Virus record (IMG/VR): IMGVR_UViG_3300038465_000091 | Location: 1-64,000 of that record | Length of the DNA: 64,000 nucleotides | Direction: 5' to 3' (one strand) | Part shown: positions 1 through 64,000 of the stretch, one piece after another | Layout: every line of letters starts with the position of its first letter | How positions within the stretch are numbered: position 1 is the stretch's first letter | Notes under the pieces: generated by a model | Told to the model about the DNA's origin: nothing | The model's database searches: none | The model's input: the letters and a program-made list of their open reading frames with translations, nothing else | Program-made: the position numbers and the translations under genes

Positions 1-138
1 TTTAGCGACGGCGTTCTTGAGGTATTTTCCTGACCCGAGGTAGGCGTCGTTCGGATCATCGGTTTTGTGGCAACCGATGTAGAATTTACTGTTCTGGAGG
101 TTCGTCGTCTTGTAAACGGTATGGAACATTGTGTGCAT
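1..138 (-). CDS. GIY-YIG (Seg-like) homing endonuclease, N-terminus (runs off the window)
   Basis: Not in the ORF track. Translates MHTMFHTVYKTTNLQNSKFYIGCHKTDDPNDAYLGSGKYLKNAVAK, with VYK...FYIG and YLGSG motifs typical of Seg-like GIY-YIG nucleases. Confidence 0.85.
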   Translation of the reverse strand, partial: MHTMFHTVYKTTNLQNSKFYIGCHKTDDPNDAYLGSGKYLKNAVAK

Positions 139-433
139 TCCCTACCAATAGTTTAGAAGTTGTTTTACCTCATCGCGGATGATGGAGGCAAAATACGGCG
201 TAAAGTCCGTATTTTCAAGATTGTGTGTCGAGTGTGGTAAGCAAGTCGGTTGATCCCCTACCTAATACGGAGAAAAGCCGATTCTTTCTTTACATAGACG
301 GGCACTCGTCTTCTCAACTTGAAGTTGGGTAGGGACGAAAAATTTCAAGTGATGCGACTCGCGTTACGTACATATATACAACAAAATAAAGGATTTAATT
401 GGCTAAACTTCTTCAAGTAAATAAATTTGAAAT

Positions 434-467
434 TTCCTAGCAAAAACGCCCGTCTTTTTGGTAGAAT
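434..467 (+). promoter_or_regulatory. Phage promoter, TTCCTAGC-N20-TAGAAT
   Basis: One of seven copies of a fixed-spacing motif; ATG at 475 lies 7 nt after the -10 hexamer. Confidence 0.7.
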
Positions 468-474
468 AGGTTCC

Positions 475-1089
475 ATGAGGCGCAACGGCGGAAAATACGA
501 ATGCGAGCAGAAGCAACAAGAGGCTCGGATTCCTATCTGGAAAATCCTGCTCGAAACGTATCGCGGCGGCGACGTTCTCATCCTTCCCGAAAAGAATCGC
601 AAAGAACTTGATGTCCTCCTCTCCTCGGGTGTACAACCCCGCAGCGTGTACACCGTTGATAAATCTCCCGCCGTCATCGCAACCTTTACCCGCACGTTGT
701 CCGCACCCGAACGCGACGGTATTCATCGCCGTGGTGCCTTGGTGTCCGTTGCTTGCACGACGTGGGCAAAAGAGGGAGTCCAACTTGAAGCCGCCCATTT
801 CGATCTTTGCGGGAACGTGCAGGGATATCGGGATGGGTCAGTAAGGCAGGAACTTGAAAACATCGCCCGCTGTGGAATTATTGATAACGCCCGCATAGCC
901 GTAACGGTGGAAAAGGGTCGAGAGAAATCCAAGCTTATCGAAAGGTTTGATCGTATTGCGCTGCTCGCTGCTGCGCTTAACAATGGCTTGCGGGGACGTT
1001 CTACCGTAAAGGTGATTACTTCTCGCACATACCAAAACGGCCCCAGCCCCATGCTGTGGGTCGCATTCCAACTAGGGGGAAAATTATGA
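475..1089 (+). CDS. Hypothetical protein, possible degenerate SAM-dependent methyltransferase fold
   Basis: Long ORF; start reassigned to ATG 475 behind the promoter. Beta-strand pattern DVLILP...VYTVDKSPAV resembles Rossmann motifs I/II. Confidence 0.45.
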   Translation: MRRNGGKYECEQKQQEARIPIWKILLETYRGGDVLILPEKNRKELDVLLSSGVQPRSVYTVDKSPAVIATFTRTLSAPERDGIHRRGALVSVACTTWAKEGVQLEAAHFDLCGNVQGYRDGSVRQELENIARCGIIDNARIAVTVEKGREKSKLIERFDRIALLAAALNNGLRGRSTVKVITSRTYQNGPSPMLWVAFQLGGKL

Positions 1090-2042
1090 AGATCGACCAT
1101 GAACTTGAAGTACCGTTAGACAAGATAGTCAAGGACTGGGACGTGCGCGTCGAAGCTGGGGCTGAAGACCCTGAGAGGGTAGTGCTTCTTCAGGGGCTCT
1201 ATGTTGATGGCAAAAACATCGACCTGATAAAGGTTGCACCCGTCACCCCGCAGTTAGCAGAAAAGCTGCACCTTCCGAACGGGGGTAAAGACTACTATCG
1301 CCTCATCGAAGGACGCACACGATACGCCGCTTTGACCGCGAACAGCATCGACTCTGAGTTGAAACGCGAAGTAAGAAGTCATTTCAAGAAAATCCGCGTT
1401 GCGGTGCTGGCTCCAGCAACCGAAGCTGAATATCTGCTGTACGCCTATAAAGCCAACTGTACGGGGCCTAAACCCCCGAAATTTGAGGACTTGAAACAGA
1501 CGGTTGAACTGCTGATTCAGAGTGGCATGAAGGAAAAAGCCATTATCAACAGTTCGCTCAACCAAGTTGAGAGCATGAAAAACCTCAAGTTGGCGTGCGA
1601 TCAGGTACGTTCCAACCTCCACAAGACGGGCGTTCGCGAGGCGAAGAACATCCTCCTGAAAAACCTTGAACCCGTTCGCTCAATTACGGATCAAAAAGAA
1701 CGGGAGAAAGCGGCTGCCGATTATTGTGGCATCCCAGTTAAGACCCTCAGGAAGGCGATAAATCATGAACCGGGGCGGAAACCACAAGCCCTGTTGAGTG
1801 AACTCAAAAAAGACCTTGGTGGTATGCACAACCGTCGTTCTCAGTTTGTGCGGGACTGGACAAGCAAACTGAACGGGCACTATGACAACGGTTATCCGAC
1901 TGACCAAGTTCTTGATGTATTCGACCACATCATTAAGCAACTTCAAAAAAACGTGGACACGATGGTAACAGCCCGCGAACGCTTTGAAATTCGCATCAGC
2001 GGCGGTATGGTGAAGGGAAAAGCAGCCGCAGCCGGGAACTAA
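1086..2042 (+). CDS. ParB/Srx N-terminal domain protein
   Basis: YYRLIEGRTRYAAL matches the ParB G-x-x-R motif; helical C-terminus; ATG overlaps the upstream stop. Confidence 0.7.
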   Translation: MKIDHELEVPLDKIVKDWDVRVEAGAEDPERVVLLQGLYVDGKNIDLIKVAPVTPQLAEKLHLPNGGKDYYRLIEGRTRYAALTANSIDSELKREVRSHFKKIRVAVLAPATEAEYLLYAYKANCTGPKPPKFEDLKQTVELLIQSGMKEKAIINSSLNQVESMKNLKLACDQVRSNLHKTGVREAKNILLKNLEPVRSITDQKEREKAAADYCGIPVKTLRKAINHEPGRKPQALLSELKKDLGGMHNRRSQFVRDWTSKLNGHYDNGYPTDQVLDVFDHIIKQLQKNVDTMVTARERFEIRISGGMVKGKAAAAGN

Positions 2043-2083
2043 TCTGTGTTGTGTAGTCAAAATATCAAAGGAAGGAGACCAGC

Positions 2084-2227
2084 ATGAGAAAGAGCCAGCT
2101 ATCCGACAGCGAAAAGCGGAAGATGATTCGCGGCCATGAGGACGGAAGCACCGTCTATGAACTTGCGAAGAAGTACGGCATCAAGCCAGCATCGGTCGCA
2201 GCATACGTCGCCAACGCCCACCGTTAA
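2084..2227 (+). CDS. Small helix-turn-helix DNA-binding protein (47 aa)
   Basis: Below the ORF-track cutoff. Strong SD (AAGGAG); MRKSQLSDSEKRKMIRGHEDGSTVYELAKKYGIKPASVAAYVANAHR has an HTH pattern. Confidence 0.75.
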   Translation: MRKSQLSDSEKRKMIRGHEDGSTVYELAKKYGIKPASVAAYVANAHR

Positions 2228-3072
2228 ACCAAGACGGGTTGGGATGAACACCAGTGTTCGATTCGTTGCTTAGCCAGTTCAACGTGATCGGATTCAAGTT
2301 CAATCCCTACAATTTCATCCCAACCCGCCTGAAACCCACCTATCAACTCACTGCCGCTACCGCTGAAAGGCACCAGCAGCTTAGTATCGCCTGTGGGCTT
2401 AATGAGCGTTGCCAGCCATTTGCACAGATCAAGGGGCTTCACGGTGGGGTGGATGTTGCCGTTGAGACACCCCGCGTCCTTCTCTTTTTTAGACGCCTTC
2501 GAGCAAAAGAAGTAGTTACCCAGACGATCATCCTCTTGGAAGAGGAGGTTTCCGGGCCAACGCCCAATCACTTGTTTACCCGATTGCTTGCCTCCAGTGT
2601 ACTGTGGGCGCATTCCCCACCCCGAATCCTTGATGTTGTTGGCGGTCTTATTCCACCGCTTCTCATTTCCGATTCGACAGGCGTCAATGTTCAAAGGCAC
2701 CACCTTTTTACCGCGTTTGCAGGCCAAAATAACGGGCTCCCAAGAAGGTTTTAAGCAGGATTTTGCTTTGGGAAAGCCACTGGTGTAGCACCACATGAAA
2801 ACATCCCTCAACTCAAACCCAGCGTCCTCCATAGCAACCATCAGACGGTGGTGAGTACGTGGGAATCCGAACGCCAGCACATACGCTCCCGGCGTCAAGA
2901 CGCGGTAGATTTCTTGCCACATAGGGACGCTGAAAGCAATGCCAGACTTGTCCCAGTCCCTACCCATAAAGCCAAGCTCGTAGGGCGGGTCGGTGAGGCA
3001 CCCATTGAATGTATTGTCTGGGTAACGTGGTAGGGCCTTTAGAACGTCGTCGCATTGAATGTCGAAACCCAT
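2224..3072 (-). CDS. DNA N6-adenine/N4-cytosine methyltransferase (beta class)
   Basis: TDPPY catalytic motif, HPTVKP, and VPFSGSGS (F-x-G-x-G) SAM-binding motif. Confidence 0.92.
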   Translation of the reverse strand: MGFDIQCDDVLKALPRYPDNTFNGCLTDPPYELGFMGRDWDKSGIAFSVPMWQEIYRVLTPGAYVLAFGFPRTHHRLMVAMEDAGFELRDVFMWCYTSGFPKAKSCLKPSWEPVILACKRGKKVVPLNIDACRIGNEKRWNKTANNIKDSGWGMRPQYTGGKQSGKQVIGRWPGNLLFQEDDRLGNYFFCSKASKKEKDAGCLNGNIHPTVKPLDLCKWLATLIKPTGDTKLLVPFSGSGSELIGGFQAGWDEIVGIELESDHVELAKQRIEHWCSSQPVLV

Positions 3073-3110
3073 GTCACCCTCTAAAGGACGGGGTGAGTAG
3101 TTCCAACATT

Positions 3111-3749
3111 CTAAATCACTGTTTTGGCGCTCTTGGCAATCCTGTGGCGGTAGATCGCCGCAATCAACCGTAGAAATTCGTCACGGGACTTGTCGGACTT
3201 CATCTCGTTGCATGGCTGGCAACACGGGACTACGTTTCCTTCAACGTACCCCTTGTCGCTGTCGATACGGTCGATGCCGTTGTAACGAAAAGACTCGTAA
3301 CTGGAATGCCGCATTTGACTAGGGGACATCGGTCGTGACGGCGGCTCGCCACAGTAATCGCACGGTTGGGAAATGATGAAAGCGAGTTGTTCCAATGTGA
3401 GCGTAAATGATAGGTCTCGACGCTTCGCCGAGCCGCGATAATTGAACCAGACGTATTTGTATGGCGGAACTCGCTGGTTTCGTCTTACACCCATACCACA
3501 ACGGCAGGATTCTGTCCTACCAGCGGCTAAGTTTTCAGCGGATACGACAGTGTGGTTGCCGCACTCGCAATCACAATTCCAGCGGACTCTTCCACACTTT
3601 CCGTTATTGGCTTGGCTACGGACAACTAATTTCCCGAACGTTCTACCCGTCAAGTCAACGAAGCCGCCAATGGATTTGCCTTGTGCCTTGGCGCAAAGCA
3701 TTCCGTCTTTGACTTTTTGTGAGAATTCTTCAGATTGGCGATAGTTCAT
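3111..3749 (-). CDS. HNH homing endonuclease
   Basis: DLTGRTFGKLVV N-terminal motif; CDYCG...NGIDRIDSDKGYVEGNVVPCCQPCNEMK. Confidence 0.88.
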   Translation of the reverse strand: MNYRQSEEFSQKVKDGMLCAKAQGKSIGGFVDLTGRTFGKLVVRSQANNGKCGRVRWNCDCECGNHTVVSAENLAAGRTESCRCGMGVRRNQRVPPYKYVWFNYRGSAKRRDLSFTLTLEQLAFIISQPCDYCGEPPSRPMSPSQMRHSSYESFRYNGIDRIDSDKGYVEGNVVPCCQPCNEMKSDKSRDEFLRLIAAIYRHRIAKSAKTVI

Positions 3750-3766
3750 ACTCTATTATACCACGG

Positions 3767-6394
3767 TTATCCCATACCCTCGCCGCTACCTTCTGGACCT
3801 TCGTCATCCATTTCGGCCTCAATCGCGTTCAGGTCGAGACCCTTCGTGATGCGCTTGCCGAGATCGGTGTTGGTCATGAGCCAGTCACCCACGGAGTTGT
3901 AGATGTTGCTCAAAAGCTCGTTAAACTTCGAGTCCTTGACGGTGAACATCGCGTCTTCTAGTTCTCGCTTCGCATCCTCTGGATCGATATCTAAGAACTC
4001 GTAGATAATATCCACTGGCAACGATCCCTTACTATATAAATTGAAAAGCATATCGTAAATATCGCCTTGATCGCGAAGCGCCATGCGACTAAAGGAGATT
4101 TTGGGATATATCCAGCGGGGACGGCCATACTTGTCCATCTCGTAATATCCGCGTTTTTGGCTGTAAGGTTTGAAAATCTGCTCCTCGATAACGTATGTCA
4201 AGAGATCACGGAACTGGGCATAGGACGTTTCCATCAATTGCAGTTGCACGTGGTTGCCTGAGTACATGCCCTCACCAATGAGGATTTCAGGCGACAGGCC
4301 AAGACCGATTGCCAAGTCGGAGTTCGTGTGCTGCCACTCAGCGTCGAGCGAGAGCAGACGACCTTCGGAACCAATCTCATCCCATCTACATTCGTAATTG
4401 ACCACGACGGAATAATCGGGATCGGCGATAGCTTCGTCGATGTGGGCGCGTAAGGCAATAACTTCATTCGCTGGAATGTCAGGGGCTACAATCAAACGCT
4501 TTGGCGTCATGTTACGGGATGCCAACGTGCTCTGCACCTGACGCAGCTTCTCGCGGTAGATAACCGTGCGGATGCAGCGTTGCAGGATCGAGCGGCCATG
4601 CAGTTCGTAGCCGCTCTTCTTGCGGGCGAAGTGGATGACGTAAGAGCCTTGGAACGGGTCGTTGTTCAGCGGAATCTTGCCTTCCGTCTGAATCACGTCC
4701 TTCACTTGGTTCGGGACATCAGGATCATCCATGTAGGCTTGCTTCTGAGCCTCGGGTGGTTTGTAGTAGATCGTCGGACCATCCACCATCGTGCCCTCGT
4801 TGGTGATCTCGATCTGCTCAGGCGGAAGAATCTGAATGCGATCAGGTCCCTCGTAATCCTTATTCTCGATGTGGCTGAAGAGTTCCAGTTCTTCGCGCTT
4901 CTTCTCACGAATTTCCTTCAATTCTTCGAGCAGTTCTTTCTTCTTTTCGAGCAACTTGAGGAGGTGCTTCATTTCCATCAACTCACGCTGTGCCGAAATC
5001 GTGGCACCCATGGCGATAGCGTCCTTCACGCCCCCAGCGGCATCAGCGGGAGTAATCGGACCACCTCCACCGCCGCCTCCACCACCCATTGGGGCACCGC
5101 CGCCCATACCTTCAACGTCGCCAAGACCGCCCTCACCTAACGGGGCACCTTCGCCGCCTGCCGCTGGGTCACCAGCAGCGGGGTCGCCCGCAGGGGCGTC
5201 TGCGCCCGGAGGCGTACCGCCCCCAGCATCACCCGTAGGTGGTGCCGCAGCGGGTGCGGCCGGAGCGGGTGGTTGAGCAACTTTGGACATTTCGGCTAAG
5301 ATTTGAAGCGGGTAAGTATCGTCACCTTTTTCGTTACGGATAAGCTTCGCCAGCTTGTCGTTAGTCTCCGAAGCCAAAATCATCTTGGCGAGTTTCTTCG
5401 GGGCAATGCCTATGACCTTGGCAAACTTACGAGCACCCTTGTTGAGTTCTTTACGGGTCGCCTCGATCTTAACCGCGACTTTGGCAAGGTCTTTGATAAT
5501 GCTGTCGGCCCCGAAATCGAAATCAATGCCCGCAGCCTTGAGTTCATCAAACACTGAAGCGCGTTTCTTGATCCACGAAGAACGCTTCTCAGGTTGGAGG
5601 TATTCCAAAATCTTATCCGCCGTACCGCCTTCGGGTGGGTGGAAAGCTCCATCTCTGCTACCCGCTTCGGTGCTGTCGCCGCCACGTTTGCCTTCCTTTT
5701 CAAGAATTTCCTTGGCTGCCGAGCATGGTTCAATGTCTTCGGGGTCTTCGATGAATAGGAAGGTCTCTCCAATGCACCAGTACTCTCTGGCCGCATCGAT
5801 GATGACTTGAAACAGGCGGGTGCGGTTCATAAACCGCTGGAAATCGTCGTACACATAATCGGCGTACTCTTCGGACGAGCACTTCGGTTTCTCTGCCGTC
5901 ATCTTACTGACGGGGAGTTCCGTGTGCATATCGATTGCGCGACCGACGATTGGGTCACGATCATACGCCAGACGATAGAAACGAAGTTCTTCTGCACGGG
6001 ACGCAGGAAGCTCAAGGGCATCAACTGGAAACTCGTAAGAGTAGTAGCCGATGTTATTCGAGTCTTGGATATCGGCAGCGCCCAAACCGCCGTCACTGAA
6101 AAGACCAGCAGCCGTTTTAGCCGCCTCGTACATGCCCCAGCCAGAGTTTGGGTTGGTGCTTACGGTGCCGCTACGTGCCGCGCCTTGGATAATACGGAGC
6201 TTGTTCATCGCCGAATCTTCGACGATCTCGCCCTTATTGTTCATCTGCGTGTACTTGCCAGCCGATGCGAATTCCTTGTTGCCTACTTTGGCAACCTTCC
6301 GCTTTACCATGGACGGTGAGATGCGCGTATTTGCGCCTCGCTGACGGGTAGTAACCCGCTTACCTTGACCGTCGTCTGCTGTCTTATTTGCCAT
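3767..6394 (-). CDS. Probable portal protein with a large internal insertion
   Basis: 875 aa. YRLAYDRDPIVGRAIDMHTELP and HFARKKSGYELHGRSILQR segments resemble large-phage portal proteins (recognised from memory, not searched). Confidence 0.55.
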   Translation of the reverse strand: MANKTADDGQGKRVTTRQRGANTRISPSMVKRKVAKVGNKEFASAGKYTQMNNKGEIVEDSAMNKLRIIQGAARSGTVSTNPNSGWGMYEAAKTAAGLFSDGGLGAADIQDSNNIGYYSYEFPVDALELPASRAEELRFYRLAYDRDPIVGRAIDMHTELPVSKMTAEKPKCSSEEYADYVYDDFQRFMNRTRLFQVIIDAAREYWCIGETFLFIEDPEDIEPCSAAKEILEKEGKRGGDSTEAGSRDGAFHPPEGGTADKILEYLQPEKRSSWIKKRASVFDELKAAGIDFDFGADSIIKDLAKVAVKIEATRKELNKGARKFAKVIGIAPKKLAKMILASETNDKLAKLIRNEKGDDTYPLQILAEMSKVAQPPAPAAPAAAPPTGDAGGGTPPGADAPAGDPAAGDPAAGGEGAPLGEGGLGDVEGMGGGAPMGGGGGGGGGPITPADAAGGVKDAIAMGATISAQRELMEMKHLLKLLEKKKELLEELKEIREKKREELELFSHIENKDYEGPDRIQILPPEQIEITNEGTMVDGPTIYYKPPEAQKQAYMDDPDVPNQVKDVIQTEGKIPLNNDPFQGSYVIHFARKKSGYELHGRSILQRCIRTVIYREKLRQVQSTLASRNMTPKRLIVAPDIPANEVIALRAHIDEAIADPDYSVVVNYECRWDEIGSEGRLLSLDAEWQHTNSDLAIGLGLSPEILIGEGMYSGNHVQLQLMETSYAQFRDLLTYVIEEQIFKPYSQKRGYYEMDKYGRPRWIYPKISFSRMALRDQGDIYDMLFNLYSKGSLPVDIIYEFLDIDPEDAKRELEDAMFTVKDSKFNELLSNIYNSVGDWLMTNTDLGKRITKGLDLNAIEAEMDDEGPEGSGEGMG

Positions 6395-6423
6395 TACGGT
6401 GCCTCTCTAAATACAACAAAAAG

Positions 6424-7212
6424 CTAGTTTTCTTGTTCTTCCGCGTCCTTTTGGAACTTCTTGGTCCGCTGGGCAAGCTGGATTTTGACTTGCTCCATAA
6501 GCTCTTCGGGATCAAGGTCTACCAAATCAACGGTTTCAAAACCCTCCGAATCCGCCCCGGGGGTAGTTAATTTCGTCGCTTTCTTGATCGCTGCACTGAT
6601 TACATCTTTGGCTGACCGAACTGTGCGAGCTTTCCGTTTTTCTCGCAACAGAGCCTCTTCCATTTGAGCCGCCAGATTTACTTTCTTGGAACTCAGTTCG
6701 GCCAACCCCATCAACCCTTGCTTCAGCAGTTCGGCGGTAGGAGCGAATGATTCACGCTCAGGCTCATCCAAGAACCCCCATAAATTAGAGAGGCATATTA
6801 GAACCTTCTTCTGAGTTTGGTAGGCACGCATCGCTAAGCCCATCTGGTTGTATACCTTGCGGGCGTCAAGTCGCATCAAAGAACGCTTTCGAACAATCTC
6901 CGTGTCGTCGTCGCCGTCGTTTATCTCCCAGTGTTTGAACATCGGTGAGTCGTGTTTCTTAGTGCCGACAGGTTTGGCTTTTTTGCCAACTATTTCTTCT
7001 TTCTCACGTTCAAGGGCGGCCTCACGTTCGCCGACGAGTGTGGGCTCTTCGCGACCCTCTTGTTCCGCTTCTAGTTTCTCAGCCTCGGTGAGTGCTGGAG
7101 TCCATGGGCGTCCACAAGTGCGGCAGGTGTTGAAATAATCAATCGGCCCGAAGCACTTAGGGCAAGAGTGGAACTTGTCTTCTTTTGTGAGTGCTACTTT
7201 TTTCTTCGCCAT
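6424..7212 (-). CDS. Hypothetical protein (N-terminal Zn ribbon, coiled coil)
   Basis: CPKC...CRTC motif; ORF coupled to its neighbours. Confidence 0.6.
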   Translation of the reverse strand: MAKKKVALTKEDKFHSCPKCFGPIDYFNTCRTCGRPWTPALTEAEKLEAEQEGREEPTLVGEREAALEREKEEIVGKKAKPVGTKKHDSPMFKHWEINDGDDDTEIVRKRSLMRLDARKVYNQMGLAMRAYQTQKKVLICLSNLWGFLDEPERESFAPTAELLKQGLMGLAELSSKKVNLAAQMEEALLREKRKARTVRSAKDVISAAIKKATKLTTPGADSEGFETVDLVDLDPEELMEQVKIQLAQRTKKFQKDAEEQEN

Positions 7213-7646
7213 TAGTCGTTAAATTCCTTTAAGTACACAATCGCTTTTTGGAGGAGCACCAAGCTGTCTTCGAATTGACCCAACCCACGATTGCATTTGT
7301 GGCATAGCAACCCACGAACTTTGCCTGTCTCATGGTCGTGGTCTATCGGTGCATCCTGCAAAATTGGGATGGAGCAAATCGCACATTTTCTTTCTTGTCG
7401 TTCCCACAACTCGACCAACTGCTCTTTCGTAAAATCGTAACGGCGTAACCGCATGTACTCGTTGTAGGCGAGCCTCGCATCATCCGCACTTCGAATTTCC
7501 GCGTTCAACTTAGCGTGCTTACGTCTATAGTCGGGATGGTTTCTCCAGTAAGCTTTCTTTCCGCAAGAACGGCTACAAAACTTTTGATTCCGCCCCGTCT
7601 TCTTGAACGGTTTTTCACAAAATCCGCAATCCATAGATGACCTCAC
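7212..7646 (-). CDS. Endonuclease VII-like HNH protein
   Basis: CAIC...IDHDHETGKVRGLLCHKCNRGLG. Confidence 0.9.
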   Translation of the reverse strand: MRSSMDCGFCEKPFKKTGRNQKFCSRSCGKKAYWRNHPDYRRKHAKLNAEIRSADDARLAYNEYMRLRRYDFTKEQLVELWERQERKCAICSIPILQDAPIDHDHETGKVRGLLCHKCNRGLGQFEDSLVLLQKAIVYLKEFND

Positions 7647-7684
7647 TATAAAAGACTGTGGTAGTCAAAATAGTGATGCCTCTT

Positions 7685-8167
7685 TTACTTTCCGAACTCC
7701 CGTATCACTCGGCCCTCAGCATCGAAATACTTGATGTAATAATTCGGATGACAGTTGAGGATTAGTCCTTTGTGAGGACCTTCAAGAAAAAGCACGTCCA
7801 AGTTGGCCGATGAGTTTTTTCCCGCGATTTCCCCCTTGAGTCCGCCGATTTCAACAAGCATTCCAATTCTCGCGAATGGGACACACCTATAGGTTGCGGT
7901 ACGTAGGAATTCGTCGAAGACATTCTTGTTCGGATGATCGGAACCTCTGCAAACCGTTATCTGCGTATACTTTACGTCAGGCCAAGACTCAGTGACATCG
8001 CGCCAAAATTTGTACTTCGCTTTTCCAGCGGTGATGTGGTAGATGGTTGTTGGGGGGAATGTACTCCCCTTGACATTGCAATCGAAAGCTTTTAGCATCT
8101 TATCTCCAGTCCGACGCCCACGAAATCGCCTTATATCAGTCCTTGAACGTGACGTGGGTATCACCAC
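7685..8167 (-). CDS. Hypothetical protein
   Basis: ORF in operon orientation; the true start is probably the internal MLKAF. Confidence 0.55.
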   Translation of the reverse strand: MVIPTSRSRTDIRRFRGRRTGDKMLKAFDCNVKGSTFPPTTIYHITAGKAKYKFWRDVTESWPDVKYTQITVCRGSDHPNKNVFDEFLRTATYRCVPFARIGMLVEIGGLKGEIAGKNSSANLDVLFLEGPHKGLILNCHPNYYIKYFDAEGRVIREFGK

Positions 8168-8214
8168 GCGGTGAAACAGCCGTCCATTTCCCGTTGATTT
8201 TTCTGACCCACCAT

Positions 8215-11200
8215 TTACGCAAGGGTCACCTGCTTCAGGAATTCCTCCGGCACGTGGTCGAGCTTCTTTCCCGTCACAGTCACGACCTTACCGCCGATCT
8301 TGATATTGACGGTGTTCGGCCCCCTGCCTAGAGCTTCCTTGAGTTGCCGCTGAAGTTCCGCGTTGGTCTGCACCTCATCGATCAATTCGTAGATGGGCTC
8401 GGTCCCGTGTAACTCTGCCAAAATCTTCGGTAGGTTAGCGACAGCCTCAGCGTGCTTTTCAGCTTCAGCTTTGTCCTTGGCGGCACGCTCGGATTCCATC
8501 TCCCGCATGGTCTCCGCATTCATTCTATGAGCAACCTCGGCGATGGCAGCCTGATCTATCGTTGCGGGGATCGTAGCAGTGATCTCATTCTCCGATACAG
8601 TGATGAGCGGAAGCTCGGCTTGGACTTCTTCACCGAGGATGAGCAGCGTCGGACGGATAACCTTCGCATCCAACGGAATCGCCCCTGAGTATCCGAACGA
8701 CGGCATCATGCCGCGATCTTTCGCAGTAAGGCCGACACGTTGCTCGTACTGTTCCAACGTTTCCATCGTGGCATCCTGTCCATCAGGCACGTGGTCAATC
8801 GTCCAGTATTCATGCAACTGAAGAATGGCGATCAGAATGCGCTGGGTTTCCTTGGGGTTCTTCGCCTTATCGAGAGCGTTGATCGTTTCGTACACGTCCG
8901 TATCGTGCACGCGACCGACAGCCCGTGGATGCAGGTTCTCTATCATCCAAGCCTTGACTTTTCCAACTTTGATCGGATCGCCCGATGTCAGGGAGTTGAG
9001 CATAGCCTTGACAGACTTGGAGTCAAACAGGTCGGGCAGGTATCTCTCCATGCCTTCGACGTGCGTCCAAGCGTAGGCTTTCTTCGGGTCCGTAGCGTTC
9101 CAGTCAACATCCCAGCTATGCCCGTATTCCGCATCGCACTCAATCGGCACGGGCCACTTCATCTGCTCGTGGTACTTGCGGAGCTTCATGAGGCGGGTGA
9201 CACGCGGCAGAATGAACGGGACGTACTCGTTCTTCACCGAGAAATCAACTTCGTCGTGCACCGACGTATGCAGACGGAACACCGACTGTATCAACGGGTC
9301 GCTTTCCACCCACTTACGGAGGCGGTTCAATGCAATACGCATGAAGTCTCCGCAGATGCCTTGAATGGGAGCGTTGACGGCGATACGTTGGACCTTGCCG
9401 ATGAACTTGTTGTACTCCATCGCGTTGCGGACGCCCGAATCAGGGTCTTTCCACAGGCGGTCGGCGCGACCTTTATACTTCTGGTAATCCGCGTCGTTCC
9501 CCGCCTTCTTTGCCTGCTCCGCTTCGCGGTTGTTTCCATAGTATTCGTAAAGGTTATGACGTTCTTCGTCAAACGGCTTGTGCAGGTGCAGGGCTTCCAA
9601 TGCCGAGTTGAAGTTGATGACGCGACCCGTCGAGGTTTCGCAAATCATCTCGGTCTTCGCCTTCGTCTGTTTCATCTGCACGAACTCGGCAAACTTAGGC
9701 ACGCCTTCCCAATATTTATCCACCATCTTCTTGCAATCTTCCTTGGTGATATTGGGGTCTTTTTCCTTCATGTTGAGGTAGATGGCGTGCTCAGTGCCGC
9801 CATACAGGAGGGCGAAGTTGATGATCTTAGCGATATCGCGGAAGCCCTTCTTCTTGTCGGCTGAAGTGTTCGGGTCGTTGAATTCGGGGAAGACGTTGGA
9901 CGCAGTTAGGGTGTGGAAATCGCCCTTGCCCTTAAGGAATTCGTCAATGAACTTTGGCTCACCGCTCATGTTGGCGGCGGCTCGCATCTCGATGTTCGAA
10001 TAGTCAACGGAGAACCACGTCCAGCCCGGGGGCGAACACATCAGCACACGCAGGTTGACGACTTCGTTGGCATCCATCTGCGTATCTTTGATGAGGATGC
10101 CGTATTTCTCCGCGCAAGACGTACACTTCGGGACAAGACAGATTGCGTATCCCGTGTACTGCCCGATGTGGTTCTTGATGATGCCTTTGGCTTTCTTGAT
10201 GACACCTTTCTCAAGATGGAAACAGGACGGGTCCAAGTCGGCTTCGGTGTACTCCTCCATCTCATCGAATGGAATTTCATCGGGCGACAGTACGTTGCCG
10301 TGCACACGCCACTGCTTTTCGGGCTCGACCTTCTTGACGCCCTGCGGGTTCATACCGAAGCCGCCGTCTTCCTCGAAGTCCCCGCCTGATGCCGATAGAC
10401 GACCGCCAGCTACCGTGCTCTGTCGCAAGTGAATACGGGCGGACAAGTCCTTCGGGTCATACCGCAGGTTGGCTGGGTGGAGTGCTCCGTACTTCTTGAA
10501 CTCCATAAGGGTCTTAAGGAATTCATCATCTGGATGGTCTTTCACCAAGTCGTCGATGGCATCGCTATCGCAGGACGGGGCTCCAGCCTTCTTTGTCCAG
10601 TGCTCGATCTCGTACCCCTTGACCCCGTATAGAAGCTTCTGCAACTGCGGGCCGCTGCCGGGGTTGAACTTGTCATCCTCGTTGACCTTGCCCTCTTCAT
10701 CAGCGGGCTCCTTAAACCCAGCCTCAAGAGCTAGATTGCGGAGCTTGTTGTACAGACTGTCGAGCAGCCCTTGGTGCCACTTGGCGGTTCGCCCGTGACG
10801 CTCGGTGTCGATCAGGAACCGTTGACGCTCAACGAAGATGATGCTGTCCACCAACTCGTGGTCGATGCGGTGCGGCAGGCGACGGCTACGTGCCAAATCC
10901 TTCATCTTCTGCCACAGGAGCCACGTGCAGATGGCATCACCTGCGGCATACCAAAGAGCAATGTCCGTGGGAACCCATGTGAACGGGGCGTACACGTTCT
11001 TCTTGCCGTGCTTTTTATCCTGTTGGGACAGGGCCTTTATCTCTTCTTCCGTGCAATTGCAGAGAGGCTTCTTGGTCAGCGGGCACACCACGGCTTTGAC
11101 TACGGAGATTTCTTCTATCTCGATCTGCTCGATACCCAGCACGGTCTTGGACAACGCCTTCAAACCACCAGCGGAGCCCGTGTACTTCTGCTTTTTATCA

Positions 11201-11826
11201 CCCAGATCGGCCTTGGGGTCATTGATGTACGCGAGGGACTGCACGTCTTCGAAGTGCGGATAACCGCGTAGATTGATGCCCAGACACAGACGTATGACTT
11301 CGCGGTCAAATTTCGCGTTGTAGAAAATCAGATGGCAGCGGTCGAAGAGGTATTGGAGGATGCGACGTGCGGCTTCACGGGGGACGTTCTTGCCCCTCTC
11401 GTGATTGATCGGAACATAGATGCCCTCAACACCGTCCGCGCTCAAGCAGACACCAGCGATCTCAACCTTGACTTCGTAGGTCAACTCATACGAGCCGTCT
11501 GGTTGCTCCTGCATGTCGATCAGGATTCGAGTATCGAGACCATTGCCTTCGGTGTCTACCGCGAGAGCGGGGGACGTTTCTTTGCCGTATGTGTGGTGAC
11601 GAGACTTGTCCGCGAGCAGATTGTCTACCCACGCTTGAAGGGCTTCTTCCGTATCCAGCAGTTTGAAGGCTTTCTCAGCCATCCACGGCTTCTTGATCTT
11701 CTCAATGTCTAGCTCGCGAAGACGAGCCCGATACATGGAACGGAGATCGGACGGCGGCTTTGGTTTCTTGACCTTCTTGGTCCGCTTGAGCTTGACCTCG
11801 CCCGTGTCCTGTTGAATCTTTGCCAT
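8215..11826 (-). CDS. polA: Family A DNA polymerase with 3'-5' exonuclease and a long C-terminal extension
   Basis: Exo DTE/FYNAKFD/YAAGDA; motif A DYSNIEMR; motif B RDIAKIINFALLYG; NAPIQG; motif C VHDE. Confidence 0.95.
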   Translation of the reverse strand: MAKIQQDTGEVKLKRTKKVKKPKPPSDLRSMYRARLRELDIEKIKKPWMAEKAFKLLDTEEALQAWVDNLLADKSRHHTYGKETSPALAVDTEGNGLDTRILIDMQEQPDGSYELTYEVKVEIAGVCLSADGVEGIYVPINHERGKNVPREAARRILQYLFDRCHLIFYNAKFDREVIRLCLGINLRGYPHFEDVQSLAYINDPKADLGDKKQKYTGSAGGLKALSKTVLGIEQIEIEEISVVKAVVCPLTKKPLCNCTEEEIKALSQQDKKHGKKNVYAPFTWVPTDIALWYAAGDAICTWLLWQKMKDLARSRRLPHRIDHELVDSIIFVERQRFLIDTERHGRTAKWHQGLLDSLYNKLRNLALEAGFKEPADEEGKVNEDDKFNPGSGPQLQKLLYGVKGYEIEHWTKKAGAPSCDSDAIDDLVKDHPDDEFLKTLMEFKKYGALHPANLRYDPKDLSARIHLRQSTVAGGRLSASGGDFEEDGGFGMNPQGVKKVEPEKQWRVHGNVLSPDEIPFDEMEEYTEADLDPSCFHLEKGVIKKAKGIIKNHIGQYTGYAICLVPKCTSCAEKYGILIKDTQMDANEVVNLRVLMCSPPGWTWFSVDYSNIEMRAAANMSGEPKFIDEFLKGKGDFHTLTASNVFPEFNDPNTSADKKKGFRDIAKIINFALLYGGTEHAIYLNMKEKDPNITKEDCKKMVDKYWEGVPKFAEFVQMKQTKAKTEMICETSTGRVINFNSALEALHLHKPFDEERHNLYEYYGNNREAEQAKKAGNDADYQKYKGRADRLWKDPDSGVRNAMEYNKFIGKVQRIAVNAPIQGICGDFMRIALNRLRKWVESDPLIQSVFRLHTSVHDEVDFSVKNEYVPFILPRVTRLMKLRKYHEQMKWPVPIECDAEYGHSWDVDWNATDPKKAYAWTHVEGMERYLPDLFDSKSVKAMLNSLTSGDPIKVGKVKAWMIENLHPRAVGRVHDTDVYETINALDKAKNPKETQRILIAILQLHEYWTIDHVPDGQDATMETLEQYEQRVGLTAKDRGMMPSFGYSGAIPLDAKVIRPTLLILGEEVQAELPLITVSENEITATIPATIDQAAIAEVAHRMNAETMREMESERAAKDKAEAEKHAEAVANLPKILAELHGTEPIYELIDEVQTNAELQRQLKEALGRGPNTVNIKIGGKVVTVTGKKLDHVPEEFLKQVTLA

Positions 11827-12023
11827 TATTCCTCTAACTCGTACAAGGCGTTGAGGAAATCCAGAAGATAGTCGTCAACTGGTTCATCAATTTGCAAGTT
11901 TTGAACATGGAGCAATCCGCCTTCTTGATCCGCTCGACAGTGTAAACAAACACAGCCTTCATACACAAAATCGGTATGTCGGCATGGAGCACCAGTGATG
12001 GGGTCGGAGCACTTGACTGCCAT
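11826..12023 (-). CDS. Small Cys-rich hypothetical protein
   Basis: Start and stop overlap with neighbours (TAATG coupling). Confidence 0.6.
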   Translation of the reverse strand: MAVKCSDPITGAPCRHTDFVYEGCVCLHCRADQEGGLLHVQNLQIDEPVDDYLLDFLNALYELEE

Positions 12024-12289
12024 TAGAACCTCCTTAACGCCAGCCCACTCATGCCCGGACGCTTGACTTCAGTCAACACGCCGTCCTTCAATTCAACGTC
12101 GGCGTATAGCTCGAACATCGCCCGCGCCTGACCCTTGAAACACCGCTTGATGCAATTGAATCCAACGGGTTTTTGGATGATCCTCGTACCGCCGTTGGCA
12201 CCTGTGGCGGCTATGGGCTTGGTGATGGTGTCGTACTTCTCTTTGTCGGCGAAAATCTTACCGCAGTAGATGCAGCGTGGTTTTAGCAT
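12023..12289 (-). CDS. Hypothetical Zn-finger protein
   Basis: CIYC...CIKRC; coupled to the downstream gene. Confidence 0.6.
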   Translation of the reverse strand: MLKPRCIYCGKIFADKEKYDTITKPIAATGANGGTRIIQKPVGFNCIKRCFKGQARAMFELYADVELKDGVLTEVKRPGMSGLALRRF

Positions 12290-12294
12290 TTGGG

Positions 12295-12975
12295 TTATTC
12301 CTTGTCGTCCAGAATTCGATTTACCGCCTCTTGTCCTAATACTCTCGCCAGACGCATTGCGGCTTTGAAATGTAGCTTTGTCGCTTCTTCGGGTTCGCGG
12401 GCCTTCTTAGCCTCGTCCGCCCCCTTCTCGAAATCGAGAGCACCGAAGTAAACGTGGATGTACTCCACGGCTAACTCGTAATCTTTCGATGTTCTAACAT
12501 CTTTGACAGCGCGAACGAGGAATGGTTCAGACAGATCACTGAAGGTGACCTCTGTTGTGATCTCTTCGTCCTCGTCTTGCTCGATGAGAACATCTGGAAG
12601 TGCGGGGAGTTCGAATTCCTTTTCGATCCATTTGAGGGCCTGCACCCACGTGCATCCGAGGGATTCTTTTACAAAGCGGATGTGATCGTAATAGCCCTTA
12701 CCTGCGGGGCAACCAAAACAGAAGCCATCGTTGGAGCCGCGATAGACCTGAAAAGACGGCGTGGAGTCAGTGCCGTGGAAAGGGCAACTGATTTTATCTC
12801 CCACGTTGCGGACGAAGTGGGCAACTACGTCATCGAACCGAACGTCTTCGCGGATTCGTTCAATTCGCCGGGGATTGATGCCCCGTATGACTCCCGCCCG
12901 ATAAAGTTTATCAGCCGTGCGCTTCTGGAAATCTACATCTTGAACGTCGGGTGCTTCGGTGTATTTGTCTGGCAC
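12295..12975 (-). CDS. CHC2 zinc-finger (primase Zn-binding domain) protein, no TOPRIM domain
   Basis: CPFHGTDSTPSF...CFGC. Start reassigned to GTG 12975 behind SD GAGGG. Confidence 0.85.
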   Translation of the reverse strand: MPDKYTEAPDVQDVDFQKRTADKLYRAGVIRGINPRRIERIREDVRFDDVVAHFVRNVGDKISCPFHGTDSTPSFQVYRGSNDGFCFGCPAGKGYYDHIRFVKESLGCTWVQALKWIEKEFELPALPDVLIEQDEDEEITTEVTFSDLSEPFLVRAVKDVRTSKDYELAVEYIHVYFGALDFEKGADEAKKAREPEEATKLHFKAAMRLARVLGQEAVNRILDDKE

Positions 12976-13129
12976 GCTGCCCTCTGTGTCTAATACCAAA
13001 ATTTTGAGAATAGTCAACCAAAATAAAGGGCTGTGGCGGCACTACTTAAAAATGCAACAGTGCCGTTGTGTTTCGCAACATTGGAAAAATGCACAGAACA
13101 CAGGGGTTACACCGAGATCGGGTTTTATC

Positions 13130-13214
13130 TGTTGCGAATCGCAACAAAATAATTCCGTCGTGTAAATGTAAGATACTGAGGGGTAAGGACTTAGAGTTTG
13201 GCTGTTTAATTGCT
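13130..13214 (+). promoter_or_regulatory. Sigma54-type promoter with upstream palindromic enhancer site
   Basis: TGGCTGTTTAATTGCT gives GG(13200-13201)-N10-GC(13212-13213); perfect palindrome TGTTGCGA-A-TCGCAACA at 13130-13146. Confidence 0.65.
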
Positions 13215-13235
13215 ATAGTAACAGTGGAGGTTATC

Positions 13236-13871
13236 ATGACAGTCATTCTGGTTCTGCTCACGTTCATTCTCTTCCTGCTGATCGATTACTTCAAGAGTCG
13301 CGGCAAGGTTCCTGTTCCCGCCACAGCCTATCAGGTGTCGCGACCGCTCACACCCGCGCTCGTAAACGGCTTCAGTGTGCCGACGAATCTCCTCTACCAC
13401 CCCGCCCACACGTGGGCTCTCAAAGAATCCCCCTCGCTCGTGCGCGTAGGCATGGACGACTTCGCATCCAAGCTGATCGGCAAGATCGATTCGATCACGC
13501 TACCGCAGCGTAACACATGGGTACGACAGGGACAACGGTTCGCCACGGTCACCCGTGATGGTCGCACCGTTGATCTGATTTCGCCGATTGAGGGTATCGT
13601 GACCGATGTCAACTCTGACGCCATTCGCGACCCCGAGGCCGCACGCAAGGACGCCTATAGCGGCTGGCTCATGACTGTGGACTCGCCCGACCAGAAGACA
13701 TGCCTCCGCAACCTGTTCAACGGCAGCATGGCACGATTGTGGATCGAAGAGGCCGTAGATCGCCTGCACCCCGCCATGGCACAGGACGGCGGCGAAGCGT
13801 GCAACGACTTCCTGACAGGGATGGGGAGCAGGGATTGGGAGGCAACTACTCGGGAATTCTTGCTCAACTAA
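13236..13871 (+). CDS. Membrane-anchored glycine cleavage H-like protein lacking the lipoyl lysine
   Basis: SD GGAGG; N-terminal TM helix; YHPAHTW, VRVGMDDFA, SPIEGIV..VN and DAY..GWL are GcvH motifs. Confidence 0.85.
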   Translation: MTVILVLLTFILFLLIDYFKSRGKVPVPATAYQVSRPLTPALVNGFSVPTNLLYHPAHTWALKESPSLVRVGMDDFASKLIGKIDSITLPQRNTWVRQGQRFATVTRDGRTVDLISPIEGIVTDVNSDAIRDPEAARKDAYSGWLMTVDSPDQKTCLRNLFNGSMARLWIEEAVDRLHPAMAQDGGEACNDFLTGMGSRDWEATTREFLLN

Positions 13872-13888
13872 AGATTTTTTCGACCAAC

Positions 13889-13928
13889 CGAGCCTCCTAC
13901 CCCCCAATATATAGGTAGGAGGCTTTTC
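13889..13928 (+). terminator. Intrinsic terminator after the GcvH-like gene
   Basis: AGCCTCCTACC / GGTAGGAGGCT stem followed by TTT. Confidence 0.8.
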
Positions 13929-14059
13929 TCATGGCAAACGACAGCGGTCTGTGGAAACTTGTGGTGTACCCCTTTGTGGCGGGAATTGTGTTCACGGGAG
14001 CGGTGTACGGCGGGGTGCGCTGGTTAATCTATTTCGCGCATCACATTGCTTGGAAATAA

Positions 14060-14135
14060 TGGTGGGAAGGGGGAGAATCGAACTCCCATCTCCTGTTTTT
14101 CAGACAGGCGCTAAGTCCACATCAGCTACCGACCC
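14060..14135 (-). tRNA. tRNA-Phe(GAA)
   Basis: Cloverleaf; anticodon arm CCTGT-CTGAAAA-ACAGG; encoded CCA; two acceptor-stem mismatches. Confidence 0.85.
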
Positions 14136-14154
14136 ATTATGATAGGTGGAATTT

Positions 14155-14231
14155 TGGTGGGAAGGGAGGGATTTGAACCCCCGACGCCAGCCTCTTCAGG
14201 GCTGCGCTCTACCGGGCTGAGCTACCGACCC
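14155..14231 (-). tRNA. tRNA-Phe(GAA)
   Basis: CAGCC-CTGAAGA-GGCTG; encoded CCA; same acceptor mismatches as the neighbouring copy. Confidence 0.87.
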
Positions 14232-14605
14232 ACATGATTACAGGCCCCCGCCCATGACGGCGGGGATGGTAAACAAGTCGAGGATGCGGTAGATGCGGTT
14301 CATAGTTTTAACCTACTGAGTAATCGAAGGACGGGCGGTCAACCGTAGTCAACCCCCGTCCCTCGCGGTAATGCCAGCCTGAAGCCAAAAGGCTCCAGTT
14401 TCCCCTGACAGGGCGAGCGATTCGTAACCGTGAGGTGTCAGCCTCAGAGGTCTTTATCGCCCCTTGTAACTGGCAATTAGAAAAAACCAGCGTCGGGTGG
14501 GACCTCCTAGCTGGCGCAGTCGATGCTTTGTCCCACGGTACTTGAGGAAGGCGTTCTAAACCTGTGCCATTGTCTCGGCTCGGTCATTCTGGCCCCTCCC
14601 CAAAC

Positions 14606-14854
14606 TTAAAATCTTTTCTTTGCTAATTGAACCTTGCGGTTCCGAATCTGCCGCACGCCCTCGGCGCACTGGCAAGCTTTCTGCAAGGCTAAACACGTTC
14701 CACAAAAGGATTCGGAAATCAAAATACTGCTGTTGATTCCCTCTTTGAAGTACGGATTGCAGCTATACTCCATGTTGCACGGTTCCAACTTAGTGCCTTT
14801 CTGATCCGCGTGGTTTTTCACGTTGTTCAGAAAAATACAAGTATCACAACCCAT
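14606..14854 (-). CDS. Possible small Cys-rich hypothetical protein
   Basis: 82-aa ORF with CxxC pairs; no strong RBS seen. Confidence 0.35.
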   Translation of the reverse strand: MGCDTCIFLNNVKNHADQKGTKLEPCNMEYSCNPYFKEGINSSILISESFCGTCLALQKACQCAEGVRQIRNRKVQLAKKRF

Positions 14855-14990
14855 CTTTTCTCTCTTTCAAAGCGTCGGCGGGGCTTTCGCCCCGCCGTTG
14901 GTCGGGGCCACTTGGTTTACGTCCAAGAACGGGGGCGAGACGGCGAACCGTTTACCCTCCACCACTCGGTTTACGTCCGAGAACGTGAAC

Positions 14991-15290
14991 TTATCCGCAG
15001 ATTTCAGGCCCGCAGCTTTCGGCGTTACCCGTGCTCTCGTTGGGCTCGTACACTTTAGCTGCGTAAACGTACTCACCTTCGGCGAAAGGTCCTGCCGAAG
15101 CATTGACCAGCATGTACCCCAGTTTAGCCAATGTGTCGGCGTTTGTCAAGAGGCGCATTTTATTGGTCGTCTGACCGTAATGCGAAGCTTCAACTTCCAA
15201 CACTGGGCGACCCTTTGTATCTGTCGTAACGGCGAATTGCACTCCACCGCCCCCGATCTCCAAAAACACTTCATTCAAAGTCTCGCCCAT
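14991..15290 (-). CDS. Hypothetical protein
   Basis: SD AAAGGA 4 nt before ATG; protein-like composition. Confidence 0.6.
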   Translation of the reverse strand: MGETLNEVFLEIGGGGVQFAVTTDTKGRPVLEVEASHYGQTTNKMRLLTNADTLAKLGYMLVNASAGPFAEGEYVYAAKVYEPNESTGNAESCGPEICG

Positions 15291-15299
15291 ACGATCCTT

Positions 15300-16160
15300 T
15301 CAAAATGCTATTGGGACCTAGCTGCGACTGGCTACGCAGGGTCGTCGGCTCCCGCCGAAGGTCTTGCCTATCAAGCGTCCCAACAGCAATCTTCGCCCCC
15401 ACTGTTCTCGCGGTATTACCGTCCGATTGGATACGGAAGCGTTGCCCCAATTCTTGGGTTACCCGTTCAGGGGGAGCACCCACCCATCAATCTCAAAACT
15501 ATGCGGGCACGAGCTTGGTTAGGCTCCGACCTTCTGCCGTAGTTGCAACGGCCTCCCGATCTTGCTTAGTCGCCGCACAAACTTTCCCAGTCGGCAGGGA
15601 CTCCCGATTCTCCACCCTGCATGACCCCAGTCCCATTTAAGGGACACAGTTGAGCCTGTGCTCGAAGACTGTGCTGACCGCTTGGGTCTCCACGTTCGGA
15701 ATCCCGTCGCAGCGGGAACCCCTTCCAAACGCTTTAGCGTCTCTATTTCTGGATCGTGTCTATTTCCGCCACGACTGGAAAAACGATTGTGGCGGGGGAT
15801 AGCAGCCGTAAAACACGGCCCCACTAGGCTCACGCCCACGTTCTTTTGGTAAATCTCCCTTGAAGAACGATTGCTCATATCTCGTATCGTAGCTCGAACA
15901 GGAGCAGGACACAGAGACACCGCCACAAAATTACTACTCCCATCCGAGGCAGTTCGAACTGCTTGTCGGCGTCGGCTGTAACCAGCGAACGAGCGATTTG
16001 AGCTTACCTTTCGGCAGAGGCTTGCGGAGTTCGTTAAAAGCGGCCTGAGAAGCGATTTCACAGGTTTCACGCCGCACGCTTTTACGTTATGGCGGTTCCC
16101 CGAACAATGACTCCACTCAGGCACAAAGTCAAAGTCCAATGAGGACCTGCTAATCACAGC
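15300..16160 (-). ncRNA. Candidate large structured ncRNA (GOLLD/ROOL size class)
   Basis: About 850 nt with no credible RBS-linked ORF, many short hairpins, inside a tRNA array; family not verified. Confidence 0.35.
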
Positions 16161-16260
16161 CGCTATTACGCGGCAACCTTACTTGTTGTCAGGCGGCTGT
16201 CGGCTTTGGCCCTGAGGATTTACACAGGAGCGACTCACCTATCATGACCTGACAACAAAA

Positions 16261-16340
16261 TGGTTGCAGAGGCTTGGAGTCGCACCAAGTACACCGTTCG
16301 GCTTATGAGGCCGATGAGCCGCAGTTGCTCGATCCCTGCT
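16261..16340 (-). tRNA. Atypical tRNA-Met(CAT)
   Basis: TCGGC-CTCATAA-GCCGA arm; T-loop TGCGACT; encoded CCA; irregular acceptor stem. Confidence 0.6.
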
Positions 16341-16686
16341 TCAAACTTAACAATCCCGCGTGAACCTTGCGATGACAATTCTCACACAGAACCACGCACT
16401 TTGCAATCTCAGCTAAGACTCGTTCTCGACTGAATTGCCTTGCGATTGCGTATGCTATCGTAAATTCTTTCTTGTCCTTGTCCACGTGATGAAATGAAAG
16501 GCAGCAATAAGCCGTTTCAGGACACAACTTGCAGGACAATTTCAAAGACTGGAAGAGCTTTCGTATCTCCTCCTTGTACCGTTTCTTTCGCTGGCTAACC
16601 AGCCGCTTGTGCTCCGCTCTGTACACGGGATCGTTGTTGTAACGATCTCGAAGGTACTTTGCGTGTTTTGCAGGGGTAGTAGGCAC
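16303..16686 (-). CDS. HNH endonuclease (tRNA-array family)
   Basis: CKLC...LSFHH...KCVVLCENCHRKVH. GTG start 6 nt after TGTGGTATACT. Confidence 0.88.
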   Translation of the reverse strand: MPTTPAKHAKYLRDRYNNDPVYRAEHKRLVSQRKKRYKEEIRKLFQSLKLSCKLCPETAYCCLSFHHVDKDKKEFTIAYAIARQFSRERVLAEIAKCVVLCENCHRKVHAGLLSLKQGSSNCGSSAS

Positions 16687-16776
16687 CCTACAAGTATACC
16701 ACAGCCGCAACTCGATCCCCGGGAGACGCTAGGCGACTCCACTTGCAAGGCGCGTGCGCCTCACTGGGGAAACCTT

Positions 16777-16853
<77 letters not shown>

Positions 16854-17162
16854 TCAAAATTATACAGCGGCCTGAGCCCACATCCACCTTCTACGGGGCT
16901 AACCCCCTCGGGCGACTGCGATGCATCCCGAACCCAAGCCGACTTCCCTACCGAGGCAATGGATGAATGCCCCTTCACTAAAATGGGCTGAACGAATGGT
17001 CAGGGTTTTTTACTGTTTAAGGTCGCCCGCCAGCCCGCTGTTGGCCGACCCCCTTTACTGCCATTTACACAGCAAGGGTAGCCTGTCCTCCGTGGTCTAC
17101 CAGCGTACCACGATACTCGACAAGGTACAACTATCTGGGAATCCTTGTCAATCGCCGTGCTA

Positions 17163-17495
17163 CTAAACTTCTCGCAACATGCTCTGCAATTGCTCGGCCA
17201 ACTCTTTCGCCTGATCGCGGCTCACATAAACCGTGCCCGAATCCCCGCAATCCATGCGGATGCCGATCACGTTGGGCTCGTCGCCATCAGCCATCAACCA
17301 AATGTGGTCGGTTGCGTTGCCGTTCAAGCGCAATGTCTTATCCAGTGCAATAGCCATACGGCCTCCAGAAAGAAAAAACCTCGGCAAGTGCACTCCCCCG
17401 TTTCGACCCGCTGGGTACTTATTCCCCAGAAGGGAGAGGCACGACGACCAAACAGAGTCGGGCACCACGTCGGCTGTCATCCGGGAGTCGGGCAT
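17163..17495 (-). CDS. Hypothetical protein
   Basis: ORF; an internal start MAIALD with SD GGAGG is also possible. Confidence 0.5.
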   Translation of the reverse strand: MPDSRMTADVVPDSVWSSCLSLLGNKYPAGRNGGVHLPRFFLSGGRMAIALDKTLRLNGNATDHIWLMADGDEPNVIGIRMDCGDSGTVYVSRDQAKELAEQLQSMLREV

Positions 17496-17652
17496 ATCCG
17501 CAAAGCCCCAACTCCCTTGAACCTGCTTGTTAGCGTCCCGCAGCGGAGCGGGTGCCGAGGCACATCAGGGCATGGTCGCAACTGTCGCCAAATTGAGCCG
17601 CCTGTAATTGCCGGCGGCACCCTCATTACAATAATACGCTAGTTTCAAAAGA

Positions 17653-17967
17653 TTATCTACCTTCAACTTTATCGCGCCGACGAAATTCAGCTTGCGTCCA
17701 CGATTGGCGAAGCGCCTTACGGCGTTTATGAGCACAAGAAAAATACTTTGCCGAGTGGCACTGACGACAGCCGCAGTTGAGGTTGAACTTTGCGTAGCGA
17801 CCCCACTCCGTGGGTGTGTACCACCCCATTTGCTGCTGGTAAAACGGAGAACCCTCGTGCGGCTCCTCGTTGTAGTGGGTCCAAATTTTCGTCGCGATGA
17901 ACTTGCGACGGGCGATTACACGTTCGCGCTGGTGACGACGTTCGTCACGAGACGTTGGATGAGACAT
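17653..17967 (-). CDS. Basic hypothetical protein with CGCRQC motif
   Basis: SD GGAG upstream of ATG 17967. Confidence 0.6.
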   Translation of the reverse strand: MSHPTSRDERRHQRERVIARRKFIATKIWTHYNEEPHEGSPFYQQQMGWYTPTEWGRYAKFNLNCGCRQCHSAKYFSCAHKRRKALRQSWTQAEFRRRDKVEGR

Positions 17968-18307
17968 GGCTTTCACTCCCCGACCGCTCACACCTTATGC
18001 GGTATGTGCGGTCTTGCTAGGGTTAGTAGCCATCTGCTCGTCCTCCTGTGAATTGAATTGTCGGGTATCCGATACTGTGTTTGGGCAGTTAGTAGCCAGA
18101 TGCTTTTGGCCCTATAGCCTCGGAAGGGTCCGCAGACTCCCGACTTCCCTAAATTTCGGCGGCGTTTCAGCCGCCAGCACTGCATAACCAAAACCGAGCG
18201 CGGTGCACCGCCTCGGCTGGATATTCAAAGAACGGGTGCGTCTGTTCTGCACAAACTTGTGGGGCTTTCCCCATCCGGCTCGAAGCCTACGGGTCTTAAA
18301 CCTACGC

Positions 18308-18383
18308 TTTAGCGTGGTGGGATTCGAACCCACGTCCTTCCCCGTCAATAGGGGTTGCCGATCCGCTGGGCGTCACGCTAAAG
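18308..18383 (-). tRNA. Degenerate tRNA-like gene (loop TATTGAC, nominal anticodon TTG)
   Basis: Perfect acceptor TAGCGTG/CACGCTA and GTGGG-TTCGAAT-CCCAC T-arm; A33; no encoded CCA. Confidence 0.5.
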
Positions 18384-18511
18384 AACCTTTGGTGGATGGT
18401 TCGCTTGGGTCGCTTTCGCGTCTTTCCGCCTTTTGGCTCCCAACATCCCCGCCCCTGCTGTTAACACGACTGTACGTGACTGCTTACGCTATCAGGGCAT
18501 CCACCAAAAAT

Positions 18512-18589
18512 TGGTGCCGGATGCTGGGATCGAACCAGCGGCCTTCGGCTTATGAGACCGACGCTCTGAGCCAACTGAGCTAATCCGGC
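18512..18589 (-). tRNA. tRNA-Met or Ile2 (CAT)
   Basis: Canonical cloverleaf; TCGGT-CTCATAA-GCCGA; CCA. Met versus Ile2 cannot be resolved by eye. Confidence 0.9.
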
Positions 18590-18648
18590 TAAACGTCGGG
18601 GAATCGGTGACCGACTCCCCAGTTCCTCCCACACGTGGTGGGTGAATC

Positions 18649-18816
18649 TTAAAAATTCAACTTACTCGCCAGAATCTCAGGTCGAATTACAACTTTCGAC
18701 CAATCTGGTTGTTCGAACCATTCGGGGTGCTCGTAATAGTTACGGAGATGACTATGGATTGGAAGACCTTCATTATCTAGTATGCCAAATCCCGTCTCAT
18801 CAGTATCTTGCGGCAT
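18649..18816 (-). CDS. Small hypothetical protein (55 aa)
   Basis: Below the ORF-track cutoff; SD AAGGAG; begins MPQDTDETGFGILDNEGLP. Confidence 0.6.
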   Translation of the reverse strand: MPQDTDETGFGILDNEGLPIHSHLRNYYEHPEWFEQPDWSKVVIRPEILASKLNF

Positions 18817-18825
18817 TCAATCTCC

Positions 18826-19176
18826 TTAAAAGTCTGGAAAGAACGCGGTTGCTTTCTTTGCTTTGGGTGCCGCCTCAGCGGTATCTTCCGAAAGCTCGAT
18901 CTGCCCCTGTTCTCTCACGACTTCATCATACGGCTTACTGTTAATCTGAGCAAGCTCTGTTTCAAAACCACTATACAAGTTGCTGCCCGATGCCAGCTTG
19001 GTGAGGTGAGCGACCTCGCGTTCAGCGTCGGCCTTCTCTTCCAAAGTCACTGGGCTCTCGGCCAACCACACGTCGATGAACGATAGCTCGCCCTTCTCAG
19101 CGGCTTTCTTCCACGGGTCATAGGTCTTTACGTCAACCTTCTCGTGACCCTCTACGCCTACACGAATCTTTGACAT
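18826..19176 (-). CDS. Hypothetical protein
   Basis: Start reassigned to MSKIRVG behind TATTAG and SD GAGG. Confidence 0.65.
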   Translation of the reverse strand: MSKIRVGVEGHEKVDVKTYDPWKKAAEKGELSFIDVWLAESPVTLEEKADAEREVAHLTKLASGSNLYSGFETELAQINSKPYDEVVREQGQIELSEDTAEAAPKAKKATAFFPDF

Positions 19177-19279
19177 GGCGGTCCTCTGTCTAATAGGTTT
19201 GATATTCACCAAGTGCCTATAGGACGATACTGCTTTCGTTGGAAAAGAGCCGCGAGTTTTCGCAAAAACCACATAAATT

Positions 19280-19354
19280 TGGTCGGGGAGGCGAGATTCG
19301 AACTCGCGATCCCATGCTCCCGAAGCATGTGCGTTACCGCTACGCTACTCCCCG
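19280..19354 (-). tRNA. tRNA-Pro(CGG)
   Basis: CATGC-TTCGGGA-GCATG; CGGGGAG acceptor; CCA. Confidence 0.92.
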
Positions 19355-19358
19355 AAAT

Positions 19359-19531
19359 TGGTTGCAGGGCTGGGAGTCGAATTGAACCCAGCATCTCTCG
19401 GATCGCTGCTCAGCGTCTTGCGTCAACGTTGCTCGTCTATTTCCTTGCGGATCACCGTCTCACATCAACTTGCCAGCGCAACGACCCCGCGCACTTTCGT
19501 GCGGGATGTTCTGCCATTTGAACTACCTGCA
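19359..19531 (-). ncRNA. tRNA-framed RNA with a ~100-nt insert in place of the anticodon arm
   Basis: Acceptor TGCAGG/CCTGCA-A-CCA, D-arm GTTC..GAAC and T-arm GCTGGG/CCCAGC flank a long structured insert. Confidence 0.6.
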
Positions 19532-19565
19532 AACTCTTGCCGCCAGTCTTGCTACACGTGGCGGG

Positions 19566-19769
19566 TTACCCCACCTTACTCGAAAAACTTTTCTTGAACT
19601 CTTCAACGACGACTTCGAGGCTATGTCTTGCTTCCGCCTCATCCGCGCCATAACCTACGAGTTCTGCACCGTTGTGGTGCCCGAACTCGTTGAAGAAGAA
19701 AGGAAGTTCAACCCTCGCTTCATAGCTGTCGTGCTTCTCTTTGCCATCGTTGATGATTTTTGCATCCAT
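19566..19769 (-). CDS. Small protein, possible HicB-like N-terminal fold
   Basis: YEARV...LVGYGADEAEARHSL resembles the HicB G-x-T/D-x-x-EA pattern. Confidence 0.45.
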   Translation of the reverse strand: MDAKIINDGKEKHDSYEARVELPFFFNEFGHHNGAELVGYGADEAEARHSLEVVVEEFKKSFSSKVG

Positions 19770-20026
19770 AAAATTCCGATGGCGTATGAAGTGAGCATTG
19801 ATCCTTGGCTGAGCACCATCAACACCGTTTGCAAAATCTTGGGGCGACCTAAGCTGGCACTGGTACTTGCGTGGTCTCCAGCCATCGACGTATTATGCAC
19901 AGCCTGCGACCGAGTACCCGGCGACCTCGCAGACCGCTCCACCCCGTTCTTCGATACCTGCCTGATCCCACGTTGCAGACTTTCGTCTGTGCGAGTCAGC
20001 CCTCGGGCGGGGCACTTTCAAAACTT

Positions 20027-20116
20027 TGGTCAGGATGAGAGGATTTGAACCTCCAAGGTCATAAAGACACCTGCATCCGAGGCAGGACGGCTGCCAAGTT
20101 ACCGTTCTACACCCTG
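20027..20116 (-). tRNA. tRNA-Pro(CGG) with enlarged variable arm
   Basis: CCTGC-CTCGGAT-GCAGG; ~15-nt variable region; CCA. Confidence 0.85.
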
Positions 20117-20129
20117 ACATTGTAAAATT

Positions 20130-20216
20130 TGGTCGGGGTGGGGAGATTCGAACTCCCAGTGATCTTATCTCCCGCTTCCAAAGCGGGTCGGCTCCCAACT
20201 ACCGATTTACACCCCG
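20130..20216 (-). tRNA. tRNA-Pro(TGG) with enlarged variable region
   Basis: CCCGC-TTTGGAA-GCGGG; ~13-nt variable region; CCA. Confidence 0.87.
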
Positions 20217-20342
20217 ATTATGCGTTTTTCCGCCTAAAAGCGTTTTATACGGAAAACCGCCTAAAGCACAAAATCGAGGCAAATGTCTTGGAATTCAGTT
20301 GCTTACAGCGCCCCGATGCCTAGCAGCACGGGGTTGAGGCTC

Positions 20343-20414
20343 TTAGAGCACTTCACCCCCGCGCACGGTAGGCGTGCACGGTCGAAACATCGGGGTTGGT
20401 CGCATTGTGTTCAT
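20343..20414 (-). promoter_or_regulatory. Leader peptide ORF of the Pro/Met/Phe tRNA array (MNTMRPTPMFRPCTPTVRGGEVL)
   Basis: 23 codons with 4 Pro, 3 Met, 1 Phe (also 4 Thr, 3 Arg), lying between the promoter and the first tRNA-Pro. Confidence 0.6.
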
Positions 20415-20534
20415 AAAGTCGTCCCGATTCGTGCCCAGAGCCGTAGCTAAACTACAGATGCTCACGAATCGTAAGATTGGTGTGGGGCACGAGTTTCCAC
20501 CGTTCTGTAATCTGCGCCCTTCCCAATCTCTACT

Positions 20535-20568
20535 ATAATACCATGGAAGTTTGAATTTTAGTTAGGAA
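20535..20568 (-). promoter_or_regulatory. Phage promoter TTCCTAAC-N20-TATTAT
   Basis: Fixed-spacing motif shared with six other loci. Confidence 0.7.
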
Positions 20569-20758
20569 AATCGAAATTTATTTCCAAGGCACGGGGTCAT
20601 GGGCGTTCAGTTGTTCGCGGCGGTCCATAAGCTCCTGCCTTCGCGGTTCGTGTATTTCGGCTGCACGCCATCTACGATCAGCGGCTCCCGCGTGCCCTCC
20701 ACAACGACGTTCTTCCGACCCGTCCAAACTCTAGTCTTGGCGGATTTCTTCACGGCTT

Positions 20759-21325
20759 TCACAGTTCATCCTCCACGATTTGCGGCGAGGCGTTGTCAAA
20801 ACCGCCAGCACACGACTCACATTCCTGCCGCTTGGTCTTGCCGTGCTTGCACATCGGTTCAGCAGTTCCCAGTCCGTAAAACTGCCGTACTTCCATCAGC
20901 AGCCTACCGAGCCAATTCTCGCCGAGGGGTGCATGAGGAAAATCACACTTGCCCATGCACACGCCCCAGAACGTGTCGTGCCAGTGATTGCCTTCGATCA
21001 ACTCGGCTTGAAACGTGGAGATCAGCTTGCGCTTGGGAATGCTCGGCCTGAACTTCTGCATGAGCAGATCGCGCATGATACCGATCTTGACTTCTTCCCA
21101 GTCGGGACGTAGCTTCAAGGACCGTCCCATCCTCTTTGCTCTCGCGGACGTTACGCCGAGGTAACGGAACTTCTCACGTTGCGCTGCATCGAGCGTCTTT
21201 GCCGCTTGGTATGCATGTTCAACCGAGGTATACACCTCAACCATGGCGTCGGGCATCTCATGGGCGTAAATCATCCCATCGGTGGTGACCCATAGCCGAA
21301 CTTCGCCGAGTGCGAAGTTAGACAA
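20759..21325 (-). CDS. NADAR (YbiA/DUF1768) family protein
   Basis: FLSNF, SVEHAYQAAK, NHWHDTFWG, GENWLGRLLMEVR. The reading frame stays open upstream to about 21373. Confidence 0.9.
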   Translation of the reverse strand: MSNFALGEVRLWVTTDGMIYAHEMPDAMVEVYTSVEHAYQAAKTLDAAQREKFRYLGVTSARAKRMGRSLKLRPDWEEVKIGIMRDLLMQKFRPSIPKRKLISTFQAELIEGNHWHDTFWGVCMGKCDFPHAPLGENWLGRLLMEVRQFYGLGTAEPMCKHGKTKRQECESCAGGFDNASPQIVEDEL

Positions 21326-21369
21326 GAAAGCCCAAGCTCCGGTAAAACTATCGATTTTGGTTGGGAGTT

Positions 21370-23506
21370 TTATGTGCCCTCTGATCTGGAACTTCGGATT
21401 ATGGTTTTAGCAATGACTCTCGCTGCCAATGTTCGTTCGAGAGCTTCTGCAAACGCCATGCGGGTGCACTCTTCGCAACCGGCGGGGAACGATACGGGTG
21501 CGATCATGAGGGTAACCTTGGTGTCGTGTGGTCCGCAAACGTAACCATTTGTAGTTTCAGCTATTCTCAACATCTTCGTCCTCAATCATGACAGCCGCAT
21601 TTCTTCGGGCATTGAAAGATCAGTGGGCCTGTGGCGAATCCGTTGTACACCCCGCCAAGAGCACAACAGTCGCACTCGGCACGTCCAGCAGTCAGGATCG
21701 CCTGCCGCAGGTCGGCAATGTCAAAAGTAGGTGTCGGGTCAATCCCGTGCCATCCCTCAAGCATACTCACTGTCCGCTGCTTCGTCGCTGGAGATCACGC
21801 GGCAGTTGTCAGGACGGCATTCCGTCGCCGCCACGCACTCAGCTTCCAGTTCACACTCGGCTTCAATCTCCACCGTACCGCTGTATTCAACCTGATATTT
21901 CGGCATCATCATCCTCCATCGACAGTGGCAACTCTGCCGCACATTCGAGCCAATCCTTTTGAGTGGGCTCGTCCATAAGCTCCCAGTGCTCGTACATGTA
22001 GTCCAGCGACGAGGCGATCATCGCGTTCTTTTGCCTCACCAACTGGTTGTACGCTTCATTGTCACCACGGGCGAATGCCAGCATCACTGCCTTGACGACG
22101 ATCAGCAATTCCATGTGCCTCTTGGCACAGTTGTTACAGAATGTTTGAACGTCGTCCATATCGGGTAATACTGACTATTCGATTGTTCCGTCTTTGTGAA
22201 CCATCAGGATTTCTTCGCTGATGCGGTACGCCATGACCACTTCCTGATCGTAATACTTAGCGGTCATCCAGCAAATCTCCTCGATCTGGCGTCTGGTGCC
22301 GCTGATCTTGACGGGGATCATCCGCTCGGCGAACACGTTCTTGCTGACGGGGTGAACCCACTGACCTTTCTCTACGGGACGAATGGTCAAGCCGCCCGTG
22401 ATGGCACGGACGCGGGTATCCCACTTCTTGTGGAAGCCCTTGACATATTCGGTCTGGGTCCGATCAATCGTCGGCACCAAGATTTCCCAGAGTTCGTGCA
22501 TCATAAGTTCCCCTTCTTCAACATCTGGCGGACTTGATCGGGCGAAAACATAACTGGCACCCTGCCCACGCAAACCTTGGGGTGCTGCGCCTTAAGCCTC
22601 TCAATAACTTCCTCGATCCCCTGACGGTTTATGCCCGCGTCCATGATGATATTCAGGAGCTTTTCCAGCCCCTTCATCTCGCTTACCCGCATGAACCCGA
22701 TGTTCAACGGGTATTCCGTCCCGTCAGGGAGAATCGCGTACATCCCCATCGGTCGGTCCCTTGCCGTGCAAAATGGTGAGCGATCTCTATCGTGCCTCTG
22801 CCCATCATCGTACTCGACTCGGATCGAATTAGACTGGCTCGGCAATGTCGCTCTCTTTGAGAAGCTGGTACGTCATCTGGTACGGCAGGCGGTGCGAGCC
22901 CTCGGCGACATCCGCAACGGCGTTGTAGGTGTCAACCACCTTCTTGAGTTCGACGGTGGTTAGCGGGCGTACCAGAAGATCAATCTCTTCGCCAATCACG
23001 TTAGTCACTACGATAGCGGCGAGAGTGCCGTCACGGTCTACTGCAAGTCTTGAGAGTCCCATGTCTTCTCCTGAATTTTCTTAAGTGTCAACCAAACAGC
23101 TATTCGACGTACTAAGGGCTCCAATCTACTCGGCCCGAATACGGGCGTTTTACCGTCCGTGAGCAGCTTCATTTATTTTTCTCCAGTTTGGCAATCTCAG
23201 CATACATGTCCATGATGGGCTGAGGGGTGCGACTCACATGCCAGTTGTTCTCTTCCCAGTGCCGCACCTTCTCTTTCAGCAGTCGAAGATAGATTTGGTT
23301 ATCCATCAATCTAGCCCCCATTTGTTCAGCCAAATTTTGAACATTGTCCAACGAAGAAGCTCCGGGTTGCTGATCGGATGCCAGCCCTGAGCCGTGTCAT
23401 CGAGAGAGGTTAACCCGCGTTCGTCTTGAATGATGCACAGGTCCACTGGACAATCTGATGTGGCGGGAATCCACCAACACTCGTACCTGCCTGTTGTTGT
23501 GTACAC
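21370..23506 (-). CDS. Run of about nine tightly packed small hypothetical genes (e.g. 21370-21585, 21582-21770, 21887-22159, 22175-22507, 22501-22845, 22829-23062, 23306-23506)
   Basis: Overlapping start/stop codons in a common orientation; no recognisable domains. Confidence 0.55.
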
Positions 23507-23512
23507 GTGGTT

Positions 23513-23546
23513 ATTCTACCATGAAGGGAGAGGATTTGGTTAGGAA
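23513..23546 (-). promoter_or_regulatory. Phage promoter TTCCTAAC-N20-TAGAAT
   Basis: Fixed-spacing motif upstream of the small-gene run. Confidence 0.7.
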
Positions 23547-23636
23547 ATCGTGGTAAGTAACCGTTTTTGTTTACAATACGTTGGAGTCTGGGAATGACAG
23601 TTCGGACAATACTAAATGGTTTGGAAGTTCAAATTT

Positions 23637-23722
23637 TGGTGTCCGAAGGGGGACTTGAACCCCCACGACCTTGCGGTCACTGGCTCCTAAGGCCAGCGCG
23701 TCTGCCATTCCACCACTCGGAC
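23637..23722 (-). tRNA. tRNA-Leu(TAG)
   Basis: Class II cloverleaf; loop CTTAGGA; CCA. Confidence 0.95.
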
Positions 23723-23727
23723 AAATT

Positions 23728-23812
23728 TGGTGCGGCTAAGAGGAGTCGAACCTCCACGGGGTTGCCCCACTAGGGCTTGAGCCTAGCGCGTCTGCCATTC
23801 CGCCATAACCGC
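23728..23812 (-). tRNA. tRNA-Leu(CAA)
   Basis: Class II; loop CTCAAGC; CCA. Confidence 0.95.
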
Positions 23813-23921
23813 ATAATCAGCACCTTTGTACCGATTAAGCCTGTAAACCGTTGTAAGCGGCATATTTCCACTCCCGTCGCCATTTTGCGCTGAACAGTGA
23901 ATATAGCCTTTCGAGTAAATA

Positions 23922-24007
23922 TGGTGCCGCCGACAGGGATCGAACCTGCATGGCTGTAAACCACTGGATTCTGAGTCCAGCCTGTCTGCCAATTCCAGCA
24001 CGGCGGC
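23922..24007 (-). tRNA. tRNA-Leu(CAG)
   Basis: Class II; loop CTCAGAA; CCA. Confidence 0.95.
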
Positions 24008-24014
24008 AAAATTT

Positions 24015-24099
24015 TGGTGTGGCCGGAGGGACTTGAACCCTCACACCTTTCGGCATCACCCCCTCAAGATGACGTGTCTGCCAATTCCACCACGGCCAC
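24015..24099 (-). tRNA. tRNA-Leu(GAG)
   Basis: Class II; loop TTGAGGG; CCA. Confidence 0.93.
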
Positions 24100-24200
24100 A
24101 TACCGTTTCACCATCCGATGAAACCCCTCGAAACAGTGAAACTCGCGATATGCTTTATTGCATCAAACCGCCGACCTGATGTAATAAAGCACATCAAATT

Positions 24201-24290
24201 TGGTGTGCCTAAGAGGACTTGAACCTCCACGGGGGTATCAGCCCCAACGGACTCTCAGCCCGCCGCGTCTGCCAGTTTCGCCATAGACAC
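24201..24290 (-). tRNA. tRNA-Leu(GAG), second variant
   Basis: Class II; GCGGG-CTGAGAG-TCCGT; CCA. Confidence 0.85.
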
Positions 24291-24295
24291 AAATC

Positions 24296-24383
24296 TGGTG
24301 CCGGGAGCAGGATTCGAACCTGCGAACCTCCTAAGAGGGACTGCTTTACAGGCAGTTGGTTTTAACCGCTCACCCATCCCGGC
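24296..24383 (-). tRNA. tRNA-Tyr(GTA)
   Basis: ACTGC-CTGTAAA-GCAGT; long variable arm; CCA. Confidence 0.95.
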
Positions 24384-24394
24384 ATATTCTCCAC

Positions 24395-24425
24395 AAAAAT
24401 CAAAAGCCGCCTTTTCAGGCGGCTT
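24395..24425 (-). terminator. Attenuator terminator upstream of the Tyr/Leu tRNA array
   Basis: AAGCCGCC-TGAAAA-GGCGGCTT followed by TTGATTTTT, located between the leader ORF and the first tRNA. Confidence 0.9.
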
Positions 24426-24448
24426 GTTCAAATTCGGGTGTAATAACG

Positions 24449-24532
24449 TTACCCTTTGAACACACCGCCCCGACGATAGCTAAGGTACAAGCTATACAGT
24501 CGCAGTGACGGTGATAGGGTTACGTGGGTCAT
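24449..24532 (-). promoter_or_regulatory. Leader peptide ORF of the Leu/Tyr tRNA array (MTHVTLSPSLRLYSLYLSYRRGGVFKG)
   Basis: 27 aa with Leu CTA/CTG/CTG/TTG/CTT and Tyr TAT/TAC/TAT clustered; its 3' end forms the antiterminator arm. Confidence 0.85.
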
Positions 24533-24547
24533 AATGTTCACTTCTAC

Positions 24548-24581
24548 ATAATACCACGGTAGTCAAGATTTTCGCTAGGAA
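24548..24581 (-). promoter_or_regulatory. Phage promoter TTCCTAGC-N20-TATTAT
   Basis: Fixed-spacing motif immediately upstream of the leader ORF. Confidence 0.75.
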
Positions 24582-24606
24582 AATCAAAAATTATTTTTCG
24601 GCAATC

Positions 24607-24909
24607 TCAATAATCCCGATTATCTCCGGCTGAGGCGGGCGGCGGGATGGTCTTCCGCTCCTCGGGAATCGCGGGCGTGTCGATGGGTATCTGCAAGATG
24701 GTGTTGATCTTGGCGATGCAGCGGTTGCACAGGTCTTTCTTCATCCCGAAAATGTTCGTGCCCTGAGTCACTTTGATACGGGGTAGTGGGGCGTGACTCG
24801 CCGTGGGTGCGCCCATGTATACTGTACGGCTGCCGCTGGTGTCCTTACTGGGGTCGTCAACGCTGTCGTCCTGAGCGTGACAGCCGTCGCAATGCAATAT
24901 GTGTGCCAT
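24607..24909 (-). CDS. Hypothetical Zn-finger protein
   Basis: CDGC...CNRC; SD AAGGAG. Confidence 0.65.
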   Translation of the reverse strand: MAHILHCDGCHAQDDSVDDPSKDTSGSRTVYMGAPTASHAPLPRIKVTQGTNIFGMKKDLCNRCIAKINTILQIPIDTPAIPEERKTIPPPASAGDNRDY

Positions 24910-24910
24910 T

Positions 24911-25552
24911 TCAGTTCTCCTTGGTTTCTCGTGGGAGCCCGTTGGTCTGAATGTAGGCGTATCCCCAAGGCGCTAATAGCATCCGTTCCATGAATTGAGC
25001 ACCAGTCTCCGATGCCCTTCCGCCGATGGCTTTCTTCTTGTCGGACGAGAAACACAGCACTTCTACGAAGGTGCGGTATTTGTAATTCAGGTTGCTGGGG
25101 TCGCACATGAGGTATTGCAGCACTTCCTTTTCCCAGTCGTACACGCCTTCTTTTTTGAACTTCTCCCGATCTCGCCGCTTCAACTCAGCTTGCCACAGGG
25201 CCTTGCGTGTTTTGCTGGTGCGTTTTTCTTCCGCCTGTTCAGCGATGTGGCAGCGACAATCACAATCCATACAACAGCCGACTGGGGAATCCCACGGGCC
25301 GTCGAGTTCCACCACGGCGCACAAGCACTTCGGCTTACGGAGTTTGGTGTGGCACTCGCAGTCGCACTTGGATAAATCGCAAGGAACGTTGCCTACGACT
25401 CTCTCCTCGCAGTTATTCGAGCCTTGAGGTTTGCTGGGATCGTAGTTTGGGTTGGGTTCAAACGTCCACTCATCACAATGAACGCACCATGCCTTGTCCC
25501 CTGCGGGACATATTTTATTGCCGATAGTTTTACGATATTTGCGACCAGCCAT
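24911..25552 (-). CDS. Cys/His-rich hypothetical protein
   Basis: Start reassigned to MAGRKY (TAATG coupling); CDCECH and CCMDCDCRCH clusters. Confidence 0.6.
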   Translation of the reverse strand: MAGRKYRKTIGNKICPAGDKAWCVHCDEWTFEPNPNYDPSKPQGSNNCEERVVGNVPCDLSKCDCECHTKLRKPKCLCAVVELDGPWDSPVGCCMDCDCRCHIAEQAEEKRTSKTRKALWQAELKRRDREKFKKEGVYDWEKEVLQYLMCDPSNLNYKYRTFVEVLCFSSDKKKAIGGRASETGAQFMERMLLAPWGYAYIQTNGLPRETKEN

Positions 25553-25607
25553 TAGATCACCAACCTTACGAACTTCTGCCGTTCCGCAATTAGTTTTTCC
25601 GTTGCGT

Positions 25608-25787
25608 TCATAGAAACTCCTCACCCTTCGGCAACTTTTCAACTGTGCTCCACTTGAGCAGGGATTCGGGGATGTCTCCCATAATTTCACGCAAGTATTC
25701 GCCCGCGCTTGCTTTGTCCACAGCTTGGATGTAGAGGGTGTCGCCTTCAGCGACTACTTTGAAAATTTTGCCCTTCTTGGTCTTCAT
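25608..25787 (-). CDS. Small hypothetical protein (59 aa, MKTKKGKIFKVVAEG...)
   Basis: Below the ORF-track cutoff; stop overlaps the ATG of a 19-aa ORF that in turn couples to 25552. Confidence 0.6.
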   Translation of the reverse strand: MKTKKGKIFKVVAEGDTLYIQAVDKASAGEYLREIMGDIPESLLKWSTVEKLPKGEEFL

Positions 25788-25802
25788 GCCATTTGCCTTT
25801 CG

Positions 25803-26111
25803 TCATTTTGCCCAACTCGGGTCTATCAATTTGAAATTCGTCCACAACGGTAAATCAAGTGTTGGCTTGAAAGGTTTCTTGCCGTCGCAACACCGTTCGC
25901 AGACTTGAGCATTGCCTATTTCTGTGAAGAAAAGGTGCTTCTCACAAAAATAGAGGCCGCAACCGTTGTCCCCACCGTAAAGGTCACCGCCGCAAACGTA
26001 CGACAATCCACGGTCAATTCTTTTCCCGCACTTGGGGTGGTCGCAAATGGAGGGAACCCCATACCCAATATCCCGCTTCCAGCGTTCATCGTAGCCAACT
26101 GCCCAGCCCAT
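25803..26111 (-). CDS. Cys-rich hypothetical phage protein
   Basis: MGW..GY...RDIGYGVP..CDHP.C...IDRGL.YVCG pattern familiar from phage genomes; function unknown. Confidence 0.7.
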   Translation of the reverse strand: MGWAVGYDERWKRDIGYGVPSICDHPKCGKRIDRGLSYVCGGDLYGGDNGCGLYFCEKHLFFTEIGNAQVCERCCDGKKPFKPTLDLPLWTNFKLIDPSWAK

Positions 26112-27157
26112 TAAACCGCCCCCACTTCATCTGTTAGTTCCTTAATTCTAGCACCTTCGTACAATTCAAGCATAGGGTAAACCGCTTTGAGACGCTCGAA
26201 AGTCTTCTTGATGTGGTCCCCGTTCACCGCTGTCACCACCAGTACGGAGTTCATGCGGGGAATCATGATGCACGTTTCCTTGGTGATATCGAAGTCACGG
26301 AAGACCTCGTACATGATCTTGCGGGAGAACAGAACCTCGTTGAGGATGTCCCCGCCCGATTTAGATCGGAAATTGTACGGAATATCCTTAGCTGTCAGAA
26401 TGGTTTCCGGGCCCTGCGCGAACACTGTCTCGGCAAGGCGCGGTGTCGTCCCCGGCTGCCAAGCGATGTAGAACGGTTTGAGGTTAGGGAACACCCGTAA
26501 GTATTTGTCGCCGCCAACTCCGATCATGCTGAGGTTGCGGCTGTCCGCGAAGGCTGGCGTGCTGCCTTTGGGACTCACCCTGAAGCTCACCTGTCCGTCG
26601 AACTGAGCGATCAGGTTGACCGCCCGCACCCTGCTGATGAGGTTGTTGAACTTCTGCTCATCTGTGGTCTTAGCTTCCTTGATTTTTTTGGCTTTGGGTG
26701 CAAATGGGTCGAGTTTTGGGTGCTTCCAGCTACCCTTGATACCCGCTAGTTCCTTCTGGGCATCCCCAACGGCATACTGCATCCCTGTGTAACCCTGAAG
26801 GTTCAGAAGCACCTGCGTAAAGAGGTTGTAATCCAGCAGGGGGTGGGCGAGCTTGAGGATCATCAGCTTGTCGTAGCCCGTGGGAGTGGACTTAACTTCA
26901 GGCCCAGCTTCCAGCCACGCAGCTTCGAGAATCTTCCAGATGATAGCCGCCCAGTGGTTAGTACGGCTGAATTCTACACCCTCGGGGGCTTTCTGAAGCT
27001 GTGCGGCAACGCCTTTGAAAAGGTCTTCGGATGGAATCTCGGGCGCTGGGATGGCAAAGAATCGCTTGAACGCGGCTTCGAGTGAAGTCTCAGACTCAAA
27101 TGTCGAATTGATCTTAGCCGTGAAAAGCTCGGCTACACGCTGGTAGATTTCTTGCAT
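26111..27157 (-). CDS. Hypothetical protein (~350 aa)
   Basis: Long ORF; likely start MQEIYQ. Confidence 0.7.
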   Translation of the reverse strand: MQEIYQRVAELFTAKINSTFESETSLEAAFKRFFAIPAPEIPSEDLFKGVAAQLQKAPEGVEFSRTNHWAAIIWKILEAAWLEAGPEVKSTPTGYDKLMILKLAHPLLDYNLFTQVLLNLQGYTGMQYAVGDAQKELAGIKGSWKHPKLDPFAPKAKKIKEAKTTDEQKFNNLISRVRAVNLIAQFDGQVSFRVSPKGSTPAFADSRNLSMIGVGGDKYLRVFPNLKPFYIAWQPGTTPRLAETVFAQGPETILTAKDIPYNFRSKSGGDILNEVLFSRKIMYEVFRDFDITKETCIMIPRMNSVLVVTAVNGDHIKKTFERLKAVYPMLELYEGARIKELTDEVGAV

Positions 27158-27765
27158 ACTTTTTGAACCTTCTCTCGTGGACAATACCCGTACATTCCTC
27201 TGGAACAGTTGCAATTCCAACACAGCAGACGAAACTCATCCTTGGGAAATCCACGTTTACGCAGCCACGAATAAAATGGCGCACCACTACTGGGGCATTT
27301 AGCTTCTGTTCGTTGCTTTCTACCCCCACCCTTTATATGATCGACGTTCAAGAACTCGGGCTCATTAACCATACACCCACACGGGCAACTGCATTTACCG
27401 CCATAAACTTGTAACGTTTCATGGCGTAATGCCTTAAGCCATTCTTTAATGCGTAACGCGCATTGTTCGCATTTTGAACCGTGTGCTGGCGGTTTGCCAC
27501 AATGACACAAACCCAACTTTCTGTTCTTTCTTGCAGCCGCGTTCACCCGATTTGCGTGTACCGAACACTGTTTTTTACCTGACACGACAGCTTTTCCACA
27601 GTGGCAAAGCCCCTTCAAACGATTCGCTGCCGCCCAGTCTTTCATTTGCTGGCCGCAACATATTTTGCAGACTTGACGCCTCCCACCCCTGCTTGGCGTG
27701 TGTAAGGCAAATTCACCAATGGGTTTTGGTGTATCACACTTCTTACAAGTTCGTTCCTTTTCCAT
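27133..27765 (-). CDS. HNH-type endonuclease with repeated Zn fingers
   Basis: CKKC, two CHCG repeats, LNVDHIKGGG...CWNCN. Confidence 0.8.
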   Translation of the reverse strand: MEKERTCKKCDTPKPIGEFALHTPSRGGRRQVCKICCGQQMKDWAAANRLKGLCHCGKAVVSGKKQCSVHANRVNAAARKNRKLGLCHCGKPPAHGSKCEQCALRIKEWLKALRHETLQVYGGKCSCPCGCMVNEPEFLNVDHIKGGGRKQRTEAKCPSSGAPFYSWLRKRGFPKDEFRLLCWNCNCSRGMYGYCPREKVQKVCKKSTSV

Positions 27766-28201
27766 TCATGATCCCCTGAACATCTACGGCTAGGGATACG
27801 CCACGGTCAAAAAGGTCTTGACACCCTTCCCGTCCCTCCACAACTCCCTGCATAGAATAATTCAGAAAGTCTAAAATCTCTTGATAAGCGTCCATGGCGG
27901 CATCTCGACCATTGAATGCCTTGAGGCGAGTGCCGTACTTTCGTTCACCAAGGCGAATGCGGGCCTCAATGTCTTCTGCGATCTCGTAAAGACCTAACGC
28001 TTTGAGCCGCTCAGCGGCAACGACAGCGACATCAATACCATCGCCAACGGGTGTGGGCTGTGGGGCAGCCGCGTCATAATGTTTGGACTTACCAAAAACA
28101 GCGTCAGCAAAGCTCTTTGGGTCGCGCAGCGGGGTCGATGTTATATCGTCAGAATAATTGTTTGGTTCGGAAGTTATGCCCATGGGGAGAATCCTCTCCA
28201 T
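27743..28201 (-). CDS. Hypothetical protein, possible all-alpha nucleotide pyrophosphatase-like fold
   Basis: R..LGERKYGTRL..FNGRD...DAYQE.LD..NY acidic helix motif. Confidence 0.45.
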   Translation of the reverse strand: MERILPMGITSEPNNYSDDITSTPLRDPKSFADAVFGKSKHYDAAAPQPTPVGDGIDVAVVAAERLKALGLYEIAEDIEARIRLGERKYGTRLKAFNGRDAAMDAYQEILDFLNYSMQGVVEGREGCQDLFDRGVSLAVDVQGIMNGKGTNL

Positions 28202-28216
28202 GTCTAATACCCGATT

Positions 28217-28513
28217 TTAGATGTCTCCATGGAGGACAAAGGGTTTAATCTCTTCATAAATCATACGAGGTATAGGGCTATGTCGCTTGACGAGATCGAA
28301 TTGATTGACACTTTCCAAGGGCCACCCCTTGGCTTCAACGCTACCCGCCTTTTCGCAAATACTTTCGGCTTGTTCCTTGCTGGTCACATATCCAATAATT
28401 TCATAGCCAAACGCTTGATCGAGGCTGTTTTCTAATCTATCCGTCCACATCTTTTTAATGAGATACATTAAAAATCCATCTCCTCTTTGAGGCCCGCACG
28501 CCATGCTTTCCAA
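28217..28513 (-). CDS. Hypothetical protein
   Basis: ORF in operon; an internal start MYLIKK is likely. Confidence 0.5.
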   Translation of the reverse strand: MESMACGPQRGDGFLMYLIKKMWTDRLENSLDQAFGYEIIGYVTSKEQAESICEKAGSVEAKGWPLESVNQFDLVKRHSPIPRMIYEEIKPFVLHGDI

Positions 28514-29274
28514 AGTTCGACCTTTGGCTTCATCTTCTCCACTATCTGCTCAAGGGAAGGAGGATAGAAGTCCCAGCAATCCACGCCCACGTCGAACGAG
28601 AGCATGTTGCCCAGTACCCTGTCCTTCCAACCCTCCAGTTGGTTGTGGGAATGCCCATACAGCGACCAGACGCCTTTGTTGGAGCCGTGCCACGTAAGAT
28701 GAGCGTAATGGCTCAGCATAATCTTGTGCTTGGTCTGGCCTGCGTCCATGATGCCCGAGGGAATCACGACATCAATGCGCTTCCTGTCCTTGACCCAAAT
28801 CCATGCTCCGTGCTTCGCCATCTGCACGGCGATGCTGTCATGGTTGCCTTCGAGCAGGAAGTTCTGTCCGATGAGGCGCTTTTGGATAGCCAAAGCCTGT
28901 TCCAGTGTGCAGTTCAGGAAAACGTCACCCAGATTGTAGACGCGGGAACTCTTCTTGACCACGGAGTTACGCCGCTCGATAATCGCCTCGTTCATCTCGG
29001 CGAGCCCAATGGCCTCCAACGCTTTCAGGTCGTGCTTCAGGGCGGCTTCATCGTCCGCAAAAACCTTCACCGATTCCTCGCTAACCTCTCCAGTCTTCAG
29101 GAGGGCCTTGGCAACGTTCAGATGGTTCTCGGCGGCGGACCACTTCCTACCCAATTCCATGAGTTGGGCTTGCGGACCAAACGGGCGTCCCTTCCCGAGC
29201 CACAGGATTTTGCCGTGGTTGAAGTGGTAATCGCTGGTAAAAAACACGTCAGACGTTTGCGTTAAAATGGTCAT
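28468..29274 (-). CDS. Calcineurin-like metallophosphoesterase
   Basis: SDYHFNH, LGD, GNHD, SHY, YGHSH, DVGVD motifs. Confidence 0.92.
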   Translation of the reverse strand: MTILTQTSDVFFTSDYHFNHGKILWLGKGRPFGPQAQLMELGRKWSAAENHLNVAKALLKTGEVSEESVKVFADDEAALKHDLKALEAIGLAEMNEAIIERRNSVVKKSSRVYNLGDVFLNCTLEQALAIQKRLIGQNFLLEGNHDSIAVQMAKHGAWIWVKDRKRIDVVIPSGIMDAGQTKHKIMLSHYAHLTWHGSNKGVWSLYGHSHNQLEGWKDRVLGNMLSFDVGVDCWDFYPPSLEQIVEKMKPKVELWKAWRAGLKEEMDF

Positions 29275-29584
29275 AAAGCCTTACAATCCATTCACGAAAT
29301 TCCTGCACCGTTCGAACATCTTTAGCACGATTACAGATTGAACAACAGGGAACGATATTACTTCGTGTGTACCCCTTTGTATTATCTTCCCTGTCAACAA
29401 TATGGCAAAACAATATTTTATTCCTCAATGGATTTCTTCGCCACTATCATACCACAGTAGTCAAGCTGCACCTTGTCAAGGCACTCTTTGCCGCAGACCA
29501 ACGCTTTGCTCAGGGGTTCCCGCCACGCCCGCTGGTATGACATCGGCCTAGCACAGCCCGCACAGAAAAGTTCGAAGTCTCGCA

Positions 29585-29959
29585 TTAGAATTCCTCGACC
29601 TTCAAGTTACTGGGGTGCATCATCTTGTCCACGGACTCGATTACCGAATCCTCCATCTCATCGTTAAGAACACTGATCTCAAAATCCTCGTTGATCTCCC
29701 TGAGTCTGCGGGCGACCTCGGCCTTGTGCCACTTCAGGAATACGTCGTTCCTCGCCAGTTTTATGAACGCCGCCTCTCGGTTCTTGGCCTGATCCCGTCC
29801 GTCGCGGTGCTCTGCCCGTGCCCCCGAAGCCTTGTGAATGATTCGGACGCCGTTCTGTTTCGCGTTTCTATGCTGTCCGCCCGCTCCACCCGTACAGAAA
29901 GTTTGAACCAGAAAGTCTTTCTTGGTCAGGCTGAACAGCAATTTCATTTCTTTTGCCAT
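29585..29959 (-). CDS. RF-1 domain peptidyl-tRNA hydrolase (ArfB/YaeJ-like)
   Basis: TGGAGGQHRN (GGQ motif), VRIIH.ASG, R.Q..NRE.A. Confidence 0.9.
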   Translation of the reverse strand: MAKEMKLLFSLTKKDFLVQTFCTGGAGGQHRNAKQNGVRIIHKASGARAEHRDGRDQAKNREAAFIKLARNDVFLKWHKAEVARRLREINEDFEISVLNDEMEDSVIESVDKMMHPSNLKVEEF

Positions 29960-30773
29960 TATTTTCCACCAAAATCGTCGTAGTCTTCGGGATCATTCCT
30001 GCTGGGAACGTATGGGTCACAATCCCCGATGAGAGCATCCCACTCAGGGGTGCACCGATAGACGATCTCATCGCGGTCGGTTGCCTCGAATGCTTTGATG
30101 CATCGACGCAATGCGGAGGCATACGGGGTCTGATCGTTCATTATGAATGCCTTGGATGCCAGCAGTGTGTAAAGCATGGGCGGCTGCATGTTGTACGCAA
30201 TGTCGGCCATCCCAAAATGGGCAAACAACTTCAGTTCCTTTTCGGAATAGGTCGCATCTCCAAGCATTGGGAACTCCTATACTCTAATACCATCATTTAC
30301 GGGATTTTACTTGTCGCCGCTTACACGGTAGAGTATGCGTTGAAACAGGGTGGGGGTGTCGAGTGCATCGCATATCGCTGCGTCCGCATGAAAAGCGATT
30401 AGGCCGCAGGCAAGGACTTTGGAGACTTTAGTCTTGTGATTTCTTAGTTCATATACGCCAACTGTGGCTATCATCACATGCCAAAGTGATTTGATGGCGC
30501 GTGACCGATAGCCTTCTGATTCGGAAGTCATTTCTCTCTCTTTGGAGTCGGCAATAAATACGATGCCAACTTTACGAGCCATGCGGGTAATTTTTTCGGT
30601 TCATTCCACTTGGGCAGATGAGGCCAGACACCTAGCGGATATTCCAACCGAACTTGCTGGTACACCCGAATCTCTCTGGAGTGCCGTGACATCTTGTAAC
30701 CAGCCCACGCAGCCCCTACAATTGAGACGGTTCCTAGCGTCACCATCGCCACATCGTACAAAGTGATGTGCAT
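29959..30773 (-). CDS. Three small hypothetical genes (29959-30267, 30307-30582, 30528-30773)
   Basis: Tandem ORFs, two with TM-like segments. Confidence 0.5.
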
Positions 30774-30785
30774 AAATTGACTCTA

Positions 30786-31787
30786 TCATGAGAGATTGCA
30801 TAGTTCAAGAAATAGTTGAAGTACTTTTGGATCGTCACAAAGTTGTTTCGCGATCTCACGAGGTTCGGACGTTTCCATCCCGTCAACCACTTCATCCATC
30901 TGCGAGAAGAAGTCCAAAACGTTGCCCGATTTTGCCGCCCTCTCGACGCCCTTATCGGCGTGCACGAAGATCACTTCTAGCGGCTTGACTGGGATGTCTT
31001 TCTCTTTGTAACGGATGCCATCCTGAGCAAAGGAGAGAATAGCCGCGACCACGGGGCGATCTTTCTCGTCGTAGGAGAACGCCGCCCGAGCCATTGACCC
31101 CAAATTTACGTGGGCGACGTTGCCGACAGTCTCGGTCTCCTTGCGGCTATGATCGTGACCCCAGAGCAGGAAATCGAAATCTAGATGAGCCACTTGGTTG
31201 TAACCGATCTTGGGCTCTCCGTACAGGGTGCCGCCGTTCCCGGGCTCGCCGTAAGCGTGAACAACGCCCACCCGATACTTGGCTTCGGGATGACGCGGCG
31301 GGGCCGATAGCAGGGCTTGAAGGGTCTTGTCCCCCGTGGCGTAAGGAAAGGTCTCGACGCTCACCTTAACGCTATCGTCGGCATTGGAGAACAGGACGGG
31401 CTCACGGTTCAGGTCGCGGTAGACGCCAGCAGCGATCAGCAACCCTAGCGGCTGAGAAAGGAGAGAATCCATGCGGTCGTAGGATAGATCGTGATTGCCA
31501 ATAGACCCGTAGACGCAGCCCGTAGGAAAGCCCCGAAATGCATGGAGCAGACCGACAATAAGGCTGAAACTGTTAGCAGGATGTTTTGGCTTCTTTTCAT
31601 GGAATACGTCCCCACCGCAAATACCAACTCCGTTGAGCTTCTTTGTAAGATCGGAAACGAAGTTTAGTTTTGCGAAAAGAGCGGCTTTGTAGTCGTCGCC
31701 ACGACGACCGGGAGGAATTTCACTGAAATGCCAGTCGGTGCTCCAGACCAAATTGATCTTATCGTGCGGTAGTTGAACTCGAATCAC
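30786..31787 (-). CDS. SbcD/Mre11-like nuclease
   Basis: TDWH, GGDVFH, GNHD, VVHA, GHDH, NLGS motifs; close to an SbcC-like ATPase. Confidence 0.88.
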   Translation of the reverse strand: MIRVQLPHDKINLVWSTDWHFSEIPPGRRGDDYKAALFAKLNFVSDLTKKLNGVGICGGDVFHEKKPKHPANSFSLIVGLLHAFRGFPTGCVYGSIGNHDLSYDRMDSLLSQPLGLLIAAGVYRDLNREPVLFSNADDSVKVSVETFPYATGDKTLQALLSAPPRHPEAKYRVGVVHAYGEPGNGGTLYGEPKIGYNQVAHLDFDFLLWGHDHSRKETETVGNVAHVNLGSMARAAFSYDEKDRPVVAAILSFAQDGIRYKEKDIPVKPLEVIFVHADKGVERAAKSGNVLDFFSQMDEVVDGMETSEPREIAKQLCDDPKVLQLFLELCNLS

Positions 31788-32203
31788 TATTTACCCCAAC
31801 GTTGCTGGCGTAGACCGTTCGGAGGAAAAGGACCCTCCAGTGTGGACATGGCGGGGACGCCTTTCCAGTAGTCTTCGAGTAGGCATTGCTGGGCGGCGGC
31901 GATGATGAGACCGAGCGCGTTGCTGCCATCGACCCCTTCTTGTGGAGTTTGCGACCAGCAATGACCCATGCGAATGTGGTGCCCACGGATCGTGACGGTG
32001 TACTCCGTGTTGCCGTAGGCGAACTGGTAATCCCAGCAGCCGTTGGGACATTCGGAGTAGGATTCGCAGAGGGTGCCCTCAGAAATGTAATCGCGGTAGC
32101 CGTCCTTGAGGCGACTACCGCAGATGGGGCATTGAGCATAGCCGAACCGCAGGGGTGCGGACAAGCCATACGGGAAACCGAAACTAACTGGAGCTAAAGC
32201 CAA
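31787..32203 (-). CDS. Hypothetical Zn-ribbon protein
   Basis: CPIC...CPNGC; coupled to neighbours. Confidence 0.55.
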   Translation of the reverse strand: MALAPVSFGFPYGLSAPLRFGYAQCPICGSRLKDGYRDYISEGTLCESYSECPNGCWDYQFAYGNTEYTVTIRGHHIRMGHCWSQTPQEGVDGSNALGLIIAAAQQCLLEDYWKGVPAMSTLEGPFPPNGLRQQRWGK

Positions 32204-32388
32204 GGCAGTCTCCCCTCATCCAGTCGGCGTAGCACTCGGCACACAGTCGGCAATCACTTGATGAGCCGGGTCTGTTGAATGGCGCTGGCTTGTAGCAGCA
32301 CCAATCAGGAGACGGCGGGATCATCATGCCGAACTTCCCTTCCCTGATGGACCCAAGGGTGCGTGTGCAATGATACTCCGTCATTTTC

Positions 32389-32871
32389 TTAACGGGCTGT
32401 AACTGACTCACTGGAAGCCTCACGCTTATTCAACAGAATGATTTCTGTAATCTTGAGGGCGTCATCCAGATTGTCCACGCGGAACTGGGCGATCTCTCGC
32501 ACCATCGGATAGTCATGTGGGTTGCCTTCTTTTTCGATAACCAAAACCGAAGGCACCCGAGCAGCGTCACACCAGCCCATTTCGACCATTGTACCGATGG
32601 AAATCCGTTGTGCACCCAATAAGTAGAATACCACCAAGTCGGCTCCCGTGCAATCATAGCGATCTCTAGAGGTCAGACCCTTATCTGTGGACATGGGGAA
32701 TTCGCTATACGAGCCTTCGAGCGGTCCCAGATTGGCTAGGTAATCCTTACCGCGAAGCGGAGAATAAGCGGCGATGCGGGGGTCTACGCGGCGAGAGAAT
32801 TCGTTCCGCCACTCTTGTGCCTCGGCGAACGTGCTTCCAGCTATAGGGCCAGCCAAATAGACTTTGAACAT
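32389..32871 (-). CDS. Nucleoside 2-deoxyribosyltransferase-like protein
   Basis: VYLAGPI, RDRYD..GADLVV, SIGTMVEMG motifs. Confidence 0.85.
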   Translation of the reverse strand: MFKVYLAGPIAGSTFAEAQEWRNEFSRRVDPRIAAYSPLRGKDYLANLGPLEGSYSEFPMSTDKGLTSRDRYDCTGADLVVFYLLGAQRISIGTMVEMGWCDAARVPSVLVIEKEGNPHDYPMVREIAQFRVDNLDDALKITEIILLNKREASSESVTAR

Positions 32872-33107
32872 TATTTGAACTCCGGCGCTTCGTGCACATC
32901 AAAATAGTAATACTTCCCGAGCGTGAACTGCTTCAATGCTTCGGGGTTGTTGCAGGTCATCTCGAATGACCCACTGGGAGTAGAGCTATAAAACCTCTGA
33001 TGCTCCTCTATACGGCTATCGTAGGTCGCCGAGAAGTAGAGAATTTCGACGGCTGGGTTATAGCAGGTCTTTTTTACCGCCTGAAACTGGAACAATGCTC
33101 TGACCAT
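32871..33107 (-). CDS. Hypothetical protein
   Basis: MVRALFQF...F...TPSG..EM...NP.AL.QF..GK.YY.D; SD GAGGG. Confidence 0.6.
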   Translation of the reverse strand: MVRALFQFQAVKKTCYNPAVEILYFSATYDSRIEEHQRFYSSTPSGSFEMTCNNPEALKQFTLGKYYYFDVHEAPEFK

Positions 33108-33146
33108 GGTTAGTCCCTCACTTCTCATCAATACTGAGTTTTTAGA

Positions 33147-33446
33147 TTATCCCTGTTGAAGTTCTCGGTATTGCTCCATGAGGTCCTCACCCTGCGCCAA
33201 TTGGGTGTTCAGGGTTTCAAGCTGCTCGGCGAGATTGGCTTCCAAGCTAGTTGCGAGGGCTTGCAACTCTTTGGCTGTCATGGCTTCGGGGTTCTCAATT
33301 CCGAGTTCCCGCAGCTTCCGATAAGCTTCTTCCAGCTTGCCCTGTTCGAGACCCTTCTGTTGGTTGATCTGATCCCGCCCGCTCTGAAGGGTGGTCACCC
33401 GGGCTTTAAGCTGCTTCAATCGTTCCTGTGTCTGTTCGAGTTCCAT
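33147..33446 (-). CDS. Coiled-coil hypothetical protein
   Basis: Heptad-rich 99 aa with SD GGAG. Confidence 0.7.
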   Translation of the reverse strand: MELEQTQERLKQLKARVTTLQSGRDQINQQKGLEQGKLEEAYRKLRELGIENPEAMTAKELQALATSLEANLAEQLETLNTQLAQGEDLMEQYRELQQG

Positions 33447-33987
33447 TTGCTTTCTCCATCTGAAATCTTACTACCCTCTCTAAATACAACATAAACTCAG
33501 CGTATCTCATGTCTCTTTTAGAGAGGTTGCACGTCTTGCAGCAGGGTAAACAGTTTTCTGGCACGTAGCCAACGACATTATCTTTTCTGTCAATACCGTT
33601 GCAGTCCCAGCCGCCGTTGTACCGTTGCTCTCGCTGCCGCTTGCTTGAATGATAAACATAGTCCCGTTCGGTCGGTGGAGCACCGCAATAGTGACAGTTC
33701 TGTTTAGCTATGACAACGAACTGTTCAACCGTCAACTCCCAGACCAATCCGCGTTGCTTTGCGGCGTGTCTGTATCGAGAGATTATCATATTTCGAGTAG
33801 CGATTCCTTTAGGCTGAAATCTCTGGTCAACCACCACTCGGTTTGCGTGAACAGCACACATTGTCTTCCCTTGCCTAGCTGGATTTGGACAACGAATACA
33901 TTCACCATCCTTGATTTTTTGCGCTCTCCTCGCCTTAGTGTTCTTTCTTTGATTAGCGTTCTTTTCCTTGATGTCCTTATACGGCAT
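33406..33987 (-). CDS. HNH homing endonuclease
   Basis: CHYCG...NGIDRKDNVVGYVPENCLPCCKTCNLSK. Confidence 0.88.
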   Translation of the reverse strand: MPYKDIKEKNANQRKNTKARRAQKIKDGECIRCPNPARQGKTMCAVHANRVVVDQRFQPKGIATRNMIISRYRHAAKQRGLVWELTVEQFVVIAKQNCHYCGAPPTERDYVYHSSKRQREQRYNGGWDCNGIDRKDNVVGYVPENCLPCCKTCNLSKRDMRYAEFMLYLERVVRFQMEKANGTRTDTGTIEAA

Positions 33988-33998
33988 TGGTTAACCCC

Positions 33999-35177
33999 CT
34001 ACTGGGGGATTGCTAGTCGCTTTCCGCAATTAGGACACATCCCATCAAAGCCGCACTTCGGGCAAAGCCCCTTCTTCAAGTCTTCCTGAGCTTGAGTCAA
34101 CTCTGAGTCGATTTGAGTCAATTCCGCTGTCTTGGCCTTCAGGCTGCGGCGAAGCTCGATCACCTGCCCTATCGTTCTAATACTGGAATATAAACCGACC
34201 AGTGCCGAGTATTGCGCCCCCGTGTCCTCGATGTTTGGGAACTCGCGGCGGCTGACGATCAGGTCTCGGAGGGTCTCCACAGCGACCAGCTTCCGCCAAA
34301 CCGCCAGCAGCGCAGCCCATGGCTCCGAAGTACCATCTATGGCCGTAGTCACTTTGCCGAGCCATTTGCTCAGGATGCGGGATTCACTCGCCTGTGTGAG
34401 GTAGGCGACTTGCTGGGCTAGTTGCTCGGCGGCAACCGTATTTGGCACCGCCAGAGCGTTCTGGAGCCTTTCTAGGGGCTTCAGACGGGTTAGGCGGCTC
34501 GTAGCCTCACCAACCCACACCGACTTGGCATCCAGCAGCCTGACGCGAAGTTCAAGCTCGTGAAGGGTGCTGATAACGCAACCCCCATTTGCGCTCAGGA
34601 CCATGAGTTTATTCTTCCGCTCCTCAGCTTCACGAATCTCCGCAGCTAAGGTTTTAGCTTCACCATTCTTGTCACTTACCCGTGACCCGGCCTCTTTCTT
34701 GCCAGCTTCCAACTTCTCCGTGCCGCCGAAAGCACCGAGGATAGCATTCAGGTCGGCGGGCTTGTAGGCCCGTTTGTCCAGCAGGAATTGAGGATCGTTC
34801 TGCACCCCGAAGATCGGGTCAAAGTCAAAGTCCCCGATAGTGATCTCTCCGCAGAGTAGGTCTTTGACGGGCGGCGGGACATGACCGTCCAGACTGGTGT
34901 AGGCGTTCTTCTCGTCACCGTTGAGGACGTACTTGACCTTCCCCGCCTTGTTGCGGGTTGCCTTGATCGTTATCCCGTTGATTTCGAGGGTGAGTTCGAG
35001 GGGTTCTTTCTTGGGATCACGGATAAAAGCGGCGTCAAGCTCGTTGCGGAGGATACCACGCAGGGCACGGGACAGGCTGGACTTTCCCTTGTTGGATGGG
35101 CCTGTGAGGACGGTGAGCCCGCCGATTTCAAGCTCGAAGTCCGCCCATGGTTGGAAATTTTTGCCTGAGAGTCTCAC
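33999..35177 (-). CDS. SbcC/Rad50-like ATPase, N-terminal half only
   Basis: Walker A TGPSNKGKSS, Q-loop region, coiled coil ending in CPKC/CPNC; no signature or Walker B. GTG start 5 nt after TATTAG. Confidence 0.85.
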   Translation of the reverse strand: MRLSGKNFQPWADFELEIGGLTVLTGPSNKGKSSLSRALRGILRNELDAAFIRDPKKEPLELTLEINGITIKATRNKAGKVKYVLNGDEKNAYTSLDGHVPPPVKDLLCGEITIGDFDFDPIFGVQNDPQFLLDKRAYKPADLNAILGAFGGTEKLEAGKKEAGSRVSDKNGEAKTLAAEIREAEERKNKLMVLSANGGCVISTLHELELRVRLLDAKSVWVGEATSRLTRLKPLERLQNALAVPNTVAAEQLAQQVAYLTQASESRILSKWLGKVTTAIDGTSEPWAALLAVWRKLVAVETLRDLIVSRREFPNIEDTGAQYSALVGLYSSIRTIGQVIELRRSLKAKTAELTQIDSELTQAQEDLKKGLCPKCGFDGMCPNCGKRLAIPQ

Positions 35178-35208
35178 CCTATCTAATACTGTGATTACGG
35201 TGCTTCTC

Positions 35209-35664
35209 TTATACAACGGCTAGGGGGCTAGGGGTCTTCGGTGTTTGCTGAAACGCGAACGGGGGGACAGCGGGGGTCGGAAATATTACGCGAAGTTCGG
35301 GCGTCGGCACCACTGCGTCTGGGTACAACAGATGTTTCGCGGCTTCGATTGAGAGTGGGGCAGTTAAAACGACAAACACGACCACGGACGCAAGGGTGAT
35401 TCCGATCAGCCACTTCGTCAGCGTTTCAAGTTTGATTGTGCGGGAGATCAGACGTTCGGTTTGATCCAATCCCACTCGTGCGATCACTGCCTGTTGTTGG
35501 TCAATACCAAAAGTGAATGCCGCTAACATTTCACGACCGTCAGCCGCCGAGGTTGGCTCTGGGCTACGCGCTCGCACGAGGGCTTCCCCATGAAAGAAAT
35601 GCGCCTCTGACTCAGTAATGAAGCCCTTTTGGATGTTGACTAAGGCTTTGGGATCGTAGATCAT
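35209..35664 (-). CDS. Hypothetical membrane protein
   Basis: One TM segment; SD GGGAG. Confidence 0.6.
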   Translation of the reverse strand: MIYDPKALVNIQKGFITESEAHFFHGEALVRARSPEPTSAADGREMLAAFTFGIDQQQAVIARVGLDQTERLISRTIKLETLTKWLIGITLASVVVFVVLTAPLSIEAAKHLLYPDAVVPTPELRVIFPTPAVPPFAFQQTPKTPSPLAVV

Positions 35665-35682
35665 TTGATTGTCTCCCCGTTT

Positions 35683-36465
35683 TTATTTGTTGCAAGCCCA
35701 ACCATAGGACTTGATGAATTTTTCGGCGTAGGCCAAGTTCCCAAATGTCCCGATTGCGGCGTCCTGCGTCCTATTGCCGCCCTGAGCGAAACCGCGTTCT
35801 GACACGGTGACTTCGCCGTTACCGTTCAAAGACCACCAACCAGTTTTGAGTCCGTCAGAATCACAGAGGATATCGACTGTTTGATGCTTCTTGGGTGTAT
35901 TGAAGTGAACTGGTGTTGGCTCAGAGGGCTTCGGGGAAGCGTAGCGAGAGTAGCAAGCCTGCATGATACCTTCGGCTTCAACGACGGTGATTCCAACGGT
36001 AAGGTTACGCCACACGCCTTCACACGCGGTTTTCTGCTCCTCTGTTGGCGTAACCCATGACGCGGGTACGGACGCGGGTGAAGTCCCCCAGATTCGTTGT
36101 TGTTCGTAGTCCGCCCGCTGAACGCACTTTGCGTAAAGGTTTTGAGCAAGTTCCCGTACCGCCGCTGATGGGTCGTTGACGCCGAGTGGGGTGCACAGGT
36201 CTCGGTAAGACGGCATAGGCACGGAGGTCGTTGGTCCTTCTTGACAAGGACGAGCCGTGGTCAAACCGTCCTTGTTCACGTAGGTTCCGCAACCCACGTT
36301 GGCGCTCGTAGAACCCGCACCCAACCATTGAGTGACGCCGCCGTGGTGAGAACACGTACCTGAATGGTGTCTGCTGTAGCTCGTGGCTCCATCCGCGCAA
36401 GTCGCGGTCTGAGCATGGCTAAAAGCGGCTGTCAGAACGATCAGGGCAAGTACGATTGTTCTCAT
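35683..36465 (-). CDS. Secreted protein with DUF3761-like domain
   Basis: Signal peptide; TATCADG..SYS.HH.GTCSHHGGV motif. Confidence 0.8.
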   Translation of the reverse strand: MRTIVLALIVLTAAFSHAQTATCADGATSYSRHHSGTCSHHGGVTQWLGAGSTSANVGCGTYVNKDGLTTARPCQEGPTTSVPMPSYRDLCTPLGVNDPSAAVRELAQNLYAKCVQRADYEQQRIWGTSPASVPASWVTPTEEQKTACEGVWRNLTVGITVVEAEGIMQACYSRYASPKPSEPTPVHFNTPKKHQTVDILCDSDGLKTGWWSLNGNGEVTVSERGFAQGGNRTQDAAIGTFGNLAYAEKFIKSYGWACNK

Positions 36466-36606
36466 ACCCCATTATACCAATTTGGGGCTCGGAATCGCTA
36501 GTTTTTGGAGTATCTTTGGTAACCATAGCGGAGAATTCCCTGTTCTCCTGCGACGTTGAGGACAAGGACTTTACGAGGACTACGGTATCACCAAAACGGT
36601 ATCAGG

Positions 36607-37056
36607 TTACTGAGAAGGTAACCCGAGTTCGGTACGGGTCTTTCCACAGGTCTTGCATTTATGCCAGTTGGCACGACAGTCAGCGTCACACTGCTGTTCA
36701 TCATCGTGCGGAGGCGGGACGAATTCATGCAGGTGGAGACTGGCGGCGTGGGCGGGGCGGACGCAAGCCCAACTACCTTCCTCGTCGTAACAGATAGCGC
36801 AATCAGGTTCCTTTTTTCCGAGAACCTTGCGTATGGCGTCCAGCCGCTCTTCATCGAACTCGGGCTCATGATGGCGTGGGCCGATAGGCATATTCTGCCA
36901 CTCGATCTGCTGAAGCCGACCCTCAAGATCGGCGACCTTGAACAACAGGTGCTTGATGCAGTCGTCATAGGTGACGAGCGTCGTCGCGGGGTTGAACATG
37001 TCCGCACAAAGAGGACATGTTTGCGGGGTGTGCTGCCACTCCCATCCGTTTTCCAC
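36607..37056 (-). CDS. Hypothetical Cys-rich protein
   Basis: CPLC, CAIC and CKTC motifs. Confidence 0.55.
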   Translation of the reverse strand: MENGWEWQHTPQTCPLCADMFNPATTLVTYDDCIKHLLFKVADLEGRLQQIEWQNMPIGPRHHEPEFDEERLDAIRKVLGKKEPDCAICYDEEGSWACVRPAHAASLHLHEFVPPPHDDEQQCDADCRANWHKCKTCGKTRTELGLPSQ

Positions 37057-38337
37057 TTAGTCCTCCTCGACCTCAAACGCCGCACGTGCGGGCAGTTCAA
37101 CGTTATCGTCGTCCAAGCCCGTCATATAGCGTTCGGTGCTCTCATCGACTTCCATCAGATGGCGTCCCGTTTCATCGTTGCGGACAGCTTCTTTGACCAG
37201 TACTCGCAGCTTGGCAAGCACTTCGGGATTCTGCTTGATGACGAGATCGTCTATGGCCGCGTCCTGATCGGGGTAGCCTGCAATGGCTTCCTCAGCCGAT
37301 TTGCCGACGAACCACTTCTTGCCGACGTTGCTGATGAAACCGTAGTCGCGAGCAAGGTCACGGACAGTAACGTTGTCGTCAAAGCCGACGCCCTTACGTA
37401 GGTACATCGAGCCTTCGCGGTAGCCGCCGCCATTGGTCTTGTTCTTCAAGATGCGAACCTTGATACGGGTCGCGGCAAAGTCCTGCAAATCACCCTTCAC
37501 ACCAGTGCCGGGTTCGAGCAGGAATGCATCCTCCTGTTCGCTGCCCGCACGGATGGCTTTGTGGGTCATCGTCTCAATCATCACGCTGGGCGTGAAGCGG
37601 CAGGTCTTGCCGCCCGGGAGGATGTAGGGCAAGTTGGTGAAGGATGGGTACTTGATGGCGTACTGGGCGTCCTTCGTGGATTCAATACGTGCGCGGGGCT
37701 GGTTGACCATCAGGAACACGCAATCGTAGCGAGCCGCTGGGGTCAACATATTTTTGAAGAAACATTCCATCGCACGAGCATGTTCACCCGGCGTGGTCTT
37801 GTGGGATTTCTTGACATCCATCACGATCTTGCGTTCCACTTCCTCACGCATACGGACGATGGAGTCGAAAACGAACAGGCGGACGCCGCTCTCCATGAAT
37901 TCAAGGGTGCGCTTTTCCGCGTCCTGAATACTATCGGGCATGATGAGTTCGCAACCGCTGTCATCGACGCCGATCTTGTGAAGGTAGTTCCAGTCGCCCG
38001 TGCGCTCAAAGTCAAAAATGACGGCGGGCTCACCAGTGAATCTCTGGTAAGCACTGACGATGCCGTAGGTCAATGTGGACTTACCGCTGTGCTCGTTCCC
38101 GTGGATTTCAATGACGCGCCCACGGCGAGGCATACCGTCCAAGCCGCACACGTCGTCGAGGGTGACGAATCCATACGGAATGCGCTCTTCCGCCACGTTG
38201 GGGTCAACGACCCGATAATCTTTCTTGTTGCCCGCACGAGCCTTGGCGAACAGGTCTTGCCGCTGCTTCGAGTTTAGCGACCTTACCGCTTGAAAATCTA
38301 CTCCCTTTACTGCCTCTGCTTTTGATTTCTTTGGCAC
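37057..38337 (-). CDS. recA: RecA/UvsX-like recombinase
   Basis: GMPRRGRVIEIHGNEHSGKST Walker A, FVFDSI Walker B, NQPR, KNK motifs. Confidence 0.93.
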   Translation of the reverse strand: MPKKSKAEAVKGVDFQAVRSLNSKQRQDLFAKARAGNKKDYRVVDPNVAEERIPYGFVTLDDVCGLDGMPRRGRVIEIHGNEHSGKSTLTYGIVSAYQRFTGEPAVIFDFERTGDWNYLHKIGVDDSGCELIMPDSIQDAEKRTLEFMESGVRLFVFDSIVRMREEVERKIVMDVKKSHKTTPGEHARAMECFFKNMLTPAARYDCVFLMVNQPRARIESTKDAQYAIKYPSFTNLPYILPGGKTCRFTPSVMIETMTHKAIRAGSEQEDAFLLEPGTGVKGDLQDFAATRIKVRILKNKTNGGGYREGSMYLRKGVGFDDNVTVRDLARDYGFISNVGKKWFVGKSAEEAIAGYPDQDAAIDDLVIKQNPEVLAKLRVLVKEAVRNDETGRHLMEVDESTERYMTGLDDDNVELPARAAFEVEED

Positions 38338-38345
38338 GTTTCCTC

Positions 38346-39197
38346 CTACAACTCAAATCTGATGCGGGTGAGAGATTTCTTGGGGTTGGACGCATCCTTG
38401 ACGCAGGCGTCATACCCCTGCCGCTTGTACATATACCAATACTCAATTCGGTGCAAAAGTCCTTTGGTTACGACGTGGGCATTACGTCCCTTGCCCTTGA
38501 TTTCCTGTGTTGCGTTGCAGAGCGAATTCAGGAAGTTCTGGGGAACCTCGGAAACACACCCCATAATGATCGACGCCGCGTGGCGGGCCATCATACTCAG
38601 GAGAACGGCGTCACAGGAGTCGGTGTCCAACTCTGGATAATCCGTTCTGCCGATAAAATCGTAGGCTCTGATGATGTTCTCGGCCTTGTTCTTGGCACCC
38701 CTTGACGTAAGCCCCATGAGGGACCGCAGCGTGGCGGCGTTCGTGTACATGATGCGGACCTGCCCGAACTGAACGGGGCTGTTATTGGCTGTCCCATTCT
38801 CGAAGAACACCAGATGGATGATTCTGTTCAGGGCAACGAGGTAGTCGTTCATCGGCGTGGGGAATTCCATGCTGATGATGAGTCCCGTGCGCTTCAAGAT
38901 GTCGGGCGAATAGCTCGCAACCAGAGCCTCAAGTAAGCTGCGGAGGTAGAGGGCCATCAACTTCGCCCTAAGCCAGATCGTGTTGCGCGGGTGCATCCCG
39001 TTTTCAATAGAGCAGGCTTTGACGGAGCCCGCCAGAATCCATTTAGCCACGGTCGCTGCGCTGGTATCGGTCGATGGAAAAACGTCCAGCATGGCGTACC
39101 CGGTGCGGCTCATGGACGGGTCTAGCCCAAGAATGACCCAGCGGTCAATCTCTTCAACCTTGGGCGGGATGATGAGAGGAATTTCTTTCTTCGGCAT
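38346..39197 (-). CDS. RuvC-like Holliday junction resolvase
   Basis: ILGLDPSMSRTGYA, ISME, DSCDAV motifs. Start reassigned to MPKKEI. Confidence 0.8.
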   Translation of the reverse strand: MPKKEIPLIIPPKVEEIDRWVILGLDPSMSRTGYAMLDVFPSTDTSAATVAKWILAGSVKACSIENGMHPRNTIWLRAKLMALYLRSLLEALVASYSPDILKRTGLIISMEFPTPMNDYLVALNRIIHLVFFENGTANNSPVQFGQVRIMYTNAATLRSLMGLTSRGAKNKAENIIRAYDFIGRTDYPELDTDSCDAVLLSMMARHAASIIMGCVSEVPQNFLNSLCNATQEIKGKGRNAHVVTKGLLHRIEYWYMYKRQGYDACVKDASNPKKSLTRIRFEL

Positions 39198-39211
39198 AAT
39201 ACTTAATACCG

Positions 39212-39250
39212 CAAAAAGAAAACCCTTCGGCGTTAACCGAAGGGTTTTGC
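39212..39250 (-). terminator. Intrinsic terminator
   Basis: AAAACCCTTCGG / CCGAAGGGTTTT stem with a T-tract on the minus strand. Confidence 0.85.
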
Positions 39251-39267
39251 GTGCATTTGCTTTAAAA

Positions 39268-40944
39268 TTATTGGTTGCTGTTGGGGGGAGCTTGCTGCGC
39301 CTCCCGTTGAATCTTAACCACAGGTTTACGACCCATACCCATTCCGCCGCCGTCATCCGTCTTCGCGGAACCGCGCTGTGCCTCTTCCATTTCCGAGTCG
39401 TCGTACTCGCCTGTACGTTCCTTGGGTGGGGATGCCTGCTTACGTTTATCGAACTTGCTACCATCCGACGACTGAATCCACCACCGTTTGGAGCCCTCGG
39501 TGTAGGAAATAGCGTAAGGTTTGTCTTCGATGAATTTATTCGAGCCTGAGGGTACGACGCCGACTACTTCATCGCCGTCCTCAAATTCGAACGAAAGTTT
39601 CTTGGTGCTATCTTCCTCCAGCACCTTCACTTGCACTTTCGTGGCGAACAGTCCCTTTGGATGATAGTACTCAATCACCTGCCCCGGAGAAGCTTCGTAA
39701 CGCTCGCCAGCCTTGGTATATTCCTTGGCGATGTACTCGACTTCCATGAACATGCTATGCTCATGATCGCCATTCGGGTAACCGGGGTTGCTTGGGTCAA
39801 TTTTCTGATGCTTGAATTTGATGCGGACGTTGTAGTTGTCGCCCATCATGGTCACGTACTTGAAGGGTACGATCCAACCATTCGGATCAGTAGATTTCTC
39901 CCACTGATCGACTGGCTGATCCACCTTGCTGATCTCGATCTTGAACAAGTTGTGGGGCGGCAGAACTCGCTTCTCGCTCTTCTTCTCTTGGAAAAGAGTC
40001 GCCAGCAAAGTGCCGTCGTTAATGACATCCTTCACGTTCTCTATGTCAGAGGCGACCTGAAGAATATCTGGAACGCCGAACCCTGCTTCACCTTCGCGGT
40101 CGGTGTCAACCAAAACGACTGCGCCTTCCCCGCCTGATGGGAAGAAAATTTTAAGTGTCGGCTTAGACTCTTGTTTGCCGTCGATTACGCGGTAGCCTTC
40201 AATGTAGTTACCCTTGTTGTCCTGCGGCTTATCCTCGGTGACGATCTTGTAGTTCGTCAGACGGATGCTCATCTTGGCGGGCTTCCAGACGAATTCATTC
40301 TCATCATTGGGGTGCTTCGGATCGCTCGCTTTATGATCGTAGGGAGTGGTGTATTCCAACTCCAAGGATTCGATTTCCTTCAAAGAGCCATCGGCCTTCG
40401 CGCCTTCAATCTGACTAGCCTTGAAAGGAAACGCTTCCGATACATCTTTCGTCAAGAAAATCTTGCGGATATTGTACCCGCCGCCCATTTGTGCTTCTGG
40501 GCCGTATTCGGGACGATCACCCATCTTCTGCTCGAACTGGTTTTCCAGATCGGCAGCATGAACACGGGCGTACTGCGCCTTGGTGATCTGCTCCTCATGC
40601 GTCAAGTCCGCACGCAGTTTGAAGGTGTCGAGATACTGCACCATTTCGGCGTTATTCGGGTCGAGGGATTCGTCCAAGTCTCTCAGGACGGTTTCAATCT
40701 GCGAGGCGACCTTGGTGGTCGGCACCTTGCCGTAGATGATGACGTACTGGTTGCTGCCCTCTTGAACTTCACGAGCCCACCAAATGCGGTCGGCGTAGGC
40801 AAAGGCGGCAAGGGTCTGCTTCTTTGTCCAGTGCTTATCTTTCCCAGCGTTGTCGAATTCCGCACGGTACGGCGAAACGCATCCCGCCAGCAGGAAAACA
40901 AACATCAAAGCAATCGCGGTGGTTAGGGAACGGAGCAATTTCAT
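39268..40944 (-). CDS. Lipoprotein, hypothetical (558 aa)
   Basis: Signal peptide with LAGC lipobox. Confidence 0.8.
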   Translation of the reverse strand: MKLLRSLTTAIALMFVFLLAGCVSPYRAEFDNAGKDKHWTKKQTLAAFAYADRIWWAREVQEGSNQYVIIYGKVPTTKVASQIETVLRDLDESLDPNNAEMVQYLDTFKLRADLTHEEQITKAQYARVHAADLENQFEQKMGDRPEYGPEAQMGGGYNIRKIFLTKDVSEAFPFKASQIEGAKADGSLKEIESLELEYTTPYDHKASDPKHPNDENEFVWKPAKMSIRLTNYKIVTEDKPQDNKGNYIEGYRVIDGKQESKPTLKIFFPSGGEGAVVLVDTDREGEAGFGVPDILQVASDIENVKDVINDGTLLATLFQEKKSEKRVLPPHNLFKIEISKVDQPVDQWEKSTDPNGWIVPFKYVTMMGDNYNVRIKFKHQKIDPSNPGYPNGDHEHSMFMEVEYIAKEYTKAGERYEASPGQVIEYYHPKGLFATKVQVKVLEEDSTKKLSFEFEDGDEVVGVVPSGSNKFIEDKPYAISYTEGSKRWWIQSSDGSKFDKRKQASPPKERTGEYDDSEMEEAQRGSAKTDDGGGMGMGRKPVVKIQREAQQAPPNSNQ

Positions 40945-42407
40945 TGCGTCACCTTCTTGGAAGTCTTGAACGTGCCGAGGAATTGAAGTGCATCCGCTGG
41001 AGACATCTTCTGGATTTCAGCCAGCTTCTCGGGGTGGTTGGTAAAATATGCCTCGATGTTCTTGCGTTCATCGGCGGTGAATGCGCGGGTGTACTGATCC
41101 ACCAAGTAGGGCGGGGCACCCATCACCATGCCGCCCTTGTTGCCCGTCAACCCCTTCTGGAAGGCTTGCTGAGCAATTTCCTTGATCTCTTCGCTGTGAG
41201 CGTTGAGCCACTCCATCGTCGGCTTTCCACCGCCGAGGAGCGTCGGGTTGTAGTGCAGGGCGTAGGTCATGCGGAAGACCGAGTTGTTGTCACCACGAAT
41301 GTTGTTCACCGCCGACCACCACATCGGGTCCGAATAGAATTCGGGAATGGTGACGTTCATGAAGAATGTGAGCATGTCGGCTTTGATCGTCTCGATCTGC
41401 TTGTGGTAGTACAGGAAGTTCGAGTCATCAATCGACAGGTTGCCTGCGTAGTTGAACCTGATCGTATCCTTCTCGTACTGATCCCAATCGAATCCGTAAT
41501 AAATTTCGGCCAACTCGCGAAGGTCCTTCGTGTACCCGTGAGACGGCAGGTCCGTCGTATCTTCGGGGGACAACACGCTTGGCATATCGGCCATTAGTTC
41601 CACGTCAAACGCTTCTGACATCGGGAACTTCTCGAAATTGATGTTGCCGTGCACCATTTCATGCTGCATGATGTATGGAATAGTGTGGACGTAATCCGTC
41701 ATCCAAGCTTCGGGGTTGTAATAGATCACGCCAGTGTTGAGCCACGTGACGCCGAGGATGCCGCCAAGGGGCGGGTTGTAACCAAGGTGTAGCTCGCGTG
41801 GAACGAAGTCGCTAGCCTTGCTGGGTTTCGGCAGGCGGTGCAACTCGCGGAAGGTAATGTCGTAACCCGGAACTTGCTCGTTAAGCTGGGTGATTAGCTT
41901 TTCTTTCTTGATTCCGAGCTTCGCGGCTCGAACCTCGATGGAACGCTCAGCAACCCTCTGGTAAAACGCATTGTCGCGCTCGGAAGCAACAACGACGAGC
42001 TTCGTGAGGGTATCCACGAGAAGCTTCATCTGGGCTTCACTGACAAAGAACTGATCGCAAAGGGATGTGTAGCGATATGTGCCGTCAGCCTGCTTGTAGG
42101 CGTGGTCGATGATGATCTTCAACTTGGCGGGATTCTCGGTGACACTGCTTGTGCTCACCACGTCCGTCACGACGGAATAGCTGTCCGAGCCCGGATCGAG
42201 AGTCTTCATTCCCGAGCCGCCCTGATTGCAAGCCCAAGTCGCTTGGAAAAGATGCTCGTACTCTTGGTGCTGTTTGAGTGGGTCGGTAGCGTACTGTTGG
42301 ATGCCCTTCGGGAAGAAGAAAGGCTGTTCGGTCGGTGTGTTTTGGCCGAAGGCTGACACGGCCAGCAGAAGAAACGGTACAAGTTGAAGAACTTTGTGAA
42401 ACTTCAT
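40941..42407 (-). CDS. Secreted protein with HEXXH zincin motif
   Basis: Signal peptide; MQHEMVH followed by a downstream E (DVELMAD). Confidence 0.7.
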   Translation of the reverse strand: MKFHKVLQLVPFLLLAVSAFGQNTPTEQPFFFPKGIQQYATDPLKQHQEYEHLFQATWACNQGGSGMKTLDPGSDSYSVVTDVVSTSSVTENPAKLKIIIDHAYKQADGTYRYTSLCDQFFVSEAQMKLLVDTLTKLVVVASERDNAFYQRVAERSIEVRAAKLGIKKEKLITQLNEQVPGYDITFRELHRLPKPSKASDFVPRELHLGYNPPLGGILGVTWLNTGVIYYNPEAWMTDYVHTIPYIMQHEMVHGNINFEKFPMSEAFDVELMADMPSVLSPEDTTDLPSHGYTKDLRELAEIYYGFDWDQYEKDTIRFNYAGNLSIDDSNFLYYHKQIETIKADMLTFFMNVTIPEFYSDPMWWSAVNNIRGDNNSVFRMTYALHYNPTLLGGGKPTMEWLNAHSEEIKEIAQQAFQKGLTGNKGGMVMGAPPYLVDQYTRAFTADERKNIEAYFTNHPEKLAEIQKMSPADALQFLGTFKTSKKVTQ

Positions 42408-42501
42408 TGATCCCCCGCAAACCTGTGACGTGGGTCACACATACTACAATACTGAAGTTAATAGAATCTGTAAACAAAATTGCGGATGATTTTGCCACTA
42501 T

Positions 42502-43224
42502 TTATTTGATTACTTCAATCGAAAAACCAGCTACCAAACATTCTTCCCGCTCTTGTTCGACGAAAAGTTCCTTCATTTCCCTATACCACATCACAAACTT
42601 ACCATCTTTGTATTCAGCGTGATAGCCACGTTTCTTCGCCAGTTCATTGTTGTGAAAACTCACCAGAGCCTTGACTATAACCATCGGGCTTCGAGCCAGT
42701 TCCAGTACTTTGTCCAACGGGTATTGGTCGAGCATCTGCATCATGCTAACCGCATCAAACGCCGCTCGATGAGGAAACGGGTTTGGCAGCATCCCATGAT
42801 CCACTGGCATGTAGGCAAGCTTACGGGTGTACCAGCGGGGCATGGGAAGATCGGTTAGGGTGTCAATCCAAAGCTTGCTCGGGTCAGATTCGAAGTTATA
42901 GCGATCCGCCCATGCCTGCACAAAGCCCCTGTCGAACTTGTTGCCGTTGTGGGCGCACACGGTGTCGGCGGCTTGATACCTGAGGAAGAACTGCTTGGCA
43001 GCCTTGAGGTCATCGATGCCGTATTTCGAACACAACTCGGGCATCTTGGGGTATCGTTCGAGGATTTCAGGTTCCCACGGGGCATCCCCCGGGTTGACCA
43101 GATAGCCCATGATTTTTGTGGGTTGGCGCAGGCCGGTGCACCACGTCACCATCCCAACCTCGGTGATGCGGTGGATTGCGGGGTCGCCGCCACAAGTTTC
43201 AAAATCGAGCCCGAGGATAAGCAT
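42502..43224 (-). CDS. DEDDh 3'-5' exonuclease (DnaQ-like)
   Basis: LDFET, AHNGNKFD, IDT, HRAAFD motifs. Confidence 0.92.
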   Translation of the reverse strand: MLILGLDFETCGGDPAIHRITEVGMVTWCTGLRQPTKIMGYLVNPGDAPWEPEILERYPKMPELCSKYGIDDLKAAKQFFLRYQAADTVCAHNGNKFDRGFVQAWADRYNFESDPSKLWIDTLTDLPMPRWYTRKLAYMPVDHGMLPNPFPHRAAFDAVSMMQMLDQYPLDKVLELARSPMVIVKALVSFHNNELAKKRGYHAEYKDGKFVMWYREMKELFVEQEREECLVAGFSIEVIK

Positions 43225-43239
43225 TCGTATTTCCCTCCC

Positions 43240-43533
43240 CTACCATCCTCTTCCGCTGAAACATCGCTTAGATTGCCAAGGCCCCCACCATCCACCATCC
43301 CGGTAGGTGGCTAACGATGGAGTCGCATCCCCGCGAGTGCGATAGCCAAGGCGTCGGTGCCCAACAATTAAAGCGAATAACCATCGCTGATCGCATTGAA
43401 GAGAGTGGTACATGAGCAGGAGCGTGAATGGTCCAAACTTACAACGCCACCCCCCGAAAACACTGCTGGGAACAACTATTTCAAACCCCATTTTGTTCTC
43501 CTGTCCCTCGCGGGGGTTAAATATAATTCCCAA
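43240..43533 (-). CDS. Hypothetical protein
   Basis: ORF in operon. Confidence 0.45.
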   Translation of the reverse strand: MGIIFNPREGQENKMGFEIVVPSSVFGGWRCKFGPFTLLLMYHSLQCDQRWLFALIVGHRRLGYRTRGDATPSLATYRDGGWWGPWQSKRCFSGRGW

Positions 43534-43570
43534 AAGAAAAGGTAGAAACGAGATTCATTCGTTTCTACCT
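43531..43570 (-). terminator. Intrinsic terminator
   Basis: AGGTAGAAACGA / TCGTTTCTACCT stem followed by TTTCTTTT. Confidence 0.85.
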
Positions 43571-43590
43571 AAGTAATTGAAAACAAAGGG

Positions 43591-44553
43591 TCATAAATCT
43601 TCTACGTCGTCGAGGCGAGCTTCTTCGGCACCAGCCGCCACGCCAGACAGCAGGGCTTTCCACTCTTGGAGAGTCAGCTTCTTGCCGAGACGCCCCTTGA
43701 GAATCTTGCCGTCGTCTTTGGTGAACTTCTCAGCGGCCAGCTTGACTTCTTCGACCAACTGAGGGTTCTGCTTCCAACGAGCCTTTTGAGAGATACGTTG
43801 GAACTGGTAGCCGAACGCACGATCTGGATCGTGTTTCATCACGATGTCGATGTCGTACACACTGACGTTCGGGTTGTCTTCAACCATCTCGTCAATCAAG
43901 TGTGAGACCGCACGGTAGTTGCTGCGGGTCAGGTCAACGTACTGAACTTCCCACTCGATTACCGCACCTTTTTCGTAGCCGCCCGTCTTGGAGTCCGCGT
44001 TGGTGTAGCGGATAACGAGAGACGCAACGTGTAACTCGCCGTCCTCGCCCAGCTTGGCGCAGCAATAACCTGCGTCAGGCGAATTGGCGGGGGTCAAACA
44101 ACGGGCGGTCAGCTTCTTGCCCGGGAGTTCGACGAAGTGATTCTTCGCACTCTTCGGCTTGATGAATGGAAGCAACGCGAAACGCACGGCCTTGCCCTTT
44201 TCGGAGGGACGGCAGCGATTCAGCATGTTCGGACGTGTGGCGAGCTTATCGTCGCCGAACTCCACGTCTAAATCGTCCTCGTCGGCTGCGGGAGCGTTAC
44301 CCTTGGTGCCTTTGTGTCCACCTGCGGCGGCAGCCTTCGGAGTTGGCTCGTCGAGTTCGTCTTCAGTTGGTTTTGTCTTTGCGGTCGCAGTTGCGGTCGC
44401 GGCTTGTGGTTGTGCTACGGGTGTCGCTGGTACGGCAGCTTCGGCGTCAGCGAGTGCTTTCGCGGCGGCGGCGGCAGCGGCACGGGCCTTTGCAACGGCG
44501 TCGGATACAACAGGCTTTACATCTGCTAGTTCGTCTTCGGTAAATTGATTCAC
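43591..44553 (-). CDS. Probable single-stranded DNA-binding/annealing protein
   Basis: Ala-rich N-terminus, VRFALLP, His/Cys cluster, acidic C-tail; replication-gene context. Confidence 0.5.
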   Translation of the reverse strand: MNQFTEDELADVKPVVSDAVAKARAAAAAAAKALADAEAAVPATPVAQPQAATATATAKTKPTEDELDEPTPKAAAAGGHKGTKGNAPAADEDDLDVEFGDDKLATRPNMLNRCRPSEKGKAVRFALLPFIKPKSAKNHFVELPGKKLTARCLTPANSPDAGYCCAKLGEDGELHVASLVIRYTNADSKTGGYEKGAVIEWEVQYVDLTRSNYRAVSHLIDEMVEDNPNVSVYDIDIVMKHDPDRAFGYQFQRISQKARWKQNPQLVEEVKLAAEKFTKDDGKILKGRLGKKLTLQEWKALLSGVAAGAEEARLDDVEDL

Positions 44554-44593
44554 GTGTTTGTTCCTCTCAGGTCGATTTTTATTTGTTTGTTTT

Positions 44594-44911
44594 TTACTTT
44601 ACGACTTCGTTCTTCCGAAGTTCTCCGAGCGTAATGAACTTGACCTTGCGTTTCGCGTTGGTCATTTTCACTTCACCCGTAAAAGGTATCTTTCGTCTAA
44701 TACCAGATTTGTGGCGAACGGAGAACTTACCAAAAGAATTTAATTTCAATTGGAATCCGTTCACGGTGAGATTATTCAACAGGGTGTGCTCCAGTTGAGC
44801 AACCACCACATTGATAATGTGCTCAGCTTCTTTCTTCGTTGGAAGGTTCAACTCCCGTTGAACCCTTGATGTCAACTCGTCGCGGCCTGCTTTTGATTTG
44901 CCTGTAGACAT
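44594..44911 (-). CDS. HU/IHF-like DNA-binding protein
   Basis: LNSFGKFSVR.K....RKIPFTGE.......RKVKF motif. Confidence 0.9.
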   Translation of the reverse strand: MSTGKSKAGRDELTSRVQRELNLPTKKEAEHIINVVVAQLEHTLLNNLTVNGFQLKLNSFGKFSVRHKSGIRRKIPFTGEVKMTNAKRKVKFITLGELRKNEVVK

Positions 44912-45063
44912 GCGGTATTCCTCTTCATGTCTCTAATACTGGATTTTTAGGGTTTTATTGGGAAAAAGAAAAGCCTAGAAAAACTTGGGCTCATACCGCA
45001 GTTTGAGTTTCGGGATTGACTTGGGACAACACGTGGACTTGCTTGCTCATACTAGCTTAATAC

Positions 45064-45102
45064 CAAAAATAAAAGAGAGTCAGTTTTGGAAACTGACTCT
45101 CT
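45064..45102 (-). terminator. Intrinsic terminator
   Basis: AGAGAGTCAGTT / AACTGACTCTCT stem with a T-tract. Confidence 0.85.
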
Positions 45103-45125
45103 GACTTACGGGATCGAGCGATCCT

Positions 45126-45635
45126 TTAGAACCTAACTACGATACCAGCGATTGGGCGGATACCGTTTGCGGAAGCGTACTGAGCCGCTGAATCAGCGTG
45201 GAAGTAGTCCAGCCCGCCGCGCACAGCGAAGTGCTTGGAGAGGGACAGGTCAAGACCAGCACCTGCCTGTTGTGAGAACGCATTTACGGAACCGCCAGTT
45301 GTGTACTTGGTATCGCCGAACAGGACGTTCACGTAAGGACGCAATTTGCCCGTGCGGTTGAACTGGTACTGAAGACCGCCCGCGCCAGTGTTGACGGCAG
45401 CCTTCGATGCCGAGTTGAAGTCGGTGCCCGTCCATTCAGTCACGACGGCGAAAGGGCTCTTGCCGAGGTAATAGGCTGCGCTGGCTTGCCAGCCGGGGTT
45501 GGCGGTGTTGGACGTGCCGTAGGAAAAGACCGTTGAGGATTGATAAGCACCACTCAATTCAACTTTGTCTTGGGCGAATGCGGAACCGACCATTAGGACG
45601 AGAGCCGCAAGAACTAACAGAAAGGACTTCTTCAT
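45126..45635 (-). CDS. Outer-membrane beta-barrel protein
   Basis: Signal peptide, amphipathic strands, C-terminal VVRF (BAM signal Phe). Confidence 0.85.
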   Translation of the reverse strand: MKKSFLLVLAALVLMVGSAFAQDKVELSGAYQSSTVFSYGTSNTANPGWQASAAYYLGKSPFAVVTEWTGTDFNSASKAAVNTGAGGLQYQFNRTGKLRPYVNVLFGDTKYTTGGSVNAFSQQAGAGLDLSLSKHFAVRGGLDYFHADSAAQYASANGIRPIAGIVVRF

Positions 45636-45755
45636 GTTTTTACTTCTCCTTGGAGGAATATATCCCCACATTCACTATACTACTGCGTTTCCCAGACTTT
45701 GGCAACTATTTTTAGCTAATCCATACTATCGCCTTTATTATGAGTATTATATACC

Positions 45756-46262
45756 ATGGGACGTTCCCTTGAAAAATATGGGATTTCTACGGAAGAGGCC
45801 CGAGCGCGGCGGGCGGCGGGGTTCCTGTGGTGTGGCACGTGCAAACGATTCCGCAAGAAGGGGGGATTTTACGGTCCCCGAAATACCAGTGCGTGTAAGG
45901 TCTGTAGAAAAACACTGAAGTTTCGAAAATACAATCGTGACCTGTACCTAAAAAACGCCTACCATCATTGGACCAGCCGCCTTCAATCTCAATTTAACAT
46001 AAGCGAAGAGTGGTACAACATCCAATTATCTGAACAAGGCGACGTGTGCGCGACTTGCAAAAAGCCCAATTCCAACGGGCGTAGATTGGCCGTAGACCAT
46101 GACCGTAGGTGTTGCCCCGGACGAAAATCGTGTGGAAAATGTGTTCGCGGTCTGCTGTGCCACCCATGTAACATCGCTCTTGAGCGTCTCGAATCAACCC
46201 CAACGTGGGTATCAAACGCTCAACAATACCTACGTGCCCACACTACTGAGACCAAATCTTAG
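45756..46262 (+). CDS. Endonuclease VII-like HNH protein
   Basis: CATC...LAVDHD...VRGLLCHPCN; opposite orientation to its neighbours. Confidence 0.9.
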   Translation: MGRSLEKYGISTEEARARRAAGFLWCGTCKRFRKKGGFYGPRNTSACKVCRKTLKFRKYNRDLYLKNAYHHWTSRLQSQFNISEEWYNIQLSEQGDVCATCKKPNSNGRRLAVDHDRRCCPGRKSCGKCVRGLLCHPCNIALERLESTPTWVSNAQQYLRAHTTETKS

Positions 46263-47097
46263 ATATCTTGAGGGCGCAAATATACGGGTCACCCTTATGC
46301 ATTCGATATCGGGAAAGTTCCACGATGCTGTCAAAAACGCACCCTATGGGAAGCCGCAATTTTTTCAACATGTTGAATTCACGGGGCTTAAACTTGCCTA
46401 TTTTCCGAGCCGCATATTCATCCCCCTCCCGAGCAAAGACATAAACCACCAGTTCTTTGTACAGGGAATTGAGACGGAGGCTGGGGTTCATTCCACGAGG
46501 AAACCACGTCAAATGGTTGTTCCATGGGTGCGACCAAAACTTGAACGGCGGCGGTTCGGGACCAGTCAACAACCATGCGGCAGCCCAGATCGCCGCGAAC
46601 ACGTCGTCCACTTCCTTGTGGACGCTCAAGTCGCTCATCATTTTGACCATCGCTTCGCCGAACTTCTCCACCGAGGCACGAGCGGGCCGCTCCAGCCGAA
46701 GCAATTCGGCGGCATAGCGAACGATGGCGTTAGCCCCGTCGCTGCCTTTGGTGATCGGGGCGAGAGCCCAAATACCCACGTTCGCTTTTACCTTGGAAGA
46801 CAGATCAATGTCGCGGGAACGCTCGACTCGAAGTAGGGAAGGCTCGTCCTTGCCCAACACCATCTCGTCTTGGACGGTTTCGACCTCAACGCATTTGAGC
46901 TTGAAATGATTCTCTTCCTCGCAACCCTCGGTACAGAAATGTGCGTGGGATAAATAACGCTCCGCGAAGCGGATTTGTGCCGGATCGTCCCCGACAAGAA
47001 TGTTGTGCTGTTTGGGGGTCGGCTTTTCGAGGAGCAGGGGTGTCGAAGGATCGCCCGACACCCGCACCCCGGTTCTCAGTTTTCCTTGTGTGGGCAC
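46243..47097 (-). CDS. Hypothetical protein, weak resemblance to clamp-loader delta (HolA)
   Basis: ILVGDD....RFAE.YL N-terminal pattern; otherwise unsupported. Confidence 0.3.
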   Translation of the reverse strand: MPTQGKLRTGVRVSGDPSTPLLLEKPTPKQHNILVGDDPAQIRFAERYLSHAHFCTEGCEEENHFKLKCVEVETVQDEMVLGKDEPSLLRVERSRDIDLSSKVKANVGIWALAPITKGSDGANAIVRYAAELLRLERPARASVEKFGEAMVKMMSDLSVHKEVDDVFAAIWAAAWLLTGPEPPPFKFWSHPWNNHLTWFPRGMNPSLRLNSLYKELVVYVFAREGDEYAARKIGKFKPREFNMLKKLRLPIGCVFDSIVELSRYRMHKGDPYICALKISKIWSQ

Positions 47098-47115
47098 AAG
47101 GGTATGATACCACAG

Positions 47116-47304
47116 TTACAGCTTTTTGACTGCGGCGGCGGCGTCGGCTGCGACTTTCTTTGCATCGGCCTCGGCTGCTGCCAGCTTTGCCTTGAGCCAC
47201 AAGTAAGCCTTGTGACCTGCGACACCGATTGCAGCGGCGGCGACAGAGTACCAAGTGGCGAAGTCTTTCGCGATCTTTGAGAGTTCTGCTAAGTTGATGG
47301 ACAT
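47116..47304 (-). CDS. Small membrane protein (holin-like)
   Basis: Single TM helix plus a Lys/Ala-rich tail; SD GGAGG. Confidence 0.45.
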   Translation of the reverse strand: MSINLAELSKIAKDFATWYSVAAAAIGVAGHKAYLWLKAKLAAAEADAKKVAADAAAAVKKL

Positions 47305-47447
47305 GGGTTAAGTCCCTCCTAAAATAGGGATTAGGAAGTCCGTTTTGTGGAGGGATCGGGGTAGTTCCAGTACCTATGGACGAGCAGCAAAACCACTGCT
47401 GTTGCAATGGTTTGAGTCACATACCAACCCACGAGGAATGGGGCGTC

Positions 47448-47966
47448 TTATCCGAGAATCCCGAAGGTAGAATCCCTATCAATGTACTCTCCACGTGCGA
47501 CCAGCGTGCCAATGAATTCGTCCCATGTATTGTAGTGCTGGATCGGTTTTATTCCCTCTTGCCGCAGGTCGGGGGGTAGGTCCCTAAGAAACACGAAGAT
47601 CGTATCGAGATTCGAGCGGAGTGCGGGGTCCTCGGGGCCGATCACTATGCACTGGCGTCCCGAGAACAACGCACCACCGAACTCGGCTAAACGGGTGTTA
47701 CGGATGATCGCGGTGCCCGCGCTGAACAGGACTAGAGTGTCGGCGGCTAGGATGTCTCGAATGTCGCGGATAGCGCAACCAAACGCGAATAGCTCACGGC
47801 TCAGATCAGTTGAACCGTCTCTGTTGGTGAGGTTTGTGGAGCCCGTAGAGGACTGCTCGTCATGCCAGCGGGACGTGACGGTCTTGCCGATAGCGCGTAG
47901 TTCTTTGGCGTGTTCTCGGATACGGTCGATCCAGTCAAACGTCGCGGCTAGGTAAATTCTCTGCAA
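47448..47966 (-). CDS. Nucleoside 2-deoxyribosyltransferase-like protein
   Basis: IYLAA, RDIRDILAADTLVLF, LAEFG motifs; TTG start with SD GGAG. Confidence 0.7.
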   Translation of the reverse strand: MQRIYLAATFDWIDRIREHAKELRAIGKTVTSRWHDEQSSTGSTNLTNRDGSTDLSRELFAFGCAIRDIRDILAADTLVLFSAGTAIIRNTRLAEFGGALFSGRQCIVIGPEDPALRSNLDTIFVFLRDLPPDLRQEGIKPIQHYNTWDEFIGTLVARGEYIDRDSTFGILG

Positions 47967-48023
47967 AAAGAAACTCCATGAGGAAGGTCCCCATGGAGTA
48001 CTGATACTGGATTTCTGGGAAAT

Positions 48024-48398
48024 TTAGGAATGGGCGGCATTGTACGCGGCGAATGCCATTCCGCCGAGAAGCGTTACAACCGTCCAAGAATAAACGAGTA
48101 TCGCCATAGTAGCGTGCGACACGCCTTGGTTGGTGGTGCCGTCATGGGAAACCACTACGACGAGCATGATAGCCATCGCTATAACAAATGCCACGACTCC
48201 AGCGAGCATAATGCCGCTGATAAATCCGATGCCCACGGCGCGTGCCTTGGACATGGTGTCGTTGTTATTCCAAACATTGACATTGGGTTCGACGGACAAA
48301 ACCTGCGATCCCGGTACTCCAGAGCCGTCAGTGTATGTCCTAACCCTGAATTTGCCGCCTTGGGCGAGTAGCGTTTGCATTTCAGTTGTGGGTTCCAT
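48024..48398 (-). CDS. Membrane protein, hypothetical
   Basis: Two TM helices; leaderless-type promoter. Confidence 0.7.
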   Translation of the reverse strand: MEPTTEMQTLLAQGGKFRVRTYTDGSGVPGSQVLSVEPNVNVWNNNDTMSKARAVGIGFISGIMLAGVVAFVIAMAIMLVVVVSHDGTTNQGVSHATMAILVYSWTVVTLLGGMAFAAYNAAHS

Positions 48399-48477
48399 AC
48401 CCCTATTATACCCAAAACGAAGGCGAAATCTATAGTAATTTTTGACTTATATTTGTTTTGTTTTCAATAGGTTACGT

Positions 48478-49188
48478 TCATGACATACTGAGCTTGGGTT
48501 TGGCATTTTGGAAGCGGGTGTGAGCCTTGCCCATCTCCGAAACGAACCTCTGGGCGTCTACCATGTGCAGGAAAACCCGCTTGCCGAGGGGCGTCAGGGC
48601 GATGGTGGGGCGCTTCGTACCATAGTAGTCCGCCTCTTTCATCACGCTGACGATGCCGTACTGCTTGCCGACCGCGATGATGGCATCCGCCAGATCGGTG
48701 CAGACCTGTCGTTTGATCGCCTGCTCTTTCCCGGGAGCGGCCTTGGACGTTATCGTCAAACTTTTCTCCATTGGCTCCACAAGATATTTGTGACGCGGGT
48801 GATTGAGTTCGTCGAGCAGGAGCAGAAGCATGTGTCGCAGCACGGGTTCGAGATGCGGCTGCATTCGTTTAAGTTCTTCGACGATGAGTCCACCGACGAG
48901 AATCGCAACGCCGAAAGTCGCTCCCCATTTTGTGCCGTTCATCAGGGCATCGGGCTCCGCACTCATCTCCGACATGGTTGGGTAGTTGGCGTACTTCGTG
49001 AGAAGCTTGCGCTCCTCGGCGACGAACACGGGTGCGGCTTTCGGGTTACCCATGCCATCCGTGGCGATGGAAAGCATTTCGTTCTTCGCTCGGTCGGTCA
49101 CGGTCTTTTGGATGAAAAGAATTTTCTTGAGATCATCTATACTGCTAATCGGCACTAGCGGTCTGTCGGATTGGATTCTGCTGTCCAT
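48478..49188 (-). CDS. Hypothetical protein
   Basis: 236-aa ORF with SD GAGG. Confidence 0.7.
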   Translation of the reverse strand: MDSRIQSDRPLVPISSIDDLKKILFIQKTVTDRAKNEMLSIATDGMGNPKAAPVFVAEERKLLTKYANYPTMSEMSAEPDALMNGTKWGATFGVAILVGGLIVEELKRMQPHLEPVLRHMLLLLLDELNHPRHKYLVEPMEKSLTITSKAAPGKEQAIKRQVCTDLADAIIAVGKQYGIVSVMKEADYYGTKRPTIALTPLGKRVFLHMVDAQRFVSEMGKAHTRFQNAKPKLSMS

Positions 49189-49376
49189 GTTTTGTCCTCT
49201 AAATACAGAATACGATAATTACGCGAACTTTGCCCTACCTAACCCTCTTATGAATGACCATCTAAAAAACACGAGGTAACGCCATGACAGACTTGAGGAT
49301 GCAGTTTTGGATCATTTTGTACCGTCTGTTCGGCAAGGCAGGAAATTTCTGTCTTGGAATGGCGATCCGTATCAAA

Positions 49377-50362
49377 CTAAGCTCTCAACATCCGTCGTAA
49401 ATAATTCACAGTTGATGGAATAGACTTACAAATTTCAGGTGAGCGGTCCCCGACTGTGATGACGAAGTGCGCTCCCGCGTACACGTCCACAAACCATGTA
49501 AGTCCCTGAGTCTGGCTTTGCAGCCGATAGTTCGGTACGTTGTTCGTCGAGTACCGCCATCCCTCCTGAATATCCGAATCCATGGGGATCGTGTTCGTCA
49601 ACACGGTCTTGACTAGGCCGAGGTCACGAGGGTGGGGGAATCGGGGGCGTCCTTTCCTCACGGATTACGCTCCGAATACGTGCAGGGGTCGGGATAAAAT
49701 TCTTTGCGCCCACCCGGCCAAATGGCGAACTTCCCGCGATACATCGGCAGGCGAACCCACAGCTTACGTCCTGAGTCCTTGCAGAAGGCGACTGCCGCTT
49801 CTGCGGTCAGCATTGAACGGGGGCTCTTGCGGCTACCGTATTTCTTCTCGTCGGGGGTCATACCAGATAATACCTAATATTTGACGTAATTGACCAATGC
49901 GGGATCAAGATCATCGATACCCACGGTGTCACGAGCCTGCTTTGGCGGGGTGTAGATCAACGGGAACGGAGCCTTGCCGTTATACTGGCGTGCCGTCCAG
50001 TCGATGACCACACCTTCGACGTAGTTCACGCAGTGCCCCTCGAAAACAATATTCGGATACCACTCAGGGCAGAAGTAGCGGTCGTGCATTTCATCCAGCA
50101 CAATATCCCACGTGCTGCACTTGAGACCGTCCTCAATCGCCAGCCTGCGAAAAGCGTAGCTGGCGTCCGTGCAGCACCCCTTAGCCGACTCGTGCTTCGA
50201 CAACTCGGGGTTACCCTGCTTGAAGTTCTCGATGAGTCGCTGGAGCCGCTTACTGAGTTTCATTAGGCAGCCGCCGCCATCGCCTTTGGCTTCTCTTCGC
50301 GGGGCAGACCCATGCACTCTGGGTCGTGCTTTCGCAGGACGTTGTACGTAATAGTCGTGCAT
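49377..50362 (-). CDS. Three small hypothetical genes (49377-49661, 49658-49861, 49874-50362)
   Basis: Tandem ORFs in a common orientation. Confidence 0.5.
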
Positions 50363-50453
50363 TGGTCGATAAATCCGAAACGCTCTCTTGATCGGCGATC
50401 ACCTGTCGGCGGCATAATATTCTCCTCAGTTTAAAATGCGGGGAGGAATCTTG

Positions 50454-52175
50454 TTAAAAGCTGGATGCAAAATCAGGTGCTTCCATTCCGATGATTGAAT
50501 CTGTCCACCATTTCGACAATTGGATGCTGGTCGAAGTCGTGCACTGATTCTTGTTGTAGAAATCGCGAAACCCTTCGTCCAGAATGTAGGTGTGAGCCTT
50601 GTCCGTCATGCTGCGGACTACGCGACCCGTCGCCTGCTCCAGAACCAGAGCCGTCAGCCATTGATACCATGCGGGGTCGCGATCCATGCGAGCCTTCACG
50701 TAGGGGTCCATGAACGGGTACGGCACCTTCGTGACGACGCAGAACCGAGCCAAGTCTTCTTTCAAGTCCAGACCTTCCGTCATACTTGGAGAGAAGAGGA
50801 CGGTCGGTTCTGGACTTGAAATGTGCTCCACCACTGCGCGATCACGCGAACCCTTCGAATTGTCGTGGGTGATGATACGATACCCAAATTCAGCTTTCAG
50901 GAAATCCACAAAATAGCGGTTGTTCTCGTAGCTGTGTGTGTGGATGATGCCTTTCTTGGTCGCATACTTCCGAAGAATTTTCGCCATGAAATCCGCCATC
51001 TTCGGCATGGTGTTCTTCTTGAAGCGGAAGCCCATGTTACCGCAGGGCTTGAAGAAAATCGGACGATGCTCCAGTGGGAATTCACTGTCAACCGCGAGGC
51101 ACTCAGCCTGCGCGGGATCGATACCCAGATTCCGCATGAAGGTCGGGAAGTCCAGAATCGTCGCGCTCATCAGCAGGACTTTGGCAGCCTTGCTGAATAG
51201 GATATCGTTAGCGAACAGGGTAGCGGTCAACGGCTTGATGGCGAGGTCGGTCGTGCCCTTGCGCTTTTCCGCGTCCCAATCGCTCCATGCCAGCCAGTCG
51301 CGGCGATCTTCGGAGTTCAGGAAGAAATTGATCTTGCCCATGAAACGCTCAGCCGCCTGCACTTTCTTGAGCAGCTTTACGGCGAGTTCTTTATCGCCAG
51401 TCTCTTTGGCAACGCTGATCTGCGACTTGAGATTGCGCTTGTGAGTCTCGTAGGCGGGCACGAAATCGGCGTGCAGCCAGTTCGCCACATCTTCGTTGTA
51501 GCCCGCTTCGAAGATCGGCAAACCGCCGACCACACCGTATTCCTCGCACCGACGCTTGTCGATGACGGTATCCGTGAAGCCCAGAATCTTGCCTTCGGCG
51601 TTGTGCGCTTCGTCGAGCACCAGCATGTTGCGGTTCTTCAACTGCCCCGCGTGCATGGTCTCGTTCAAGTAGTAGTCGAAGTTGGTGACGCCCATCGGGG
51701 TCGATTGGAAGATGCGCTTCGCGGGCTTGTAGCCAGTGCAAGTCTCGGCGTTGTGCTCTTCTTCGTAGAGCATCGCTGCGGTTTCGCAATCGATTTCCAT
51801 ACCAGCCTGCTCAGTGAAGCCGTGGCAGGTGTAGTTCGCCTGACCCCTAAGCTCCACGAGGCCGTTGTTGGCGAAGTCATCCACATACTGCTTGGTCAGG
51901 ACTTTCTGCGGGGAGAGGATGTAGCCGCCCTTCTCGTAAACTTCGCTGTCGTGGGTGTTCAAGGTCTTAGCCCAAGAGCAAGCGGCGATGCCGATGCCTG
52001 ATTTTCCGACGCCCGTAGGACATTCCGCAATATAGAACTTTTTGTTGTTGTCGCGGAAAGCGGACTGGAGACCCGTCATGGCTTGGGTCTGATTTTTCCG
52101 TTGGGTTGGGAATGGAAAGTGGGCGGTGATGTCCGTCGAAAATTCGTGGTTCAGGTTTTTATCTACGGTTGGCAT
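50454..52175 (-). CDS. DinG/XPD-like SF2 helicase
   Basis: ECPTGVGKS, LRGQANYTC, VLDEAHN, MSATI, EGLD, QATGRVVR motifs. Confidence 0.93.
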   Translation of the reverse strand: MPTVDKNLNHEFSTDITAHFPFPTQRKNQTQAMTGLQSAFRDNNKKFYIAECPTGVGKSGIGIAACSWAKTLNTHDSEVYEKGGYILSPQKVLTKQYVDDFANNGLVELRGQANYTCHGFTEQAGMEIDCETAAMLYEEEHNAETCTGYKPAKRIFQSTPMGVTNFDYYLNETMHAGQLKNRNMLVLDEAHNAEGKILGFTDTVIDKRRCEEYGVVGGLPIFEAGYNEDVANWLHADFVPAYETHKRNLKSQISVAKETGDKELAVKLLKKVQAAERFMGKINFFLNSEDRRDWLAWSDWDAEKRKGTTDLAIKPLTATLFANDILFSKAAKVLLMSATILDFPTFMRNLGIDPAQAECLAVDSEFPLEHRPIFFKPCGNMGFRFKKNTMPKMADFMAKILRKYATKKGIIHTHSYENNRYFVDFLKAEFGYRIITHDNSKGSRDRAVVEHISSPEPTVLFSPSMTEGLDLKEDLARFCVVTKVPYPFMDPYVKARMDRDPAWYQWLTALVLEQATGRVVRSMTDKAHTYILDEGFRDFYNKNQCTTSTSIQLSKWWTDSIIGMEAPDFASSF

Positions 52176-52190
52176 CTTCTCTCCACCCCT

Positions 52191-52224
52191 ATTATACCCA
52201 AAAGGGAGTCAAAACCGATAGGAA
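52191..52224 (-). promoter_or_regulatory. Phage promoter TTCCTATC-N20-TATAAT
   Basis: Fixed-spacing motif. Confidence 0.7.
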
Positions 52225-52256
52225 TTTCAAACTTTATTATGTTTATTATCAATAAC

Positions 52257-52922
52257 TTACGGTAGGAAAATGCGAAAACAATCGGACGTACACTGATAAT
52301 TGGCGATCTGTCCATTGTCACACACGCCCCGCTCATCGTCGGTCAGGAAGTCGCGGATATTGTCGCGGGTATCTTCGATTTGTGTCCTGAAAAAATCATC
52401 GGAAACCTGTCCGGGGTAGGTAGCCATGAGCCCCTTAAGTCTGAATAAATAGTGTTGGCACACGTCCGTTGGCAAGTGACTAGTGGTCGAGCATTTACGC
52501 AGGAGTAACAACGCCTCGCCCATGCGTTGCTGCGGATCGTCCAAATGATTGTACAGGCAACCGAGTTTGGCCCACAACTTCTGGGGGTCGGATAATTCTT
52601 CCCATCGCGGAGCGAGTTTTGAACCGATCACCAGAATCACGTCCTCGTACATCTCTTCGGCCCGCAGGTACCGCTCACAGGCTTTGAACTCTTCCGCGTC
52701 CATGGCAAGGAATCGCTCGCGACGGCGAGCCTTTTCCTGTTGAACAACAGTAACTTGACAGGCGGCATCCCCTGCGTTACCCATTGCTGCGAGGTGGAGT
52801 TGGTGGTAGGGGAGAAGACGGAGGGATGTCTCGTCAAATCTTTTGTCCTGTTCGATCAGGTCGATGCGGAGATCGTAGAAATCCCGCCGCGCACCCCCGT
52901 ATGATTCGACATCAACCTTCAT
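52257..52922 (-). CDS. Hypothetical protein
   Basis: 221-aa ORF; ATG 5 nt after TATTAT. Confidence 0.7.
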   Translation of the reverse strand: MKVDVESYGGARRDFYDLRIDLIEQDKRFDETSLRLLPYHQLHLAAMGNAGDAACQVTVVQQEKARRRERFLAMDAEEFKACERYLRAEEMYEDVILVIGSKLAPRWEELSDPQKLWAKLGCLYNHLDDPQQRMGEALLLLRKCSTTSHLPTDVCQHYLFRLKGLMATYPGQVSDDFFRTQIEDTRDNIRDFLTDDERGVCDNGQIANYQCTSDCFRIFLP

Positions 52923-53037
52923 ACAGGATAATACTGAATTACGAGACGGTGTAGAATGTGCTTGGCGAAGACTGATTGTTGTACTCCGCAGTTTCGATCT
53001 GAACTAATACGGGAAACGTGGCAAAAGTGTCTATTTA

Positions 53038-56000
53038 TTACACCTGTCCAATCACGACATAATTGAAAATTACGTTAGCTAAGGGAGCGGTGCCAACATT
53101 AACGGTGAAACCCGTCCACGCATTCGTTGCGCCTTGGTATGTAATCCAAATCGGATTCGCCGCGCCCAGATTTGATGTCGGAGTCACAACCAATATAGGC
53201 TGTCCCGCGCCTGTGTAATTGTTTACAAAACTGTACACAACGGTCGTGTTGCCTGAAAGCAGCGTCACCTGACCTGCGAAGTCCGTGTTGGCCGCTGGCG
53301 AATCCGCTTCGATAACGTTGTTTGGGCTAGTGTACCCATACGGAGTGTGACGAATAGCCTGAAGGCGACTGCCCACATCCACAGCACCGAGAACGTTCTG
53401 CTCTTGCGGGTTGACCTCATAAATAGCAAACCGCTTCGTTGCGCTGCCAACGTTCTGTCTCTGAATATAGATGTTGAACGAGTTGGTAATCGTACCCGAT
53501 GGGTCGCCGTTAGAAGTCAAAAATATACCATAGGCGTTGTCCATGTGGCTTCCACTGACAGACTGACCGATGTCCAGAACAAGTGCGGCGGCATTCGGTA
53601 CAGACGCGCCGTGGAAGTTGTTGACACTGATCGCCGCGCCAACGAGCCCGTACCACGGGCTTGATCCCGGTGAAGTTATGTTACCCGTGTTTTCATGATT
53701 TGTTCTGACGCGCAATCCAGTGACGCCTTGCGGAAACACCTGTGCTCCACTCACAGTAATTCCCGTTGATTGAATTGCCTGTACAACATCGAGGCCAGAA
53801 ATAAACTGATTGCCTGTGAACGGATTGCACTGCGAGAGGATACTGGCGCTATTGACTACCGAGTAACTGATTCCAGACCCGGAGTCCGCTGTCGGCCCGT
53901 AATCCGCATGAGTAAATGCTGCTTCGAACTGCGTACCTGACAGTCCTGTGGGAAGCACTACCACTGTGTGACGGTTCAAAAAGGTTGCCGCAGACAAGCC
54001 TGCAAACAGGCCAATTTCAACTCTATCTCCAGCGGACAGTGTGTTGACTGCTTGGAATGTCGCGATGTTGCTGGTAATCTGAATGCTCGTGATGCTCACA
54101 AACTGCGACGGCAGCGAATTTGTGGTGACAAACCTGTACCCAGAATAGGCTTGATAGGTGGCTAACTCTGAAAGCGTTGTCGGATCGAGTTGGTAGTCGG
54201 GCTTGCCTCCAAGTATCACCCCGCTTGTTTCGCCGACACCTAGAACGGTGAGAGCAGCGACGGCACCACCAGCTAAAGGCGTAATGTTCACGTCACCAAA
54301 GCTGTCTACCGAAACTACGGGGGTGCTGGGGGTTCCGTTTGAAAACCAATCTTGAATATCGCTTGCTGAGGCGTCACCCGTAACAGACAATGTTACGAAC
54401 GTGCCCGCTCCTCCACCACCCCCTGCGGGAATAGGAGCCGCTGAGAATAACCCCGTGCTCGCGTTATAACCAGTGAGGTACTCGTATTCTGGAGGTGAAC
54501 CCGCCAGAGTTGGGGCGAACGTTTGAGCTAAAACAAGGGCGACCCACTGAGTTCCCGTTACCGTGGAGCTAAGTACTTGTCCGCTGGTTCCGACCGAACT
54601 CGTGCTGTCCTTCAACGTGCCAGTCAAAGCTATGTTTGCGACAGCCAACGTACCACTTGCATCATTGCTCTGCCCGATAGACAGCGTGCCGGTGGGGTTC
54701 TCATAAATAGTGGTTCCAGTCGTGAGCTTTAGAGAGCGTTGGGAAGCAAAGTACGTTTGGCTCGGAGTGATGTCCAAAGCTATTGCTCCGTTGACGACCA
54801 GTGCTAACCCCCCGGCACCGTTGTTCACTCCCATTCCGTAATTTGTTTTACCAGCAACGGTAAAAGAGAACGCTGGGTTGGTAAGCGTTCCCGCTGTGGA
54901 TGCTTCAAACGTTGAAGCCTGTACTATTCCGCTTGCGTTTATCGCCGCAGCGGTCGCAGTACCAGTGAAAGCTGGACTGGCAAGTGTGGTGATAACGCCG
55001 GTGCTGCCGTATACGGATGTAACGCCTCCTCCGCCGCCTCCTGTCGCGGGCTGCCATACGGGTAGCCCAGCAACTACAGTCAATACCTGACCCGTTGTAC
55101 CGATGGGCAAACGCAGTGGGCCAAGCACTGGGGGAGAACCCGCCAGCCCTTCGTAAATCATATCCCCATCAGCGGTCATAGGATTAACGAAGGTGCCGCT
55201 AAGTATGCCCTCCAAGGAGACGCCCGAATCCTGTGTGTTACCAAGTTCATCGAATGTGACAATATCGCCAGCAGTGATGGCACCAGACCCAGATGGGACC
55301 GTGACGGCGGTAGCGGCTGAAATAGAGACTGCCCCATTGCCCCCACCCACGGCAAGAGCGCGACCTGTCAGGATGCCGCCGCCCAACGTGATCGAGGCAT
55401 ACGCCAAAATGTTTCCAACCATAGTGCTTGTGGCAACCGATGTGAATGAGCTTCCGACGCACCAAACTACGTTGGCTGCTTGAGCACCGTTGACCAAAAG
55501 AATTGACGCCCCGCTTTCGAGCGTGACGGTGGAGGCTGCGATAAACACAAAGATCGCGTTCGGATCGCCCTGAGCGTCAAGGGTGATCGTAGTCGGGATG
55601 TCCAATGCTCCACCAGAGAACACGCCCGCGTGATACACGCCGACGCCGCCCCCACCATCGTTCGTGGATAGGTTGGCGAGGCCCGTCTGAGTCGGGGTCA
55701 GTCCGCTGTAGTAGGTATACGCCGCCTGACCCGCAGTACGTGCCGCAGGAGCGTCGGTGTTGTCCACCGTAGCGGTAGGTGGGTTGAACCCCGTAATACT
55801 CATGGTCGGGGCAGAACCAATCTTGCCGCCTGTTATTGAAGTCGCGGGCGCTGCGTTTGTGATCCCGCTGTACGCCAGCAAAGCGTAGTTCGCGGACGAG
55901 CCGAGTTGCGTAGTGACTGGGGACGGAGGCGGTGCACCACTCGTCAACTGAACAAAAGCACCTGTGCCCTGCACGCTGCAAATCTGGGACGTTGCGAGAC

Positions 56001-56238
56001 AGCCCGAGATTTGAGTGAAATTAGTGCTGCCCACAAACAGTGACGAATCGATGACGCCACTAGGGTTGAGAACCACGGGAACGCCCGCTGATGCGGCCCC
56101 TAGCGACTGTACTGTAACACCATCGACAGCCGTAACGATATCAATCAGGTTTGATCCTGTTTGATTCGGCACAATCGGTGCTGCCACATCCTGATTAGGG
56201 TTTATGTTAAAGACGCAGATTCGCGTAGGACCATTCAT
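53038..56238 (-). CDS. Tail-fibre/virion protein with DUF3494 ice-binding-like domain
   Basis: Gly/Thr/Ser-rich modules; LGSSANYALLA.SGITN, GVY, TITLDAQGDPNAIFVF, NGAQAANVVW.VGSS, GNILA..SITL..G.LTGRALA motifs. Confidence 0.8.
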   Translation of the reverse strand: MNGPTRICVFNINPNQDVAAPIVPNQTGSNLIDIVTAVDGVTVQSLGAASAGVPVVLNPSGVIDSSLFVGSTNFTQISGCLATSQICSVQGTGAFVQLTSGAPPPSPVTTQLGSSANYALLAYSGITNAAPATSITGGKIGSAPTMSITGFNPPTATVDNTDAPAARTAGQAAYTYYSGLTPTQTGLANLSTNDGGGGVGVYHAGVFSGGALDIPTTITLDAQGDPNAIFVFIAASTVTLESGASILLVNGAQAANVVWCVGSSFTSVATSTMVGNILAYASITLGGGILTGRALAVGGGNGAVSISAATAVTVPSGSGAITAGDIVTFDELGNTQDSGVSLEGILSGTFVNPMTADGDMIYEGLAGSPPVLGPLRLPIGTTGQVLTVVAGLPVWQPATGGGGGGVTSVYGSTGVITTLASPAFTGTATAAAINASGIVQASTFEASTAGTLTNPAFSFTVAGKTNYGMGVNNGAGGLALVVNGAIALDITPSQTYFASQRSLKLTTGTTIYENPTGTLSIGQSNDASGTLAVANIALTGTLKDSTSSVGTSGQVLSSTVTGTQWVALVLAQTFAPTLAGSPPEYEYLTGYNASTGLFSAAPIPAGGGGGAGTFVTLSVTGDASASDIQDWFSNGTPSTPVVSVDSFGDVNITPLAGGAVAALTVLGVGETSGVILGGKPDYQLDPTTLSELATYQAYSGYRFVTTNSLPSQFVSITSIQITSNIATFQAVNTLSAGDRVEIGLFAGLSAATFLNRHTVVVLPTGLSGTQFEAAFTHADYGPTADSGSGISYSVVNSASILSQCNPFTGNQFISGLDVVQAIQSTGITVSGAQVFPQGVTGLRVRTNHENTGNITSPGSSPWYGLVGAAISVNNFHGASVPNAAALVLDIGQSVSGSHMDNAYGIFLTSNGDPSGTITNSFNIYIQRQNVGSATKRFAIYEVNPQEQNVLGAVDVGSRLQAIRHTPYGYTSPNNVIEADSPAANTDFAGQVTLLSGNTTVVYSFVNNYTGAGQPILVVTPTSNLGAANPIWITYQGATNAWTGFTVNVGTAPLANVIFNYVVIGQV

Positions 56239-56828
56239 TATCTAGCCACTCCTGTACGAGCTAATCGATTTTCTCTAAACTGCCGCAACGCCGCCGTCAT
56301 ACATACCCACTCTTCATAGGTGTAGCGGTGTGCTTTACCGTGGTTACAAACCCCACAGCAAACGACAAGGTTGCTTTTGACGTATTCCAAACCATTGTCC
56401 TTACGGTCGAGATAGTACCTTCCATAGGTTTGCCTGTCGCTATAAGGCATCCATGTGATGTGAGCCCCGCAATAATGACATTCGTTGATTTTCGTGAATT
56501 CTAAAAATTCCCCGAACGATAAATCAACGACTCTGACTTTTCTGCGTGTGCGATGAACAAGAGCGTTGTAAGCGTGCTCAAATGGAAGGAATTCACTTCG
56601 CTTGGCTTCCGAAGTACGCTCCCGTTGCAAACAGCCGCAACTTTCAGTGTTGGGTCGTGCCCCCTTCCTTCCCAAATTAGTCCCAAAAACTTCTGTCAAG
56701 TTGCCGCAGACGCACTCACACGAATACTTGGCGGGCTTCCCCTTGTCCGATACCCGAGCAAGTACCTTCAGTCTACCGAACGGCTTTCCGATCTTGGTGT
56801 CTATTTTCATCTGTTCCTCGCAGGCCAC
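56238..56828 (-). CDS. HNH homing endonuclease
   Basis: IGKPFGRLKV, CHYCG...LDRKDNGLEYVKSNLVVCCGVCNHGK. Confidence 0.88.
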   Translation of the reverse strand: MACEEQMKIDTKIGKPFGRLKVLARVSDKGKPAKYSCECVCGNLTEVFGTNLGRKGARPNTESCGCLQRERTSEAKRSEFLPFEHAYNALVHRTRRKVRVVDLSFGEFLEFTKINECHYCGAHITWMPYSDRQTYGRYYLDRKDNGLEYVKSNLVVCCGVCNHGKAHRYTYEEWVCMTAALRQFRENRLARTGVAR

Positions 56829-57472
56829 TCGACCCGTTTATGCTTGATCGCCGCTAATTCAGGAAATTCTTCTTCCGCTTCGAAATCTTGTGCCACGGCA
56901 ACGGGGTTCGGTGGTGTGTGTTCAAATTTGGGGTTGTTCCCCAGATCGTCCTGTGCTCGATCATTCCCACTGGTGCCGCCCTCTTCGTGGACTTCCCCTG
57001 ATGTATCATAACCATAAGCTAGTTTGTTTCTTGACCCACGCTTCTTATTGGCATCCCGAGTCAGTGTATCCAACACGCGATGTAGCTTCATCATAGCGTA
57101 GCTCTGATACACGGTCGCCATACCGTAATCACCCGCCTTACCGTAGGAGCTTGCGATGTCAAAATCGTGGTGGGAGTTCGTTACGTCGCGGGCGATGTCC
57201 CTGCGGGTGCTAAGTTCTTTGGAAACGTCTTCCAGCCCCAGCACAAGCTCCCGAAGATGAGTTTCGGTCTGGGTGTAAAGCTCTTGATCCTGTTCGGGAG
57301 CCTTCAGGCGATCCCAAACGGCGTAGATTTCCATGTAGGTGTCGCGGAGATAGTTCACGTCCTGCGGCCAAGAGGCCCCAGATTGCAGCAAAGCACTGGA
57401 AAATTGCGGGGTTGTCTGAAGAGGGGCAACCGCCGAGGCAGCTAATTTGGTGATGGGAAGACGGACAGGCAT
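56807..57472 (-). CDS. Hypothetical protein
   Basis: 221-aa ORF. Confidence 0.7.
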   Translation of the reverse strand: MPVRLPITKLAASAVAPLQTTPQFSSALLQSGASWPQDVNYLRDTYMEIYAVWDRLKAPEQDQELYTQTETHLRELVLGLEDVSKELSTRRDIARDVTNSHHDFDIASSYGKAGDYGMATVYQSYAMMKLHRVLDTLTRDANKKRGSRNKLAYGYDTSGEVHEEGGTSGNDRAQDDLGNNPKFEHTPPNPVAVAQDFEAEEEFPELAAIKHKRVEWPARNR

Positions 57473-57499
57473 CTGGGCTCCTGTCTAAGAGCCAGAAAG

Positions 57500-58129
57500 T
57501 CAGATTCGATAGGACTGCCAAACCTCGGTGTCGAGTTCGCGGACGGTCTTGCCCCGCTTTTTGGCTTCGGCGATAAAGGCTTGCTCTAGTTCAAGATACC
57601 GCCTGCCTGCCTGAGGGGTGCTTTTGGGGGCGTTGTACCCCTGAAGCTTCAACCATTTGAGGATGTGAGTATCCAGCGGGACGCAGTTGGCCTCGGGCTC
57701 GTAGTACAGGATGGTCATGCGAGCGGTTTTGGGGCCGATACCCGGAATTTTCTCCAGCGATTCGATACTGACATGAGCGAGGTCGATGTTGACGGCGGCG
57801 GGGAACGCCTTGCGGTAGAGCTTGTACTTGCCGAGTTTGTGTTTGCGAAGGTAATAGTTAAGGGTGTTGTAATAGATGGCGTGCTTGACGATCTCGAACG
57901 GCGAGACCCCCTCATAACCCGGCATGGTGCTGCGGATGTCATCCAGAAAGGCGCGGAGCTTTTTCTCCGTACCCTTCGCACTCTTGCCCGCCACGCAGAT
58001 GCCGAAGAGAATCCACCACTCAAGCTGGAGTTTGGTCATCCGTTTTGGCAAGTTGGTTGGGTCCACCGCTGCTGTCGCTACCATCTTCCTTAACCTCACT
58101 CCACGTTCCGTCAACGATCTGGTTGACAA
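57500..58129 (-). CDS. HhH-GPD DNA glycosylase-like protein
   Basis: LEKIPGIGPKTA helix-hairpin-helix and catalytic PLDTH; probable start MVATAAV. Confidence 0.85.
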   Translation of the reverse strand: MSTRSLTERGVRLRKMVATAAVDPTNLPKRMTKLQLEWWILFGICVAGKSAKGTEKKLRAFLDDIRSTMPGYEGVSPFEIVKHAIYYNTLNYYLRKHKLGKYKLYRKAFPAAVNIDLAHVSIESLEKIPGIGPKTARMTILYYEPEANCVPLDTHILKWLKLQGYNAPKSTPQAGRRYLELEQAFIAEAKKRGKTVRELDTEVWQSYRI

Positions 58130-58668
58130 AAACTTTGAACTTGAAACCCTTGCGTTGCCAATCAGGTTCCACTTGAATCTGGGCGTTCGGACCCAATTCC
58201 TGAATCACACCCTCAGGAATGAAGACTTCCCAGCCGCCATCGATCCTATAACCGAACTTGCGGATGAGCAGCCCTAATGCAGCTAGGGGGTCTTGTTGCA
58301 TCAGTGACCGAACTCCTCGACGATGCCGAGAACCTCGGCGAGGATCAAAAGCGTTGCCGCCACGTAAATCACGGGGTGGTGATCCACGGCGTAGAGGAAA
58401 AGGTATCCGCCAATGCGGAAGAAACTCTTGATGTAGCTGATTTTTGCGTGTTCGCTCGCCATTATCGCACCAACCCCCGACCGTGGGCGTTGGATTCGGT
58501 CGAGCCCTGCGACAGGATGACATCCACAGCCACACGAGCGTGGAAGCGAGCCGCCGCTGGGCTCATGTTCGCCGCACGCATTACCTTGATCTGCTCGTTC
58601 AACAGCTTGTGACGAAACTTCCGACGTGCGGCCTTGCGTGCACCATCACCACGATGTTCTCCTGTCAT
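58020..58668 (-). CDS. Three small hypothetical genes (MQQDPL.. ending 58020; MASEHAK.. membrane protein 58301-58462; 58462-58668)
   Basis: Coupled start and stop codons. Confidence 0.5.
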
Positions 58669-58708
58669 ATTTCGAAGACCCTCGCTTTGTATAATACCAC
58701 AAAATCGC

Positions 58709-59449
58709 TCATAGTTCGACGATTACTGGCGGATACGGCGGATACCCATGTGCCGCCCGCTCGTTAGGATACCCGTATGGGCGACAAATCACTTCCGTCT
58801 CACCGAGCAAATAGTTGCAATCGGAATGCGTGTGCCCGTGAAACCAGTATCTCGGCTGCTTGACCTCGATCAAAGATGTCTCATCTGACAGAAAGAAGCG
58901 ATTGAGTGAATTACCGAGAAATTGCTGGGGCGTGCTTCGTGGGTGGGGTAGATGATGGCTCAGCACCACGGTCTGAGGCGTCACCAGCCGCATTGCAGCC
59001 TCACGGAAAGCCGTATTCTCCGCGTACACCCACTTACGAAAGTCCTTAATCACAACGAAGTCCGACATCGTGCTCTCGTACAACTGATTCAAAGGTTGGT
59101 CGGGAAACCACATCGTGCCGCCAAAGAAATGCACGCCGTCGAGGGTCACGTCGCTGTTTTGTAGCCAGACGAAGTTCCTCGGCATGTAGGACTTGAGAAT
59201 AACCTCGGCCTGTTCGCGAGTGCCGCCGTAGTATTCATGGTTGCCCGTGGTGTAAATGACGTGCCGCGCCTTTGTGCTGAGGAAGGCCAACACCTGCTGG
59301 ACAATCTTCCCGTTCTGGCGGCAGGGGACAACGATGTCTCCGGGCAGGGCGAGGAAATCCAGATCGGGGGCGAAGTCCAGCCGATTGAGAACGGACAGCG
59401 GCATGTCATAGAACTCAAGATGCAAGTCCGAAACAATCTGGAGCTTCAT
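58709..59449 (-). CDS. Calcineurin-like metallophosphoesterase
   Basis: SDLHLE, PGDI, GNHEYY, SHH, HGHTH motifs. Confidence 0.92.
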   Translation of the reverse strand: MKLQIVSDLHLEFYDMPLSVLNRLDFAPDLDFLALPGDIVVPCRQNGKIVQQVLAFLSTKARHVIYTTGNHEYYGGTREQAEVILKSYMPRNFVWLQNSDVTLDGVHFFGGTMWFPDQPLNQLYESTMSDFVVIKDFRKWVYAENTAFREAAMRLVTPQTVVLSHHLPHPRSTPQQFLGNSLNRFFLSDETSLIEVKQPRYWFHGHTHSDCNYLLGETEVICRPYGYPNERAAHGYPPYPPVIVEL

Positions 59450-59502
59450 ACTTTATTATACCGCAAAATGCAAGGATTTACCTCACTCATCCGTTTATAT
59501 AA

Positions 59503-59724
59503 GTGGAGGCAACCATGTGCGACTGTGGATGTAAGGAAGGGAATCTGTGCAACCTGCACCAATTCATCTGGGAAACTCGAATGAAGGCTCAGCAAGTGCT
59601 AGACAACATGCCGCCTCCTACGCGATGGCAGCGATTCAAGCAGTGGGGGACGACGGGCGGTTCGGATTTCGATTGGGTAACGTTCTTGGTGGTGCTGGTG
59701 TTGTTGAAAGCAATCTTTGGATAA
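59503..59724 (+). CDS. Small membrane protein, hypothetical
   Basis: C-terminal TM helix; an internal ATG behind GGAGG is the likely start. Confidence 0.55.
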   Translation: MEATMCDCGCKEGNLCNLHQFIWETRMKAQQVLDNMPPPTRWQRFKQWGTTGGSDFDWVTFLVVLVLLKAIFG

Positions 59725-59726
59725 AT

Positions 59727-59772
59727 TGGAGGCGTTTACGGGAGTCGAACCCGTCATTTTTAGTTGAAAGTC
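59727..59772 (-). pseudogene. 3' half of a tRNA (Glu-like, loop CTTTCAA)
   Basis: T-arm ACGGG-TTCGACT-CCCGT and CCA end present; the 5' half is replaced by the HNH promoter. Confidence 0.65.
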
Positions 59773-59785
59773 AGTATTGTAGTAC

Positions 59786-60283
59786 ATGGAAACCCAAACC
59801 TGTACTAAATGCCGCGACCCCAAATCTGTAGATGAGTTCGCCTTCAAAAGTAAGGCGGCGGGCAAGCGCAACTCGTGGTGCAAGTCATGCCAAAAGCCCT
59901 ACAAAGACCAGCATTACCAAAACCACAAACAAGTGTACATCAAGAAAGCTCACGAGTATCGAGCGGATTACAAAGCGCGGATTTATGCTCTCCTCGCCGA
60001 ATACTACAAGCAACACCCGTGTGTCGATTGCGGGGCGGATGACTTCATTGTTTGTCAATCTGACCACGTGAGGGGCAAGAAGTTTGAGGGTATCTCAAGG
60101 CTTATTCAACAGGATGCTTCGTGGGAAAGAATACTAGAAGAACTTAAGAAGTGTGAGACTCGATGCGCTAATTGCCACATGCGAAAAACAGCCAAGCAAT
60201 TTGGTTGGTACAAAGATTTGGTAGCGTACAGGGGAATCGAACCCCTCATCATTCGCTTGAAAGGCGAAGGTCCAAACCGATAG
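59786..60283 (+). CDS. HNH endonuclease (tRNA-array family), antisense
   Basis: CVDCG...SDHVRGKK...KCETRCANCH; the C-terminus overlaps tRNA-Glu on the opposite strand. Confidence 0.88.
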   Translation: METQTCTKCRDPKSVDEFAFKSKAAGKRNSWCKSCQKPYKDQHYQNHKQVYIKKAHEYRADYKARIYALLAEYYKQHPCVDCGADDFIVCQSDHVRGKKFEGISRLIQQDASWERILEELKKCETRCANCHMRKTAKQFGWYKDLVAYRGIEPLIIRLKGEGPNR

Positions 60284-60294
60284 ACGGGTACGCC
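60219..60294 (-). tRNA. tRNA-Glu(TTC)
   Basis: TTCGC-CTTTCAA-GCGAA; CCA. Confidence 0.92.
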
Positions 60295-60310
60295 ATTGGA
60301 CTTCTAAAAT

Positions 60311-60385
60311 TGGTGCGCCGTGAGGGATTCGAACCCCCGATCTTTTGCGTGTCATGCAAACGATTTGCCACTAATCTAACAGCGC
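60311..60385 (-). tRNA. tRNA-Val(GAC)
   Basis: TTTGC-ATGACAC-GCAAA; CCA. Confidence 0.9.
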
Positions 60386-60386
60386 G

Positions 60387-60484
60387 TGTACCCGAGAGGG
60401 ATCGAACCTCCGACCTGCCTCCAGCAACCCATGCCGAAGCATAAAAGCTGATGGAGACCGCTCTGCCGGTTGAGCTACAGGCAC
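60387..60484 (-). ncRNA. tRNA body with a ~30-nt structured insert in the anticodon loop
   Basis: Normal acceptor, D and T arms; GTCTC/GAGGC stem encloses CAGC/GCTG and an ATGC-TTCG-GCAT hairpin. Confidence 0.65.
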
Positions 60485-60562
60485 AAACAAAAACTGGTGG
60501 AAAGGAAATCCCGGCAAGGATTTTACATTGCTACATGTCTGCAACAACCCACCCATAAAAAT

Positions 60563-60639
60563 TGGTGCGGCTTGGACTGAATTTCACGTCCGACCCCTCC
60601 CCCGTTATAGGAGTGCTCTGTTCCTGAGCTAAAGCCAAC
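60563..60639 (-). tRNA. Degenerate tRNA, nominal Val(AAC)
   Basis: D-arm GCTC..GAGC; CTCCT-ATAACGG-GGGAG; aberrant T-loop; CCA. Confidence 0.5.
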
Positions 60640-60642
60640 ATC

Positions 60643-60718
60643 TGGTGGACCTAGTGGGATTCGAACCCACGACCTCCGCAGTGCGAGCGCAGCGTTCTCC
60701 CAACTGAACTACAGGCCC
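60643..60718 (-). tRNA. tRNA-Ala(CGC)
   Basis: Loop CTCGCAC; G3:U70; CCA. Confidence 0.93.
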
Positions 60719-60852
60719 AAAACTTTAGACGGTGAGATTCGATACTCACATAAGCGCATCGACTAGCGATATAGCCGATCTCATCATTCAATGAGCTTAG
60801 GACGCTATTTATTTTTCGCCCTCTCTACGGGCGCTTAACTTACGTCTAAACT

Positions 60853-60928
60853 TGGTGCACCTTGAGGGATTCGAACTCTCGACTCCCACCGTGTGAAAGT
60901 GGTACTCTGGCCGCTGAGTTAAAGGTGC
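60853..60928 (-). tRNA. tRNA-Val(CAC)
   Basis: CCACT-TTCACAC-GGTGG; CCA. Confidence 0.92.
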
Positions 60929-60996
60929 AAAATGGTGGAGGCACGTTAAGGGCTTTCTTGCTCGCCCACCCTTACGGTCGTTCACCCCCGTAAACT

Positions 60997-61073
60997 TGGT
61001 AGCGCCTGCGGGAGTCGAACCCGCCGTCATTCGAGTGAGAGTCGAAGGTCCAAAGCCGATAGACGGAGACGCC
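60997..61073 (-). tRNA. tRNA-Glu(CTC)
   Basis: TTCGA-CTCTCAC-TCGAA; CCA. Confidence 0.92.
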
Positions 61074-61143
61074 ACAATCATATAATTGGCCTCTACAGTG
61101 AAATTCTTCACGATTTTGGCCGTTTTATACGACGTAATAAAAT

Positions 61144-61219
61144 TGGTGGACCTAAGGGGGCTCGAACCCCTGACCTCTCGAATGCCATTCGAACGCTCTC
61201 CCAACTGAGCTACAGGCCC
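61144..61219 (-). tRNA. tRNA-Ala(GGC)
   Basis: Loop ATGGCAT; G3:U70; CCA. Confidence 0.93.
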
Positions 61220-61227
61220 AACGACAG

Positions 61228-61301
61228 TGACGCAGTGTATCGGATTTGAACCGATGTTTCCCGCAGGCGTCCTCAACCAGCCTAGACGAACACCTATCAC
61301 C
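61228..61301 (-). ncRNA. tRNA-like RNA lacking a proper anticodon arm
   Basis: Glu/Asp-type D-arm GTCT..AGGAC and T-arm ATCGG-TTCAAAT-CCGAT are separated by only ~13 nt. Confidence 0.55.
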
Positions 61302-61338
61302 ATCTGTGCGCGTGTACATCGCGCAGTCTTTCAAAACT

Positions 61339-61413
61339 TGGAGCGGAACACGGGGCTCGAACCCGCGACCTGTTCGTTGGCAACGAACCGCTCTACCACT
61401 GAGCTAGTTCCGC
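61339..61413 (-). tRNA. tRNA-Gly(GCC)
   Basis: Loop TTGCCAA; GCGGAAC acceptor; U73; CCA. Confidence 0.95.
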
Positions 61414-61659
61414 AAACTTTCAAAAGCAAAAGCATGTGTGTCCCAGTCGGTCGATAGGATTACCAGCCCCTACCACAAGCGGTTCGGGCTTTCGCCGCAA
61501 CCGCCGAACCTCAATCTGAGGTCGTCGAGTCTCGCAGCCGAAGCTACGACGTTTTTCTACCCACTTAAGGGAGTCCACGCGGATACACACAACTCATTTG
61601 GGGAGGATGGGTGTTAATCCAGTTTTGACCTCGTGCCAACACACGAGCCTCCCCCGATC

Positions 61660-61734
61660 TGGAGCGAGCAACGGGAATCGAACCCGTCTCATCGGCTTGG
61701 AGGGCCGGGGCACCGCCAGTTATACCTTACTCGC
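61660..61734 (-). tRNA. tRNA-Gly(TCC), C33 variant
   Basis: Loop CCTCCAA; U73; CCA. Confidence 0.82.
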
Positions 61735-61745
61735 TTAAAATATTC

Positions 61746-62158
61746 GTGTTGAACCTGTAGCCGGGATTTTGTCCGCCAGCTTACGCCAGTTGGACGACCA
61801 TTCCTCTAGGCGTTGCATCGCTACAACGCTCAAGCACCCTACCCGCTGATTACCCGCCTCTTGCGAAGCGAACGGATCGAACACAATCCTGCTCAGCCTA
61901 TTTGGGCTTGCTGCACGTGGAGATTGCTCGTTTCACCCGAACTGAATCGGCTCGTCTCTGTAGCTCTAATCGTCAACACCCTTGCGGGTGCCGCCCAGCC
62001 GTTAGCTGGCACGCTGTTCTTTGCAGTCCCGAACTTCCTCCCCTGCGCTCAACGCCGGACTTGGTTGGGTATTTCACATCAACACTGCCGATGCGAATCT
62101 TACACGCTTCCAAGCACAGGACGTATATCTACGCAGCAGCGGTCGTCCAATTCAACAC
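61746..62158 (-). ncRNA. rnpB: RNase P RNA (bacterial type A-like)
   Basis: P1 GTGTTGAA/TTCAACAC; P2 ACGACCG/TGGTCGT; P4 strands GAGGAAGTTCGGG and ACAAAATCCCGGCTA; GGGTGAAACG and GAGCAA core motifs. Confidence 0.9.
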
Positions 62159-62234
62159 AAATTTTCAAAGACCTAATAGACGATGCAAAAGCTTTGTTCT
62201 GCACTCAATCACCCGATAAACTGGGCGATGATTT

Positions 62235-62309
62235 TGGAGCACCCGGTCGGTGTCGAGCCGACTCATAATGGTTTTGCAGACCATTGCGTTCCCGTTTCGC
62301 CACGGATGC
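62235..62309 (-). tRNA. tRNA-Cys(GCA)
   Basis: ATGGT-CTGCAAA-ACCAT; U73; CCA. Confidence 0.9.
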
Positions 62310-62313
62310 AAAT

Positions 62314-62694
62314 TTAAATGCGTTTCAATACCTGTGCTTCTTCAAAAGTCGCTAGGCGGTGATGATTAGCACAAAGCACATCACACTTTGCGGCTTCTCG
62401 CTTCACTCGTACAAGGGACCAACCCTTCTTACGGGTTTCAGATAAATTCAGTTCTTTTGTCGCCCTATCGCGATGGGCAAAATCTAAACAGACTGGATGT
62501 TCCCGCCATCCGCAAACTTTACAACCCATCTCCATTTTGTAAGCGTCCAGCCATTGACAAATAACGGCTATCCGCTTTTTATCATTCTTCCGCACCGCTT
62601 TCAAGTGTCGTGCCTTCCGAACTGGATCGGCGTAATACCGCTTCCAGTACCCAGCACGATATTCCTTGCGCTTCTTGCAATCCTTCAACGGCAT
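62314..62694 (-). CDS. HNH endonuclease (tRNA-array family)
   Basis: CKVCG...CLDFAHRD...KCDVLCANHHR. Confidence 0.88.
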   Translation of the reverse strand: MPLKDCKKRKEYRAGYWKRYYADPVRKARHLKAVRKNDKKRIAVICQWLDAYKMEMGCKVCGWREHPVCLDFAHRDRATKELNLSETRKKGWSLVRVKREAAKCDVLCANHHRLATFEEAQVLKRI

Positions 62695-62699
62695 AAATT

Positions 62700-62773
62700 T
62701 GGCGGGGATACGGAGAATTGAACTCCGATTTTATGATAGACAGTCAAATGTCCTACCCTTGAACGATATCCCC
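62700..62773 (-). tRNA. tRNA-Asp(GTC)
   Basis: Loop CTGTCTA; G73; CCA. Confidence 0.9.
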
Positions 62774-62785
62774 GTTCTTAAATTT

Positions 62786-62860
62786 TGGTGGACACGGGGG
62801 GATTTGAACCCCTTCTTTCACTTTGCAAGAGTGACGCATTCCCAGTTATGCTACCGGCCC
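62786..62860 (-). tRNA. tRNA-Ala(TGC)
   Basis: TCACT-CTTGCAA-AGTGA; G3:U70; irregular lower acceptor stem; CCA. Confidence 0.82.
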
Positions 62861-63075
62861 ATTTTTGCTGGTTTCGCGACACTCTTCGTGCCGTGTACCA
62901 GATCAAACTCTAATTGCCGAACCACCATCAGGTCCATCTTGAACAGGGCTTCATCCTCGGTGTCGGCAGATGCGACTAGGCCGAGGGTGGGGTGAACCAC
63001 TTTGAATCCCCAATCATACCTCTCGACCTCCACGGTCGTTACCAGCTTGACGATGCGTTGTCTGTCGCGTTTCAT
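62851..63075 (-). CDS. Small HicB-like protein
   Basis: SD GGAG; W.F.V.HPTLGLVASADTEDEAL resembles the HicB N-terminal domain. Confidence 0.55.
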   Translation of the reverse strand: MKRDRQRIVKLVTTVEVERYDWGFKVVHPTLGLVASADTEDEALFKMDLMVVRQLEFDLVHGTKSVAKPAKMGR

Positions 63076-63090
63076 CTTCTCTCCGAATCT

Positions 63091-63169
63091 TGGTACGCCG
63101 AGAGGGACTCGAACCCCCGATAATACTTGCTTGTAGGGCAAGTGGTTTCGCCGCTCACGCCATCGGCGT
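63091..63169 (-). tRNA. tRNA-Val(TAC), C33 variant
   Basis: CTTGC-CCTACAA-GCAAG; irregular D-stem; CCA. Confidence 0.8.
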
Positions 63170-63180
63170 AAATTTACCGC

Positions 63181-63214
63181 AAAAACAAAAAGGACGCCTT
63201 TTTAGGGGCGTCCT
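63181..63214 (-). terminator. Attenuator terminator upstream of the Val/Ala/Gly/Asp/Glu/Cys array
   Basis: AGGACGCC-CCTAAAAA-GGCGTCCT followed by TTTTGTTTTT, about 11 nt before tRNA-Val. Confidence 0.92.
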
Positions 63215-63238
63215 CGGAATTCGTTGGTTTTAGGCTAT

Positions 63239-63385
63239 TTAGCCACCCCAACCATCCAAGGACACCATATCTCCTACCGGCGCCGCGTCAGCGGCGACAG
63301 TACCGCGTTCGGCTGTACAAGCCGACAGGACCACGCCTGCACAGACGACCGTCACGACAACACCGTCTTGGAGAATGGAGTTCAT
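63239..63385 (-). promoter_or_regulatory. Leader peptide ORF (MNSILQDGVVVTVVCAGVVLSACTAERGTVAADAAPVGDMVSLDGWGG)
   Basis: 48 aa: 10 Val, 7 Ala, 7 Gly, 4 Asp, 2 Cys, 1 Glu; its 3' end forms a 12-bp antiterminator arm; TATTGT element upstream. Confidence 0.85.
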
Positions 63386-63700
63386 AAGCGTCTCTATTTA
63401 CAATACTCGGTATTCAGGAAACTTGCAACAACTATTTTTCAGAAAAGTTTGAGGGCGCAACCACGGACGAACCGTGTGATCTTCTGTCTTGCTACGGCTA
63501 TCAGCCGCCTTCCGAACTGCGCCCCGATGAAAATACATCGGCTACAGTAACCCTGCACGTTGAACTGGTGCCAGCTAGAGTTCGGGACCGTTGCCACCGT
63601 TGCACCTGAGGTACACCGGATTATGCGGGTCATGACTCCCGTGACAGTGGGTTTTAGCCCTAGCCAGCCGTGCACAGTATGCAGCCGAATCTCAAAATTT

Positions 63701-63775
63701 TGGTGGACCTAGAGGGAATTGAACCCCCGACATCAGCCTTGCAAAGGCTGCGTTCTCCCGCTGAACTATAGGCCC
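63701..63775 (-). tRNA. tRNA-Ala(TGC)
   Basis: CAGCC-TTTGCAA-GGCTG; G3:U70; CCA. Confidence 0.95.
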
Positions 63776-64000
63776 AACCCCTTTCGGACGCGGTACACGT
63801 GCTACCCGTCGTCCTTAGGGCTCCCCCTCGTGCGATCCTCATGCCCGTGACAGGGTGATTGAAGACGGGGGCTGCGGTGCATACTCTAGAACTGTCACGT
63901 CCTATTGCCTTTTACGGCAGAGCAGGGGCAGAACGCAGGCTCACATTAAGATAATACCGTAGTCTGGGGATTCTTACAAGCGGGTCGTGACTTCTTTGTA

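Follow-up and report, generated by a model that had tools for sequence, protein, structure and literature searches.

Phage tRNA genes are commonly viewed as passive, simply expressed cargo. The locus described here raises the question of whether one phage tRNA array is governed by a short leader just upstream of it, and of what such a leader would sense. The DNA analyzed (hereafter the window, 64,000 nucleotides) is the first 64 kb of a 223.5-kb IMG/VR viral contig, and the coordinates of window and contig are identical. Large-phage replication genes for a family A DNA polymerase, a RecA-like protein, and a helicase are present, as are 27 tRNA genes, all on the minus strand. One group consists of tRNA-Tyr(GTA) at 24383-24296 followed by tRNA-Leu genes with the anticodons GAG, GAG, CAG, CAA, and TAG, ending at 23637 (array 23637-24383, minus). 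A preliminary description had read the region immediately upstream as an attenuator controlled by leucine and tyrosine. We find that this Leu/Tyr element is probably a ribosome-mediated leader-peptide transcription attenuator of a phage tRNA operon, a conclusion that rests on computation only.

Relatives of the element and its surroundings

Megablast of window positions 23000-26000 against deposited phage genomes returned no match, and an exact 21-mer search recovered only copies of the same phage. Relatives of the Leu/Tyr element were gathered in part through two neighboring proteins and otherwise with a DNA pattern that specified just the central portion of the ORF, leaving regions 2-4 of the element free. 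This yielded 12 distinct variants in related phage contigs, all from environmental metagenomes and one of them on a 455-kb contig. Each variant has a promoter, an ORF of 25-28 codons with an identical start context, a U-tailed hairpin rich in G+C, and one or two tRNA-Tyr genes. Genes for tRNA-Leu follow in nine of the 12, and the contigs of the remaining three (L022, L026, and L027) stop too early. Pattern matches in L010, L011, and L014 had no tRNAs beside them and were rejected as chance, as were those in L038, L039, L041, and L051. The leader pattern had no match in bacterial or archaeal genomes, so it offers no clue to the host and no sign of a cellular origin.

Several other features were observed around these tRNA genes. 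Between the tRNA-Tyr and tRNA-Leu genes of L025, at about position 471, ARAGORN reported a tRNA whose anticodon, AAA (Phe), is unusual; it may be a degenerate or altered type II tRNA. Small Cys/His-rich ORFs resembling HNH-type homing endonucleases lie among the array tRNAs at 16303-16710 and 62310-62700 of the window (both minus). Similar ORFs occur in L007 (6839-7303 and 7647-8273), and their placement differs among relatives, making them a possible cause of variable tRNA spacing. Inter-tRNA stretches of several hundred bases at 15519-16260 (minus) and 16860-17160 hold only low-quality ORFs; further non-coding RNAs are possible there, with no match at the Rfam gathering thresholds. Elsewhere in the window, a 1066-residue ORF (53038-56238, minus) contains an ice-binding-like domain (Pfam PF11999, E = 8e-29), which is unusual for the neighborhood of a phage replication region.

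Codon content of the Leu/Tyr leader

The leader ORF has 27 codons plus a stop and occupies 24449-24532 on the minus strand, with its ATG at 24532-24530 and its TAA at 24451-24449. Codons 6-19 include five Leu codons (CTA, CTG, CTG, TTG, and CTT) and three Tyr codons (TAT, TAC, and TAT), such that Leu and Tyr fill 8 of 26 codons, compared with a background frequency of 0.115 in the 54 long ORFs of the window (P = 0.007). The preliminary description had given both this ORF and the content of codons 6-19, and both held. Its proposal that every anticodon type in the array has a matching leader codon held as well, and extends to the relatives: CTA, CTG, TTG, and CTT are found in all 12 leaders, a set that gives each of the Leu anticodons in the arrays (TAG, CAG, CAA, and GAG) its codon. 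Five variants contain exactly four Leu codons, one per class, and the chance of full four-class coverage by a leader with four Leu codons is 0.035. The codon CTA makes up only 7% of Leu codons in the genes of this phage, yet it is invariant at leader codon 6. The codon TTG is present in all variants at a variable position (codon 9, 11, 15, 17, or 19). An always-present but moving TTG, together with an invariant rare CTA, suggests that selection acts on which codons the leader contains and not on a set position in the RNA. The preliminary description had also remarked that the leader has no TTA and the array no TAA tRNA, which held in the window; among the variants, TTA occurs only at codon 4 of the L007 type, and the TAA anticodon is absent from every array.

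Evidence that the leader is translated is more limited. The ORF is kept at 25-28 codons in all 12 variants, with indels of 3 nt inside it and of 1-4 nt outside or downstream. No third-position substitution bias was found in the leader ORF (variable columns 14/14/12), and support for translation therefore comes only from ORF retention and in-frame indels. The missing bias is compatible with a leader peptide that has no function of its own, and provides no positive evidence for translation. Several variants have only weak Shine-Dalgarno-like purine tracts, and the ORF is preceded by only a short 5' UTR. The regulatory codons are scattered through the leader without forming a run. Codons for Ser number 3-6 per leader, about as common as those for Tyr, and no tRNA-Ser lies nearby. 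Two Ser and two Tyr codons build the stems of a hairpin inside the ORF (24495-24476), so several Tyr and Ser codons may be fixed by RNA structure. Ser codons had been raised as a caveat in the preliminary description, and the caveat stands: they lack a matching tRNA, lie in RNA stems, and remain unexplained.

Promoter

The promoter region (24548-24597, minus) was read from the sequence as an A/T-rich upstream motif at 24597-24567 followed by an extended -10, made up of TG at 24556-24555 and TATTAT at 24553-24548. The preliminary description had placed the promoter at 24548-24581, and this claim held in part: its -10 side stands as an extended -10, but its -35 assignment failed. No acceptable -35 hexamer at a distance of 17 nt exists within 24548-24581, and a consensus promoter scan did not report the Leu/Tyr promoter. 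From sequence alone, the promoter is better taken as an extended -10 with a conserved A/T-rich motif. The motif is conserved among relatives, and a second copy lies at 20584-20529 (minus), where the number of chance matches expected is 0. The TG is missing from variants with TTGACA, or a similar hexamer, at 17 nt and present in those without a -35. A motif AAAATA(A/G)TT is common to the promoters at 24548-24597, 20529-20584, and 63400-63440 (all minus) and is also found in relatives; TG is present in those promoter copies that have about 11 extra bases between this motif and the -10.

Terminator and alternative pairings

An intrinsic terminator lies downstream of the ORF at 24395-24425 (minus), with a 5' arm (24425-24417), a loop, a 3' arm (24412-24404), and a T run (24403-24395). 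Its stem (24425-24404) has nine pairs, six of them G-C, with a predicted energy of -16.9 kcal/mol, and was the top minus-strand match of the terminator scan. The corresponding hairpins of the variants range from -17 to -25 kcal/mol and carry a U tail, and two stem pairs show compensatory changes among 11 sequences. The terminator and array coordinates given in the preliminary description both held. Because the gap after the T run is only 11 nt, there is no room for a separate promoter between the terminator and tRNA-Tyr.

The pairing partners upstream of this terminator define two competing arrangements. Region 1, with the core CACCGUC in codons 7-9 (24507-24513, minus), pairs in the full-length MFE fold with region 2a when no ribosome covers region 1. 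Region 2a, GGGGCGGUG in codons 21-24 (24463-24471, minus), has either region 1 or the terminator 5' arm as its partner, and that arm is common to the terminator and the antiterminator (2a:3b). A scaffold hairpin 2b:3a, UGUUCAAAGGGU ... ACCC-GAA-UUUGAACA (24426-24462, minus), is found in both states, with the stop codon overlapping its 5' strand; compensating changes in it were seen in L007 (A-U to G-C), L027, and L030. The preliminary description had paired 24469-24451 with 24439-24418, and folding recovered this pairing. The central hairpin within the ORF (AUAGCU ... AGCUAU, 24476-24495, minus) consists of Tyr and Ser codons and is possibly a polymerase pause hairpin, a role that is inferred; the same place holds a hairpin with different pairs in the L007 type.

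Each variant was folded with a ribosome footprint masked; the preliminary description had proposed folding 24395-24532 with and without the leader masked. With the mask at the first Tyr codon, all 12 variants form an antiterminator in which region 2a pairs with the terminator 5' arm (-18 to -36 kcal/mol). With the mask at the stop codon, region 2 is covered and the terminator has no competitor. Unmasked full-length RNA pairs region 1 with region 2a, keeps the inner 2b:3a hairpin, and forms the terminator. The claim that a ribosome at the stop codon blocks the arm and one stalled at Leu or Tyr frees it is supported by these masked folds, and the response of read-through is inferred. Ribosome-free truncated RNA folds as antiterminator in most variants, and the state expected without translation is therefore uncertain.

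The leader fold is more stable than all 200 of 200 shuffled sequences (z = -4.2). For the duplex between the last 34 nt of the window ORF and the terminator 5' arm, about 0.3% of dinucleotide shuffles were equal or better (P = 0.003). The last leader codons can pair with this arm in all 12 variants, and the duplex is weaker relative to shuffles in L009, L027, and L005 (P = 0.07-0.17, beating 83-93%). In L026 and L022, a G-to-A change in region 2a is matched by C-to-U changes in region 1 and in the 5' arm and by a G-to-A change in the 3' arm. Across 10 sequences, every cell of the region 1:2a helix is paired (100%), and one pair appears as C-G in five, U-A in four, and U-G in one. For the 1:2 structure as a whole, 92.7% of cells are paired, versus 29-53% when the strands are slid, and 499 of 500 shuffles have a lower covariation score. 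Most pairs of the outer antiterminator helix are invariant, which leaves no significant covariation (its score is reached in 153 of 500 shuffles), and L024 and L027 have an A-C mismatch there. The inner antiterminator helix was poorly aligned by MAFFT and RNAalifold, and compensating changes were read off the sequences without being formally counted. The L009 element has the identical topology in a different sequence.

Leaders upstream of other tRNA groups

The upstream sequence of every tRNA group in the window was inspected for the same design. A second array, at 60219-63169 (minus), contains tRNA genes for Val, Ala, Asp, and Cys, an RNase P RNA, and tRNA genes for Gly, Gly, Ala, Glu, Val, Ala, Val, and Glu, beginning with tRNA-Val(TAC) at 63169. 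Its promoter (63400-63428, minus) consists of TTGCAA, a 17-nt spacer, and TATTGT preceded by a AAAAATAG motif, and is conserved in five relatives. The leader ORF that follows (63239-63385, minus) has 48 codons, among them 10 Val, 7 Ala, 7 Gly, 4 Asp, 2 Cys, and 1 Glu. Of the 47 codons that follow the start, 31 encode one of these six amino acids (background frequency 0.365; P = 3.9e-5), and seven peptide variants of this Val-type leader were found. The terminator, which was the best minus-strand match of its terminator scan, has arms at 63213-63207 and 63198-63192 and a T run at 63191-63181; together with the antiterminator 3' strand it spans 63181-63218 (minus). That strand (63218-63207) pairs over 12 bases with leader codons 40-44 (63266-63255), a duplex that exceeds chance (P = 0.0005-0.004) and in which one pair is U-G, C-G, or U-A depending on the variant. 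The full-length MFE fold of the Val type is the antiterminator. From the sequence alone we infer that the Val-type leader has the same design as the Leu/Tyr leader, built from unrelated sequence and other codons.

The RNase P RNA in this array (62086-61741, minus) is a full-length bacterial type A molecule (139 bits against a cut-off of 100) located between tRNA-Cys and tRNA-Gly(TCC). Lying on the same strand inside the array, it is probably transcribed together with the tRNAs behind the Val-type leader. A literature text search turned up no description of an RNase P RNA encoded by a phage.

A third element (20343-20584, minus) contains the second copy of the promoter motif (20584-20529), a structured 5' UTR, and a 23-codon ORF at 20414-20343. 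This Pro-type ORF has four Pro codons (CCA, CCG, CCG, and CCT) and lies about 125 nt upstream of tRNA-Pro(TGG). Relatives in L009 (9720-9950), L015 (about 7170-7430), L033, and L049 preserve an ORF of 23-25 codons with three or four Pro codons, always upstream of tRNA-Pro genes. No canonical terminator was found for the Pro-type element, and its folds were inconsistent across four variants, for which reason the Pro-type leader was not called an attenuator. Its Arg-Gly-Gly codons are able to pair with a downstream CCCCGYGC stretch, which in L033 can alternatively pair with the first bases of tRNA-Pro itself; the L033 pairing hints, as a possibility only, at control of tRNA folding or processing rather than of termination. 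Across the three leaders, codon enrichment follows a diagonal: each is enriched for its own array (P = 0.007, 0.025, and 3.9e-5), with P > 0.5 for every other array.

The remaining groups gave no further example of the design. An ORF before the two tRNA-Phe genes was rejected, having a single Phe codon and no terminator. This ORF (14238-14303, minus; 21 codons) ends 6 nt before the first tRNA-Phe, starts with Met-Asn-Arg as the L009 leader does, and ends with Gly-Gly-Gly-Leu; the stretch of about 250 nt upstream of it (14300-14560) has no convincing ORF. Inspection of the sequence upstream of the Met and Gln tRNAs, the second tRNA-Pro, and the first tRNA-Ala revealed no leader.

A proposed attenuation mechanism

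The Leu/Tyr element meets the sequence-level criteria of the attenuator class, having a short ORF, codon enrichment, an adjacent terminator, a strand-sharing antiterminator, and a competing 1:2 hairpin. Its parts, their conservation, the competing pairings, and the match between codons and array are shown here; translation, stalling, read-through, and feedback are inferred. The attenuator reading of the preliminary description is supported to this extent, in that every sequence-level prediction examined is met, and translation, read-through, and the response to Leu and Tyr likewise remain inferences.

We propose that transcription would start at the extended -10 promoter and that a ribosome would translate the 27-codon leader while RNA polymerase proceeds. 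The pivot would be region 2a (24471-24463), partnered either by region 1 (24513-24507) or by the terminator 5' arm (24425-24417). When decoding is fast, the ribosome would reach the stop codon and cover region 2, the 5' arm would pair with the 3' arm, and transcription would stop 11 nt before tRNA-Tyr. When the ribosome waits at a Leu or Tyr codon (codons 6-17), it would cover region 1 and leave region 2 free to pair with the newly made 5' arm, such that no terminator forms and the six tRNA genes are transcribed. Fresh tRNAs would then end the stall, giving a negative feedback loop. Since the leader has one codon per Leu anticodon of the array, running short of any single tRNA-Leu species should be enough to open the switch. 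A leader of this design, with different sequence and codons, would control the Val/Ala/Asp/Cys/Gly/Glu array at 63.4 kb.

Alternative explanations

The most serious alternative is that the switch senses translation in general rather than Leu and Tyr, with codon content secondary. Translation of the leader would melt the antiterminator, and the arrays would be on whenever initiation or elongation is impaired, whatever the cause, and off when translation proceeds well. We consider this unlikely, though it takes most of the probability left over from the preferred reading. In its favor, untranslated nascent RNA is already antiterminator in most variants, the full-length Val-type fold is likewise, the regulatory codons are not in runs, and Ser is as frequent as Tyr. 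Against it, the codon content of three leaders fits their own arrays and no other, and none of the 12 variants has lost any of the four Leu codon classes, even as TTG moves; the rare CTA stays invariant. A different objection is that the ORF is simply a conserved small phage gene, or the region an untranslated structured 5' leader, with a constitutive leaky terminator that merely lowers transcription into the tRNA genes and alternative pairings that are incidental. The lack of third-position bias, the weak covariation of the antiterminator, and the conservation of the Pro-type ORF without a terminator all speak for this possibility. It too is unlikely: region 2a covaries with both of its partners, the duplex is above chance in the window and in the Val leaders, unrelated sequences (L009 and the Val type) keep the topology, and the match between codons and arrays is left unexplained.

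An RNA-only switch of the riboswitch or T-box kind, in which the antiterminator or the terminator would be selected by a ligand (uncharged tRNA, for example) or by a phage protein, without a role for the ribosome, appears very improbable. In its favor are the alternative hairpins, the fact that tRNA genes are the regulated targets, and the precedent of T-box elements as the known tRNA sensors. Against this, apart from a terminator-only resemblance described below, there is no Rfam match, T-box included, at lenient E values (limits of 10 and 1 for the Leu/Tyr and Val leaders, respectively), and the element of about 130 nt has no specifier-loop architecture. All variants also preserve an ATG-to-stop frame with 3-nt indels, and codon content tracks the arrays. 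Ribosome-mediated attenuation responding to the tRNAs of the array remains our preferred reading.

Implications for phage tRNA arrays

A full-text literature search found no report of leader-peptide attenuation before tRNA genes in phages or cells; its coverage was incomplete, and an older report is possible. The novelty lies in the target, tRNA genes, and the attenuation mechanism itself is known. If the reading is correct, this would be the first leader-peptide attenuation of tRNA genes and a direct sensor of tRNA supply, by which the phage gauges decoding at particular codons and refills exactly the tRNAs that are scarce. The product of the regulated gene would be the very molecule sensed, making this the shortest possible feedback loop, and the reason that large phages carry tRNAs would become testable through what opens the switch. 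The leaders are compact (about 150 nt) and modular, making them possible sensors, for use in laboratory strains, of the availability of specific tRNAs.

We lean, with limited confidence, toward a bolder reading as well, in which a huge-phage lineage that includes the 223-kb and 455-kb contigs divides its tRNA repertoire into independent modules that respond to demand. Two sub-arrays at minimum, and perhaps a third, would each have a leader whose codons list the tRNAs behind it, and each group, together with the embedded RNase P RNA, would be transcribed only upon stalls for those tRNAs. Host shut-off, a mismatch in codon usage, and tRNA-cleaving host defenses are possible causes of such shortages.

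Comparison with known systems

No Rfam family matched the Leu/Tyr leader at gathering thresholds; the best hit at lenient thresholds was Phe_leader, which scored 17 bits (cut-off 55) and covered only the terminator. The Val-type leader had no Rfam match, lenient thresholds included, and the T-box model did not match the Leu/Tyr leader at E up to 10. Neither leader belongs to the curated Rfam Leu_leader, Phe_leader, His_leader, Thr_leader, or Trp_leader families, nor to the T-box. The T-box resembles the phage element in switching between terminator and antiterminator according to the state of a specific tRNA, but it binds uncharged tRNA directly without a ribosome, and the phage leader has no T-box signature. 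T-box elements upstream of tRNA genes are not known in the literature searched. The tRNA clusters of T4, T5, and huge phages are organized in operons and are thought to sustain translation or to replace tRNAs lost in infection. They share with the present arrays the grouping of tRNAs in operons, but no leader-peptide control of them has been reported in the literature searched.

By analogy, the design may be described as an attenuator of the trp/leu type combined with the multivalent logic of ilv and thr. The enterobacterial leu operon is preceded by leuL (Rfam Leu_leader), a short ORF with Leu codons that include the rare CUA. The 5' arm of its terminator is common to the antiterminator, an upstream 1:2 hairpin competes, and the position of the ribosome decides the outcome. 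The Leu/Tyr leader shares with leuL the ORF with CUA, the arm-sharing terminator, and the 1:2 hairpin. It differs in that its Leu codons are scattered, one per anticodon class, and mixed with Tyr, and in that it would regulate tRNAs rather than the biosynthetic enzymes controlled by leuL, with no match to the Rfam family in sequence or structure. Multivalence is familiar from the ilvGMEDA leader, with Leu, Val, and Ile codons, and from the thr leader, with Thr and Ile codons, in which any one shortage leads to read-through. The Leu/Tyr leader and, above all, the Val/Ala/Gly/Asp/Cys/Glu leader are multivalent in the same sense, though a phage leader spans up to six amino acids and mirrors the tRNAs downstream rather than a shared biosynthetic pathway. 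Control of a translation component by a leader peptide is known from the pheST attenuator, in which the pheM leader governs Phe-tRNA synthetase. The phage element likewise would place the translation apparatus, rather than amino-acid synthesis, under a leader peptide. The pheST target is protein-coding, however, whereas the product of the phage operon is the tRNA that the leader codons demand, such that the feedback would be direct.

What the first reader, a model, noticed from the sequence alone, without database searches (positions are those of the whole stretch)
55290..55910. Ice-binding (DUF3494-like) domain built into a 1066-aa tail-type protein
Residues ~110-315 follow the DUF3494 beta-solenoid motif series, flanked by Gly/Thr-rich fibre-like modules. 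An ice-binding domain on a virion could aid freeze survival or adsorption in cold soil or peat, or may have been repurposed for binding (inference).
Basis: partly seen in the sequence, partly recalled or inferred. Interest (0 to 1): 0.65.

Follow-up and report, generated by a model that had tools for sequence, protein, structure and literature searches.

The report
Ice-binding-type domain in phage fibre
A giant bacteriophage from frozen peat and permafrost carries a genuine "ice-binding protein" domain inside a long, three-stranded tail-fibre-like protein (and five more copies elsewhere in its genome), which suggests, but does not prove, that its particles can stick to ice.

Summary
ORF 53038-56238 (-), 1066 aa, matches Pfam PF11999 (DUF3494/Ice_binding) at E 7.7e-29 over residues 121-309. 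That region folds with pLDDT above 90 into the DUF3494 beta-solenoid, and all 31 significant PDB fold matches are solved ice-binding proteins.

The window belongs to a 223.5-kb jumbo-phage contig found only in peat and permafrost metagenomes. A fibre-type reading of the protein is supported:
- The N-terminus plus DUF3494 is conserved among homologues, while the C-terminus is variable.
- The shaft is Gly/Thr-rich with poly-Gly hinges.
- The C-terminal beta-sandwich resembles tailspike and tail-fibre tips.
- Three copies of residues 880-1066 are predicted to trimerise (0.89 against controls 0.00).

New points beyond the finding:
- The genome holds six DUF3494 domains in five large ORFs.
- At least 210 stretches in IMG/VR encode relatives. 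These form an old viral radiation separate from the closest cellular copies found, which are 44% identical or less.
- The ice-binding B-face is kept: 23 of 27 outward residues are G/A/S/T, including the equivalents of AnpIBP S153 and T156.

Ice binding itself and presence in virions remain untested. PF11999 genes on Arctic viral contigs have been reported before as putative cryoprotective host-helper genes, so I rate this a new variant of a known kind.

The parts
53038..56238 (-). Whole gene, 1066 aa (P0001). The ATG at 56238 overlaps the stop of the upstream ORF (TAATG), with GGAG 10 nt upstream.
55927..56238 (-). N-terminal module, residues 1-104. It is conserved (54-82% identity) in homologues, including some that lack DUF3494. 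Presumed virion-attachment part (inference).
   Evidence: It has low pLDDT as a monomer. Atlas leads are viral only.
55291..55926 (-). DUF3494 / Ice_binding beta-solenoid with its bracing alpha-helix (helix at residues 163-178), residues 105-316.
55039..55290 (-). Residues 317-400: conserved linker module ending in the first G-T-T-G-Q-V-L...W motif and a Gly6 hinge. It is still conserved in orthologues up to residue 396. The roughly 50-aa motif is repeated in other viral proteins (P0023, P0026, P0031).
54379..55038 (-). Residues 401-620: Gly/Thr/Ala/Ser-rich shaft (GAST 0.56). It holds an SPAFTG motif at 421, a second GQVL motif at 550 and a Gly5 hinge at 606-610.
   Evidence: The protein diverges from its orthologues from here on.
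53854..54114 (-). Module A, residues 709-795: an approximately 80-aa domain that occurs in tandem (several copies per protein) in giant metagenomic proteins. Two of those relatives give weak Pfam E1_FCCH hits.
   Evidence: Weak paralogy to ORFs 107948-112219 and 112219-114918.
53296..53853 (-). Residues 796-981: low confidence as a monomer. Residues 880-964 form an extended inter-chain interface in the predicted trimer.
53041..53295 (-). Module B, residues 982-1066: a six-strand beta-sandwich that always lies at the extreme C-terminus of many proteins of varied length. It resembles tailspike and tail-fibre C-terminal domains and H-type lectins.
56238..56828 (-). Upstream 196-aa ORF. It has PHROG matches to HNH endonuclease and endonuclease VII and is translationally coupled to the fibre gene. 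The same order is seen in a related phage contig (L020).
52257..52922 (-). Downstream 221-aa ORF with no family match. It follows the gene on all four contigs that carry the identical protein, and is replaced by other small ORFs where the C-terminus differs (L020).

Best explanation
The gene encodes a homotrimeric, fibre-type structural (receptor-binding-type) protein of an uncultured jumbo phage from peat and permafrost. Its parts, in order, are as follows. A short conserved N-terminal module probably anchors it to the particle. A complete DUF3494 beta-solenoid comes next, which would give three per trimer. Gly-rich hinged shaft segments follow. The distal part is variable and ends in a small lectin-like beta-sandwich knob that would contact the host surface.

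The DUF3494 module is conserved across phages whose distal ends differ, so it most likely serves a host-independent adhesion function. I consider the most likely ligand to be ice. In that reading, the flat Thr/Ser/Ala/Gly B-face adsorbs to ice grains in freezing peat. This would hold virions at ice-water interfaces and limit local ice recrystallisation.

Shown here: the domain identity and fold, the phage origin, the cold habitat, the modular conservation pattern, and the multi-copy viral radiation. Predicted: the trimer and the likeness of the C-terminal knob. Inferred: location in the virion, the anchoring role of the N-terminus, and ice as the ligand.

My layered odds are: real DUF3494 fold 0.98; fibre-type structural protein about 0.8; ice binding in nature about 0.4.
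For: Domain:
- PF11999 at E 7.7e-29.
- PDB sequence hits are to experimentally characterised IBPs.
- The model has pLDDT above 90, and all 31 significant fold hits are DUF3494 IBPs.

B-face, mapped through the 7bwx alignment onto the AnpIBP ice-binding segments listed in PMC7277481:
- 23 of 27 outward positions are G/A/S/T.
- S263 and T266 correspond to AnpIBP S153 and T156, whose Tyr mutants keep only 17% of activity.
- The pattern is conserved in 28 homologues.
- The Thr-dominated column 4 and the Ser/Thr/Gly column 2 match what PMC12337378 reports for frozen-sediment DUF3494s.

Phage origin and habitat:
- Portal, DNA polymerase, UvsX-like recombinase, helicases and 27 tRNA genes are present.
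- The source is a 223.5-kb IMG/VR record.
- All 20 runs holding the gene are peat or permafrost metagenomes, from 18 studies.

Fibre nature:
- Residues 2-396 are 54-87% identical in homologues, while the rest differs.
- The C-terminal part has almost no full-length relatives.
- The best relative of the C-terminal region carries Mtd_N.
- The C-terminal sandwich matches tailspike and fibre tips at Z 6.8-7.8, and BFVD hits include tail-fibre and K1-lyase C-terminal proteins.
- The trimer of residues 880-1066 scores 0.89 against a best control of 0.00. That mark was reached by 21 of 30 solved homo-oligomers and 0 of 23 single chains. Contact agreement between runs is at least 92% and pLDDT at least 81.

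Recurrent use of the domain:
- Six DUF3494 domains lie in five ORFs of this genome. One is a 2070-aa ORF with five He_PIG Ig stretches that sits next to a lysin-like gene.
- At least 210 related stretches occur in IMG/VR, several contigs holding two.
- The paralogues are old and each has an orthologue in another viral contig.
Against: - No Pfam or PHROG tail-fibre family matches the protein.
- The gene lies between a helicase and HNH-like and phosphoesterase genes, not in a recognisable tail module.
- The Z scores for the C-terminal knob are below 8, a range where a common beta-sandwich arrangement can score by chance.
- The Atlas hits are leads only, with scores of 0.90 or less.
- The conserved B-face residues are largely family-wide features of PF11999, so they do not separate ice binders from other DUF3494 proteins.
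- DUF3494 is also described in substrate-binding proteins and in temperate organisms (PMC12337378).
- A module conserved next to the anchor could simply be structural.
- RNA evidence is weak. Short, 100%-identical contigs occur in three metatranscriptome runs, which could be carried-over DNA.
- No activity or virion data exist.
Confidence: 0.42

Rival explanations
1. The protein is a virion fibre as above, but the DUF3494 solenoid binds a non-ice ligand. This could be a polysaccharide, the EPS or peat matrix, or a conserved cell-envelope polymer. In that case it acts as a primary, reversible adhesion module, as Ig-like and lectin domains do on other phages.
For: DUF3494 is described as occurring in substrate-binding as well as ice-binding proteins, and in temperate and epiphytic organisms (PMC12337378). 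Bacterial relatives combine it with adhesin-type Ig domains (Pfam lists). The 2070-aa paralogue pairs it with He_PIG Ig domains. The 1160-aa paralogue has weak parallel-beta-helix and rhamnogalacturonidase hits, a tailspike-like lead. A beta-solenoid is a common glycan-binding scaffold in phage receptor-binding proteins (established knowledge).
Against: Every solved relative is an active ice binder. The B-face keeps its small-residue, Thr-rich character. The phage is found only in freezing habitats. The domain is conserved across phages with different distal ends, which argues against a strain-specific receptor.
Confidence: 0.3
2. The DUF3494 unit has no ligand here. It is a rigid structural spacer or assembly element of the fibre, retained because it folds well.
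For: It lies in the conserved proximal part next to the presumed anchor. The conserved surface residues are family-wide.
Against: The domain appears at very different positions: N-proximal, at residue about 860 of 2070, and as tandem pairs. It occurs in proteins with unrelated N-termini. That pattern fits a portable functional module better than a fixed structural element. The six copies have been kept as old paralogues.
Confidence: 0.12
3. The protein is not part of the virion. It is a phage-carried helper gene (an AMG) whose product is released at lysis, or acts in or on the cell, to protect the host or progeny from freezing. This is how PF11999 genes on Arctic marine viral contigs were interpreted.
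For: Rahlff et al. 2024 (PMC11515562) list three vOTUs with PF11999 as putative cryoprotection AMGs. The gene lies among non-structural genes.
Against: By inspection, the first 40 residues have no hydrophobic signal-peptide-like segment, whereas classical IBPs are secreted. The 1066-aa modular fibre architecture, the predicted intertwined trimer and the tailspike-like tip would be unnecessary for a soluble cryoprotectant. The variable C-terminus behaves like a host-range determinant.
Confidence: 0.1

Closest known systems
Single-domain microbial DUF3494 ice-binding proteins: EfcIBP 6eio, AnpIBP 7bwx, FfIBP 4nu2, LeIBP 3uyu, TisAFP 3vn3, ColAFP 3wp9
   Same: The same Pfam family and fold: a beta-solenoid with triangular cross-section braced by one long helix. 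TM is 0.72-0.87 and identity 21-33%. The B-face composition and the two functionally tested AnpIBP positions are conserved.
   Different: Those are small (about 220-250 aa), secreted, monomeric proteins of cells. Here the domain is an internal module of a 1066-aa, signal-less, predicted trimeric phage protein. Activity is unknown.
Multi-domain DUF3494 proteins proposed as ice adhesins or tandem IBPs: SfIBP_1 of Shewanella frigidimarina (6bg8, Vance et al. 2018, cited in PMC11645318) and the two-domain IBPv (5uyt)
   Same: DUF3494 is attached to non-ice-binding domains that tether it to a larger body. The tandem-domain paralogue at 200688-203201 mirrors IBPv. The He_PIG Ig plus DUF3494 paralogue mirrors the Ig plus DUF3494 layout.
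   Different: There the tethered body is a bacterial cell, here presumably a virus particle. The accompanying domains are unrelated, being phage fibre modules.
Phage tail fibres and tailspikes with a conserved anchor and an exchangeable distal tip: R2 pyocin fibre 6cl6, Pam1 tailspike 7eea, LKA1 gp49 4ru4, AP22 gp53/gp54, Bordetella phage Mtd
   Same: A conserved N-terminus with a variable C-terminus, a trimer, a small C-terminal beta-sandwich at the tip (Z 6.8-7.8), and a relative carrying Mtd_N.
   Different: There is no detectable sequence membership in their families. None of those carries a DUF3494 domain. The gene is not in a tail-gene cluster.
PF11999 'ice-binding-like' genes on Arctic Ocean viral contigs (Rahlff et al. 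2024, Microbiome 12:218, PMC11515562)
   Same: The same Pfam family on viral contigs from a cold habitat.
   Different: That study reports three hits, read as host-cryoprotection AMGs, with no architecture given. Here the domain sits in fibre-type proteins, six times in one genome, within a large soil and peat viral radiation.

Membership tests
DUF3494 / Ice_binding (PF11999) | Profile match above Pfam's gathering score over the full domain | tested here: met
   101.3 bits against a cut-off of 28.7, covering profile positions 2-205 of 208. 105.5 bits in the genome search.
DUF3494 / Ice_binding (PF11999) | Discontinuous beta-solenoid with triangular section and one long alpha-helix along a face | tested here: met
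   The AF2 model has pLDDT above 90 over residues 105-315, with the helix at 163-178. The top 31 Foldseek PDB hits are all DUF3494 IBPs, TM up to 0.87.
DUF3494 / Ice_binding (PF11999) | Flat B-face of small or hydroxyl residues, including positions shown by mutation to matter in AnpIBP | tested here: met
   Tested by alignment mapping only, with no coordinates available. 23 of 27 outward positions are G/A/S/T, and S263/T266 correspond to S153/T156.
DUF3494 / Ice_binding (PF11999) | Measured ice binding: thermal hysteresis, recrystallisation inhibition, ice shaping | not testable with these tools
   Needs recombinant protein and ice assays.
Classical secreted microbial IBP | N-terminal secretion signal and a small single- or double-domain protein | tested here: not met
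   By inspection, the first 40 residues have no hydrophobic signal-like stretch; no predictor was run. The protein is 1066 aa with at least six modules. NCBIfam IBP_CFB equivalog gives 38.9 bits against a cut-off of 400.
Phage tail fibre / receptor-binding protein | Encoded by a tailed phage | tested here: met
   Portal, DNA polymerase, UvsX-like recombinase, helicases and a lysin are present, and the source is an IMG/VR viral record.
Phage tail fibre / receptor-binding protein | Sequence membership in a known fibre or spike family | tested here: not met
   No Pfam, PHROG or NCBIfam fibre family matches the protein itself. Only a relative of the C-terminal region carries Mtd_N.
Phage tail fibre / receptor-binding protein | Homotrimer with intertwined shaft | tested here: met
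   This is a prediction only. Three copies of residues 880-1066 score 0.89 against a best control of 0.00, and residues 880-964 are all in the interface.
Phage tail fibre / receptor-binding protein | Conserved proximal part with an exchangeable distal part | tested here: met
   Residues 2-396 are conserved at 54-87%, and the distal parts are unrelated among homologues.
Phage tail fibre / receptor-binding protein | Distal tip with the fold of known fibre or spike tips | tested here: inconclusive
   The seven best VIA matches are all phage tailspike or fibre C-termini, but their Z of 6.8-7.8 is within the range of common arrangements. BFVD supports the match weakly.
Phage tail fibre / receptor-binding protein | Located in the tail or baseplate gene module | tested here: not met
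   The neighbours are a helicase, an HNH-like ORF, an HhH protein and a metallophosphoesterase. The position is syntenic in a related contig.
Phage tail fibre / receptor-binding protein | Present in purified virions | not testable with these tools
   The phage is uncultured, so this needs proteomics or cryo-EM.

The most novel reading that the evidence does not exclude
These phages build true ice adhesins into their particles. Several different fibres and spikes would each display DUF3494 solenoids, so that virions bind ice grains in freezing peat. This would be a virus-borne, host-independent adaptation for overwintering and for meeting hosts in the liquid films around ice. It would have been maintained as an old, diversified gene family across a lineage of large soil phages.
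Probability: 0.3. Interest if true: 0.8.

Novelty: new variant of a known kind. Interest (0 to 1): 0.6.

Why it matters
How viruses persist and stay infective through freeze-thaw cycles in permafrost and peat is largely unknown. A structural, particle-borne ice-binding module would be a concrete and testable mechanism. It would differ from the "helper gene for the host" idea used so far for viral PF11999 hits.

The finding also extends the DUF3494 family to a new carrier (virus particles) and a new architecture (trimeric fibres). It offers a set of six diverged natural domains from one genome for structure-activity work on ice binding.

If the domain binds something other than ice, it would be a clean case for defining the non-ice function of DUF3494, which is still open.

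Tried and rejected
- PHROGs on the protein and on ten very large neighbouring-module ORFs gave nothing useful, because the structural genes are too divergent.
- tblastn against 50,697 GenBank phage genomes found no match with the whole protein, or with the domain alone at E<=1. BLAST's low-complexity filter may contribute, so I treat this only as 'no close relative in isolates'.
- Synechococcus phage S-SKS1 is named in PMC11515562 as holding homologues. Its record has no PF11999 match at E<=0.01.
- The first MAFFT alignment of C-terminal relatives (A2) wrongly stacked module B segments on module A. I discarded it and rebuilt the alignment as A3.
- The monomer AF2 model of residues 620-1066 was confident only for 984-1066. 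The N-terminal residues 1-101 and 317-420 were also low. I therefore make no fold claim for those parts.
- The alignment-based scan of genome contigs failed for lack of a conserved block. The single-protein scan that replaced it finds only closer relatives, so the 44% ceiling for cellular copies is a lower bound on similarity, not proof that no closer donor exists.
- The careful tree did not finish, so only the quick IQ-TREE result is used. Sampling of viral and cellular rows was biased by how they were fetched.
- Metatranscriptome contigs cover short pieces only and cannot show transcription.
- I rejected contamination or a bacterial origin for the contig, given the phage gene content and the IMG/VR record.
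- I rejected a recent capture of the domain from a host, given the old paralogues that each have viral orthologues.
- No signal-peptide predictor was available, so absence of a signal rests on inspection.
Full report
**1. What is at the coordinates**

The finding lies inside one long minus-strand ORF, 53038-56238, of 1066 aa. The ATG overlaps the stop of the upstream ORF (TAATG), with GGAG 10 nt upstream. JGI, ENA and Logan gene calls give exactly this protein on four independent contigs. The finding's coordinates 55290-55910 correspond to residues 110-316.

Pfam PF11999 (Ice_binding, DUF3494) matches residues 121-309. It covers profile positions 2-205 of 208 at E 7.7e-29 and 101 bits, against a gathering score of 28.7. 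No other Pfam family matches at E<=1, and no PHROG matches.

By sequence, the best solved relatives are experimentally studied ice-binding proteins:
- EfcIBP 6eio, E 3.6e-17
- IBPv 5uyt
- AnpIBP 7bwx
- the Cryosericum IBPs
- SfIBP_1 6bg8
- FfIBP

An AlphaFold2 model of residues 1-420, built on 28 homologues, has pLDDT above 90 over about residues 105-315, with the long helix at 163-178. All 31 Foldseek PDB hits at E<=1e-3 are DUF3494 IBPs, with TM 0.72-0.87 normalised to the target. The next hits have E above 0.2.

**2. Whose gene it is**

The window is the first 64 kb of a 223,506-bp IMG/VR viral record, which is linear and 71% complete by CheckV. The window holds these genes:
- a portal-like gene
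- a 1203-aa DNA polymerase
- a UvsX-like recombinase
- helicases
- an HNH-like gene
- a metallophosphoesterase
- 27 tRNA genes in two clusters

This is an uncultured jumbo phage. Near-complete copies of the gene (0.97-1.00 of sampled words) are held by six runs from five studies, four of them marked as possible sources of this DNA. Partial matches occur in fourteen more runs. All 20 holding runs are labelled peat or permafrost metagenome, from 18 studies in all.

Three peat metatranscriptome runs contain short contigs 100% identical to pieces of the gene. This is compatible with expression but does not show it.

**3. Architecture of the protein**

Homologues from metagenomes share residues 2-396 at 54-87% identity and then diverge completely. 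Some relatives keep the N-terminal module but lack DUF3494 (P0013, P0024). A related contig keeps the same gene order, with a 189-aa ORF overlapping the start, but encodes a 1357-aa version. So the proximal third, including DUF3494, is conserved and the distal part is exchangeable.

The shaft (residues 401-620) is 56% Gly/Ala/Ser/Thr. It has poly-Gly hinges at 400-405 and 606-610, two G-x-x-G-Q-V-L...W motifs and an SPAFTG motif. From my own knowledge these motifs recall phage fibre repeats. That is a lead, not a test.

The word-based search found only two relatives of residues 620-1066. This left the protein open, so I used the exhaustive search. It gave 230 hits at E<=1e-3, which resolve into two portable modules:
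- Module A covers about residues 709-795. It is about 80 aa and is tandemly repeated in giant proteins, with six copies detected in one.
- Module B covers residues 982-1066. It always sits at the extreme C-terminus of proteins of many lengths.

The best relative, P0035, carries Pfam Mtd_N, the N-terminus of the Bordetella phage tropism determinant. Like our gene, it lies alone among non-structural genes of a large phage contig.

The model of residues 620-1066 is confident only for 984-1066, a six-strand beta-sandwich. Its seven best matches among 48,161 PDB representatives are all C-terminal domains of phage tailspikes or fibres, at Z 6.8-7.8:
- Pam1 tailspike
- K64-1 depolymerase
- K1 lyase
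- LKA1 gp49
- AP22 gp54
- R2 pyocin fibre (two entries)

H-type lectins follow. The tool warns that Z below 8 can be a common arrangement, so I count this as suggestive. BFVD hits point the same way.

Three copies of residues 880-1066 are predicted to form a trimer, with score 0.89 against a best control of 0.00. That mark was reached by 21 of 30 solved homo-oligomers and 0 of 23 single chains. Contact agreement between runs is at least 92% and pLDDT at least 81. Residues 880-964, which are disordered in the monomer model, form a continuous interface. That behaviour is expected of an intertwined fibre shaft.

Two points count against a simple 'tail fibre' label:
- No fibre family matches the protein itself.
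- The gene is not in a tail module.

**4. The domain is a recurrent module of this phage lineage**

The genome holds six PF11999 domains in five ORFs:
- the ORF under study
- a 2070-aa ORF (97142-103354) with five He_PIG Ig stretches, inside a block of very large plus-strand ORFs next to a lysin-like gene
- an 1160-aa ORF (175126-178608) with weak parallel-beta-helix and rhamnogalacturonidase hits downstream of the domain (a lead only)
- a 479-aa ORF (198515-199954)
- an 837-aa ORF (200688-203201) with two tandem domains

A pattern scan of IMG/VR found 210 stretches encoding relatives at 35-83% identity. Many lie on contigs of 85-186 kb, and several contigs hold two. The closest cellular copies reached by the more limited genome scan are 44% identical or less and come from several phyla.

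I built a quick maximum-likelihood tree of 96 domains. The cellular rows cluster together (2 label changes). The six copies of this genome fall in at least five separate places, most beside a copy from another viral contig. The paralogues are therefore old and there is no sign of recent capture from a host. Two caveats apply: sampling was biased and the careful search did not finish.

**5. Does it bind ice?**

This cannot be settled here. The following points favour ice binding.
- I mapped the AnpIBP ice-binding segments (PMC7277481) through the 7bwx alignment. They give these B-face rows in P0001: T145/S147/T149, S124-A129, G210-P215, S236-E241, S263-V268, A281-G286 and G302-S307.
- Of the 27 outward positions, 23 are Gly, Ala, Ser or Thr.
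- S263 and T266 correspond to AnpIBP S153 and T156, whose Tyr mutants keep 17% of activity.
- The pattern holds across 28 homologues.
- A Thr-dominated column 4 and a mixed Ser/Thr/Gly column 2 are what PMC12337378 reports for DUF3494 proteins of frozen sediments.
- The habitat freezes.
- The domain is conserved among phages with different distal tips, which fits an invariant ligand.

The following points count against it.
- These residues are largely family-wide features.
- The same paper describes DUF3494 as occurring in substrate-binding proteins and in temperate organisms.
- Conservation next to an anchor could be structural.

I put ice binding in nature at about 0.4, a non-ice adhesion role at about 0.3, a purely structural role at about 0.1, and a non-virion cryoprotectant at about 0.1.

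**6. Comparison with what is known**

The domain is a member of PF11999 by sequence and by fold. It is not a classical secreted IBP:
- By inspection it has no signal-like N-terminus.
- It is a 1066-aa multi-module protein.
- It scores 38.9 bits against the 400-bit equivalog cut-off of NCBIfam IBP_CFB.

It works most like the tethered DUF3494 proteins proposed as ice adhesins (SfIBP_1) and like tandem IBPv, but the carrier would be a virus particle. As a phage protein it behaves like a modular receptor-binding fibre, without sequence membership in any fibre family.

As for prior art, one paper reports three PF11999 hits on Arctic Ocean vOTUs and reads them as host-cryoprotection AMGs (PMC11515562). 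No paper in the searchable library links DUF3494 to phage structural proteins. The isolate phage named in that paper has no PF11999 match here, and no GenBank phage genome matched.

**7. Verdict**

Its functional idea is plausible but unproven. What is new is the context: a bona fide DUF3494 solenoid used repeatedly as a module of fibre- and spike-type proteins in a lineage of large peat and permafrost phages. I rate it a new variant of a known kind, interest 0.6. Nothing in this work called for a referred step.

Noticed in passing
window 14060-24383 and 60219-63775: There are 27 tRNA genes in two minus-strand clusters. They include five tRNA-Leu, three tRNA-Met(CAT) and four tRNA-Ala, an unusually large complement even for a jumbo phage.
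   Followed up: no
G000:C1:97142-103354 (+), locus L009:142-6354: A 2070-aa ORF has five He_PIG Ig-like stretches and a DUF3494 domain at residues 877-1065. It sits in a run of very large plus-strand ORFs (75-115 kb) with no PHROG matches, followed two genes later by a lysin-like 435-aa ORF. This is the likely tail or baseplate module.
   Followed up: partly
G000:C1:175126-178608 (+), locus L013:5126-8608: An 1160-aa ORF has an N-proximal DUF3494 domain, plus weak, below-cut-off hits to a rhamnogalacturonidase model and to the parallel beta-helix repeat. It may be a tailspike-type depolymerase carrying the same module.
   Followed up: no
G000:C1:200688-203201 (-) and 198515-199954 (-), locus L014: Two neighbouring ORFs of 837 aa and 479 aa carry DUF3494. 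The 837-aa one has two tandem domains, the layout of the solved two-domain IBPv.
   Followed up: partly
window 53854-54114 (residues 709-795): Module A is an approximately 80-aa unit found in tandem in metagenomic proteins of 1775-2108 aa, with six copies detected in one of them. Two of these proteins give weak Pfam E1_FCCH hits. The unit has weak similarity to two large ORFs of this genome, 107948-112219 and 112219-114918.
   Followed up: partly
window 56238-56828 (-): A 196-aa ORF matches PHROG HNH endonuclease and endonuclease VII families but no Pfam family. It is translationally coupled to the fibre gene, and a 189-aa ORF occupies the same position in the related contig L020. Whether it is a nuclease or has a role in fibre assembly is open.
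   Followed up: no
locus L022:4288-5625: The best relative of the C-terminal region (P0035, which carries Mtd_N) is a lone, oppositely oriented gene. It lies among ClpX-like, ClpS, PP2C phosphatase, dCMP deaminase and metallophosphoesterase genes of another large phage contig. Scattered fibre genes seem typical of these phages.
   Followed up: no
locus L021 (465-kb contig): A DUF3494 protein (P0016, 817 aa, 61% identical over residues 78-381) lies on a 465-kb contig full of small unannotated ORFs, with glycosyltransferases and a DNA methylase. This may be a megaphage relative.
   Followed up: no
window 53164-53401, 54697-55019, 55851-56247, 56542-56748: Short contigs 100% identical to the window occur in three peat metatranscriptome runs from three studies. 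They hint at in-situ transcription of this gene and its upstream neighbour but do not prove it.
   Followed up: partly
window 8215-11826 (-) and 3767-6394 (-): A 1203-aa DNA polymerase (PHROG 17, E 2e-80) lies close to an 875-aa portal-like protein (PHROG 16240, E 3e-22). Replication and head genes are interleaved rather than arranged in separate modules.
   Followed up: no

Follow-up and report, generated by a model that had tools for sequence, protein, structure and literature searches.

An RNase P RNA gene with a rewired P4 helix in the tRNA gene cluster of a 223-kb phage

Does this phage encode its own RNase P RNA?

RNase P is the RNA enzyme that trims the front end of every tRNA. We asked whether a phage tRNA gene cluster contains a gene for this ribozyme, and if so, whether the gene is likely to be functional. 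We analyzed a 64,000-nucleotide stretch of DNA ("the window"). The initial annotation of the window, made from the sequence alone, had proposed an RNase P RNA at 61746-62158, with P1, P2 and P4 pairings, some deviation from the consensus in the core motifs, and a long P3 region. We found that all of these proposals are correct.

A scan of the entire window against Rfam 15 at gathering thresholds gave one RNase P hit, to RF00010 (bacterial RNase P RNA, class A). This hit is on the minus strand at 62086..61741, with a score of 139.4 bits (gathering threshold 100 bits; E = 1e-42), and it covers model positions 1-367. The same hit was found in a more permissive scan of 59000-64000. The Rfam scan retains only the best-scoring member of clan CL00002 at each locus, and RF00010 was retained, rather than class B (RF00011) or an archaeal model. 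The two core motifs that were noted in the initial annotation, GAGGAAGUUC (62040-62031) and AAAAUCCCGGCUA (61770-61758), are both present on the minus strand and correspond to the two strands of helix P4. The identification as an RNase P RNA gene is close to certain.

The surrounding DNA is viral. Large minus-strand ORFs in the window are similar to a phage portal protein (phrog_16240), family-A DNA polymerase (PolA; phrog_17, 2e-80), a UvsX-like recombinase (phrog_97), and a phage helicase (phrog_2488, 6e-91). An exact-word search of IMG/VR returned three contigs, and one of these, IMGVR_UViG_3300038465_000091 (223,506 bp), is 100% identical to window 56674-64000. ARAGORN identified 27 tRNA genes in the window, all on the minus strand. 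The RNase P RNA lies 76 nt downstream of tRNA-Cys and 11 nt upstream of tRNA-Gly(UCC), and an HNH endonuclease gene (62314-62694, phrog_2255, 1e-19) lies just upstream of tRNA-Cys.

Boundaries of the RNA

The 5' end that is implied by the covariance model (62086) is a decoy. In the model's alignment, P2 and part of P3 are marked as non-pairing. In L001, a relative that is about 82% identical across the neighborhood, the same model chooses a 5' end that is further upstream and scores 165.2 bits, with clean P1 and P2 helices and a 59-nt insertion in P3. When we aligned the two loci, the homologous bases in the window were GUGUUGAAUU (62158-62149), which pairs with GGUUCAACAC (61755-61746), and GGACGACC (62148-62141), which pairs perfectly with GGUCGUCC (61799-61792). 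The window has an extra 21-nt insertion in the tip of P3, which forms an 11-bp hairpin and happens to contain AGUGUUGA; the model mistook this for P1. So, the RNA is 413 nt and runs from 62158 to 61746, exactly as initially annotated, and the model's boundary is wrong by 72 nt. The score of 139.4 bits is an underestimate because the model mis-set P1 and P2. The features of the locus (all on the minus strand; locus names beginning with L are related loci from IMG/VR, metagenomes or MAGs) are:

61746..62158 (-): RNase P RNA gene, from the first base of P1 to the last base of P1. An 11-nt 3' tail (61745-61735) runs up to tRNA-Gly(UCC). The identical sequence is present on metagenome contig L082.
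62149..62158 (-): P1 5' strand, GUGUUGAAUU. All 10 pairs with 61755-61746 form.
62141..62148 (-): P2 5' strand, GGACGACC. All 8 pairs with 61799-61792 are Watson-Crick.
62042..62140 (-): expanded P3, a long irregular hairpin of ~99 nt, as compared to ~20-25 nt in close relatives (P3 is short in L043, L058, L075, and L076). The predicted fold has an energy of -34.7 kcal/mol (z = -2.27).
62061..62113 (-): conserved peripheral module within P3 (UUGGAAGCG ... CCCAACCAA, 53-nt long form), which contains the decoy AGUGUUGA.
62027..62035 (-): P4 5' strand, A-G-U-[U bulge, 62032]-C-G-G-G-A, preceded by J3/4 GAGGA. It pairs with 61766-61759.
61995..62009 (-): P8 with loop UAACG (its AAC is a candidate for the L8-P4 contact). 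5 of 6 pairs covary.
61972..61994 (-): P9 with a GCAA tetraloop (candidate for the L9-P1 contact).
61931..61961 (-): J11/12 (ACAGAGA), a 4-bp mini-P12 hairpin, and J12/13 (GGGUGAAA). P13/P14 are missing right after 61931.
61836..61907 (-): P15-P16-P17, with the L15 GGU (61843-61841, within CGGGUAGG at 61845-61838) that binds the tRNA 3'-CCA, and an extra hairpin at 61872-61855. P15, P16, and P17 covary.
61810..61829 (-): P18 with the GNRA loop GCGA (candidate for the L18-P8 contact). 6 of 8 pairs show compensatory changes. The loop is GUGA in L001.
61771..61793 (-): P19-like hairpin between P2 and P4 (present in the window, L105, L043, L050, and L011; absent in L001, L058, and L075).
61759..61766 (-): P4 3' strand, UCCCGGCU, preceded by ACAAAA.
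62235..62309 (-): tRNA-Cys(GCA), the upstream neighbor, followed by a 76-nt spacer.
61660..61734 (-): tRNA-Gly(UCC), the downstream neighbor.
63190..63215 (-): intrinsic terminator (9-bp stem plus U-run) between a 48-aa lipoprotein-like ORF and tRNA-Val.

P5, P7, and P10/P11 are also present. The loop motifs in L8, L18, and L9 match those of the interdomain contacts of type-A RNAs (L8-P4, L18-P8, and L9-P1; PMC8457005), although the receptors, including the altered P4, cannot be judged from the sequence alone. The junctions that recognize the tRNA T-loop, J11/12 and J12/13, are invariant in 10 relatives, although this is sequence evidence only. In contrast, the stacked P13/P14 helices, which are the hallmark that separates type A from type B (PMC1874661), are absent: 43 model positions are aligned to 0 bases. 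P13/P14 are also absent from L001.

A rewired P4 helix

The consensus sequence of P4 is GAGGAAAGUCCGGG ... ACAGAACCCGGCUUA, but the window has GAGGAAGUUCGGGA ... ACAAAAUCCCGGCUA. Aligned column by column with canonical relatives (columns 124-132 and 455-462 of our alignment of 7 sequences), the window has A-U, G-C, U-G, bulged U, C-G, G-C, G-C, G-C, A-U, while the consensus has A-U, A-U, G-C, bulged U, C-G, C-G, G-C, G-C, G-C. The geometry (3 bp, bulged U, 5 bp) is unchanged, and four of the eight pairs are exchanged with pairing kept (A-U to G-C, G-C to U-G, C-G to G-C, and G-C to A-U). Across all of the sequences that we collected, the two strands of P4 covary in step. The number of distinct sequences with each combination of 5' strand and 3' strand was:

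AGUUCGGGG / CCCCGGCU: 15
AGUUCGGGA / UCCCGGCU: 12
AAGUCCGGG / CCCGGCUU: 11
ACGUCCGGG / CCCGGCGU: 6
AAGUCGGGG / CCCCGCUU: 4

Rarer types follow the same rule. The bulged U, whose O4 binds the catalytic metal together with backbone phosphates (PMC3488217), is retained, although its invariance in our set of sequences was imposed by our search pattern.

The gene is maintained by selection

The altered P4, the loss of P13/P14, and a score at the low end for the family might suggest a decaying relic, such as a piece of host rnpB that was picked up along with tRNA genes and is now drifting. Also, there is an HNH endonuclease gene nearby, and in L037, an HNH endonuclease gene interrupts the RNase P gene. 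However, the RNA is the most conserved element of its neighborhood. It is 98.4% identical to L001 (365 of 371 aligned bases), and all 45 gap positions lie in the P3 tip, P19, and one base of J5/15. The adjacent spacer is just 76.7% identical and the flanking tRNAs are 86-96% identical. RNAalifold predicts 81 pairs from 7 sequences, and 47 of these have compensatory changes; for 10 sequences from the window's own subclade, 32 of 82 pairs do. In both alignments, nearly every pair in P1 shows changes on both sides with pairing kept, and 9 of 9 P1 pairs form in 26 of 27 distinct relatives with different sequences. P2 is paired in 50 of 56 cells of the 7-sequence alignment, with G-C/A-U and C-G/U-A exchanges. 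The same gene order (tRNA-Cys, RNase P RNA, tRNA-Gly) is found in many independent assemblies (L001, L058, L075, L076, L078, L082, L083, L105, and L113). We did not see relatives with disrupted P4 or P1 at neutral frequency. These data indicate strong purifying and compensatory selection, so we consider a non-functional relic to be very unlikely.

The expanded P3 of the window, L001, L078, and L113 contains a conserved module (UUGGAAGCG ... CCCAACCAA), which occurs as a 53-nt form and as a 32-nt form that is tipped by a GNRA loop. The same module is found in P12 of L075, L079, and L105 and in P9 of L050, L071, and L098, and we did not see it elsewhere. Its stems covary (CUUGG/CCAAG against GUUGG/CCAAU, and UGGC/GCCU against UGUC/GACU). 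A similar pattern in tRNA-Pro(UGG) at 20129-20181 does not indicate that the module is a tRNA fragment: the alignment is weak, the shared words follow from UGG being complementary to CCA, and the module's CUUGG/CCAAG helix covaries in L050. We interpret the module as a movable peripheral stabilizer, analogous to the use of different peripheral helices by type A and type B RNAs. We infer that it may substitute for the stabilizing role of the lost P13/P14.

RNase P RNAs in other viral tRNA arrays

A degenerate pattern for the P4 region identified 57 loci in IMG/VR. We scanned 34 of these with Rfam, and 23 loci had RF00010 hits above the gathering threshold, with scores of 118 to 277 bits, on contigs of up to 463 kb. 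Of these 23 loci, 22 have a tRNA within about 160 nt. Some of the RNAs are very small (L017 is 269 nt, L005 and L041 are 288 nt, and L057 is 295 nt). Eight loci with identical nhmmer scores, no tRNA arrays, and hits near the locus ends look like host rnpB beside prophages, and we set these aside.

Could the RNA in the window also be a cell's own rnpB, on a bacterial chromosome, a plasmid fragment, or a chimeric assembly? We searched for the window's type of P4 (GUUC) in 185,579 species-representative genomes and found two matches, in MAG bins labelled Alphaproteobacteria and Pseudomonadota. Both are on MAG contigs where the RNA sits in a tRNA array. One of these contigs, L058, has the same order of tRNA-Cys, RNase P RNA, and tRNA-Gly, and its neighboring ORFs hit PHROG families (3.5e-84 and 2e-31). 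Given also the phage proteins on the same strand and the 27 tRNAs in 64 kb, a non-viral origin is very unlikely. In metagenomes, the GUUC pattern matched 52 contigs. Counting the two MAG loci, 37 of 54 loci have two or more tRNAs, always on the same strand as the RNA. A minority of the GUUCGGGG subtype lies on contigs of 10 kb or more with few tRNAs, so we cannot claim that the entire GUUC type is viral.

We also compared the window's RNA and two canonical phage RNase P RNAs to 50,697 GenBank phage records with blastn, but we did not find a bona fide example. The hits were host DNA beside a prophage (with coaD, fdx, and an integrase), unannotated "UNVERIFIED" fecal scaffolds, or a region of the record for Microcystis phage MaAM05 that is flanked by fabI, engB, and mtgA.

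A proposed role in the maturation of phage tRNAs

The phage's tRNAs look like ordinary substrates of bacterial RNase P, which reads RCCA with the L15 GGU. 25 of the 27 tRNAs encode the 3'-CCA, most have U at -1, and many of the spacers are simply AAAUUU-like. The initial annotation suggested that the RNA might be adapted to atypical tRNA-like substrates nearby, which remains an inference that our data neither support nor refute.

The initial annotation also proposed that an attenuator at 63.2 kb would co-induce the RNase P RNA with the tRNAs. There is a strong intrinsic terminator at this location, about 20 nt upstream of tRNA-Val, and it is conserved in L001, L113, and L078 with a compensatory change in the stem. 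Transcription of tRNA-Val from upstream would have to read through it. However, the terminator is separated from the ribozyme by about 1 kb, three tRNAs, a small ORF, and the HNH endonuclease gene, and internal promoters cannot be excluded, so without transcript data, co-induction is only an inference. In a scan for sigma-70 promoters, we found 5 sites against 3.1 expected, and the only nearby site lies inside tRNA-Cys, so we did not identify a convincing promoter for the ribozyme.

We propose that this is a functional phage-encoded RNase P RNA, a derived bacterial type-A ribozyme that is made as part of the phage's polycistronic tRNA transcripts. It has the full architecture of the catalytic domain (P1-P5, P15-P18, and a P4 pseudoknot with the bulged U) and a reduced specificity domain (P7-P11 with a mini P12). 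The primary transcript may be cut in the A/U-rich spacers, which resemble RNase E sites, as inferred from the processing of tRNA operons in E. coli. As only 11 nt separate P1 from +1 of tRNA-Gly, cleavage of that tRNA by RNase P would release the ribozyme's own 3' end. We did not find RnpA (PF00825) among 75 ORFs in the window, which represents just 29% of the phage genome. Bacterial RnpA proteins are interchangeable between species (PMC4919922), so the simplest assumption is that the RNA recruits the host's protein. The resulting holoenzyme would add capacity for removing 5' leaders from the flood of phage pre-tRNAs (27 in this window alone) and would keep tRNA maturation independent of host rnpB transcription during infection. 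In the absence of activity, transcript, or end-mapping data, we consider a function as a pre-tRNA 5' endonuclease to be likely rather than established. With four normally near-invariant P4 pairs changed and P13/P14 missing, the activity of the RNA alone could be weak.

Alternatively, the RNA might fold like RNase P RNA but act mainly to capture the host's RnpA, and so redirect or throttle host RNase P, for example to favor phage precursors or to block the maturation of host tRNAs or 4.5S RNA. The rewired P4 and the reduced specificity domain might fit with this, and with no RnpA in the window, the RNA must compete for the host protein. Also, two relatives that score below the threshold (L002, 65.5 bits; L059, 62.7 bits) keep the catalytic domain and P4 but have an unalignable specificity domain. 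However, everything that is needed for catalysis and substrate docking is conserved and covaries (the bulged U, J3/4, J11/12, J12/13, and the L15 GGU), and the substrates carry the matching CCA. A pure sponge would not need these features, so we think that this explanation is unlikely.

More broadly, large phages may maintain their own lineage of RNase P ribozymes, always embedded in tRNA arrays. One branch, which includes the window, would have evolved a virus-specific P4, with unchanged geometry but half of the base pairs swapped, lost P13/P14, and gained a movable module that can sit in P3, P9, or P12. We consider this to be only slightly more likely than not. If so, this would be the first ribozyme of the core translation apparatus known to be virus-encoded, and it would imply that the 5' maturation of tRNAs is a step that phages need to control themselves.

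RNase P is a universal and essential ribozyme, and its P4 helix is treated as almost invariant. Finding it on phage genomes extends the list of translation functions that viruses carry, from tRNAs, tmRNA, and synthetases to the enzyme that matures tRNAs. It also suggests that the host's RNase P capacity, or its availability during infection, limits phages that flood the cell with their own tRNA precursors. The P4 variants are natural compensatory mutants that bear on whether geometry rather than base identity supports catalysis. The loss of P13/P14, the hopping peripheral module, and the very small relatives (269-295 nt) provide compact new scaffolds for RNA structural biology. In practice, annotation pipelines for viral contigs should scan for RF00010, although the model's boundaries can be incorrect if peripheral helices are expanded.

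Comparison to known systems

Huge phages are known to carry RNA genes related to translation, and the genomic habitat is the same: long same-strand tRNA arrays on contigs above 100 kb. In L033 and L056, tmRNA is in the same locus as the RNase P RNA, and in L022, a permuted tmRNA sits 1.3 kb from a sub-threshold RNase P-like region. A survey of huge phages (PMC7162821) reports tRNAs and tmRNAs but does not mention RNase P, and an earlier metagenomic census of RNase P RNAs does not mention phages. We did not find a description of a phage-encoded RNase P RNA in the literature that we could search, which does not prove that there is none.

Archaeal type A and minimal RNase P RNAs (such as the Pyrobaculum type) have also lost peripheral elements of the specificity domain, and archaeal type A also lacks P13/P14 (PMC4919922). 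However, the phage RNA retains P18, unlike archaeal type A, and the bacterial L15 GGU, and nothing suggests a multi-protein holoenzyme.

The bacterial type A RNAs, such as E. coli M1 RNA and Thermotoga maritima P RNA, share with the phage RNA the helix order P1-P12 and P15-P18, the P4 pseudoknot with a bulged U, the J11/12 and J12/13 motifs, the L15 GGU, and the L8 AAC, L18 GNRA, and L9 GNRA loops. The phage RNA differs in that it is encoded within a tRNA array, it lacks P13/P14, its P12 is reduced to a 4-bp hairpin, four of its eight P4 pairs are exchanged, and its P3 of ~100 nt carries a new peripheral module.

Other features of the window

We noticed a further element of about 220 nt, which is not a tRNA, between tRNA-Gly(UCC) and tRNA-Gly(GCC). 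It is conserved in L001, L011, L025, L075, L078, L105, and L113 (our labels for other loci in the comparison), and it has several hairpins, some with compensatory changes. It has no match in Rfam at E ≤ 1. It is possibly an unknown structured RNA, and it is probably one of the items that the initial annotation described as atypical and tRNA-like. Rfam's tRNA model also hits a 98-nt stretch at 39.7 bits that ARAGORN does not call, which may be a tRNA with an insertion or an intron. Two small ORFs are interleaved with the tRNAs, and neither has a PHROG hit. These features, along with three unusual tRNAs, are:

61435-61655 (-): the ~220-nt conserved element between tRNA-Gly(UCC) and tRNA-Gly(GCC)
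60387-60484 (-): the 98-nt stretch hit by Rfam's tRNA model
20130-20216 (-), 18308-18381 (-), and 16265-16339 (-): an 87-nt tRNA-Pro(UGG), and a tRNA-Gln and one tRNA-Met that do not encode CCA, unlike the other 25
63239-63385 (-): a 48-aa ORF with a lipoprotein-like signal (…LSAC…), followed by the conserved terminator
62851-63075 (-): a 74-aa ORF whose stop abuts tRNA-Ala

When we compared ORFs among 27133-59883 and 403-26111 to Pfam in batches, the hits included an RF-1 domain protein (3.7e-12), a glycine-cleavage H protein, a NADAR domain, a weak RNase_T-type exonuclease (2.6e-4), an HU-like DNA-binding protein, and a 1066-aa protein with an ice-binding-like domain (53038-56238).

RNase P-like RNAs at other loci

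The same conserved RNA module (window 62061-62113 (-); L075 2146-2198; L105 437-489; L050, another of the loci, 3794-3825) occupies P3, P12, or P9 of different RNase P RNAs, so it behaves as a peripheral element that has moved between helices.

In L037, which is from a 359,890-bp viral contig, the RNase P RNA gene (11470-12119 (-)) spans 650 nt because a 130-aa HNH endonuclease ORF (11626-12018 (-); phrog_3106, 3e-24) sits inside it. This could be an intron or a homing-endonuclease insertion in a ribozyme gene. The window's own HNH gene (62314-62694) hits the same PHROG families.

Four other loci contain RNase P-like RNAs that are below the Rfam threshold: L002 3999-4343 (+) and L059 1230-1567 (-), at 65.5 and 62.7 bits, and also L022 8808-9142 and L046 2789-3114. 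These RNAs keep P1-P4 and the 3' half, but they have an S-domain that cannot be aligned, and all of them sit next to tRNAs. The GenBank record "Microcystis phage MaAM05" (L062; MW495066.1 112323-118478) has an unannotated RNase P-like match that is flanked by fabI, engB, and mtgA, which looks like bacterial chromosome rather than a phage tRNA array.

A GOLLD RNA (RF02032, 212 bits; L046 5070-5488 (-)) lies inside the tRNA array of a 385-kb viral contig, about 2 kb from an RNase P-like region. Genes for tmRNA (L033 4074-4409, L056 7997-8332, and L022 7151-7485; one of them is permuted) lie in the same tRNA arrays as the RNase P RNA (L033 and L056) or, in L022, in the same array as a sub-threshold RNase P-like region.

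Finally, some of the RF00010 hits that are above threshold are very small (269, 288, and 295 nt) and lie inside dense tRNA arrays. These are L017 5399-5667, L005 340-627 (with the same score in L041), and L057 7338-7632, and they are candidates for the smallest bacterial-type RNase P RNAs.
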